NCBI GenBank assembly: GCA_002269645.1
Contig: NIVC01000031.1
Location: forward strand, 372,001 to 436,000
Length of the DNA: 64,000 nt
Direction of reading: 5' to 3'
From: Macrostomum lignano
Lineage: Eukaryota
The first letter of the stretch is position 1, and every line of letters starts with the position of its first letter. The notes under the pieces were generated by a model. The model searched no databases and was not told where the DNA came from. It saw nothing but the letters and a program-made list of their open reading frames with translations. A program made the position numbers and the translations under genes. This document shows positions 1 through 64,000 of the stretch, in pieces.

Positions 1-1480
1 CGGCAGACTTTTTCTGTCCTGTCTGCGTCATTTTAGGAACTAGGGTTTCACGGAAATATCGTTTAAAACATTTTAATAATAATTTACGGGTGAAATAGGC
101 CAATTTTTGGCAACTTTGCCAAGTCTAAGCCGCCGTAAAAATTGCAAAGGGGAAATCACCCCCCTCCGAATTTCTTCTGTGCCGGAACGGCACAGGACGT
201 TCAAGAAAAAGGGCCTTTTTTGCTTTTTTTTCAGAAAACCTAATGCTCGTTTCCTATAAATCATCAAAATGGGGGGTGTATCCCCGTATTTCCCTATTTA
301 CGCCACGCTGGCATCAGATCGATCGGAAAGAATAAGTTAAATTTTTTGTCAATAAAACCGCATATAGGTTGATATAACAAACTTTATTTTACGATTTTAC
401 AGATTCCTGACAAATTATTCTCATGTACGTAAAAAAAGTTTGAGTAAAGGACTTAAAAGAAAATTTTGTATTTAAAGTTTTTTATTTAATAATTAAAAAT
501 GCTTCATTGGATTTGCCACGGTCCCACCGTGGTTAACACGTGGCAATTCCATGGATGTGCCAGGCCTTCTTCAGCAACGTATTCCTGCTATTTTCCCTGC
601 ATAGTTCTGCGTTTTGGGGCATTATATTTACATGTAGAAAAGGTAGTACCTTCTACTATATTTCCGTATTGCCTTGAAAGTTCATAGTCGCTTGAATTAA
701 TCTCCATGGCATTACCATTGCAGTAGTTGTCGTCTATTTTTGGATTAGAAGTTTTTTGTACTTTTTTAGTTTTCTGTTAATATACCTACACCATAGCACA
801 GATATATTGTACTTGTACTTGTGCTTCTATGACATTGAAAAAACTAATGTATTTGATGTTCTGTATTATATAGAATTAGCATTTGTATTTTTAAAATATA
901 CATGATAAATCTACATGTACAACAGTACATTCCATATCTTAGAATCTTGTCACTGGGTTTACCATTTTTCATGAGGCTCAATATAGTGTATTATTGACAT
1001 AGTAAATTTAAAAAATATGCATAATGGTAATTAAAAAAAAGAATTATCTTTGTAGTTGCCATAAAATTTGATAACTAAAGCTAGGGATAGCCATCAGTTT
1101 TACTTTTAATCTATTTTTGAATTTCAATTTTCAAACTTTAATGTACTCTATACTTTATACTACAATTCTATTATAGCAAATTTATATAATTTTTGTTATT
1201 TATTCATAGGAGTAAAAGAAACCTAGCTAATTGAATAGTTTTTCATGTTTGATTTGCATTTAGAATTAACTTTACTAAGAAATAAAAAGCACTAGAAGTT
1301 CATATAGATATTTTTTTAAAATCACTACAATTTCTATAATGCTGTTTTTATTTCATTTTTAAATTCATGATCAATAGACATGCTATATTGAAAGGTGCTT
1401 GCAATTACCACAAAGGCCAATGCAGTGGAAAACTAATCTGCGAATAAATTATTATGGATTTCTAAAGCCATCAATGCTAT

Positions 1481-2281
1481 TTGATTGTTCACTGTCAACT
1501 GCAATTGAGGCGAATGGCAGCTGCCTCATCAGCAGACAGTGAATGCACAGGAAACTCCAACATCGCAGCCAACTATTTGCTTGAAATGTTAAAACAATTT
1601 CGCCTAGCAAATCCCAGGTCAACAAGTGAAGAATTTATTTTGCATATTCGTGACCAGCTAGGCAGAGTGAATTTTGGTAACTGCTACACAGCTGAAGGTT
1701 GGAGGCAGTTGATGCGGCTGGAATCAACTGTTCTATTAGATTTCTTCGCTTCTGTGCACCCTGATTTCAGAGATTATCAACTCGATATGCTGCTAGAACA
1801 GTGGCATCGGCTGACTGTAGAGGCTGGCTCAGACTGGAATCCGAGTATTTTGTCTCAGTTTGTTGATAATTTGAACTCGTATTTTGTTCGACACGACAAT
1901 TATAAATGTCGACAGGAAATCACTGAGCAGGATGTGCTGTTTCTTTACAGACGATTCGGTATTGTACCCAGTAGACAGAGATTTCGTGCAGCCATCAAAT
2001 TAATGATCACTTGCATCGAATGGGTTAGTGTAACTTTTGACATGTTGTTTTCAAGATTTTCGTCATTAGGCCCCATGCTTCACGCCAATTTATGCCGGCT
2101 GTGTTTCCATAATTCGTCCGGTTTGCTATTGGAACTAACAACCGTTTGTCCACTAACCCAGCAGACAGTTCAACATGATATGGTATTGTGCGCCGAGTGT
2201 TCCAGCTTTGTCAGGCACAGGCTGTTGTGTTGTCCATGTTGCTTTCGAAGAATATCCAAGGCCAAGCAAAGAAACTTGTAG
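1481..2281 (+). CDS. Intronless orphan ORF (266 aa in the track; likely ATG at 1514) with a C-terminal Cys cluster (CxxC...CPLT...CAEC...CCPCC), putative Zn-binding
   Basis: 800-nt open frame in AT-rich flanks, non-repetitive protein-like composition, clustered Cys/His at the C-terminus; no family recognised. Confidence 0.5.
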   Translation: MIVHCQLQLRRMAAASSADSECTGNSNIAANYLLEMLKQFRLANPRSTSEEFILHIRDQLGRVNFGNCYTAEGWRQLMRLESTVLLDFFASVHPDFRDYQLDMLLEQWHRLTVEAGSDWNPSILSQFVDNLNSYFVRHDNYKCRQEITEQDVLFLYRRFGIVPSRQRFRAAIKLMITCIEWVSVTFDMLFSRFSSLGPMLHANLCRLCFHNSSGLLLELTTVCPLTQQTVQHDMVLCAECSSFVRHRLLCCPCCFRRISKAKQRNL

Positions 2282-2341
2282 CTAATCTGATCTTAGCCAT
2301 TTTATTTATCATAGCCTTTTTTAAGTAAAGCTTTCCTCTTC

Positions 2342-2726
2342 AAAACGGTACCATAATAAGAATCGCTTAACTCTATAAAGTGATTCTGGGCGACTCTTGT
2401 GACTTTTTAACGACTCAAAAGCGACTGTAATGCGACGGGGAGGTGACTGTTGAGTCACGAGCGCATCATGTGAGTAGGAGAATCGTGAGTCGTGTTAGCG
2501 CTAAAATTTCTACTAACTCGAGTAGACTAGACAGAGTTTAATAGTCTACACTTACATGCATGTAGAAGTCATTATAGAAGCGCCCCAGAGTCACTTGCGT
2601 CGCCTCAAATTGCCTCTTAGACGATTCTTCGACGACTTTTTGGCGAACTTTACCGTGACATCATGTTGTTTTTGAGAGACGCTTCTTGACTTCGGGACGT
2701 TTCTTGTCTTACTAGGTTACCGTTTT
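2342..2726. mobile_element. MITE-like element with imperfect ~20-bp terminal inverted repeats
   Basis: Left end aaaacggtaccataataaga (2342-2361) vs reverse complement of the right end aaaacggtaacctagtaaga (2707-2726); internal segment 2386-2459 has a diverged copy at 58998-59069. Confidence 0.5.
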
Positions 2727-4254
2727 CATCGGGTCTGATTGTAAGACTTGATTTCGCGATCTTATGCTGCATATATAGATTTGACTGTTAGCCCTTTTAT
2801 GTAAAAATCTAGTAATAATAAAATTCAATAAACATATTTAACTGAACGATTAATTAAGTTCACAGGAAATTCTTCGTTATTACTTCGTATTACTTTATTT
2901 AATTTCATTGGTGCAGCGATGTTCGTATTTAGTTTTAATCTCGGATTGCTGCCCAAATCGGCAATGCGCATGTCAAATAGGTCAATAAAAAGGTATCAAA
3001 AGATGCTTTAGTTATCTACTCTACTCTTTGCAAATCTCCCAATAATTCCGAAAAAAATCAGGAAATCAGAAGAACAAAATTAAAATTTCCGATTCCAGTT
3101 CATCTGAGACAATTTCTATCTACATCCATGTGTTTTTGTTGTCGAAAATGCAACAAAAATCGCATAACGCTTTTGTACAGTTTTCTCTTGTAAAAGATTT
3201 AGATTCCTGTTTTAATCTGGTTGGCAGCTTCAGTTTATTATAGCTGTAGCTATCCAAATTTTATTGGCAATTTAATGGATAAGTGAGTGGCTTGTACATG
3301 CTCTGATCAGTAGCTAGTAGCTACTTAAAGTAGTACGGCAATGTAAAAATATCTGTGGTTGGTCAATACAAAAGATTAATGTACGTTGGCATCGAAGCCT
3401 TCCTTTAAGTTATGGCTTTACCCTAACTCTTTCGCTCCCTTGATGCTTGACAAATTTGTTCCAACCAATTTCTTACCAACAAAAACTCCCAGTTGACCCT
3501 TGGCATCTGAGCAACATGCATCCTCATGAGCCATACAATATTTTAGCAATTCTCCCATGAGCCTTGAAATCTCAACTTAAATCTCTCCCTATGAGTCACA
3601 AAATTAAGAAATTTGAAGAAAACAATTGGGATTTTAGAGCCATCTAATACAGAAAGTCGCGATCTGAGAAGTGAGATAACAAATAAACAGACGGAACTAT
3701 ACAGCTGAACTGAAGAAATGACTAATAAATGTGACCGCAACACCAGTTAGCGAGTACATGTAGTACACGTATGTTATGCCAATATTTTTTATCTTAGCTA
3801 ATTATTCAAACGCTTAAATTTTTCCCTGCTTTTTCGTATCATTGTGATTTATGATTTGCTAGCTAGTTTGTATAGAATAATTTAATATCGTTTGCAGTAA
3901 TAAATAATAGAAGTTGACAGCTTTTAACAACCTCGAACAGCTAGTAGGTTGGTAAATTGGTGTACCGTTTAATCATTTATTGTAGTGTGGATTTTAGTCC
4001 TCTTGATTCTACACTACACAATATGCGGCAAGTTGAGGAAATTGTTGGAGGGGGGGTGTTGGCGCAACGCAATTCTCTCTGGGTGATGAGATTCGTTCAG
4101 CAGGGTGCCACGTAGAATGCTGATCAGAATTATGGCAGGTACAGCATGCGGTCCTCCTGATAAATGCATGCACAAAGATGCCCCAGCAGTTCAACAACCG
4201 TCATGCAATTCCCGTCACAAGTCAAGTCACAAGTAAACGGGTCACAACAAGGTG

Positions 4255-4350
4255 GGGTGGGGGGGACAAAACATTGGTATGTCCCCCCATAGCTTTTACT
4301 GGGGGGGGGACGTGGTTCCCCCCTTTGTCCCCCCGGTGTCGACGCCCCTG
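4255..4350. mobile_element. Probable end of a non-autonomous DNA transposon (G/C-run palindromic subterminal region; reads CAGGGGCGTC on the minus strand)
   Basis: Paired ggggggaca/tgtcccccc runs terminating in gacgcccctg; the partner end was not located. Confidence 0.3.
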
Positions 4351-6271
4351 TTTAAATTCGCAATATTGATAAGCTTACATGTATATATGGGTTGCCTGTA
4401 CAAGTGGAACAAAGCTAACTAAATGCGTTTTTTATAGGTTGTACACATGGACAACTAGAAATTAGTCCCTATAGTCCCTAGAAAGTTTCTAGTTGTCCCT
4501 GGAATTGTACACTGTAGGTTGTCCTAAACAAGTTTTTCGACGCTCGTATAGCCAATTCATGAAAATGCACATACACATGTACATGTACATCTCAACGTCG
4601 CTGAATGTCGTTGTGTAGCATATAATGGGTATATATTTCATTACACTGAATTTGTAACGACGTACGTCAATAGGCGACTTGGAAAGTCAGTGCAATGTAA
4701 AAGTACATTTCGACTTCGATCGACGTCCAGTATGCTGTACTGGCGGCATTCGTTTTCCCATAAAAAATATGTCCCCTGTGTCGATGATAAACTTCTTTAA
4801 TTACATTATTATAAGCTAACGCGAATGCTGACGTATAGAAACTGAAATTATTTTAAATTATTTTTAGCAAACTAATTAGTTGCTTTATTCGCCATTCCTG
4901 TCATGTCAGTCTAAAATAAGCTTTCAGACCTGGCACAAGGACCACTAGGAACACTTCGTCCTTGACCTGGCAGTTAGCAGCTGTTCTTTAATTTTTTTAA
5001 TGTGAGAAACTTGGAAATGAAATTGGAACAGAGAGAGCAGAGTTGAGCTTTAACGCGCAGATTACATGTTCATGTACATGCAACGTCGCCACGAGAAAAA
5101 CCCGGTTTCGAAAAGAAGTTAGGAATTACTGCATGTATATAGTAATAATCCTGTCCACATGTATTAGGATCGATTTCAACCTGATGATGGGTTTCGACCT
5201 TTCAGCCCCCTTGTGAGGAAGCCTTCGGGCCTCTGCAGGTCTCAGAAATAAATCAGTTAGAGTCCTGGCCCCCACTCCTGTCAGATGGTCAGCCCCATGG
5301 TAGCTTGATCGTGTGGCGAGCAGTCTAGGTCCTATAGCTAAGAGAGGGACAGCGAGAGACAAGCAGGGATAATTTGAAGGTAGAGATCAGCTAATCCGCA
5401 GATTAACTAACCCGCTGCCACCAGCCCGTGCGCCCTGGCTCACCAAACCGGGACTTTCGAAATCGGGCTTCCGACTAGAAGGGGCTTTGCACTTACCTGC
5501 CAACTAGTGTCTTTTTGCTGTCTATCTCGAAGTCATAGCCGATGATAAGGGACACTGCTGGGACTTGATCGCATTGGCCATGCATGCAGGTACAGAGGGG
5601 ACTTGTGCGGGGGATTCTTGCAGTGGCGAGACTATGGGGTAGCTACATGTACTATATTACATTGCTAAAAACGAGAAATGCACTTTTGGCCTTCAACGCG
5701 CCAACCAGCCTCTCGAAGCGCTGATGATAGGCTTACTCGAACATCAGAGACCGCATGATTCATTACCCGAGCCGCTTGGCGGACCTAGAGTGCACAAAGT
5801 ACATCTCTAGCGCCGATTTTAATTGCACTATTGGCAATTTCGCTAACTGATTGGATAGGTTGATCGACTGAGAACTGCCTTGCCATTGGTCCACTGTCAC
5901 GGGCGACTACTAGCTTAGCTCCTCATCTGAGCCATCGGCGAACAAAGAAATAAAACCGATAAAAATAACTGTCAGATTTAACCTTCTCCTTAAATCACTT
6001 CACACTTCAGATTGAATTGGAGTTTCAGACTACTAGCAGTATTATTAAGTGATTTCTGCCTCCATAACAGCACTGCTGAACAAAATAAGCAAAAGTGTGC
6101 GTCTAATCCAGCTACTGAAACAGGGGACAGATAAGGAATCACCCAATCAATCACCCAATCAAGCAAGTCTAGGTAGCCTCTCACCCAACCAATCAGAAAC
6201 TCAACAGCCGGAGACCAGGTAATCCACAGTGTGACCGAATCGGCTTAGTGCTTCGCAGCTGCACTGTATAG

Positions 6272-7130
6272 GCCCGGGATGATGCTGATGTCACAATCTT
6301 CGCAGATAGCTAGCTGGTGATTATCTTAACCTTGATGTTTGCTGCTGACGACCGGGGCGATTCGTCCTTGATGATGATGGGGGAAGTCGATAAGGGACAT
6401 CGATAAGGGTCGATAAGGGTTCGATAAGGATCGATAAGGATATCGATAAGGGTCGATAAGAAACGCATGCCCGGGATGATGCTGATGTCACAATCTTCGC
6501 AGATAGCTAGCTGGTGATTATCTTCACCAGCTAGTCGATAAGGGACATCGATAAGGGTCGATAAGGGTTCGATAAGGGTCGATAAGGATATCGATAAGGG
6601 TCGATAAGAAACGCATGCCCGGGATGATGCTGATGTCACAATCTTCGCAGATAGCTAGCTGGTGATTATCTTAACCTTGATGTTTGCTGCTGACGACCGG
6701 GGCGATTCGCCCTTGATGATGATGGGGGAAGTCGATAAGGGACATCGATAAGGGTCGATAAGGGTTCGATAAGGGTCGATAAGGATATCGATAAGGGTCG
6801 ATAAGAAATGCATGCCCGGGATGATGCTGATGTCACAATCTTCACAGATAGCTAGCTGGTGATTATCTTCACCAGCTAGTCGATAAGGGACATCGATAAG
6901 GGTCGATAAGGGTTCGATAAGGGTCGATAAGGATATCGATAAGGGTCGATAAGAAATGTCACAATGTCACAATGATTATGTCACAATGTCACAATGTCAC
7001 AATGATTATCTTCACCAGCTAGTCGATAAGGGACATCGATAAGGGTCGATAAGGGTTCGATAAGGGTCGATAAGGATATCGATAAGGGTCGATAAGAAAC
7101 GCATGCCCGGGATGATGCTGATGTCAAGAG
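6272..7130. repeat. Compound higher-order tandem repeat (modules P+Q+R and P+R alternating; R is ~6 imperfect gtcgataagg units)
   Basis: gcccgggatgatgctgatgtcacaatc recurs near 6272, 6468, 6617, 6814 and 7104; gtcgataagg clusters follow each of the first four copies, with a fifth cluster near 7020-7100. Confidence 0.9.
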
Positions 7131-7284
7131 ACGACCGGGGATCCGGGGATCAAGAGACGACGGTCGAGCTCCGGGAACCAGAAGTTGCGTACTGGGCCCG
7201 AGCAAGTTGAGGTCCGAGCGGGCTAAAAACGCCTGTTTAAATAGCCGCCAACTGGACCGCAATTTGTTAAAATGCACCTCGACG

Positions 7285-7365
7285 CTGATTGGCTGAGCCG
7301 ATTGGTTATAACTGACGTCGAATTTTCTAATTGGCTGAGCTTGTTGCTACCCAAACTCACGTGAC
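7285..7365. promoter_or_regulatory. Promoter-like motif cluster: three inverted CCAAT boxes, a CRE-like TGACGTC and an E-box CACGTG
   Basis: attgg at 7288, 7301 and 7330; tgacgtc at 7313; cacgtg at 7358. Confidence 0.4.
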
Positions 7366-8264
7366 CAGAAGATCCTATCAGTTCCCTCGGGGCCATAAAA
7401 ATACGCCAGGTGCAGTCATAAATCACTCAAAATCGCTACATAATGATTTATGACTTTTCGCGTAGAAATGACAAAAATTAATGAAAAAATATGCATTAGA
7501 AAGCTCTTATTAAGTAGAAAGTGAAGATAATGAAGAGAAATCGCTAATCGCTAATCCTAAAAGTACTTTTAGGGGTAAAACGCATAGCTGTCAAAGCTGT
7601 CACACGCTTGAGTGAACACGAACAATAGGCTCTGACCTCATAAATCTTGATGGCCTGTCAAAATGATAAGAAAAAAGCCACCGCCCGCATCCTCACAGAC
7701 CATCTGGCGCCAGCCTCCGCATTGAGTGAGGCGCAGGTGGCTGTCAGACCAGCTCAGACGCAATGATTTATGACCCAAAAGCAGCAAAAAAACCGCGCCT
7801 ATGTTATTATAACTACAAGTATGGCAGATTAATATAGCTACAGAAGTCCTACTAGTACGAATTCTAGAAAAATTACAAAAGAGGGAGGAAAACGCCCATA
7901 GCCTGCTGTTAGTAGACTAGCAAGTTTGGAACCCAGGTGCGAGCGTGAAATTTGGAAAAAAGTGCGTCCTCATCACTGAAATGTAATATGCATGTCGGAC
8001 ATTGATATAGTGCAGCAGAAACATTGCTATGCACTTTTGGTGACAATAACACGCAACGGCAATTTAAACAATAACAAAGGGTAAGTTTTATTTTTTTATG
8101 TGCCCCCAGGATTAAATTGAGTGGAACGAAACAGCATATTTGGCCAGAGACATATCTCTAGTGACGGCGGAATGAATTGGAATTCTCTATTGCGGATTAA
8201 ATTAAGTGATTCTAGGACCAAATTGACCGGGAAATGCTATACCAGGCCTACACAGAAACGTCAC

Positions 8265-8975
8265 TCAAAAAGAATATCGATCAGATTGCGACTGCCGCCA
8301 ATGGTTACTTTCATCTTTGACGGAGCAGCCTGCACACGTAGTGCGCCGTCGGTATGGACAGGCTCTTGATAAACATCCGCACGTTCCTCCATCGTAGCCT
8401 CGCTTATTGTGATTGGATTTTGGACGAGCTAGCTTAACGATCTTATTGACATTTGTTTCGGAAACTGTATGATTCAGCGCCTGATCCACAGCCAGAGATG
8501 CCCTATACAAACTGCGATCACGTCGCCTCGATAAGTAGCGCTTAAAAGTTCGCTCACACTTTCGCCCAGTGATCCAGGCATCCAGGTGGCACGCTCTATA
8601 GTTACTCTGCAGTTTAAGAAAAGTTGGCAACTGATTTGTCTAGATGCAAATGTGTTCACAGAGAAACATTATGAATATGGTGGGTAAAAGTACAGGTCAA
8701 ACTTACCATATGCAGCGGTCGGTGTACACCTTAGTAAGGCCTGCTTTCTCACTGACGTTCTTAATAAACTCATGAAGATAGCGAAAGCGTCTAGCAGTTT
8801 TTCTCGGAGAATCTATAGCGGTTCGCTGCATCTTGACAGTCTAATATGACTTGGGCATGAATGACGTGCAAATCAAGTCAAACTCGCCGGATGTTACTCC
8901 TGATATCTCACCATTTCGGTAGTTAAATAGAGGAGGCAGAACTTCTGCCACTGTAGTTGGCTCTGCGTCAGCCAT
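8265..8975 (-). pseudogene. Decayed Crypton/DUF3504-type tyrosine recombinase fragment with one intron
   Basis: Minus strand translates NVSEKAGLTKVYTDRCI (cf. ISxxAGLSxxYTNHCxRAT), then a GT-AG intron 8706-8607, then ITGRKCERTFKRY (cf. ITGHKxExSLxxY); in-frame stop at 8841-8843 and a frameshift. Confidence 0.55.
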
Positions 8976-9654
8976 GGCGATTTCGTTTGAGTAAATGAAA
9001 GCAAGCAATCAAATCTGCTGTCTTTCTACTCAGCTCTCTTAAACCTTCTGTCTCCCTCTTTATGGGGTCAAAAAACTAAAGTGCATATTAATGTCGATGT
9101 GGGCCATAGACTAAAATTTATTTAAATATCACTGTAGAAAGTGGGGGCATGCATCGCCCCCACACCCCCATTCTCACTCTCCCCCCTCCTCGACTCCTTC
9201 CGGCGCCAACTAATGCCATAGACGAAAGCGCATAGCAATGTTATATATATAGCATTTTCTAAGCCAATTGAGCCATAGAATTCGAGCTATCAATCCTTTA
9301 AATCTGAGACTCAATATCAACGTAATTCTTTGGACGTAAGTCGTTCAGTTGATTTTACTTGTAAAGTATACTGTCCGTCAAAAGTTCCGGAACCCTTGCT
9401 ACGATGTCTTCTAGCGGACATAATTTCAGTCCGTTTCAATTGTAACTTGATTCAAATGAAAGCTGCGGATCTCAGCTCCATGATGTGGTCAAGAAAAAGT
9501 TTATTCGAAGGAGCGCGTGTGAACAGGCCAGTGTTATGTACATAAAGGTTAGAGAAAAAAGTGAGGAAAAGACAAACAAGCTATTGTCTATGGTTGCTTA
9601 ATAGGAAATTACGCATAATAGGGACCGCTGACGTCGGCTAGCATTTCACCTATG

Positions 9655-10240
9655 CATTCTCCTCTCTTCTTACTCAACACCTTTCTCTCCTCTCTCCTCT
9701 CTCTACTCCTCTCTATCCTCTCTTCTCTCTCCTCTCTCGTCTCTCCTCTCTCGTCTCTCCTCTCTCATCTCTCATTTCGTCTCTCTCCTCTCTCCTTTCC
9801 TCTCTCTCCTCTCTCTCTCTCTTCTCTCGTCTCTCCTCTATCCTCTCTTCTCTCTCCTCTCTCGTCTCTCGTCTCTCATCTCTTATCTTCTCTCTCCCCT
9901 CTCTCCTCTCTCATCTCCTCTCTCTCTCTTCTCTCGTCTCTCCTCTCTCATCTCCTCTCTCTCTCTCCTCTCTCGTCTCTTCTCTCTCATCTCCTCCCTC
10001 TCCTCTCTCGTCTCTTCTCTCTCATCTCCTCCCTCTCCTCTCTCGTCTCTTCTCTCTCATCTCCTCCCTCTCCTCTCTCCTCTCTCCTCTCTCCTTTCTC
10101 CTCTCCTCTCTCTCTTCTCTCCTCTCTCACCTCTCTCGTCTCTCCTCTCTCAACTCCTCCCTCCTCTCTCCTGTTTCCTCTCCTCTCTCACCTCTCTCCT
10201 CTCTCATCTCTCACTCCTATTTTCTCTCTATTCCTCCCTC
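9655..10240. repeat. (CT)-rich low-complexity polypyrimidine tract
   Basis: ctct/ctcct/ctcgt iterations over ~590 bp. Confidence 0.95.
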
Positions 10241-13209
10241 TGGCTCCGCAGTCCCATGCTAGAGTCTACCTTGTATCATGCAGTAGCATATGTAGGTCAG
10301 TATGCATATATAGGTACGTGTAATAGCGCTGTGCATGAATTCCCATCTGCTACCAGTAATTTCAGCTATATAATTGCACCTATTGCAACATCTTGTAATT
10401 GGGCAGGTAATAATTGTTCTAACGGTCTGGTGAAGAAAGACGTCCTGTCGCAATTTCAGAAGATTTATGGCTCGATCTAGCCGATTTTGGACCCTCGAAT
10501 TTTTCGTGGCGTACAGCATCTGAGCGACATCAAGATTCCCAGCTATCAGTTTCCTGTCTCATTTTCCTGTAAAGTGAAGCATCTGCACAGCAGGAATTCA
10601 GAATTTTATCTTGAGAATAAAGTACAAAAATCCACGGATTTCCGAAACTTTAAGTTTAAGCCTATACTATTAGCTTTGTGACTTTTAAAGTACTCAAATC
10701 ATTTTACTGGCTAAACAAGTCTGGTTTCACACTGTTCATGCGTGAACTGGTCAGACAGACAGAGGAAGGCAATGATCCAGTTCCTGCTGCTCCAGGGCAG
10801 CCATGCAGATGTCTCTCCATCGGATGTCGCCTCCGTGTTCCCAGTTTCTCGATCTATATAAGCATCTTACAGGTAGCTAGCTACAGATGTCAATTTTATT
10901 CGGTTGTATCTATTCACCTTATTCAGGTGACAAGTCATATTGTTGTAGCATTATTGTAGTAAAGTGAGCACGCATATTTTCAGGATAAACTCCAAGCGAC
11001 ACTTGTACAATAATTAGCTATTTAGACACGCGCAAGACAGTTTATTTTCAGTAAAACTGAGGAAACAATAATGTTTTTGTTTAAGTGCGCAGCGTAGAAC
11101 ATATTTAAATATACATCAAACACGCAATTCGTTTAAGCTGCTGAGGGATTCATTTGGAACTGCATTTATTGGTAATTGCCAAGTTCAAATCACAAAAGCA
11201 ATCGAGACTATACATTTTAAAAAGAAAAATTTAATTGGGAACACGATTTTCAATTTAACGATAATTGAGTTGACATATTGTAATTAGCGCAGGGAAAAAG
11301 AGTCACTTGGGCTTTTATTTAACTCTAACAGTCATTCTCTAAGGTGAATTTTCTAAATTTAGAAAACAAGGAGGCGGAGCAAACAACAATTAAAATATGA
11401 TAAGATTATAACAAAATTTAAAATTCCTCTTCAGAAAATTTTAAAGTGCATGACAAAAATTAAATCCCAATGAATGTTGACCAAAACAACAAAAACAATA
11501 GCACTAGCTAGGGATTGATAATTCAATTATAGAATCGGAGTTCAGCTGGTCAACTGCTCAAAAAACGCTCGCCTTTAGGACATTTAATCATATAACACAG
11601 TATAGGTCGCGATTTGAAATCATACTATGAGCAATTAAAGTACGCAATTAATATTACTGCTATGCCGATTTCTAGAATAAAGGTCGAAATGACGGACAAA
11701 CTGTTAAGGTTTCAATCAGCGACAAGGTGCAGGTAAAAACACGGAACATTACAAAGGAAACTGACATTACAAAACGAAACTTATTGTATCTTATAGCATC
11801 TTTTTATTAGAGGTAGGGGCTGTGTGCACTCTGGTGCACTTTAAGCGACATTGTCACACAACCGGCGAGAGGCATTACTGCCCATTCCGCCGACTCCCCT
11901 GATCGAGCAGGCACACAAGCTTGCGGATGCCTACGCAGTCATACGCACAGGCAAACACTCACACAGGAGTGCATGTACAGTGGGCCTAACTTTATTCAGC
12001 GCTATAGGCATGTACACGTTACTGTGTGCTTTGAAGGTTGGCCTTCAAGGCCGTTTATTGCACGAGCAGAGCCAAGCTAAGCTGAGATTCCAATCTAGCC
12101 CAAAGTGACGAGACCCTTCTGAGTTCGTGACTGCACTTGGAATCGAGTCAGGGCCGCCGGGACACCAAAGCCCCCGCGAAAGACTACTGCATGGGCTACG
12201 GCTCCCCTATTACTAATTGTTGTTGAAACGTCTCACTAATTGGTCACATTCCTCGAGTTGTTTTGTAATAGTCGTGGATGATGTAACAGGTTAATACTTT
12301 ATAGCTAAATAAGTTCTCTACCTCATATTCAATGGACCGAAAAACTTCTCCTAAACTCCTGAGCATTTCGGGGAGTTTCATAGTGTAATATAAAATCCTA
12401 AAGTCAATGCCTGAGGACGCATTCGCATGAATTGTGTCTGGAAATTTCATCCGTTGAAAATTGAGTCTTAATTTTGCACTTTTGTACCGGGAAGTTTCCT
12501 CTCTGTCTCTCGATTGGGGTCAAGAGCGTCAGGTGTGCTGACAGTATTTTATTTGAGATCAATATTTTCGGAGGGCGCTTTTTCATTCGTATTAATATAA
12601 GTCTGGCTAGAAAATCTTCAATTCACAGAGGAACTATATTAACTATACACTGCAGGGCAAATCTGAGAATTTTTCTATTTGCAAAAAAAGCTCAGGTGCA
12701 GGCGAATCTCAAATATCATCAGCTATTATGAGGACAATTTTTCCCACATATGGAGGAGTTGTTTACTTAGCTTATAGGTGGGCATAGGTTGGAGTTTGGG
12801 GAGCTACAACTATATAATGTCTTAGCGTGATCTACTGTCCCAGTTAAAAGTGCTTAATTCGCAGCCCCTATACCTACATTTATTATTTCAGGAATGCCAA
12901 ATTTATTGCCAAAAGTGCACCTGAGTCGAGTTTTAATGCGCGTACATGTATACAATGTAAATTAAGTTTGAGTAATGCAACAAAACAACAAATTCCTCTA
13001 CAACTAAAGTACAGATTTCATTTAAGTGAAAAGTTTAGCGTAAGTACAACAATGTTTATGCAAGGTTTTTATTGCATTCAAGTACAGAGAAAATAACACA
13101 TCGAGCTATGGATCTACCCAGTCATTGTATGCTGAAGAGCTTCCTAACTTGCTGTAGAGAACTGATGTTGATCTACAATTTTTAGGGAAGAAGTATAATG
13201 TCATAGATA

Positions 13210-14010
13210 CTTTGACGATGTGACACTTTGAGGATGTGACACTTTGAGAATGTGACACTTTGAGGATGTGACACTTTGAGAATGTGACACTTTGAGAATG
13301 TGACACTTTGAGAATGGGACACTTTGAGGATGTGACAATTTGAGGATGTGACACTTTGAGAATGTGACACTTTGAGGATGGGACACTTTGAGGATGTGAC
13401 ACTTTGAGGATGTGACACTTTAAGGATGCGACACTTTCAGGATGTGACACTTTCAGGATGTGACACTGAGGATGTGACACTTTAAGGATGCGACGCTTTG
13501 AATATTTGATACTAAGATGTAGCACTTTGAGGATGTGGCACTTTGAGGATGTGGAATTTTGAGGATGTGGCACTTTGAGGATGTGGCACTTTGAGGATGT
13601 GGCACTTTGAGGATGTGGCACTTTGAGGATGTAGCACTTTGAGGATGTGGCACTTTGAGGATGTGAGCCTTTGAGAATGTGAGCCTTTGAGGATGTGACA
13701 CTTTAAGGATGTGACACTTTGAGAACGTGACACTTTAAGAATGTCACACTTTAAGAATGTGGCACTTTCAGGATGTGACACTTTAAGGATGTGACACTGA
13801 GAATGTGACGCTTTGAAAACTTGATACCGAGGATTTGACACTTTGAGGATGTGATACTGAGGATATGACACTTTGAGGATGTGGCACTTTGAGGATGTGA
13901 CACTTTGAGGATGTGATACTGAAGATGTGACACTTTAGGGATGTGGCACTTTGAGGATATGGCACTTTGAGGATGTGACATTTTGAGGACGTCACACTTT
14001 GAGGATGTTA
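13210..14010. repeat. 16-bp minisatellite (gaggatgtgacacttt)
   Basis: Directly visible tandem units with point variants. Confidence 0.95.
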
Positions 14011-14242
14011 CAGTACGAATGTAGTTGAAAAGGTGAAATCTGTTGCACTCTGAGAAGCCTACAATTTGAGGAATTAGCATTTCGAACCATAAATTATTTT
14101 TTACTAACATAAGTGAGCGACATCTTACCTCTTTTAGTTTTTATTTTCTCTCGCCATAATTTTTGTACTCTAGACTCGAACAGCAGAGCTTTTGTTAGCC
14201 TTCGCGTCAGAGTAAAGCTCGCGCAGTTGCATTTCCTCATGC

Positions 14243-14335
14243 TCATTGGCTGATGGAGGTCTGACGGATTGGCTGCACGTGGTTCCGTTGGCGGCCTGTT
14301 CCCGATTGTTCCTGCCAACCTGACGACTTCCGCCT
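14243..14335. promoter_or_regulatory. Promoter-like cluster (two inverted CCAAT, CACGTG, ETS-like ACTTCCG)
   Basis: attgg at 14245 and 14268; cacgtg at 14276; acttccg at 14326, in a locally GC-richer patch. Confidence 0.3.
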
Positions 14336-16215
14336 GTCGGATGAGAAAAAAATCCATCTTCTAGTGCTAATAAATGTAGGAGAAATTATGTCTGTAATTC
14401 GTAACCTATAAGGGGTATCAGTTCACTGGGAATGCCTCTGCTTTATCTGCAACACTTCTGTTCCTTTGACTGATTTTATCCGTAACACTCGAGTTTCTGG
14501 TTACAAAACATCCTTGGCAAGGAATGTCTTCATCAATTTTATGGTACTCGTAAATTGGTACGAGCTAGGTTTGTGTTGCTTTTGGCGCTGCAGGCAAAAG
14601 CAGACTCGTAATTTAAAACAAAATTTCAACCCCTAAGCAACCCGGAACAGGCATACATGCTCATATAAGGTGTACATGAAAAGGCAAGACGAAACACAAC
14701 ACTCTAAGTTCAGCTTTAAGTGAAGTGGTTTTTAAGTGTGTTTGGTGTACATCCGTGATCCATTAAATATTTTTTTCGTATGAATCTGTCAATTGGCACA
14801 ACGACAGTGCTTTACATTTTCGTTGGTGGTGAGCTGTACTAAAATTGGAATCAATTTTAATCTATCACGATTAGAGACTTTCGCAGCCGTGGTACAATAA
14901 CCAGTTATTTCTAAGAGGTATTGATAGAAATCAATCCGTTTAAAAACGTAAGGTATTTATATTTATACATAAACGCTCGCTATGCAGTCACTAGATACGG
15001 GTTCATTAACGCTCCGTGAATTCACAATCAACGATATAGGCATGCTTTTAAGACTCTCCCTGGCTCCCCTGAATGCATTCTGCAGTTAGCGACTGATGAG
15101 AGTCCCACGCGCCTTGCAGCTATTTAATAAATCGTTTCAATTCTGCAAGACTACTTGCAGTTGAAATTTCAGAGGGGTATTGAACATTTTTAGCGATCCA
15201 ATTTCTACTGCTGCAATTGTTTTTTTAAAGGCACATCCGTTTAAGTGCGACAATAGCAATTGGATTCGATGAATGAGAAGGCTCGCTCTATTTTTTTAAG
15301 ACAGCTAGCTCGTACGCATTGCTAACCATTTAAACTAGAAGCTTTTTACTGTTTATGACAGTCGGGTGAGAAGCCACGCCCGTGTACAGCATTTTCCAGC
15401 CTAGTTAAACGCCCCCGCAGTGACACAGACGTTGCGACCATCGATAAATGAAAAATTAAAAGCTTTGTCTCTTTTGCACAGCTGAATCAAATCAATGGTA
15501 TAACGTTATACTCCCCATTATCTATAGTCTCTCTCGGAGCTAAAGGACTTGAAATATAACCGTGAGATTACGTTGGATAGGTCTGGAGCACAGAATACCA
15601 CATATAATGCTTAATCAGCCACCCTGAAAAAAAATCTCAATGCGAAATTATTCTCGTTTTGTGCTACTCTTCCTGTGAAGTTGTGGGAAAGTAGTAGGGA
15701 GAAGAATCACCATAGACGATAGACGATAGAAGAGTAGCATATATGGTGTTTTAATTCGATACGTATTCTACTAGTCGAATGAGCATTCTGTGGTATTCTG
15801 TGTTCTGGAGTGGACAGATGCCTGCAGTGTATGCAGAGAACAGAATAACGAAGACGAATCAAGAAGGGTTGAAAGACATTAATTAACAGGCAACGAAAAT
15901 TCTGAGAGCGTAACGATTCACTGTTTCTTGCTGCAATGCTAGGCGCCCATGGTTATAGATTCCTCGCACGCAATTTAGATTAGCCTGGGGACTGTGTAGT
16001 TTTCGAAAATAAGGGCCAACGCGGCCAAATGTCGCAAATTGTCACCAAGTGCCTTGTCGGTTCAACCGAACTCTTGCGACGCCAGGATAGCCTCAAAGTT
16101 GATGTACGTTTACGCACAGGCTTAGAGGTACGTTTATTGTTGTTTTTGTTGTTGTTTTACATGAATTCCTGACGTTCTGGACGCATGAATTGCGGCACTA
16201 CTAACCAGCTCCCTA

Positions 16216-24146
<7,931 letters not shown>

Positions 24147-24993
24147 GCCTGCTTGGGCCAACGAGTCAGGACCTGTAGAGCATGGGAAGAGAGTGAACTG
24201 GAGTGGTTGTATGGGATAAAAAGCAGTGAGGATAAGACGAAAACGGGGTTTTTATAACCAATTTTCAGCAGCCAATAGGAAAGCGTCATGGAACTGTTTT
24301 TTCAGCGAACTGGATCACAAAGATGGGAAAACTATAGACATCCTATAGCCAATCCGTCTGCATTTTCATGTGTTGGTTAACATGTGGTTGGTAAGCAAAA
24401 CTCCAGCCAAAATTAGAATATTTATTATCTTTGTTCAACTTGTACTGTAGATGAATCTCAAACAAAGAACAAAACTGCTTCACTTTTGACGAGAATATCT
24501 TGCACTAAAACTGCTGAAACTAGTCATGAAGGTAAATTTTTTGACAAAACATGCAGTCAAGTTAGAATGAGCAAAGTGGCTTGGGAAACAGGAAAAACAA
24601 ATCAATACATGTATATTGAACTTACTCGCTGACAGGTGGACTTCAGACTTCGATTCACTTCGCGAAATCGTTGAGAAAAACTTTAGAACCACTTCAAAAA
24701 AGGCAAAAAAGCAGAAAATTCCAGACAGAGAGAGTCCTCCCGAGCACTCAGGAGGGGCACGCATACAATTTCGAAGTGGGCAATACTCCACGCAACAGAT
24801 TGCCTTAAGCGTTTGCTTAGTTTTAAAACAGAATGGACAGAGACTTAAAATAGAAAATGGGTTTTACAAAGAGCTTCATTCTTCATTGACTCTCTCGTCG
24901 GCTCAAAATCGTATGGATAGATAGATATGAAATAAAAAGGATGCAAACTGGTGTGAGATCCACTGTTATGAGTACACGTCATATCAATAACTC

Positions 24994-25024
<31 letters not shown>

Positions 25025-25032
<8 letters not shown>

Positions 25033-28000
25033 TAGATAGCGAGAAAGAGCGAGCGAAGCGAGCTCTTTCGAGCTTGCTTGCCGCAGCCAATCAAGCTGAA
25101 AGCACGCACACAAGATCACCGGAAACGATTAAGGCAGCTGGAAAGCCAATGGGCGCGGTAAGCGCTTTTATCCAGAGGAACTACCTGCTGGAACCAGCCA
25201 TGCCGAACGAAAATCAGACTACTCAAGTAGTGCAAAAGAGTACGTGCAACTACCGAGAAATCTAATTTTCGTAACCGCTCCGGTGCAGGTCCTGGCTATA
25301 GATAGTAGATAGCGAGAAAGAGCGAGCGAAGCGAGCTCTTTCGAGCTTGCTTGCCGCAGCCAATCAAGCTGAAAGCACGCACACAAGATCACCGGAAACG
25401 ATTAAGGCAGCTGGAAAGCCAATGGGCGCGGTAAGCGCTTTTATCCAGAGGAACTACCTGCTGGAACCAGCCATGCCGAACGAAAATCAGACTACTCAAG
25501 TAGTGCAAAAGAGTACGTGCAACTACCGAGAAATCTAATTTTCGTAACCGCTCCGGTGCAGGTCCTGGCTATAGATAGTAGATAGCGAGAAAGAGCGAGC
25601 GAAGCGAGCTCTTTCGAGCTTGCTTGCCGCAGCCAATCAAGCTGAAAGCACGCACACAAGATCACCGGAAACGATTAAGGCAGCTGGAAAGCCAATGGGC
25701 GCGGTAAGCGCTTTTATCCAGAGGAACTACCTGCTGGAACCAGCCATGCCGAACGAAAATCAGACTACTCAAGTAGTGCAAAAGAGTACGTGCAACTACC
25801 GAGAAATCTAATTTTCGTAACCGCTCCGGTGCAGGTCCTGGCTATAGATAGTAGATAGCGAGAAAGAGCGAGCGAAGCGAGCTCTTTCGAGCTTGCTTGC
25901 CGCAGCCAATCAAGCTGAAAGCACGCACACAAGATCACCGGAAACGATTAAGGCAGCTGGAAAGCCAATGGGCGCGGTAAGCGCTTTTATCCAGAGGAAC
26001 TACCTGCTGGAACCAGCCATGCCGAACGAAAATCAGACTACTCAAGTAGTGCAAAAGAGTACGTGCAACTACCGAGAAATCTAATTTTCGTAACCGCTCC
26101 GGTGCAGGTCCTGGCTATAGATAGTAGATAGCGAGAAAGAGCGAGCGAAGCGAGCTCTTTCGAGCTTGCTTGCCGCAGCCAATCAAGCTGAAAGCACGCA
26201 CACAAGATCACCGGAAACGATTAAGGCAGCTGGAAAGCCAATGGGCGCGGTAAGCGCTTTTATCCAGAGGAACTACCTGCTGGAACCAGCCATGCCGAAC
26301 GAAAATCAGACTACTCAAGTAGTGCAAAAGAGTACGTGCAACTACCGAGAAATCTAATTTTCGTAACCGCTCCGGTGCAGGTCCTGGCTATAGATAGTAG
26401 ATAGCGAGAAAGAGCGAGCGAAGCGAGCTCTTTCGAGCTTGCTTGCCGCAGCCAATCAAGCTGAAAGCACGCACACAAGATCACCGGAAACGATTAAGGC
26501 AGCTGGAAAGCCAATGGGCGCGGTAAGCGCTTTTATCCAGAGGAACTACCTGCTGGAACCAGCCATGCCGAACGAAAATCAGACTACTCAAGTAGTGCAA
26601 AAGAGTACGTGCAACTACCGAGAAATCTAATTTTCGTAACCGCTCCGGTGCAGGTCCTGGCTATAGATAGTAGATAGCGAGAAAGAGCGAGCGAAGCGAG
26701 CTCTTTCGAGCTTGCTTGCCGCAGCCAATCAAGCTGAAAGCACGCACACAAGATCACCGGAAACGATTAAGGCAGCTGGAAAGCCAATGGGCGCGGTAAG
26801 CGCTTTTATCCAGAGGAACTACCTGCTGGAACCAGCCATGCCGAACGAAAATCAGACTACTCAAGTAGTGCAAAAGAGTACGTGCAACTACCGAGAAATC
26901 TAATTTTCGTAACCGCTCCGGTGCAGGTCCTGGCTATAGATAGTAGATAGCGAGAAAGAGCGAGCGAAGCGAGCTCTTTCGAGCTTGCTTGCCGCAGCCA
27001 ATCAAGCTGAAAGCACGCACACAAGATCACCGGAAACGATTAAGGCAGCTGGAAAGCCAATGGGCGCGGTAAGCGCTTTTATCCAGAGGAACTACCTGCT
27101 GGAACCAGCCATGCCGAACGAAAATCAGACTACTCAAGTAGTGCAAAAGAGTACGTGCAACTACCGAGAAATCTAATTTTCGTAACCGCTCCGGTGCAGG
27201 TCCTGGCTATAGATAGTAGATAGCGAGAAAGAGCGAGCGAAGCGAGCTCTTTCGAGCTTGCTTGCCGCAGCCAATCAAGCTGAAAGCACGCACACAAGAT
27301 CACCGGAAACGATTAAGGCAGCTGGAAAGCCAATGGGCGCGGTAAGCGCTTTTATCCAGAGGAACTACCTGCTGGAACCAGCCATGCCGAACGAAAATCA
27401 GACTACTCAAGTAGTGCAAAAGAGTACGTGCAACTACCGAGAAATCTAATTTTCGTAACCGCTCCGGTGCAGGTCCTGGCTATAGATAGTAGATAGCGAG
27501 AAAGAGCGAGCGAAGCGAGCTCTTTCGAGCTTGCTTGCCGCAGCCAATCAAGCTGAAAGCACGCACACAAGATCACCGGAAACGATTAAGGCAGCTGGAA
27601 AGCCAATGGGCGCGGTAAGCGCTTTTATCCAGAGGAACTACCTGCTGGAACCAGCCATGCCGAACGAAAATCAGACTACTCAAGTAGTGCAAAAGAGTAC
27701 GTGCAACTACCGAGAAATCTAATTTTCGTAACCGCTCCGGTGCAGGTCCTGGCTATAGATAGTAGATAGCGAGAAAGAGCGAGCGAAGCGAGCTCTTTCG
27801 AGCTTGCTTGCCGCAGCCAATCAAGCTGAAAGCACGCACACAAGATCACCGGAAACGATTAAGGCAGCTGGAAAGCCAATGGGCGCGGTAAGCGCTTTTA
27901 TCCAGAGGAACTACCTGCTGGAACCAGCCATGCCGAACGAAAATCAGACTACTCAAGTAGTGCAAAAGAGTACGTGCAACTACCGAGAAATCTAATTTTC

Positions 28001-28439
28001 GTAACCGCTCCGGTGCAGGTCCTGGCTATAGATAGTAGATAGCGAGAAAGAGCGAGCGAAGCGAGCTCTTTCGAGCTTGCTTGCCGCAGCCAATCAAGCT
28101 GAAAGCACGCACACAAGATCACCGGAAACGATTAAGGCAGCTGGAAAGCCAATGGGCGCGGTAAGCGCTTTTATCCAGAGGAACTACCTGCTGGAACCAG
28201 CCATGCCGAACGAAAATCAGACTACTCAAGTAGTGCAAAAGAGTACGTGCAACTACCGAGAAATCTAATTTTCGTAACCGCTCCGGTGCAGGTCCTGGCT
28301 ATAGATAGTAGATAGCGAGAAAGAGCGAGCGAAGCGAGCTCTTTCGAGCTTGCTTGCCGCAGCCAATCAAGCTGAAAGCACGCACACAAGATCACCGGAA
28401 ACGATTAAGGCAGCTGGAAAGCCAATGGGCGCGGTAAGC
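25025..28439. repeat. Tandem array of 12 full and one partial (139 bp) apparently identical 273-bp units
   Basis: Identical 63-aa ORFs spaced exactly 273 bp (25074...28077); I saw no unit differences by eye; flanked by a duplicated segment at 24961 and 28461. Confidence 0.98.
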
Positions 28440-28493
28440 TGTTATACTCACTGTTGTACTCACTGTTATGAGTACACGTCATATCAATAACTC

Positions 28494-29716
<1,223 letters not shown>

Positions 29717-30401
29717 ACTATAGCTAAACAATATGTTGAGCATTAAGGTTCCATTCGCGGTGCAAAATATGTTAACCAGTTAAAACAGTTGTGCCAGACA
29801 AATGAATTTCCTTCAAATATTTGTCTTAGATGTGACGCTATCAGTGGTAGCCTAAAAGGAATAAATAAGAAATGAACTACAGGTGCTTTTACAGCGCCAG
29901 ATCAGCTAATCTAATCTGGTCTTGTCACAGAACCTGTCAATTCCTCATCGGAGCCTTAGCCAGAAAAAAACTGCAAGATTGATTTTCGACAGTGCAACCC
30001 AAGCTCAAAGTGTGCTCTGTCTGCAGATTAAATCGAATTTAAGTAAATTTTTGGGCCGAACAGCGCAAAACCTATGCAATATGTCGAAAAATTGACTAAC
30101 TAAGGCTTATGAGAAACTTAAGAATGATTGCCCAACCATGTGTGTTGAAAGAGAAAGCTCAAGCCTACTGCCTGCCTGTTGAAGGTTTCTATTAAAAGTT
30201 CGTCTATTGATTGAAGTCGCTTTATAGCTTGGGCAGACTGGCAGACCCAAAGAGCTGCCATTAAAAACTGTTTGCATTGAAAGTTTTCTTACCTTAAAGT
30301 GGCTGCCTGGCTTGATTGCTCTCTCTGTGTGGCTACTGTGTCTGACTTAGTAAAGAAAATGGGCAATAAAATTCGTTACTTTCTACTTGTTCAAGTAGAC
30401 T

Positions 30402-33400
30402 GAAGCTGAATATTCTGCCTATCTGAAGCTGAGTATTCTACCGATCTGAAGCTGAATATTCTGTCAATCTGAAGTTGAATATTCTGTCAATCTGAAGCTG
30501 AATATTCTGCCTATCTGAAGCTGAATATTCTACCGATCTGAAGCTGAATATTCTGTCAATCTGAAGTTGAATATTCTGTCAATCTGATGCTGAATATTCT
30601 GTCAATCTGAAGTTGAATATTCTGTCAATCTGATGCTGAATATTCTGTAAATCTGAAGTTGAATATTCTGTCAATCTGAAGTTGAATATTCTGTCAATCT
30701 GATGCTGAATATTCTGTCAATCTGAAGTTGAATATTCTGTCAATCTGAAGCTGAATATTCTGCCTATCTGAAGCTGAATATTCTGTCAATCTGAAGCTGA
30801 ATATTCTGTCAATCTGAAGCTGAATATTCTGTCAATCTGAAGCTGAATATTCTGTCAATCTGAAGCTGAATATTCTGTCAATCTGAAGCTGAATATTCTG
30901 TCAATCTGAAGTTGAATATTCTGTCAATCTGAAGCTGAATATTCTGCCTATCTGAAGCTGAATATTCTACCGATCTGAAGCTGAATATTCTGTCAATCTG
31001 AAGTTGAATATTCTGTCAATCTGATGCTGAATATTCTGTCAATCTGAAGTTGAATATTCTGTCAATCTGATGCTGAATATTCTGTCAATCTGAAGCTGAA
31101 TATTCTGTCAATCTGAAGCTGAAAATTCTGTCAATCTGAAGCTGAATATTCTGCCTATCTGAAGCTGAATATTCTGTCAATCTGAAGCTGAATATTCTGT
31201 CAATCTGAAGCTGAATATTCTGTCAATCTGAAGCTGAATATTCTGTCAATCTGAAGCTGAATATTCTGTCAATCTGAAGCTGAATATTCTGTCAATCTGA
31301 AGTTGAATATTCTGTCAATCTGAAGCTGAATATTCTGCCTATCTGAAGCTGAATATTCTACCGATCTGAAGCTGAATATTCTGTCAATCTGAAGTTGAAT
31401 ATTCTGTCAATCTGATGCTGAATATTCTGTCAATCTGAAGTTGAATATTCTGTCAATCTGATGCTGAATATTCTGTCAATCTGAAGCTGAATATTCTGTC
31501 AATCTGAAGTTGAAAATTCTGTCAATCTGAAGCTGAATATTCTGCCTATCTGAAGCTGAATATTCTGTCAATCTGAAGCTGAATATTCTGCCTATCTGAA
31601 GCTGAATATTCTGTCAATCTGAAGCTGAATATTCTGTCAATCTGAAGCTGAATATTCTGTCAATCTGAAGCTGAATATTCTGTCAATCTGAAGCTGAATA
31701 TTCTGTCAATCTGAAGCTGAATATTCTGTCAATCTGAAGCTGAATATTCTGTCAATCTGAAGCTGAATATTCTGTCAATCTGAAGCTGAATTTTCTGTCA
31801 ATCTGAAGCTGAATATTCTGTCAATTTGAAGCTGAATATTCTGTCAATCTGAAGCTGAATATTCTGTCTATCTGAAGCTGAATATTCTGTCAATATGAAG
31901 CTGAATATTCTGCCATTCTGAAGCTGAATATTCTGTCAATCTGAAGCTGAATATTCTGCCTATCTGAAGCTGAATATTCTACCTATCTGAAGCTGAATAT
32001 TCTACCTATCTGAAGCTGAATATTCTACCGATCTGAAGCTGATTATTCTACCGATCTGAAGCTGATTATTCTACCGATCTGAAGCTGATTATTCTACCAA
32101 TCTGAAGCTGAATATTCTACCAATCTGAAGCTGATTATTCTACCAATCTGAAGCTGATTATTCTACCGTTCTGAAGCTGAATATTCTGCCCATCTGAAGC
32201 TGAATATTCTGCCTATCTGAAGCTGATTATTCTACCGATCTGAAGCTGAATATTCTACCGATCTGAAGCTGAATATTCTACCGTTCTGAAGCTGATTATT
32301 CTACCAATCTGAAGCTGAATATTCTGCAGATCTGAAGCTGAATATTCTGAAGCTGAATATTCTGCCGATCTGAAGCTGAATATTCTGTCAATCTGAAGCT
32401 GAATATTCTGCCGATCTGAAGCTGAATATTCTGCCAATCTGAAGCTGAATATTCTGCCTATCTGAAGCTGAATAGTCTGCCAATCTGATGCTGAATATTC
32501 TGTCAATCTGAAGTTGAATATTCTGTCAATCTGAAGTTGAATATTCTGTCAATCTGAAGTTGAATATTCTGTCAATCTGAAGCTGAATATTCTGTCAATC
32601 TGAAGCTGAATTTTCTGTCAATCTGAAGCTGAATATTCTGTCAATCTGAAGCTGAATATTCTGCCGATCTGAAGCTGAATATTCTGCCAATCTGAAGCTG
32701 AATATTCTGCCTATCTGAAGCTGAATAGTCTGCCAATCTGATGCTGAATATTCTGTCAATCTGAAGCTGAATATTCTGTCAATCTGAAGCTGAATATTCT
32801 GCCAATCTGAAGCTGAATATTCTGCCAATCTGAAGTTGAATATTCTGTCAATCTGAAGCTGAATATTCTGTCAATCTGAAGCTGAATATTCTGCCAATCT
32901 GAAGCTGAATATTCTGCCAATCTGAAGCTGAATATTCTGCCGATCTGAAGCTGAATATTCTGTCGATCTGAAGCTGAATATTCTGTCAATCTGAAGCTGA
33001 ATATTCTGCCAATATGAAGCTGAATATTCTGCCATTCTGAAGCTGAATATTCTGCCAATCTGAAGCTGAATATTTTGCCTATCTGAAGCTGAATATTCTA
33101 CCTATCTGAAGCTGAATATTCTGCCAATCTGAAGCTGAATATTCTACCTATCTGAAGCTGAATTTTCTGCCTACCTGAAGCTGAATATTCTGCCTATTTG
33201 AAGCTGAATATTCTGAAGCTGAATATTCTGCCGATCTGAAGCTGAATATTCTGAAGCTGAATATCCTGCCAATCTGAAGCTGAATATTCTGTCGATCTGA
33301 AGCTGAATATTCCGCCTATCTGAAGCTGAATATTCAGCCAATCTGAAGCTGAATATTCTGCCTATCTGAAGCTGAATATTCCACTTATCTGAAGCTGAAT

Positions 33401-33700
33401 ATTCTACCTATCTGAAGCTGAATATTCCGCCTATCTGAAGCTGAATATTCAGCCAATCTGAAGCTGAATATTCTACCTATCTGAAGCTGAATATTCCGCC
33501 TATCTGAAGCTGAATATTCAGCCAATCTGAAGCTGAATATTCTACCTATCTGAAGCTGAATATTCCACTTATCTGAAGCTGAATATTCTACCAATCTGAA
33601 GCTGAGTATTTTACCGATCTGAAGCTGAGTATTTTACCGATCTGAAGCTGAGTATTTTACCAATCTGAAGCTGAGTATTTTACCAATCTGATGCTGAATA
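30402..33700. repeat. 23-bp satellite (tctgaagctgaatattctgtcaa), ~140 copies, palindromic gaatattc core
   Basis: Direct; variant blocks visible. Confidence 0.97.
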
Positions 33701-33906
33701 CTTTCGCATAATGGACTCTAAAATAATTAATTCTATCTGAACATTTCCTAAAGAAGTTGATAAACAGAATGACTGGTGTAATTAAATCGCAAAATATTTA
33801 TTTGTTGTTCAAGCAATCTGAATAATCTTTTTTTTATTAAAACTGATAGCAAATTCTAACAAAAATTCTGAATATTTATTCAATTTCTAAAATTCAAATA
33901 AGTATA

Positions 33907-35213
33907 TCACTTGTCAACTGCCAGAAGTTTACTGACATCTGTATGGTTTAGTAGCTGAGGTGTGTCGCAGGTTAGGGCTGATGCAACAGTTTCAGAAATT
34001 GGGTCGCTTAGCTGGTGCAGCAGACCCACTGCGACCCGAAGACCATGGCATACCAGTCGATATCTCCAGTAAGCATTTGTAGCATGCCAGAAATGATTTG
34101 CGGCCTCCCGTAGACTCACTGCCAATGCTGGGCTGAAATACAGAGTTGGTTGATCGAATGTGTGTCCGGGAAGTTCGGACATTTCTTTAATCCGAGGAGC
34201 AAAAATGGAAACAGCTACAAACTAAACTTGGATATGCAACCGACAGCTCAGCCGCAGCTATTGCGCGGCGCTTCAGAAGACTGCGTACGGCTGTTCAGTC
34301 CAAGGACTGGGAGGTCCCAACACACACCCTCAATTACCCCAGCTAATGCTGGCACCCATTTTACAGCTGTGTGAACTGAAGCAATGCAGAGTCGAGTGTC
34401 TTGCTCAAGGACACAAATTGTTTCGACTTGGTCGAGAATCGAACCCCCGACCTTTCAGTGTCGTGAGTTCGACGCTCTAACCACTAAAGGCTACGATATA
34501 GAATTATAAAAGCTTTAAAAGCTGCTGGATTACCCCCTCGTACTATAGTACAAGTCTGAACGTCAGTTGAAACAATAGACTGCGATCTCTCAAGGTTAGT
34601 CGTAGCTATTTTAACTGCTAAAATCGATTGATCAGTTCGCTGAGAAAGGCGCCGTGTACTGTGAGTGTGCATGTACATTCCACTATAATTGGATAAAACC
34701 CCAATTTTAAGCTGGGTCGTGAATTGTATTAATTCTGTCTGTCATCCCCTAAACAAAAACCCAGCGCAAAACCCAAATAGATGCTGCAGCGTGATCACTG
34801 ATCTTACCAACTTTTATTTTGTCCTTTGAGAAACAGTTTAGAGGCCAAGAATTCAGCCAATAGAGCTCTGGACGCCAGTTTTACAAAGATTTGATCTTTA
34901 GTATTCAAGTTGTTAGTAGACCGTGTCGTGGGGGCTGCAGGTTTGCAATAGGTCTGCAGGTTTGTAAACTTTGGCATGACGGTGAAAGCTTCTCCGAGTT
35001 CATATGCAGCATCCTCCAGATATTTTTCAGTCATGCCGATCATATATCTTGCATCGCTCTTTCGGCAGATTGCTCGTGTCGAATAGTTGTTGAACTTGGA
35101 GTTCGATCTGACAAACTCGGTATTAGTCCAGTACCATTTCACAAATTGGACCAGCTGCGGCAGCTGCTGACTGGGTTCCGGCGGTTGCTGAGACAGCAAA
35201 ATTGTTGCTAGGG
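33907..35213 (-). CDS. Orphan spliced gene, last two exons (35213-34808 and 34132-33907); 5' exon(s) not resolved
   Basis: Acceptor ccttgcag, donor TG|gtaag (phase 2) and acceptor tatttcag|C (phase 2) join two open frames (148-aa and 91-aa ORFs in the track); a SINE lies in the intron. Confidence 0.5.
34272..34495 (-). mobile_element. tRNA-derived SINE, copy 1
   Basis: Minus strand: A-box-like TAGCCCTTTAGTGG, B-box GGTTCGATTC, central gtgtccttgagcaagacact...cagctgtaaaatgggt; homologous to 41570-41792. Confidence 0.8.
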
Positions 35214-36338
35214 CTGCAAGGAATTGAGAATAAGGAAATGGGATAATCATATTGTCACTTTAGGAGTCTTAGTGAACCAAAATATGGTATTTTTTCTCTT
35301 GATTCTTGATTTTCGTATCATTGTAGTCCAGATAGTTCCCGTATTTATCTTTAAAAAATTGGATATCCTTTGGAAATTCCATTGCAAAGAAGTGATATCA
35401 CTATAATGGTTCCTCGATCTTTCGACCAGCCATTGTTACGGTCAAAATTTCAATATTCATAGTTTGGTCATGCAGTAGGAAATCCCAAGTCTATTCCCCC
35501 ATTGTTTTTCGTGTTGAGTACACTGTGTTCTGCCCCTATAGCTTGCATTAGCTCGTCAACTACGTCAACTGTGTTCAACTGGCTATTATTAATTTTTCTT
35601 AGAAATTTTCAGTTTCAAAATGACAATCGAAATTCGGGGCTTAAACCATTTCTTAGTAAAAACTATGATTGATAGTATTTATAACTAGACACTGAACAAT
35701 AGCACATGACAATGGTACGGTTGCTATGGTTGAAGGCAATCGCACGTAGCGGACTCAGAGTTGTGAGTTGTTACGCAGTGTCTGACGATGTTGCACTGTA
35801 TGGGTATATTGAATACATCAATCGTAAACTGTAATAGCTAGTTCTGATCTATATATTGACCTTGAAGTGTCAATGCTTAAAGTGTCAAAGGAAGTTTTGT
35901 CAGTCTTAAATTAAAGTCTAAATGTAATTTAAACTTGTTGACTAAAGTATAGCGCAGATATTGTAAACAGCTAGATATTCTTCAAATAGCTACAACTGGC
36001 ATCTGTACATGTTTAGGTGCCCTAAGCTGCAGCAATGTTTTAGCAATGATAGCAACATCAATATTCAGCTTATAAATCTGTAAGTACGTACAATGATAGT
36101 CCTGCCAGATCTACGTAAATAGCTTCATGAATCTCTGCTTGTACACTAACTTTAGATGCTTGCAGCTATACTTTTGTAGATAACATTTCCGGTTTAAACA
36201 TTGCATATTTATCGCGCAAATTCGTGTATATAGCTGTGATCTAAAATTGTAAATAGCTATAGCAAAAGCTAAATTATTATAGCCAAGTTTTGCTACGTTT
36301 AAGCTAGCCTGTTACAGTCAGCGAAAAGTAAAAAAAAT

Positions 36339-38929
36339 ATGGTTACAATAAGCTTTCATCAGGTAGCTATTGTTACGCTATCCTCTGCCATTGTCTGCGG
36401 CCTCATTAGCCTGTTCACGGCTGACTTCTTTATCAAGTTTGATGTTGTCGGATACAATTTCATTAAACACAAAATTGGATATTGCAACGCAACTCCGATG
36501 GGTCTTTTCGATTCGAGTGCTACAGGTAAGTGAGTTTTGAGAAATTATATGTATTGAGCAGTTTGAAATGAACTCATTTAGGGGTTCAGTATAATATCCT
36601 ACTGCTGGACACACTGAGTCAGTGCATTAATAATTAAGCTTATATTATAATGACATTTGAATTTCAGCAATTAAAGTACTTCTTATCGGCGGCTTAAGCT
36701 GTGCGGGCTGCTGCCTTCTACTCGAGTTCATCTCCGTGACTGTGCACTCGGCTAGAGAAAATGCCAGCCTGAAAGCTCTGTGCATGATTGTCTGCTTTGC
36801 TGGCAGTGAGTGCATTGAATTACCTACTGAAATACATGTACGAGAATACCTTATAGACATGGAAGGCTAATTATATTGGGGGCGGAAGGCTAATTATCTT
36901 GGGGGGGGGGCGGAAGGCTAATTATCTTGGGGGGGGCGGAAGGCTAATTATCTTGGGGGGGGGGCGGAAGGCAAATTATCTTGGGGGGGGCGGAAGGCTA
37001 ATTATCTTGGGGGGGGGGCGGAAGGCAAATTATCTTGGGGGGGGCGGAAGGCTAATTATCTCTGGGGGGCGGAAGGCTAATTATCTTGGGGGGGGCGGAA
37101 GGCAAATTATCTTGGGGGGGGGGCGGAAGGCAAATTATCTTGGGGGTGGCGCAAGGCTAATTATCTTGGGGGGGGGCGGAAGGCTAATTATCTTGGGGAG
37201 TGGCGGAAGGCTAATTATCTTGGGAGGGCGGAAGGCTAATTATCTTGGGGGGTGGCGAAAGGCTAATTATCTTGGGGGGGGCGGAAGGCTAATTATCTTG
37301 GGGGGGGGGGCGGAAGGCTAATTATCTTGGGGGGGGCGGAAGGCTAATTATCTCTGGGGGGCGGAAGGCTAATTATCTTGGGGGGGGCGGAAGGCAAATT
37401 ATCTTGGGGGTGGCGCAAGGCTAATTATCTTGGGGGGGCGGAAGGCTAATTATCTTGGGGGGGGGCCAAAGGCTAATTATCTTGGGGGGGGGGCGGAAGG
37501 CTAATTATCTTGGGGGGCGAAAGGCTAATTATCTTGGGGGGGGCGGAAGGCTAATTATCTTGGGGGGGCCAAAGGCTAATTATCTTGGGGGGGGGGCGGA
37601 AGGCTAATTATCTTGGGGGGGGCAAAGGCTAATTATCTTGGGGGTGGCGCAAGGCTAATTATCTTGGAGGGGGCGGAAGGCTAATTATCTTGGGGGGGCG
37701 GAAGGCTAATTATCTTGGGGGGCCAAAGGCTAATTTTCTTGGGGGGGCCAAAGGCTAATTATCTTGGGAGGGCCAAAGGCTAATTATCTTGGGGGTGGCG
37801 CAAGGCTAATTATCTTGGAGGGGGCGGAAGGCTAATTATCTTGGGGGGGGGGCGAAAGGCTAATTATCTTGGGGGGTGGCGGAAGGCAAATTATCTTGGG
37901 GGTGGCGCAAGGCTAATTATCTTGGGGGGCGAAAGGCTAATTATCTTGGGGGGGCCAAAGGCTAATTATCTTGGGGGGCCAAAGGCTAATTATCTTGGGG
38001 GTGGCGCAAGGCTAATTATCTTGGAGGGGGCGGAAGGCTAATTATCTTGGGGGGGGGCGAAAGGCTAATTATCTTGGGGGTGGCGGAAGGCAAATTATCT
38101 TGGGGGGGCGCAAGGCTAATTATCTTGGGGGGCGAAAGGCTAATTATCTTGGGGGGGGGGCGGAAGGCTAATTATCTTGGGGGGGGGGCGGAAGGCTAAT
38201 TAGTTTTATCTTGGGGGTGGAAGGCTAATTATCATGGGGGGGGGCGGAAGGCTAATTAATTTTATCTTGGGGGTGGAAGGCTAATTATCATGGGGGGGCG
38301 GAAGGCTAATTAATTTTATCTTGGGGGTGGAAGGCTAATTATCATGGGGGGGGGGGCGGAAGGCTAATTAATTTTATCTTGGGGGTGGAAGGCTAATTAT
38401 CATGGGGAGGGAAGGCTACTAATTATCTTGAGGGCGGAAGGCTAATTATCATGGGGGGAAGGCTACTAATTATCTTGAGGGCGGAAGGCTAATTATCATG
38501 GGGGGGAAGGCTACTAATTATCTTGAGGGCGGAAGGCTAATTGTCTTCACGAATCCAGAAGCTGAATATTAGTCGTCATAATTTGGCAGAGTCTTAATAT
38601 TTTTTCTCACTATAGAATGCTTTTGAAGACAACTGTATTGATAGGATCGGGAACAAACGCTCTCATTAAACATTTGAATACAGCTGTGAATAAATTTCAA
38701 TACACGCAACTTATATTCAGATTATCTAACTGAATTCATATAGTAGACTTGTAGTGTCTGTACTTTAACTTCAGGCGTGACACTGGTGACTGCGCTGGCT
38801 CTAGCGAAGCCTTCATCTGTGAGACCCGACGGAGTTGCCCGCGGCTACAGTTTTCTAATGGCGGCGGTTAGCTGCGTGTTTACCATTGAATCGCTGGTGT
38901 TCTACGTTATTCAATGGCGCTGCCAGTAG
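36339..38929 (+). CDS. Four-transmembrane claudin/PMP22/EMP-like protein, 159 aa; exons 36339-36525, 36668-36805, 38775-38929
   Basis: Three GT-AG exons join in phase 1/1 into a 480-nt CDS; four hydrophobic segments and a GYSF motif before TM4. Confidence 0.75.
36862..38545. repeat. G-rich ~24-27-bp minisatellite (gggggggcggaaggctaattatctt) filling intron 2 of the 4-TM gene
   Basis: Direct; variable G-run lengths. Confidence 0.97.
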
Positions 38930-39452
38930 CAGCAGTAGTATGATGCGAACATTTTGCTGCTAGTTTTTTGATTTAGCGAATTTAATTAATTACAATTAAA
39001 CAACACAAACAATAAATTAAATTACAATATATCGCTATATTCAAGTTTCAACACTGTGGGTCAAAGCCAGAGTGTATCAACTTTAAAATGATGCTGAGTG
39101 TATTATTAACACCAAATTGTTTTTCAAAAAGTTCTCAACTTTAAAAAAGCATGACTTCATACAGAAGAAGAAATTAACAAAAATATATGATATTCTTGTG
39201 TTTGTTTGTTTGAAACAGATTCACAAAATATTATTAGTTCTCTCTCATATCTGAATAAAATAAATGAAACATTCTTTTTGATTTCATTAGTACAAACACT
39301 GTGAATGCATAATTATTCTTTAAGCTGGATTTGTTTAAATCGTTTTTAAATAACCGTTATGGACGATACAAAAGATGAATTATAATCAGTTTCGCAAGCA
39401 GAATACGACTGGACAGTCAGTCAGTCTGGTAGCCACAAAGTATTTAAATATT

Positions 39453-42400
39453 TTAATAGCCAAGAGCCGTCAGTTCCTCGCCAATTCGCGTCAGATATGT
39501 CGGGTCAGGATAGCCATGCCTGCGGAAAATATCGAATTCAGGGTGTCAAAATTAAAATAAAAAACTAGCTGATGCTTGCAAGTAATTTAACAACCAATAT
39601 AGAAGTGTAGGGGCGCCAGCTACAGAGAGGGGCGCCAGCTACAGAGAGGGGCGCCAGCTACAGAGGGGGGCCCCAGCTACATAGAGGGGCGCCAGCTACA
39701 GAGGGGGGCGCCAGCTACAGAGAGGGGCGCCAGCTACAGAGAGGGGCGCCAGCTACAGAGAGGGGCGTCAGCTACAGAGGGGGGGGGCGCCAGCTACAGA
39801 GAGGGGCGTCAGCTACAGAGGGGGCACCAGCTACAGATGGGGCGCCAGCTACAGAGAGGGGCGCCAGCTACAGAGAGGGGCGTCAGCTACAGAGGGGGGG
39901 GGCGCCAGCTACAGATGGGGCGCCAGCTACAGAGAGGGGCGCCAGCTACAGAGGGGGGGGCGCCAGCTACAGAAGGGGCGCCAGCTACAGAGGGGGGGGG
40001 CGCCAGCTACAGAGGGGGGCGCCAGCTACAGAGGGGGCACCAGCTACAGATGGGGCGCCAGCTACAGAGGGGGGGGGCGCCAGCTACAGAGGGGGCACCA
40101 GCTACAGATGGGGCGCCAGCTACAGAGGGGGGGGGCGCCAGCTACAGAGGGGGCACCAGCTACAGATGGGGCGCCAGCTACAGAGGGGGACGCAAGCTAC
40201 AGAGAGGGGCGCCAGCTACAGAGGGGGCGCCAGCTACAGAGGGGGCGCGAGCTACAGAGGGGGCGCCAGCTACAGAGGGGCGCCAGCTACAGAGGGGCGC
40301 CAGCTACAGAGGGGGCGCCAGCTACAGAGGGGGCGCCAGCTACAGAGGGGGCGCCAGCTATAGAGGGGGCGCCAGCTATAGAGGGGGCACCAGCTACAGA
40401 GAGGGCGCCAGCTACAGAGGGGGCGCCAGCTACAGAGGGGGCACCAGCTACAGAGGGGGCGCCAGCTACAGATGGGGCGCCAGCTACAGAGGGGGGCGCA
40501 AGCTATAGAGGGGCGCCAGCTACAGAGAGGGCGCCAGCTACAGAGGGGGCGCCAGCTACAGAGGGGGCACCAGCTACAGAGGGGGCGCCAGCTACAGAGG
40601 GGGCGCCAGCTATAGAGGGGGCGCCAGCTATAGAGGGGGCACCAGCTACAGAGAGGGCGCCAGCTACAGAGGGGGCGCCAGCTACAGAGGGGGCACCAGC
40701 TACAGAGGGGGCGCCAGCTATAGAGGGGGCGCCAGCTACAGAGGGGGGCGCCAGCTACAGAGGGGGCGCCAGCTACAGAGGGGCGCCAGCTACAGAGGGG
40801 GCGCCAGCTACAGATGGGGCGCCAGCTACAGAGGGGGGCGCCAGCTACAGAGGGGGCGCCAGCTACAGAGGGGCGCCAGCTACAGAGGGGGCGCCAGCTA
40901 CAGAGGGGGCGCCAGCTACAGAGGGGGGGCGCCAGCTACAGAGGGGGGCGCCAGCTACAGAGGGGGCGCCAGCTACAGAGGGGGGGGGCGCCAGCTACAG
41001 AGGGGGGCGTCAGCTTACCCTTCAGGTCCTCCATCGATGCGAGTCTTGTGATGCACAGTGGCCCACGTGATAGTATTATCCATGCCAGTAGTCGCACTGG
41101 TGCCAATAGTAAACACCGCCCGACCACGAAAGGCTGCTTGAAGTCGTTCAACAATCGCCCGACCTTCTGGCGAGTCGGGAAAATAAGTGACTCGAGATAC
41201 GCCTCGATATGGCAGGCCGGGATTCGGGTGCTCGCGTCCTTGAACACCCGGACCGAAAGTGTACGTGACTACTTGAGTTGCGTATCCGGGATGACCAGGC
41301 AGACTCAAGGCCTCTTTGGTGACTGTCATGGTTCCATTGGCTGGCTGACTGCCAACTGCTGCTCTGTATCTGTGTTTAGGTCAAGTGGCGTTGTCTAATA
41401 TTCAATAAAGGAATTTAGAATATGTTTAAATCCAAATCAAATTTAAGTAGGCTAAAATACCACTAAAATGAAGCAAATTTGTACTTTTAGACTCTAGGCT
41501 GAACTGCCAAGAAATACTCTGGTAGAAAACAAACTTTACAATCGATAAATTACAAGATGAGCACCGCATCTGAAGGCTGCGTACGGCTGTTCAGGCCAAG
41601 GTCTGGGGGTCGCCACACACCCTCAATTACCCCAGCTAATGCTGGCACCCATTTTACAGCTGGGTGAACTGAAGCAATGCAGAGTTGAGTGTCTTGCTTA
41701 AGGACACAAATTTTTTTTCCGACTTGGTCGAGAATCGAACCACCGACCTTTCAGTGGTAAGTCCAACGCTCGAACCACTATGCTACAAGCCCTTTGATAC
41801 TATACTTACAGTAGGACTAGTAGAATATTACACGTCTACAATAATATAATGCACGTTTATTTGATACTCTACTGATAGTAGAAATATAGGCAAATTACGA
41901 TAATAATTCAGAATAACAGTGTATTAACAATGTAACAATCATGGTACCTGTGCATGCACAGCGGGCACAGTCCATTGCCAGGCGCAGTCGGGTCGTTCAG
42001 TTTGCGCACGCACGTGACGCACAATTGGCCACGATTGCAATGAAAAGCGGCAGCAGGTTTGGCCATAGACAGCGGCTCGCAGCACAGTTCGCAGTCTGCG
42101 CCAAATTCCTCATCATCCGCGTGTAAAGAAACCGCCGCCGCTGCTGCTGCTGTATTGTTAGGACGCGACGCGAACTCGCGACCTTCTACCAAAAGATTCC
42201 GCGACGGCGGCGGCAGCACTCTGGGCAGTTGAGCGCCAAATCTGGCCTCTAAAACTCGACCGAGAGTGGCCAGAGTCTCCAAGCCTAGATCACAGATGCA
42301 CAATCGGCGAAGGTCGCCGGTTCGATTCCTGCTGCCGGCAGAATGAAACGCTTCGGCCAGTACGTGAGCAAAATCTTCGGACCGATCTGTCCAATAGGGC

Positions 42401-45400
42401 AAACTGGCTCCGATCGGTGTCATTCCAACCACTTGAATGCCGAGTTCAGTTGAGAGCTGAGAAAGAGTGCTCAGCAGAGCATTTATAACATCTTTCATAA
42501 CTTCTTTGAACGCATTGTGATCAATAGTCTGCTCCAGTCGACTATCGTTTGGTAGCGCTAGGAACAGGATGTGACGAGCTGGCAGCTGCGAGCCCGGAGG
42601 CAAGGTCACAAGCCGAGTATCGCCGAACTTCAAGTTCTGACCTTGAAGCGCCTCCCGACACAGGCGCAGCAACTTCTGCTGACCCGACTGCGGGGTGGGG
42701 GAGCGGCACTCAACTATGTTTGAGACCCGTAGCTCCAATCTCACCCATAGATAATCGAGTGTCTATGAGACCCGTAGCTCCAATCTCACCTATAGATAAT
42801 CGAGTGTCTATGAGACCCGTAGCTCCAATCTCACCCCTAGATAATCGAGTGTCTATGAGACCCGTAGCTCCAATCTCACCCCTAGATAATCGAGTGTCTA
42901 TGAGACCCGTAGCTCCAATCTCACCTATAGATAATCGAGTGTCTATGAGACCCGTAGCTCCAATCTCACCCCTAGATAATCGAGTGTCTATGAGACCCGT
43001 AACTCCAATCTCACCTATAGATAATCGAGTGTCTATGAGACCCGTAGCTCCAATCTCACCCCTAGATAATCGAGTGTCTATGAGACCCGTAGCTCCAATC
43101 TCACCTATAGATAATCGAGTGTCTATGAGACCCGTAGCTCCAATCTCACCTATAGATAATCGAGTGTCTATGAGACCCGTAGCTCCAATCTCACCTATAG
43201 ATAATCGAGTGTCTATGAGACCCGTAGCTCCAATCTCACCTATAGATAATCGAGTGTCTATGAGACCCGTAGCTCCAATCTCACCTATAGATAATCGAGT
43301 GTCTATGAGACCCGTAGCTCCAATCTCACCCCTAGATAATCGAGTGTCTATGAGACCCGTAGCTCCAATCTCACCCCTAGATAATCGAGTGTCTATGAGA
43401 CCCGTAGCTCCAATCTCACCTATAGATAATCGAGTGTCTATGAGACCCGTAGCTCCAATCTCACCTATAGATAATCGAGTGTCTATGAGACCCATAGCTC
43501 CAATCTCACCTATAGATAATCGAGTGTCTATGAGACCCGTAACTCCAATCTCACCCATAGATAATCGAGTGTCTATGAGACCCGTAGCTCCAATCTCACC
43601 TATAGATAATCGAGTGTCTATGAGACCCGTAACTCCAATCTCACCTATAGATAATCGAGTGTCTATGAGACCCGTAGCTCCAATCTCACCTATAGATAAT
43701 CGAGTGTCTATGAGACCCGTAGCTCCAATCTCACCTATAGATAATCGAGTGTCTATGAGACCCGTAGCTCCAATCTCACCTATAGATAATCGAGTGTCTA
43801 TGAGACCCGTAGCTCCAATCTCACCTATAGATAATCGAGTGTCTATGAGACCCGTAGCTCCAATCTCACCCCTAGATAATCGAGTGTCTATGAGACCCGT
43901 AGCTCCAATCTCACCTATAGATAATCGAGTGTCTATGAGACCCGTAGCTCCAATCTCACCCCTAGATAATCGAGTGTCTGAAAGACCCACAGCTCCAATC
44001 TCACCTATAGATAATCGAGTGTCTATGAGACCCGTAACTCCAATCTCACCTATAGATAATCGAGTGTCTATGAGACCCGCAACTCCAATCTCACCCATAG
44101 ATAATCGAGTGTCTATGAGACCCGTAGCTCCAATCTCACCTATAGATAATCGAGTGTCTATGAGACCCGTAGCTCCAATCTCACCTATAGATAATCGAGT
44201 GTCTATGAGACCCGTAGCTCCAATCTCACCTATAGATAATCGAGTGTCTATGAGACCCGTAACTCCAATCTCACCCCTAGATAATCGAGTGTCTATGAGA
44301 CCCGTAGCTCCAATCTCACCCCTAGATAATCGAGTGTCTATGAGACCCGTAGCTCCAATCTCACCTATAGATAATCGAGTGTCTATGAGACCCGTAGCTC
44401 CAATCTCACCCCTAGATAATCGAGTGTCTATGAGACCCGTAACTCCAATCTCACCTATAGATAATCGAGTGTCTATGAGACCCGTAGCTCCAATCTCACC
44501 CCTAGATAATCGAGTGTCTATGAGACCCGTAGCTCCAATCTCACCTATAGATAATCGAGTGTCTATGAGACCCGTAGCTCCAATCTCACCCCTAGATAAT
44601 CGAGTGTCTATGAGACCCGTAGCTCCAATCTCACCTATAAATAATCGAGTGTCTATGAGACCCGTAGCTCCAATCTCACCTAAAGATAATCGAGTGTCTA
44701 TGAGACCCGTAGCTCCAATCTCACCTATAGATAATCGAGTGTCTATGAGACCCGTAGCTCCAATCTCACCTATAGATAATCGAGTGTCTATGAGACCCGT
44801 AGCTCCAATCTCACCTATAGATAATCGAGTGTCTATGAGACCCGTAGCTCCAATCTCACCTATAGATAATCGAGTGTCTATGAGACCCGTAGCTCCAATC
44901 TCACCTATAGATAATCGATCGTGTCTATGAGACCCGTAGCTCCAATCTCACCTATAGATAATCGAGTGTCTATGAGACCCGCAACTCCAATCTCACCCCT
45001 AGATAATCGAGTGTCTATGAGACCCGTAGCTCCAATCTCACCTATAGATAATCGAGTGTCTATGAGACCCGTAGCTCCAATCTCACCCCTAGATAATCGA
45101 GTGTCTATGAGACCCGTAGCTCCAATCTCACCTATAGATAATCGAGTGTCTATGAGACCCGTAGCTCCAATCTCACCTATAGATAATCGAGTGTCTATGA
45201 GACCCGTAGCTCCAATCTCACCCCTAGATAATCGAGTGTCTATGAGACCCGTAGCTCCAATCTCACCTATAGATAATCGAGTGTCTATGAGACCCGTAGC
45301 TCCAATCTCACCTATAGATAATCGAGTGTCTATGAGACCCGTAGCTCCAATCTCACCTATAGATAATCGAGTGTCTATGAGACCCGTAGCTCCAATCTCA

Positions 45401-48090
45401 CCCATAGATAATCGAGTGTCTATGAGACCCGTAACTCCAATCTCACCTATAGATAATCGAGTGTCTATGAGACCCGTAGCTCCAATCTCCCCTATAGATA
45501 ATAATCGAGTGTCTAAGAGACCCGTAGCTCCAATCTCACCTATAGATAATCGAGTGTCTATGAGACCCGCAACTCCAATCTCACCCATAGATAATCGAGT
45601 GTCTATGAGACCCGTAGCTCCAATCTCCCCTATAGATAATAATCGAGTGTCTAAGAGACCCGTAGCTCCAATCTCACCTATAGATAATCGAGTGTCTATG
45701 AGACCCGCAACTCCAATCTCACCCATAGATAATCGAGTGTCTATGAGACCCGCAACTCCAATCTCACCCATAGATAATCGAGTGTCTATGAGACCCGTAG
45801 CTCCAATCTCACCTATAGATAATCGAGTGTCTATGAGACCCGTAGCTCCAATCTCACCTATAGATAATCGAGTGTCTATGAGACCCGTAGCTCCAATCTC
45901 ACCCCTAGATAATCGAGTGTCTATGAGACCCGTAGCTCCAATCTCACCTATAGATAATCGAGTGTCTATGAGACCCGTAGCTCCAATCTCCCCTATAGAT
46001 AATAATCGAGTGTCTAAGAGACCCGTAGCTCCAATCTCACCTATAGATAATCGAGTGTCTAAGAGACCATTTAGAATCTCAAAGATCACAATCGTGATAT
46101 CTCTGCAATTAAAACTCAATAGTTAAGTCCTAATTAATAAAGAAATCAAGCGTTTCACCTTGGCAGCCACAACCCGGGCCAGGCCAAAGTTAAGTGACAG
46201 AGCACAGCTAGTGGTCACAATCAGCGCGTCGCACTGCAAAGTTGTGATATCGCGCGGCTCAACTCGCAGTGAGCATCGATCGTTCAATGCCAGCTCAAAA
46301 TCGTATGGGCCCAGATCGCGAAGGTACTGAGTGTCCACAGGTACAACAGCGCAAGCGCCTTCTACAGCTGGGACATCTGAAATAAGTGAAATATTTTTAT
46401 TTAGGCAACATATTCGAATTGTTTTCAATGTATGCTTTAAAAAACCACAACTAGTAGTTAGTTACCCTGAGAAACTATGTCTGGAAATAGAGGCCTTCTT
46501 GAACGACTAGTAGAGCTGATGACAGAAGAGGCTCGGCTCGCTGTGGATGTTGGCTGCTCAGAGGCCCATTTTCTTAAAGCTGACTGAGCACAGCTCAGCA
46601 CTTCTGGGTGGCAAGCATGAAGCATTGCCAACTTTGGTTCTGTTAACTGCATTTCAACTTGATATTGCTCATCTAGATCAACTTTGATTGGTGCCAGTTC
46701 TTGCTCAGTGAATTTTCTAGGCAGTTTAACCTGGCCAGATGTGGTTGGAGGCAAGTCAGGCTCCTAAAATAGAAGATAATAGAAAACACATTTTTAGACA
46801 TTAGAACAAAATAAGGATATTTAAGGTCATTTTCTTACCTCTTTTCTTTCTACTATTTTTGCTGGCACAGTATTGTTAATTAAAAATTCATCTGATCTTC
46901 TTGAAAATGTAACTAAAATGAAAAATAAGCATATAAATTGAGTCTTAAAAACATAAATTAAATAAAGCCTTATTATTTAAAATTGTTATTTTTTAAAATC
47001 AAGAGATTTATTGGACCTTATAAAATTTATATAATATTATACCAATTCTTTTGAATCAATATATTATCTATAGCTACTCTTTTATCTATAAATACCCTGT
47101 ATTAATTTGTAGCTAGCCCTTATTGTGGATTGTGTTACACATATGCGGGAAAGTATTTGGCTATCTAGTAAGTGTATGCCAGTTAATTACACCAATTGAA
47201 TGTTATAGTAAATTGTATGCCACTAAAATTGCGTAATTATAAAGCATATAACCAATGTAATAAACAATATATGCACAGCAAATAATTGCTGCAAAAAACA
47301 AAACCTATATTACTTAAAAAATGGAAAAAACTAGTAAAAAATAGTTATCTATACTATCGTTTTAGGTACTTTTTTACTAATAACTATAGAAACTTCAAGT
47401 ATATATCTTAAATAAATTAATTTATTATCATAACTTTAAAATTAACTTTATTACAGCAAAGATTGTTTTGCATAATTTAGACAATTATGACATACTTCAA
47501 TGCTTTTGTATGGTGCACCGCAAGCTTGAACATGTATAGTTAAAAGTTGTAAGCCAATGATTGTGCAAGAAGGTTGTATTTCTATTCTATAAAGTGCACA
47601 CCATACCAAGTGTGCATGAACACTATTTTCTTAGTTGTGATGCACGCCAGCTGTGCACGCCTACTTTTTGCGTGCAAGGCCAATGCACGCCCAAATTTTC
47701 GAGCGTATACCACATGATCCAGACTCTGGAGTGTGAGCTCCTATCTAGCTAGCCTACTAACTTAACTTAGCCCTTCTATTTTTTTGTAATTGTAGGTTGT
47801 AGCTAGCATCACAAGTCAGTAGTAGTACTACTTCATTGCATTCTTACTTAAAGTTTGCAAAAATGATGTCACCATAGCACTGAGGAATAGTGTTAATATT
47901 AACAGAATTACTTACCTTTGTTCTTGAAATACAATTTTGCCAATGTGTGGTCCCCATTGAAAGGCTTGACAACACACAAAAATTCTTCCGAAAAAAGATC
48001 TGAGAAGTACGAATGCACAAGTTCCCAACTGACTTCATTTGGGTTCGAGTGTCGTGAAGATTTAGGAATTGAAATAGTTAAGGTAAACAT
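39453..48090 (-). CDS. DTX3L: Deltex/DTX3L-like E3 ubiquitin ligase with an internal macrodomain (~640 aa); exons 48090-47916, 46912-46839, 46763-46466, 46376-46159, 42687-41948, 41369-41019, 39519-39453
   Basis: All six GT-AG introns are phase-consistent (1923 nt); Deltex C-terminal motifs SQPANGTM, FTIGTSATTG, VHHKTRIDGGPEGHGYPDPTYL; RING-like CELC...CVTC...CPLC; macro motifs RDITTLQCDALIV, GLARVVAAK, ILFLALP, PIGASL. Exact orthology not established. Confidence 0.85.
39608..41012. repeat. ~18-19-bp G-rich minisatellite (gggggcgccagctacaga) filling the last Deltex intron
   Basis: Direct. Confidence 0.97.
41570..41792 (-). mobile_element. tRNA-derived SINE, copy 2 (in a Deltex intron)
   Basis: Minus strand: GGGCTTGTAGCATAGTGG (A box) ... 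GGTTCGATTCTCG (B box); body matches 34272-34495. Confidence 0.85.
42717..46070. repeat. 45-bp minisatellite (gtgtctatgagacccgtagctccaatctcacctatagataatcga), ~74 copies, filling a Deltex intron
   Basis: Direct; the 15-aa period in the ORF track equals 45 nt. Confidence 0.98.
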
Positions 48091-51000
48091 AGTACATCAA
48101 GTATATTTTGGTATTAAATTCAAGACATCGGTGGAATAAGCACGAATTCTAAGCCGAAAACGAAAACTTGCTTCTTAGAAAAAGTAAAATTTGAAATTTG
48201 CACAACGCTTTTAGGACAGTACAAAATCAGTATAAAAATAAATGAAGTGTAAATTAATTTGTGCTTTTTATTTTTGTAAATAAAGTATAGTGTTAAATAC
48301 TTTTACAGTGAATAAAACAAAAATATTTGTTTTACAGGGTATTTTTTACGGTAAATCAGGACCAGTTTCTAACACGTTTTCTATTATTTTTTTACCAGCG
48401 GCCGCGGATTGTGCTGTTGTGCCATTTTTGCTAACTCGGACCTAACTGTCATGCTACTTACTAAGAGTGAGACTTGAGTCGACAGTCAACATTTTTTGAT
48501 TTGAACCGTTGTTTTCTTATGTTTTTTTACGATTAGTTTTCCTAATAGGCCCTATTAATACTGTAATGTAATAGCTCCTTTTAAATTTTAATAGCCTAGT
48601 AGGGGCACTAGTGCCATTTCAAGCATCATATCTTTGGTTCAGTGCTCATCAACTAGGCCTAGTCCTTAGGCCTGATTATAAATGAATTTATACATCAAAA
48701 AATTTGACAAGAAATGTGTAACACGGGATATCCCTAGGCCTATCCTGCTGCATTCATTTCAAACACATGAGTGCATTTGTCATTAGGTCTATAGTTTGTT
48801 AATACAGGCTAGTCAGAGACACATCAATCAAAGCTGGCTGCTGGCAGATGTTGTGCAGAAGGGTATTTATAATAATTAGTATACCTAGTCAATAGTCATT
48901 TCATTTTAGCCTTCTTGGCTTCTTTACTTTAGGATTTGGGCCTAGCGCCTAGTTATAGTTGAATTCTGGTTGTTTTGCCCCTAATTTGGCCTAAACTATT
49001 TCAGCCACATGCCATTGACATTTTGCCCCCAGACCATTTTGCCCATAGTCTGTTGCTCATAAACCAGTTTGGCAATGGGTGCTCATTGCTTTGGCCAAAA
49101 TAATGATTAGGCCTATGTATTAACTAGAGATACAACCATACATGTATCTTTATTTTCTTTTTTCAATGCTAATTTTTTATTTTAATTTGTAATAAAAAAT
49201 GATATAATATAAATTGTTGCTACAACAATTGTGTTATTACGTTATTTCGATTTTGTTTATTACAATTGTGAATTGTTATAAGTTTTTTAAAGTTATTCCT
49301 TTCAAAAGTGCAATCCAATTAAAGCCAATTTGTATAATCAAACTCCAAGGGTGAGAAAGGGTTTCACTTTCAGAGTTACAAGCAAGATAAAGCCAAAAAT
49401 ACTAAACAAATAAGATTTGTCACCAAAATTGAAAATCAAAGCACAGTGTAAAATTGTGATAAAGTATAAAAGTAGGCAATCTTTTAGTTTCGCATGTTTA
49501 ATTCAAACTGTTTTTAAAATGACAGTTAACGACATTTTTTTATGTTTTATGCCTCAGATGGCATAATAGTGTACCACCTAGAAAAGGATATTCCCAAGGT
49601 GTTGCATAGGTGTCAGCGATGCCAGAGAAATTTGTCCAAGTGGGTATTGAATAGGGCCTTAGATGTGCCATGCATGGCCCTGAAATGGGCCTTAGCGTGG
49701 GCCTGCCGCCCATGTGCCCTCCACTGTGTTCGTGTGGACTTCTGGGTAGTTAGGGTCCACAACATACATGCTTTTAGTTTTTTGCAGTCACAAGGGGTAG
49801 TAAATTGGCAGTTGATGAAGTGACCAATATTGGTTGGAGTAAGCCTACTCCTTATTAGCCAGTTGACAAAGTGACCAAGGTTTGAGACTGCTTTATTTTT
49901 TGGCTAGGCCTAGTTAAGACAACAACAATGTAAAAAGAGAGTTGACGAAATAGCCTGTTTATAAAATGCCAATTGACAAAATGACAAGGGCTAAAAGTCT
50001 AAGACCTAGATCTAGATGATTACCATCCTAGGCTCTTATCCCCATCTCTTTTTGGTAATGAATAGGCTAAGGGAATATCTTCCTATTCTTTGATAGGGTG
50101 ATCTATTATAATTTTTTTAATACAATACGAGAATTAAGAAAAATAAATGTTATATGCAATGATTTTTATGAAATTTTAGTATAATGTGCTATGCTAAGGC
50201 TAAGGCCTATTTTAATTTTTAACAATGCTAGGAAAAAGGATTGACCATTTAACCACCCCTAGAAGTGCTAGGCCCTATGCTGTGGCACCTGTGAGGTGCT
50301 GCCATTGTTTATAAGCCAATTTGGTTGAATCAAACTAAATAGTTGCCAAAGTGGCAAAATTGAATTCTTGCATAAAATAAGATAATATTCCTATTTCAAT
50401 ATTATTAGTCAGCAAGCTATAAAACTATATAACTTAATTGAAATTACAAAAAAATATATTAGTGCATATATATAATAATATCTAAATTCTAAAGTGTTTA
50501 ATTCAATTTTTTAGAATTAGATAAGACTGGCCTTCTACTTTTTGTTAGGATCTTAGACTTGAACTTCTTATTCTAAATCATAGAAATAGGGTTAGAATCT
50601 ATTTACCAATTTAATTAATAATAAACCTATTAATTTTATACTTTGATTTTGTAATCTTGTCCAAGCCTAACTTTGAATTTAGCTTTTTAGGCTAGTTTCA
50701 AAGATATCATAAAACAAAGCCTATTTTTTAAATTCTAATAGATGTTACTAAGTTAAAAATTTTATTGGATTTCAGTATAACATTAAAAGAATATAACTTT
50801 CTATTACAATTCATTCATTTCAGTTTTTCTCAAATATTAAGTTTATATAATGTAATGCTATTGCAATCTACATAAGCTATATTGATAGTTTATTTAATCG
50901 AAAATTGTTTCAAATTTCAGTATATATAATTCTCTAGGCTCTTGAAAATCTGAAAGTGTTAACCATTACATTTTGGTGAAAATTAAGCAAAAATCTACGT

Positions 51001-51142
51001 ATCAATATTTTTAAAATTATTTTCATAGTATTTCTTTGGACTTTGGTTCTGATACATTGGCTTTGATCAGAGTACATCTCTAGGAGTAATGATTGCATTA
51101 AACAAAGTGGTTATATTTTAAAGCTATGGTTAAATTAAATGC

Positions 51143-54100
51143 ATGGCAGACTTTTCATCCCTGCTGACAGAAATTGACCACTACCTTGGTTGTAGTGGTA
51201 AGCAGCAAGACAGTGGCGCCAGCAACAATGAGCTGGTGCTGTCCCATCGAATTGATGTAAGTCTTTGTTTACTAGACCCAATTGTCTCCTCAATTGCATT
51301 TGCCAAATGTCAACTGATATGCCTCTTAGATATGAATCCCTAGATCCCATTTCTTTTTGCAAATCTTATTCCCACATCCTAGTCTGTTCCCAGACCCCAT
51401 TCTCTCATTTTCTTCCCAGATCCCATTCTCTTCCTAGATCCCATTCTTTTCCCAGATCCCATTCCCTTCTTCCCTTGGCACTTGTATAGCTTATATTGAT
51501 TGATATATTGATCTATATTTATTGAATTCCATAACAATTTACAGCATTTCTTGGGTCTGCACCCGTCACAACTGGAGCTGGAATCCGACGTGACTCGTGA
51601 TTGCCTGGAAGCGCTGCTGGAATTGCTTGTTACCGGGCGTAGTGGAGTGTCTCATTCTGTTCGGCGCAGATGCGTAAAGCTACTGACCCACCTGGGTGAG
51701 TTCATTTCAGTTACGTTAGATAAAACTTACGTGTTTCTATTTAAGATTACTAAGATTATAATTGGGATTTCGGATTCAAATAGTTATCTATATGATATTA
51801 TTAAAGGGATTTATTATAAGATTTTAACTGAAATTTATGAGATTCTAATTCAAGAGATTTTTATGAGATTCTAATTCGAATTTATAGATTCTAATTGGGA
51901 TTTTTATGAAATTATAATTGGGCTTTTTTGAGATTCTAATTCGGATTTATGAAATTCTAATTGGTAGTTTAATGAGATTCTAATTCGGATTTATGAAATT
52001 CTAATTCGCATTTATGAGATTCTAATTGAGATTTGAGTTTCTAATTGGGATTCATGGAATTCTAATAGGGATTCATGAGATCATGCTAATTGAGATTTTT
52101 GAGTTTCTAATTGGTATTTATGCGATTCTAATTTAGTTATTTGAGATTCTGATTGAAATTTCTGTGAATATAATAGGGATTTATGAAATTTTAATAGGGA
52201 TTTATGAGATTCGAAAAGAGATTTATGATAACAGACATTTATTGCCCATTCCTCATAAATTTTCAGCAAGCAGTCGAGCGTGGCAGGAGACGCTGCTGGA
52301 ATCGCACAGCTGCTTAGATCGTCTGCCAGTGTTCTTTCACCAGCGTCCATCGCATCCGTTGCTGACTGACGGCCTGTGCTTGCTGCAGGCGCTCTGCTTT
52401 GATTATCATTTTGGCGCTTGGACTGACGGTGACAGGGCTGCGGCAGTTGCCTCCGTGGTTTCCGTGCTGCTGTTCTATCTCAGGTAGGCTTGTAATATAG
52501 CTTCAGGGAGGGGTGGGTAGCCTAAAAACTTCAGGGAGGGGTTTGTAGTATGATAAAACAGCAAAGTGGGGTTTTGTAGCCTGATAAAACTTCAGGTAGG
52601 GGTTTGTAGCCTGATAAAACTTCAGAGAATGGTTATTAGCCTGATAAAACTTCAGGGAGGGGTTAGTAGCTTGATAAAACTTCAGGGAGGAATTAGTAGC
52701 TTGATAAAACTTCAGGGAGGGGTTAGTAGCCTGATAAAACTTCAGAGAATAGTTATTAGCCTGATAAAAATTCAGGGAGGGGTTAGTAGCCTGATAAAAC
52801 TTCAGGGAGGGATTAGTAGCCTGATAAAACTTCAGGGAGGGGTTAGTAGCCTGATAAAACTTCAGAGAATAGTTATTAGCCTGATAAAACTTCAGAGAAT
52901 AGTTATTAGCCTGATAAAACTTCAGAGAATAGTTATTAGCCGGATAAAACTTCAGGGAGGGGTTAGTAGCTTGATAAAACTTCAGAGAATAGTTATTAGC
53001 TTGATAAAACTTCAGGTAGGGGTTTGTAGCCTGATAAAACTTCAAAGAATAGTTATTAGCTTGATAAAACTTCAGGTAGGGGTTTGTAGCCTGATAAAAC
53101 TTCAGAGAATAGTTATTAGCCTGATAAAACTTCAGGGAGGGGTTAGTAGCTTGATAAAACTTCAGAGAATAGTTATTAGCCTGATAAAACTTCAGGGAGG
53201 GGTTAGTAGCTTGATAAAACTTCAGAGAATAGCTATTAGCCTGATAAAACTTCAGGGAGGGGTTAGTAGCTTGATAAAACTTCAGAGAATAGTTATTAGC
53301 TTGATAAAACTTCAGGGAGGGGTTAGTAGCTTGATAAAACTTCAGAGAATAGTTATTAGCCTGATAAAACTTCAGGGAGGGGTTAGTAGCCTGATAAAAC
53401 TTCAGAGAATAGTTATTAGCCTGATAAAACTTCAGGGAGGGGTTAGTAGCTTGATAAAACTTCAGAGAATAGTTATTAGCTTGATAAAACTTCAGGGAGG
53501 GGTTAGTAGCTTGATAAAACTTCAGAGAATAGTTATTAGCCTGATAAAACTTCAGAGAATAGTTATTAGCTTGATAAAACTTCAGGTAGGGGTTTGTAGC
53601 CTGATAAAACTTCAAAGAATAGTTATTAGCTTGATAAAACTTCAGGTAGGGGTTTGTAGCCTGATAAAACTTCAGGGAGGGGTTAGTAGCTTGATAAAAC
53701 TTCAGGGAGGGATTAGTAGCCTGATAAAACTTCAGGGAGGGGTTAGTAGTCTAAGAAAGCTTCAGGGAGGGTTCGTAATTTAGTAAAACTTAAAGGATGA
53801 AAGTTTAGTAATCCACATGATTCAAGAAGGGCTTGATATCACAAATTATTATAAACAGTTTTGTAAAATACCCTAATTAAAGCTATTTTCAGGGTTTAAC
53901 AAACATAATATGCTTAAAAATTACACCGACTAATTACTGAATCTATTAATTAAGTAGTGAATTCAGGGCATGTGGTGAACAGAAATCATAGACCTTTATT
54001 TTTTTATGATTTTAACTTCCCCAGAAACGACTCGGACATGGCAATCTACGAACCATCGCTTGGCATTCTCGCTTCCCTGCTTCGCGGCAATACCGACTGC

Positions 54101-57100
54101 CAGAATTTGGTTCGCAATTCTGACAAGTTTCACTGGCTAAAAAAGCAGCTATTGAAAAATTTGGAGAATCCGTCATTAAGCATTACTATTTATTCAATGT
54201 CGCTAATCTACTATCTTGGTGGGTGTGGTGAACAGCTGTTTAACTGTCCAACCAATTCCTATCAGAGCATTCAAGCTGTGTTTCATGTACTACTGACTGG
54301 CAGTTGCAATAGTAGATGGGCGCCATTGTATTCCGCTAATTTGCTTATTGATATTGCCACTTCTGGCTTCAATCAGGACTTGTTGCCTACTTATGAGTAT
54401 TTGCCAGTCTGCTTGGGACCGCTGTTGGATCAGCTGACAGCGGAGAAGCTGCTTCAAGGCAAAGTGAGTGAAATGTTTGTCCCTGTGTCGTCTGACATCC
54501 AGTTGCCTCTACACACATATCCTTGTCTCTTCTTAACTCCCATTCTCCCAGATCCCATTCTCAATTCCCAGACCCCATTCTCTTCCCAGAACCCATTACC
54601 TTCTCAGATCCCCTTACCTTCTCAGATCCCCTTACCTTCCCAGATCCCATTATCTTCCTAGATTCCATTCTCTTCCCAAATCCCATTCTATCTCTCTTCC
54701 CAAATCCCATTCTATCTCTTCCTAGATCCCAATATTTTCCCAGATCCCATTCTCTTCCCGAATCCCATTCTCTTCCCAAATCCCATTCTCTTCCCGAATC
54801 CCATTCTCTTCCCGAATCCCATTCTCTTCCCAAATCCCATTCTCTTCCCAAATCCCATTCTCTTCCCAAATCCCATTCTCTTCCCAAATCCCATTCTCTT
54901 CCCAAATCCCATTCTCTTCCCGAATCCCATTCTCTTCCCTAATCCCATTCTCTTCCCAAATCCCATTCTCTTCCCGAATCCCATTCTCTTCCCAAACCCC
55001 ATTCTCTTCCCGAATCCCATTCTCTTCCCAAATCCCATTCTCTTCCCAAATCCCATTCTCTTCCCAAATCCCATTCTCTTCCCGAATCCCATTCTCTTCC
55101 CAAACCCCATTCTCTTCCCGAATCCCATTCTCTTTCCAAATCCCATTCTCTTCCCAAATCCCATTCTCTTCCCGAATCCCATTCTCTTCCCAAACCCCAT
55201 TCTCTTCCCAAATCCCATTCTCTTCCCAAATCCCATTCTCTTCCCAAATCCCATTCTCTTCCCGAATCCCATTCTCTTCCCGAATCCCATTCTCTTCCCG
55301 AATCCCATTCTCTTCCCAAACCCCATTCTCTTCCCGAATCCCATTCTCTTTCCAAATCCCATTCTCTTCCCAAATCCCATTCTCTTCCCAAATCCCATTC
55401 TCTTCCCAGATCCCATTATCTTCCCAGATCCTATTCGCTTCCCAAATCCCATTCTCTTCCCAAATCCCATTCTCTTCCTAAGTCTTGATTTCCTAGATCC
55501 CTTAACTGCTTTATCCTTTGTTAATACACCCAGTTTCTAAACTCTCAGTAGAATTTGATACCGCTATAATTCTTTCCCATTTGACCAGATCCTGGAAGTA
55601 CTTCATGTACTATGCAACCACGAGCGCAGTCGCAAGTTAGTATTCGATCAGATCCTATTAAACTCAGCACTGCAAAGCGACACCACTGATGCTAAATTAA
55701 AGAATAGCAATTTAGCTTTCGTAGCCATTCTGTCTGCCGCTCAAGACTCCTGCGATTCCGCTGTGAAAGCTGTCCGTCTGTTAACTGATCTATATAAGCA
55801 TTATGTGGATTCCCAGTGCCAGTCTAAGCACAGACTCGAACTAGTGCTCAACTATCTGTTGCCACAGCTTAGCGTGGACAGTCTGCAGTTTAATCAGCAC
55901 GTTACAGAAGCTTTCGAACGTAATGTTGTTCGACTGGGCGCTTATTGCAAACTGCTGGGCTGTAAGAATGCTTTTTCAAGTGTCAATTCTCCCAGATCCC
56001 CATTAGCTACCCCAATCTCCCAGATCCCCATTAGCTACAGTTCTCCCAGATCCCCATTAGCTACGTACAGTTCTCCCATATCCCCATTAGCTACAGTTCT
56101 CCCAGATCCCCATTAGCTACTGTTCTCCCAGATCCCCATTAGCTACAGTTCTCCCAGATCCCCATTAGCTACAATTCTCCCAGATCCCCACTAGCTACAA
56201 TTCTTCTAGATCCCCATTAACTACAAGTGTCCCAGATCCCCATGAGTTACAATTCTCCCAGATCCCTATGAGTTACAATTCTCCCAGATCCCCATGAGTT
56301 ACAATTCTCCCAGATCCCTATTAGCTACGATCTCCCATATCCCTATTAGCTACAATTCTCCCAGATCCCCATGAGTTACAATTCTCCCAGATCCCTATTA
56401 GCTACGATCTCCCATATCCCTATTAGCTACAATTCTCCCAGATTCCCATGAGTTACAATTCTCCCAGATCCCTATGAGTTACAATTCTCCCAGATCCCCA
56501 TGAGTTACAATTCTCCCAGATCCCTATTAGCTACGATCTCCCATATCCCTATTAGCTACAATTCTTTCAGATTCCCATGAGCTACAATCTCCTAGATCCC
56601 TATTAGCTACAATTCTCCCAGATCCCCATTAGCTACAATTCTCCCAGATCCCCATTAGCTACAATTCTCCCAGATCACCATTAGCTACAATTCTCCCAGA
56701 TACCCATTAGCTACAGTTCTCCCAGATCCCCATTAGCTACAATTCTCCCAGATCCCCACTAGCTACAATTCTTCTAGATCCCCATTAACTACAAGTGTCC
56801 CAGATCCCCATGAGTTACAATTCTCCCAGATCCCTATGAGTTACAATTCTCCCAGATCCCCATGAGTTACAATTCTCCCAGATCCCTATTAGCTACGATC
56901 TCCCATATCCCTATTAGCTACAATTCTTTCAGATTCCCATGAGCTACAATCTCCTAGATCCCTATTAGCTACAATTCTCCCAGATACCCATTAGCTACAA
57001 TTCTCCCAGATCCCCATTAGCTACAATTCTCCCAGATCCCCATTAGCTACAATTCTCCCAGATACCCATTAGCTACAATTCTCCCAGATCCCCATTAGCT

Positions 57101-60100
57101 ACAATTCTCCCAGATCCCCATTAGCTACAGTTCTCCCAGATCCCCATTAGCTACAATTCTCCCAGATCCCCATTAGCTACAATTCTCCCAGATCCCCACT
57201 AGCTACAATTCTTCTAGATCCCCATTAACTACAAGTGTCCCAGATCCCCATGAGTTACAATTCTCCCAGATCCCCATGAGTTACAATTCTCCCAGATCCC
57301 CATTAGCTACAGTTCTCCCAGATCCCCATTAGCTACAATTCTCCCAGATCCCCATTAGCTACAACTCTCCCAGATCCTCACTAGCTACAATTCTCCCAGA
57401 TCCCCATTAGCTAGCATTCTCCCAGAATCCCCATTAGCTAGCATTCTCCCAGAATCCCCATTAGCTAGCATTCTCCCAGATCCCCATTAGCTAGCATTCT
57501 CCCAGATCCCCATTAGCTAGCATTCTCCCAGAATCCCAGATCGCCATTATCGTGCAATTCCGCAGACCTGTGCAACCAGCCGCAATGGTGCGATCTGATT
57601 GGTCGCCAACTGGTAACTGAACGCTGCCTCGACCTACTTGATTGGCTAGCGAGCAAGTGCTGCTATGTGGGACGATCGCAAGATTATCGCAGGCGCTCTT
57701 GGATCTACTTTGGCCAAGTGTGCAGCATCCGTTTGCTGTGGCTATTGTGCCGGATTAGCAATTTTGGCGTCAATAGTAACAAGCCTTTAGCCAATCAGAT
57801 TGAAGCTAGACTTTCTACTGATACTACTGAGACTAGTAGTAACGGCGAACATCCAAAGCAATCTTCAACATCGTGTTCCCTGGCTCGTCTACTAGCTTGC
57901 GGTCTCGTCTATCATTGCTATTCTGGGGGACCATATAGCAATGCCAGCATTGGTGGCTCTGGCGCAGCCGTGTCCGACTATTGCGGGGATCAGATTGTGG
58001 AATGTGCCCTTCGTATAGTGTGCCTGGCTGGGCAGAAGCTTATACCCAGGTGAGTAGTATGAACTGTGTTTGTATATCATTTCAATTTTAGGTGTCATTT
58101 GGGTGTTTGGGATCAAAGTGTCGCCGACTGAGGGATTAGGGATTGTGTTTGGGATCAAACATCGAAGTGTCGCCGACTGAGGGATTAGGGATTTTGTTTG
58201 GGATCAAAGTGTCACCGACTGAGGCAATATGGATTTTGTTTGGGATCAAAGTGTCACCGACTGAGGCAATAGGAATTTTGTTTGGGATCAAAATGTCGCC
58301 GACTGAGGCAATAGGGATTTTGTTTGGGATCAAAGTGTCACCGACTGAGACAATAGGGATTTTGTTTGGGATCAAAATGTCGCCGACTGAGGCATTAGGG
58401 ATTTTGTTTGGGATCAAAGTGTCGCCGACTGAGGGATTAGGGATCATTGTGTTTGGGATTAAAGTGTCACTGATTGAGTAGGGATCAAGAGGAATCGAAT
58501 AAAAATGTAACTTAATTGATAGATTAGAATTTCAGAAGGGTCTGTGGTACAGAATGTTCAGCAGTGTCACCTTTATAGTCTTTGTTTCCACTGTCTTGGT
58601 TTTTGCAGCGTTTCCCGCGAACTGGCCTCACTATTGTCTCAGCGTCATCGCTTGGCTTTAGCCTCAACCAATAATGGTATCGCTAGAGGCCCTTCAGCGT
58701 TGCCTAGTAACGGTTGCTATGCGGGTAGCATCGGTCTCGGCGTTGAACTGATGAACGGCCACGGTGTCGCGGTTGGTTCGACAACTTCAACGTCTGCATC
58801 TGCCGGCAGCAGCGGTGGCGGCGGCGGTGCAGTCAACGGTGGACACGAGCTGGGCAGCGGTCAGCTGGATCAGCTGATTAACGATGTTAAAAACAGGCTG
58901 AATGTGAGTGCTTTATCTAATCTGTTTCTTTTTCATTGCAACTTAGGTATGTGCTCAGGGGTCAGTGAAATGGGACGAATTGCCTCAAGTAGTGACCCTG
59001 GGCGACTCTTTTATCTTTTTAACGACTCATTAGACTGTAATGCAACGGAAAGGCGACTGTTGAGTCTCGTGAGTTGCAAAACCGTATAATAGTCGTCTCT
59101 GAGTGACCACCCTGAGTCTCTGAGTGACCACCCTGAGTCTCTTCAGTGACCACTCTGAGTCTCTTGAGTGACCACCCTGAGTCTCTTGAGTGACCACCCT
59201 GAGTCTCTTCAGTGACCACTCTGAGTCTCTTGAGTGACCACTCTGAGTCTCTTCAGTGACCACTCTGAGTCTCTTGAGTGACCACCCTGAGTCTCTTGAG
59301 TGACCACTCTGAGTCTCTTGAGTGACCACTCTGAGTCTCTTCAGTGACCACTCTGAGTCTCTTGAGTGACCACCCTGAGTCTCTTGAGTGACCACCCTGA
59401 GTCTCTTCAGTGACCACTCTGAGTCTCTTGAGTGACCACTCTGAGTCTCTTCAGTGACCACTCTGAGTCTCTTGAGTGACCACCCTGAGTCTCTTGAGTG
59501 ACCACCCTGAGTCTCTTGAGTGACCACCCTGAGTCTCTTGAGTGACCACCCTGAGCCTCTTGAGTGACCACCCTGAGTCTTCAGTGACCACTCTGAGTCT
59601 CTTCAGTGACCACTCTGAGTCTCTTCAGTGACCACTCTGAGTCTCTGAGTGACCACCCTGAGTCTCTGAGTGACCACCCTGAGTCTCTGAGTGACCACCC
59701 TGAGTCTCTTGAGTGACTACCCTGAGTCTCTTCAGTGACCACTCTGAGTCTCTGAGTGACCACCCTGAGTCTCTGAGTGACCACCCTGAGTCTCTGAGTG
59801 ACCACCCTGAGTCTCTGAGTGACCACCCTGAGTCTCTTGAGTGACCACCCTGAGTCTCTGAGTGACCACCCTGAGTCTTGAGTGACCACCCTGAGTCCTC
59901 AGTAAGCATCCTGACTGCTTTCATCTGTACCAGCTAGTTTCGGGACATTGTCGCCGAAGACTCTTGAAATTATTAATGGTACTATAAGGACGCCAGCATT
60001 TCATTTGCATTCATAACCACCCCCTCCCTCTAACAAAAACTTTTGCACAGCTGAAGGACACTCGAGTCTCAGACCTGCTCACACTGTACGAATCCAAGCT

Positions 60101-60467
60101 GCAAGCCTGTCAACTCAGCGAAGAATCTTTAATTGCCTACGCCGCCGCTCAATCCGACGCACTGTCCCGTTGTCAAGCGGTTGCTAGGCGCCAAGCTCAG
60201 CGCTCGGCCGCTCTGGAGGCGGAATGCGCCAAACTACGCGGAGCTACGGCTGACGCCGAAAAAGCGCAAGAGTCGCTGCGCGTGCTTGAACGCGAGAAAG
60301 CGGCAAATGAGGCCAGACTGGTGAAAGAGGTGAAGTCTGCTCAGCGGAATGCTGAGCGGCTGCAGGCCCTGCTGGACCAGACCGAGCGGGAGAAGCTGGA
60401 GATGGCCGAGAGGAATAACCAGCTGAAGAATATCCTCATGTCCGCCTCTGCTGTGTTTAAGTCTTAG
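51143..60467 (+). CDS. CIP2A: CIP2A (KIAA1524) orthologue, ~829 aa; exons 51143-51256, 51545-51695, 52267-52483, 54025-54463, 55589-55961, 57566-58049, 58609-58903, 60051-60467
   Basis: Seven phase-consistent GT-AG introns (2490 nt). Segments resemble human CIP2A as I recall it: PSLGILASLLRGN ~ PCLGLLANLCRHN; YSANLLIDI ~ YSVDLLMDL; ILEVLHVLC ~ VLELLLAFC; DTRVSDLLTLYESKL ~ DVRISDIMDVYEMKL; C-terminal coiled coil. Confidence 0.9.
51830..52215. repeat. Degenerate ~21-bp minisatellite (gagattctaattgggatttat) in CIP2A intron 2
   Basis: Direct, diverged units. Confidence 0.8.
52520..53775. repeat. 30-bp minisatellite (ctgataaaacttcagggaggggttagtagc, with a gagaatagttatt variant) in CIP2A intron 3
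   Basis: Direct; two interleaved unit types. Confidence 0.97.
54530..55480. repeat. 18-bp minisatellite (cccaaatcccattctctt) in CIP2A intron 4
   Basis: Direct. Confidence 0.97.
55985..57540. repeat. ~26-bp minisatellite (ctcccagatccccattagctacaatt) in CIP2A intron 5
   Basis: Direct. Confidence 0.97.
58100..58470. repeat. 42-bp minisatellite (gggattttgtttgggatcaaagtgtcgccgactgaggcaata) in CIP2A intron 6
   Basis: Direct; 14-aa period in the ORF track. Confidence 0.95.
59098..59900. repeat. 20-22-bp minisatellite (gagtgaccaccctgagtctctt) in CIP2A intron 7
   Basis: Direct. Confidence 0.97.
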
Positions 60468-60477
60468 GCGCTGACTG

Positions 60478-60549
60478 ACTGTGTCTGTCTGTCTGGGTCT
60501 GTCTGTCTGTCTGTCTGTATGTATGTATGTATGTATGTATGTATGTATA

Positions 60550-60618
<69 letters not shown>

Positions 60619-60625
60619 GTCTGTA

Positions 60626-60696
<71 letters not shown>

Positions 60697-60697
60697 A

Positions 60698-60748
<51 letters not shown>

Positions 60749-60875
60749 ATGTCTGTCTGTCTGTCTGTCTGTCTGTGTATCTGTCTGTCTGTTTTAGTCT
60801 CTGTGTCTGTCTGTTTGTTTTAGTCTCTGTGTCTGTCTGTTTGTTTTAGTCTCTGTGTCTGTGTCTGTCTGTCTA
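60478..60875. repeat. (CTGT)n/(ATGT)n microsatellite just after the CIP2A stop codon
   Basis: Direct. Confidence 0.97.
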
Positions 60876-61719
60876 TTAAACTTAAGTCAACTGTACAAAC
60901 TAACAAGAATTGTTGGACATTAAGAAGTCAATTTAATTTATTTATTCTTACAAATATATCTTGTCAGCTTGCGGCTCCGTGCTGCTGTAACTACTAGTAT
61001 CATGCACATCATTTTTACTCACCAGAAGCCTCTGCCGCAGCACAAAATCAAAATGCATTCTCAATTGGTTCAGTTTAGCCTGTTTACAGACCTTTTTCGC
61101 CTATTTATAATTATTATTTTTGCCAAATAACATCGCTTCTGCCATTAGTCTGTCTCTATTTTTCCTATGTGAGCATTTTCTTATTTACAATTGTTGAATT
61201 TTTCTAATTTATTTTGAAAATTAGAAATTGCATGAGGCGTGTAAATATCCTTATTAAATAATTCCCCTATTGCTTTTGTATGACCGCCAATTTTTACTGC
61301 TTAAAATAGGCTTTTAAATCCCAATTACTTCGTCAAAATTAATTGAATTTATAATATTGCATGCCAATTATTTTATTCAATTTGAACTATTTTTCTATTT
61401 ATTTTTATATAACTGTTGAATTTATTTACAATTGTGTGCATGCCAATTAATGAATGGTTAATTTTATTGTCCACTCTCTAAGTTTTTTTAGCTCTCAGTC
61501 ATTAGAGAAGTGCATACATTATGTATAAAGCATCACTAATTTCTATATTGCTAATTATTGTTGTGGATGAAGCGAAAATAATATACATATTATAAATACA
61601 TATTTCCGCTTAAAGCTGCTGTGCCAGAGCAGGTTGATAATTAATAAAACTTGATTTGCATTTGTCAAATCATTTTAACTAACTGCTTTTTAGAACCAAC
61701 CTTAACTCTCAGCGAACCT

Positions 61720-62085
61720 AAATGTACACTCGCTCTTTCCTTACCCCTTAATAACAATCTAAATGTACACTTGCTCATCCCTTACCCCTTAGCAATCCTA
61801 ATGTACACTCGCTCTTCCCTTACCCCTTAATAACAATCTAAATGTACACTCGCTCTTCCCTTACCCCTTAGCAATTCTAATGTACACTTACTCTTCCCTT
61901 ACCCCTCAGCCACTCCAATGTACACTCGCTCTTCCCTTACCGCTTAAGAATCCAAATGTACACTCGCTCTTCCCTTACCCCTCAGCCACCCCAATGTACA
62001 CTCGCTCTTCCCTTACCCCTCAGCCACCCCAATGAACACTCGCTCTTCCCTTACCCCTCAGCCACCCCAATGAACACTCGCTCTT
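61720..62085. repeat. ~38-bp minisatellite (aatgtacactcgctcttcccttacccctcagccacccc) upstream of ZNF277
   Basis: Direct. Confidence 0.9.
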
Positions 62086-62164
62086 ATCAGCAGTTTTATT
62101 ATTTCGAAAATAACTACACTCAATTTCAGCTCTTGCGAATATACATCAGTACCAGCCAGGCGTA

Positions 62165-64000
62165 ATGGCTAACAAAGTGCTCTGTCTATTTAACGATTGC
62201 AATGAATCGTTTGAATTCAATAGCAACTGTGGCAACCTTGATACTTCCGTTTTAGAGCAGCATCTGATGGAGGTACATAGTTTAGTTATTGACGCTATTG
62301 ATAATATTGCCGAGCTGCCTGAGTAAGTAGATTTTGTTTTTTATAAACGAATCAGTAGTTGAAATTTATCTAAGTTATGTAAAAATTAAATTAAATTAAA
62401 ATTAATAATTACTTTTTAGATACCTGTCTTACTGGCGCAAGTCAATTAGCAGCGAAACCGCATCACAACATTGCTTTGTGTTTCGAAATGAAACTGATAA
62501 AGCTGAAGGTAAGTCTAATAGTGATTTAGTCATTTTAATAATAATATCACCCTCTATTCGTTAAGAAATCGCCCTTAATTCACGGAGAAAATCACCCTTC
62601 ATTCACTGAGAAAATCGCCCTCTATTCACTGAGAAAATCGCCCTTTATTCACTGAGGAAATTGCCCTCTATTCACTATACACCAGGCAGCCAAAGTGACC
62701 CAACTGCTACGACCAAGCAAGAATATTTATTCCTATCGTATGACAATCCAGACGATGCTAAATTGCGCAATAAACTTCACGAAAATCGATTGGTACGCGT
62801 TTTATCCGATTTATACTACTATTCAGCTGTATCAGTAGAAATATGCGCATTTTTCTGTATTTTTACTAATTTTTTGTAAAAATTTTAGACTCGAGTTCTT
62901 GAACTATATCAGAAGGAACGATTATCGCTAGAAAAGTTTCCTTGCATCTTTTGCAATGATGTCAACTTGAGTCGGTTGGTTTTTTTTAACAGTTTTGGCT
63001 TTCTCAAAATTGTCTTACTTGAATATTGGGTGTTTTAATTTTGTGTATTTCGCTTTCAGAACGAAGATATTTGAGCACCTAGCCGAGGAGCACAGCTTCT
63101 GGTTGGGCGAGCCGGACAATATGGTCTTTGTTGGCGAATTGTTACAGCGTCTCGGCGATATGATTACCAAGTATGCTTTAATTTATGCTGTGTACAATTG
63201 GCTGTTTTGAAATGTTCTGTGTCAAATTTTTGAAGTAAATGAATTTATGAACGATATGTATCATAAATATGTCTACAAAGAGAGAGTTTACTACTTCCAA
63301 ATGTATCGAAATAGCTTTATATCCTAGAAGAAGTTTTATTTGCCAATGTATCGAAAACAACTCTCACAAAGAAGAATTCCATTAGCCAATATGCATCGAA
63401 AACAAATTTCTACAAGAAAAATGTCTATTAGCCGATATGTAACGAAAACAAATTTCTACTAGAAAAACGTCTATTAGCCGATATGTATCGAAAATAACTT
63501 TCTACTTCTACTAGAAAATTTCTATTAGCCGATATGTATCGAAAATAACTTTCTACTTCTACTAGAAAATTTCTATTAGCCGATATGTATCGAAAATAAC
63601 TTTCTACTTCTACTAGAAAATTTCTATTAGCCGATATGTATCGAAAACGAATTTTTGCAAGAAGAAGGTCTTAGCCGTTATGTATTTAAAATAAATTTCT
63701 ACTTCTACTAGAAAAAGTATATGAGCCGATATGTATCGAAAACAATTGTCTGTTAAAGAAAACGGATATCATACCCACTCGCCATGCCAAAACATCCAGC
63801 CAAATCTGTCTCTACTGCGAGAAAGAGTTCCGCACCCGGTTCGTGCTCAAGGAGCACATGCGCAAGCGCAATCATCGTCGCATTAAGCCGGACAACAGTA
63901 GCAAGTACGCCAAGTACTTTATTAGCGCCTATTTAAAACCGAACGGATTTCAACGGATTCGACTATCGATTGGAGCCGATCCAAATTCTTTGGCAACGCC
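62165..64000 (+). CDS. ZNF277: Zinc finger protein 277 orthologue, 5' part; exons 62165-62322, 62420-62508, 62686-62792, 62889-62974, 63060-63170, 63800-window end
   Basis: Phase-consistent GT-AG introns; EYLSYWRK, CIFCND, HLAEEHSFWLGEPDNMV and CLYCEKEFR...LKEHMRKRNHRRI resemble human ZNF277 segments as I recall them. Confidence 0.9.
62570..62675. repeat. 23-bp short tandem repeat (attcactgagaaaatcgccctct) in ZNF277 intron 2
   Basis: Direct, ~4 copies. Confidence 0.85.
63340..63750. repeat. ~51-bp minisatellite (gccgatatgtatcgaaaataactttctacttctactagaaaatttctatta) in ZNF277 intron 5
   Basis: Direct, three near-identical central copies plus diverged flanks. Confidence 0.9.

Follow-up and report, generated by a model that had tools for sequence, protein, structure and literature searches.

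A predicted DTX3L-type Deltex ligase in Macrostomum lignano with a highly diverged macrodomain in the same chain

Introduction

In tetrapods, the RING-DTC ligase DTX3L lacks a macrodomain and is paired with PARP9, a separate polypeptide that carries the macrodomains and whose gene lies head-to-head with that of DTX3L. The literature agrees on this point with the premise of the original prediction, which described a protein of the flatworm Macrostomum lignano as a single-chain counterpart of this pair. A 2026 preprint reports that the DTX3L macrodomain was lost when PARP9 emerged, and traces the full RRM plus KH-like layout of DTX3L only back to amphibians (10.64898/2026.04.23.720386). The catalytic residues of the Deltex C-terminal domain (DTC) are His582 and Glu608 in DTX2, with His707 and Glu733 as their DTX3L equivalents, and DTX2 His594 is a second ADP-ribose-contacting histidine (PMC10810221). 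DTX1, DTX2 and DTX4 carry N-terminal WWE domains and no macrodomain. Here we describe the flatworm gene and compare its product with these systems, with the macrodomains of PARP14 and PARP9, and with the single-chain ligases of other invertebrates.

Gene structure

The gene lies in a window of 64,000 nucleotides (contig NIVC01000031.1), whose coordinates are used throughout. Its parts are as follows.

48090..39453, minus strand: coding sequence, seven exons, 1923 nt encoding 640 aa; all introns GT..AG, phases consistent
47916..48090, minus strand: exon 1, ATG at 48090; aa 1-58 plus 1 base; start of a putative RRM-like beta-alpha-beta region
46839..46912, minus strand: exon 2, aa 59-83; end of the putative RRM-like region
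46466..46763, minus strand: exon 3, aa 84-182; Ser/Thr-rich linker
46159..46376, minus strand: exon 4, aa 183-255; N-terminal part of the predicted macrodomain (aa ~214-255)
42688..46158, minus strand: intron 4, 3471 bp; interrupts the predicted macrodomain
41948..42687, minus strand: exon 5, aa 256-501; C-terminal part of the predicted macrodomain, linker, RING-like finger
41019..41369, minus strand: exon 6, aa 502-618; bulk of the DTC, with the catalytic His608 (VHHKT)
39520..41018, minus strand: intron 6, 1499 bp; nearly all tandem array
39453..39519, minus strand: exon 7, aa 619-640 plus the TAA stop; end of the DTC; acceptor ttccgcag/G

The seven phase-consistent exons that had been proposed are thus confirmed, with junctions 46159/42687 and 41948/41369 both exact. 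The peptides quoted with that proposal (RDITTLQCDALIV..., GLARVVAAK/SGQQKLLRLC and PIGASL) are all found in the product, and the intron said to split the macrodomain cuts it at aa 255/256, between exons 4 and 5. The start codon is the first ATG 3' of an in-frame stop; exon 1 ends at the donor AAAG/GTAAGT, and the N-terminus it encodes is also present in the database protein P0001 and in the paralogue P0007. Several candidates for exon 2 fit an AG..GT frame and a phase 1-to-0 transition, from which we picked the one agreeing with P0001. Exon 3 contains no recognisable domain and no Pfam match. Exon 4, bordered by the acceptor tttcag/AT and the donor AAG/GTGAAA, carries the motifs RDIT (Asp225), IVTTS and, at the loop-1 position, NFGL. 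In exon 5, the remainder of the macrodomain (aa 256-406, with loop 2, PIGASLPYW, at aa 346-354) is followed by a low-complexity linker (407-453) and the finger. Exon 7 carries GHGYPDP (His620) and GEEL (catalytic Glu634). A second in-phase acceptor for exon 6 lies at 41363, 6 nt downstream.

The 640-aa product and P0001 (GenBank PAA84524.1) are colinear, gap-free and identical at 626 of 640 positions, and aa 75-640 match P0131 exactly (PAA93249.1, BOX15_Mlig007561g1, M. lignano). By this agreement, which is far beyond chance, the locus is the annotated gene BOX15_Mlig007561g1. Since RNA-seq and transcriptome assemblies underlie the GenBank annotation of M. lignano (PMC5730564), the macrodomain and DTC exons stand together in one transcript-derived model, an indirect form of transcript support. 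As neighbours, the locus has a CIP2A-like gene and a GPCR but no PARP gene.

Two large tandem-repeat introns lie between the parts. Intron 4 is filled by a 45-bp x 74 array (42721..46068; TRF score 6086, 95% matches), and its counterpart in a second genomic copy, g3, is only 248 bp; intron 6 holds a G+C-rich 18-bp x 76 array (39610..41015; TRF score 2091) that stops 3 bp short of the donor site. These introns, the different splicing of P0002 (A0A1I8GDN0), an alternative database model of the same locus, and the many near-identical duplicates in the M. lignano genome (PMC5730564) could be read as signs of a gene-model artefact, with the macrodomain and RING-DTC exons on different transcripts, or of a decaying duplicate in a partly duplicated genome. 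We regard such an outcome as extremely improbable, given that exon 5 holds the C-terminal half of the macrodomain and the RING uninterrupted, every junction is GT-AG and in phase, the transcript-derived GenBank coding sequence unites the macrodomain and RING-DTC exons, and the same domain order occurs in the intronless gene P0003 and in five phyla. In addition, two copies have an intact reading frame. Compared with the g3 copy, the gene has a dN/dS of 0.15 as a whole and of 0.13 within the macro region, an estimate from only 44 substitutions, and because of this low ratio between the two genomic copies we consider the gene constrained. The paralogue P0007, 37% identical, has the same layout.

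The RING-DTC region

The DTC is complete, as had been claimed: it matches Pfam PF18102 at E 2.6e-46 and 157.5 bits, where the cutoff is 25, over profile positions 2-132 of 133. Its PDB matches are DTX2, DTX3L and DTX1 (E 4e-39 to 2.5e-31), and in Foldseek the predicted domain aligns with the DTX3L DTC 3pg6 at a TM score of 0.94 and an rmsd of about 1 Å. Identity with the DTX2 and DTX1 structures (PDB 6y22, 6y3j and 6y5n) is 36% over RING-DTC, and both the His residues that contact ADP-ribose and the catalytic Glu are kept. His608, His620 and Glu634 align with DTX2 His582, His594 and Glu608, the spacing of 26 residues from His to Glu holds, and His707 and Glu733 of human DTX3L likewise have equivalents here. 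The original prediction had invoked the ability of Deltex modules to ubiquitylate ADP-ribose; by the alignment, the catalytic His/Glu pair for this reaction is retained.

The finger upstream has seven of the eight canonical RING ligand positions (C454, C457, C472, C478, C481, C496 and C499), and Arg474 occupies the canonical His position, unlike in the RINGs of DTX1, DTX2 and DTX4, where that histidine is present. His471 directly precedes C472, and this His-Cys pair is kept in P0007. AlphaFold2 (AF2) pLDDT over the finger is 86-94, Foldseek alignments of about 210 columns cover the RING-DTC of DTX1 and DTX2, and all Pfam RING families fall below threshold (best zf-RING_4, E 0.012). The domain originally called RING-like is zinc-finger-like with most of the ligands in place, but it lacks the canonical His and scores below every Pfam RING threshold; for these two reasons its recruitment of an E2 is putative.

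The macrodomain

The claim of a macrodomain upstream of the RING fared differently in different searches. On aa 218-406, Pfam reported no family, Macro (PF01661) included, even at E<=10; the precomputed Pfam annotation of P0001 and P0002 contains no Macro, and profiles built from the flatworm macrodomain alone reach PDB macrodomains at only E 0.15-0.8. Direct comparisons, by contrast, support the assignment. BLASTP matches the region to the Pfam-positive macrodomain of P0003 (E 3e-7), and phmmer, run against 1.84e9 proteins, finds the PARP14-like P0008 (1.1e-5), P0009 (1.8e-4) and P0010 (7e-4), all Pfam Macro-positive. In hhalign, alignment to eight Pfam-positive macrodomains gives a probability of 97.6% and E 3.6e-12 over 182 columns.

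An AF2 model with a macro pLDDT of 66-87 matches macroH2A, PARP9 MD1, PARP14 MD2 and also Af1521 (E 1e-11 to 1e-8, TM 0.73-0.81). Taken together, two models reach TM scores of 0.72-0.81 against macroH2A, PARP9 MD1 (0.81) and PARP14 MD2 in Foldseek, although canonical macrodomains in the input alignments could have biased the models to this fold. The shallower of the two, from four sequences, gives the same macrodomain matches. By homology and predicted fold, then, aa ~214-406 are a macrodomain. The one new point at this locus is that the macrodomain of the M. lignano copy is too diverged for Pfam detection.

Two pocket residues are kept, Asp225 (the Asp of GDIT) and Gly247 in loop 1. At the two Asn positions of the NAAN motif stand Val236 and Ser239, loop 1 has Phe246-Gly247 where Gly-Gly is expected, and in loop 2 the sequence G-A-S-L-P-Y-W, longer by two inserted residues, takes the place of G/S-x-G-[IV]-[FY]. 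Because these motifs are altered, the predicted binding of ADP-ribose is not assured.

It is possible, if somewhat unlikely, that the domain is degenerate, keeping the fold and having lost ADP-ribose binding as in macroH2A1.2 and macroH2A2, and that it acts as a scaffold or protein-interaction module while the DTC provides all ADP-ribose recognition. The lack of a Pfam Macro match points that way, as do the replacement of both Asn, one of two loop-1 glycines and the loop-2 glycine together with the insertion, the presence of the non-binding macroH2A1.2 and macroH2A2 domains among the top structural matches, and the repeated loss of macrodomain activity known in PARP14 and viral proteins (PMC10221186). 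However, the adenine-contacting Asp225 and the loop-1 Gly247 are invariant across all relatives, loop 1 (LSLxFGLA) is identical at 12 of 22 positions between two M. lignano paralogues against 36% overall, the low dN/dS extends to the macro region, and a lone glycine is likewise found at this position in some Pfam-positive relatives (HG, RG, SG). Were the domain degenerate, the protein would be a plain Deltex ligase and not a two-site reader-writer.

Among solved structures, PARP14 MD1 (E 1e-44) and PARP9 MD1 (E 1.6e-42) are the nearest relatives of the macrodomain family that is fused to RING-DTC, as judged from its profile. Both are MacroD-type hydrolases, which raises the option of an active mono-ADP-ribosylhydrolase that would couple ADP-ribose removal to ubiquitylation. 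Ser239 at the start of loop 1 would allow this, as either Asn or Ser is listed there as compatible with activity (PMC10221186). We nevertheless consider it very doubtful: the active hydrolases have intact loop-1 and loop-2 motifs, whereas the flatworm domain, about 15% identical to them in Foldseek, has a single flanking loop-1 glycine left and a loop-2 hydrophobic-aromatic pair broken by L-P-Y-W and the insertion.

Two paralogues of 36% identity share V/S for the Asn pair, F-G-L in loop 1, and L-P-x-W with the insertion in loop 2, and these changes sit under purifying selection. The pocket could have been remodelled rather than lost in the flatworm lineage and could read another ligand, such as an ADP-ribose-ubiquitin hybrid, nucleic-acid-linked ADP-ribose or another nucleotide, a speculative proposal to which we give a low probability.

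The N-terminal region

The N-terminus had been described as RRM-like and KH-like by eye. Residues 1-95 align with tetrapod DTX3L N-termini (PF23222 proteins) in hhalign over 70 colinear columns (probability 39.6%, E 3e-4), which lends weak backing to an RRM-like region that may be common to the flatworm protein and human DTX3L; fish sequences gave no signal in hhalign, and the region has no Pfam match. The KH-like call finds no support: similarity to KH_DTX3L (PF21718) has an hhalign probability of 0.2% and no Pfam match. Human DTX3L has KH-like domains, and the flatworm protein has no detectable similarity to them.

Occurrence of the architecture

The same combination is present in sponge, coral, molluscs and amphioxus. 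Pfam-positive Macro+RING+DTC proteins include those of Oculina patagonica (P0012), Ephydatia muelleri (P0014), Ruditapes philippinarum (P0016), Babylonia areolata (P0027) and Branchiostoma floridae ('DTX3L-like', P0013). The best full-length match outside Macrostomum (E 5e-48) is P0003, encoded by the intronless Macro+RING+DTC gene on an ENA metazoan contig. On domain annotation, the layout is common in invertebrates, already described and not new.

Domain order and spacing are the same in these ligases and the flatworm protein, the macrodomains are colinear over about 180 residues, and the DTCs are about 50% identical. The differences lie elsewhere: the invertebrate ligases match Pfam Macro (e.g. 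5.8e-28) and a C3HC4 RING, whereas the flatworm protein matches neither and differs at the Asn pair (V/S), in loop 1 (FG for GG), by the loop-2 insertion and by the Arg in place of the RING His. A further difference is its N-terminal extension of about 200 aa, which most of them lack.

The position of the macrodomain, between the N-terminal region and the RING, fits the macro-present pattern of lineages without PARP9 (10.64898/2026.04.23.720386). Like the human DTX3L-PARP9 pair, the protein combines a RING-DTC ligase with a macrodomain of the PARP14/PARP9 clade, here in cis rather than on a separate polypeptide. The original prediction that a single chain joins a macro fold and a RING-like zinc finger to a complete DTC is supported, but the term 'fusion' is probably wrong: because the layout occurs from sponges to amphioxus and the preprint reports macrodomain loss in DTX3L, retention of an older layout is more likely. 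The Macro+RING+DTC layout is likely older than the vertebrate one.

Implications

On balance, we think it probable that the locus encodes an intact, transcribed and constrained Deltex E3 ligase of the DTX3L type, with an RRM-like N-terminus, macrodomain, linker, RING and DTC, in which the macrodomain provides a second ADP-ribose-related contact. The RING would recruit a ubiquitin-charged E2, and the adjacent DTC would bind ADP-ribose carried by a modified protein or nucleic acid. The DTC His/Glu pair may then promote ubiquitin transfer to the ADP-ribose 3'-hydroxyl or to nearby lysines, as in DTX2 and DTX3L. The macrodomain, of the PARP14-MD1/PARP9-MD1 clade and with a remodelled pocket, would most likely give its second contact in cis, as PARP9 does in trans for tetrapod DTX3L through its own macrodomains. 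Should the less probable reading hold, in which the pocket reads another ligand and the RING uses an unusual His-Cys ligand pair, the flatworm protein would combine reader and writer in one self-contained molecule, and its specificity would be one that vertebrate DTX3L/PARP9 does not show.

Gene structure and identity of the locus

We rebuilt the Deltex gene from splice signals and open frames on the minus strand, from 48090 to 39453.

Exons of the Deltex gene
48090..47916, minus strand, exon 1 (E1)
46912..46839, minus strand, exon 2 (E2)
46763..46466, minus strand, exon 3 (E3)
46376..46159, minus strand, exon 4 (E4)
42687..41948, minus strand, exon 5 (E5)
41369..41019, minus strand, exon 6 (E6)
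39519..39453, minus strand, exon 7 (E7)

All seven exons join in compatible phases with GT..AG at every intron, giving a CDS of 1923 nt that ends in TAA and encodes 640 aa. The coordinates, junctions and peptides of the original prediction were all correct, as was its placement of an intron within the macrodomain, which the E4/E5 intron cuts at aa 255/256. The product is identical to PAA84524.1 (BOX15_Mlig007561g3) at 626 of 640 positions, without gaps, and its residues 75-640 are an exact substring of PAA93249.1 (BOX15_Mlig007561g1, partial); the window therefore carries the g1 copy. The deposited annotation reads only "hypothetical protein / E3 ubiquitin-protein ligase" and records the Deltex C-terminal (DTC) domain alone.

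Two observations bear on whether the joining of these domains could be a gene-model artefact. First, the GenBank annotation of the M. lignano assembly rests on RNA-seq transcriptomes assembled both de novo and with genome guidance (PMC5730564), so the deposited CDS that joins the macrodomain, RING and DTC exons is transcript-based, which indirectly places them in one transcript. Second, the RING shares a single uninterrupted exon, E5, with the macrodomain's C-terminal half, so that for those parts a simple two-gene artefact is excluded. Faulty models of the locus do exist: UniProt A0A1I8GDN0 omits 34 macrodomain residues (aa 256-289) and runs past the E6 donor into intron 6, replacing the conserved DTC end (GHGYPDP...ELxALGY) with unrelated sequence, and is very likely a mis-predicted, wrongly spliced model. 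For the gene as rebuilt here, an artefact is highly improbable.

The E6 acceptor region (41363..41369) contains two in-phase AG acceptors 6 nt apart (cacag/ATACAG/AGC). The GenBank models use the acceptor at 41369 (…CMHRYRAAVG…), and two UniProt models, A0A1I8GDN0 and the g3-type P0133, use the downstream one and have two residues fewer (Arg-Tyr in the window sequence, Tyr-Arg in P0133). This dual usage could reflect alternative splicing, or noise in the models.

DTC, RING and N-terminal regions

Assignment of the DTC domain is unambiguous and bears out the original call: Pfam PF18102 matches with E 2.6e-46, PDB sequence matches to DTX2, DTX3L and DTX1 range from E 4e-39 to 2.5e-31, and in the predicted structure it overlays the DTC of DTX3L with TM 0.94. 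His608, His620 and Glu634 align with His582, His594 and Glu608 of DTX2, in which H582/E608 (H707/E733 in DTX3L) act as the catalytic pair and activate the 3'-hydroxyl of ADP-ribose (PMC10810221).

The RING follows the pattern C454-x2-C457-x13-H471-C472-x5-C478-x2-C481-x14-C496-x2-C499. Alignment with 123 relatives puts Arg474 at the position of the canonical fourth-ligand His (aa 470-474 FHCNR, window 42031..42045); His471 directly precedes Cys472, the third Cys, and is kept in P0007, a 37%-identical M. lignano paralogue (PFHCD). This is probably a variant RING in which zinc site 2 uses the upstream His. In a sponge relative (P0014) the corresponding residues are Cys-Cys and Asn, suggesting that an alternative ligand arrangement is recurrent. 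Every Pfam RING model fell below threshold on the isolated RING (best E 0.012); the region was modelled confidently, and Foldseek aligned about 210 columns across the RING-DTC of DTX1 and DTX2.

At the N-terminus, a weak hhalign match (probability 40%, E 3e-4) places aa 1-95 colinearly with the RRM region in tetrapod DTX3L. The same residues gave no hhalign signal against the RRM of fish DTX3L N-termini, and Pfam found no match in the isolated N-terminal region. The description of this part as KH-like by eye is unsupported, since hhalign of aa 84-215 against KH_DTX3L-bearing fish and mammal sequences gave a probability of 0.2%.

Detection and predicted fold of the macrodomain

Of the domains originally proposed for profile-HMM confirmation, the DTC passed and the RING stayed sub-threshold, while Pfam Macro did not match the isolated macrodomain region even at E<=10. 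Although this curated test fails, four independent lines support the macrodomain call: (i) BLASTP of aa 218-405 against the Pfam-positive macrodomain of P0003, a 663-aa metazoan protein with the same overall layout, gave E 3e-7. (ii) An exhaustive phmmer search of aa 1-433 against 1.84 billion representatives returned only five proteins, namely the locus itself, the paralogue and three macrodomain proteins; one match is a PARP14-like protein with three macrodomains, WWE and a PARP domain (E 1.1e-5). (iii) The flatworm macrodomain profile aligned by hhalign over 182 colinear columns (probability 97.6%, E 3.6e-12) with a profile of eight Pfam-positive macrodomains taken from Macro-RING-DTC proteins. 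(iv) The AlphaFold2 model of aa 205-640, built on a 124-sequence alignment, has a mean pLDDT of 80.5 (macrodomain 66-87, RING-DTC 86-98), and its predicted macro fold, a check that had been called for, matches macroH2A, PARP9 MD1, PARP14 MD2 and Af1521 with E 1e-11 to 1e-8 and TM 0.73-0.81; a shallower 4-sequence model gave the same structural matches. The closest macrodomains to the family attached to RING-DTC are PARP14 MD1 and PARP9 MD1. In PDB searches with single-sequence and 3-sequence flatworm profiles, macrodomain matches were non-significant (E 0.15-0.8); the top match, a viral phosphoprotein (E 0.018), was dismissed as chance.

Predicted pocket and selective constraint

In the predicted pocket, Asp225 of the GDIT motif and Gly247 of loop 1 are invariant. 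The two Asn of the NAAN motif are Val236 and Ser239, the first loop-1 Gly is Phe246, the VIHxVGP histidine is Phe (ILFLALP), and loop 2 is P-I-G-A-S-L-P-Y-W, containing an insertion of two residues, vs A-I-S-T-G-I-F-G in relatives. Such replacements bear on the main rival reading, a macrodomain reduced to a non-binding structural remnant, which we consider possible but less likely than a binding role; on the other side are the two invariant residues and the constraint described below. Hydrolase activity is reported to need Asn/Ser plus Gly at the flanks of loop 1 and, within loop 2, a hydrophobic residue paired with an aromatic one (PMC10221186), features that the window macrodomain has only in part, and we regard an active eraser as improbable.

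All seven exons of the g3 genomic copy align gap-free with the window gene at 95-100% identity. The two CDSs differ by 30 synonymous and 14 non-synonymous changes (Nei-Gojobori; dS 0.065, dN 0.0098, dN/dS 0.15), with dN/dS 0.13 for the macrodomain region alone; these counts are small and are consistent with purifying selection on both copies. Outside the window, a second M. lignano family (P0007/P0137; Mlig011245/011146) with 37% identity shares the RRM-like N-terminus, the Pfam-invisible macrodomain, the His-Cys RING variant and the DTC; its poly-Q/P/A linkers are long, and the second NAAN Asn is retained (VPSN). P0007 was ruled out as an orthologue from another species; it is a paralogue inside M. 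lignano.

Architecture across Metazoa

Querying with the macrodomain and RING-DTC of P0003, linker removed, we found Pfam-annotated Macro+DTC proteins in five groups, and others in several transcriptome or metagenome assemblies.

Macro+DTC proteins by group
Sponge, Ephydatia muelleri
Coral, Oculina patagonica
Bivalve, Ruditapes philippinarum
Gastropod, Babylonia areolata
Amphioxus, Branchiostoma floridae, named "DTX3L-like"

The P0003 gene itself is intronless and lies on a metazoan contig. A full-length 4-sequence alignment used as query returned only two M. lignano entries, and we suspect that poly-Q/P/A low-complexity words swamped the candidates. Deltex genes have also been surveyed in 126 metazoans by a preprint that reports loss of the DTX3L macrodomain at the emergence of PARP9 (10.64898/2026.04.23.720386). 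Whether the layout had been catalogued, a point the original prediction left aside, is thus answered: it is already known and interpreted. With such proteins from sponge to amphioxus, and in view of that preprint, retention of an older layout is more likely than a new fusion. The window protein is a divergent new member of the known Macro-RING-DTC type; specific to this locus are a macrodomain that has diverged past Pfam detection and a non-canonical RING.

Neighbourhood and repeats

Two other genes flank the Deltex gene.

Flanking genes
53957..59089 (start about 53957), plus strand, CIP2A-like gene (Pfam CIP2A_N, E 1.3e-9)
16216..24161, minus strand, rhodopsin-type GPCR gene (7tm_1, E 3.4e-36)

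The CIP2A-like gene is upstream of and divergent from the Deltex gene and also neighbours the g3 copy; the GPCR gene lies downstream and is interrupted by a long intron with several tandem arrays. With a PARP14-like protein and macrodomain proteins as queries, tblastn found no PARP or further macrodomain gene in the window of the kind clustered at the tetrapod DTX3L-PARP9-PARP14 locus, so the head-to-head DTX3L-PARP9 arrangement of tetrapods is absent.

Tandem arrays abound in this eukaryotic window: sixteen large ones (TRF score >=600) occupy about 22 kb of 64 kb, or about 35%, well above the 15% of simple and tandem repeats genome-wide (PMC5730564). Intron 4 is filled by a 45-bp unit repeated about 74 times (42721..46068, 95% matches) and measures 3471 bp, vs 248 bp in the g3 copy, which is 96-98% identical; the array is therefore a copy-specific expansion. 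Intron 6 (1499 bp, vs 1155 bp in g3) carries an 18-bp G+C-rich unit (GGGGCGCCAGCTACAGAG) repeated about 76 times (39610..41015), which ends 3 bp from the E6 donor and has a local G+C of 70% vs about 40% in the flanks. At 39.8-41.1 kb and 42.5-46.1 kb both strands carry long ORFs, which were ruled out as genes, being translated tandem arrays; those of intron 4 reach 793 aa. A further array, at 25025..28439, consists of 12.5 copies of a 273-bp unit that match at 100% without indels (TRF score 6830), and a (TAGA)n array borders it at 28494..29625; the perfect 273-bp units suggest very recent amplification, or assembly collapse/expansion. Pfam gave no match at E<=0.01 for a 266-aa ORF at 1481..2281 (plus strand) whose C-terminus is Cys-rich (...CAECSSFVRHRLLCCPCCFRRI); this ORF may represent one exon of a zinc-finger protein that lacks annotation.

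Proposed mechanism and significance

Domain content, the catalytic residues of the DTC and selective constraint are established here; beyond them, a mechanism may be proposed by analogy with the biochemistry of DTX2 and DTX3L (PMC7442474, PMC7500938, PMC10810221). The RING would bring E2~Ub, the DTC would bind ADP-ribose, and His608/Glu634 would promote the passing of ubiquitin either to the 3'-OH of ADP-ribose or to lysines nearby. Most plausibly, and on balance in our judgement, the macrodomain adds a second ADP-ribose-directed contact in cis. The architecture first reported is confirmed, and its interpretation as an ADP-ribose/ubiquitin module is supported in part.

Because databases label this protein by its DTC only, surveys of Pfam architectures will undercount macrodomain-bearing Deltex proteins where lineages evolve fast, as flatworms do, and the locus is a caution for such work. 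Specialists will not be surprised by the layout, already present in databases and in the 2026 preprint. Whereas vertebrate PARP9-DTX3L is a two-chain pair, here the macrodomain and RING-DTC stand in cis, a natural and tractable one-chain counterpart. Transgenesis and transcript-based annotation exist for M. lignano, so this gene, together with its paralogue, is a simple system in which to study the macrodomain's contribution to a Deltex ligase. The cis arrangement supports the idea that the reading of ADP-ribose and the writing of ADP-ribose/ubiquitin already shared a single chain before PARP9 arose.
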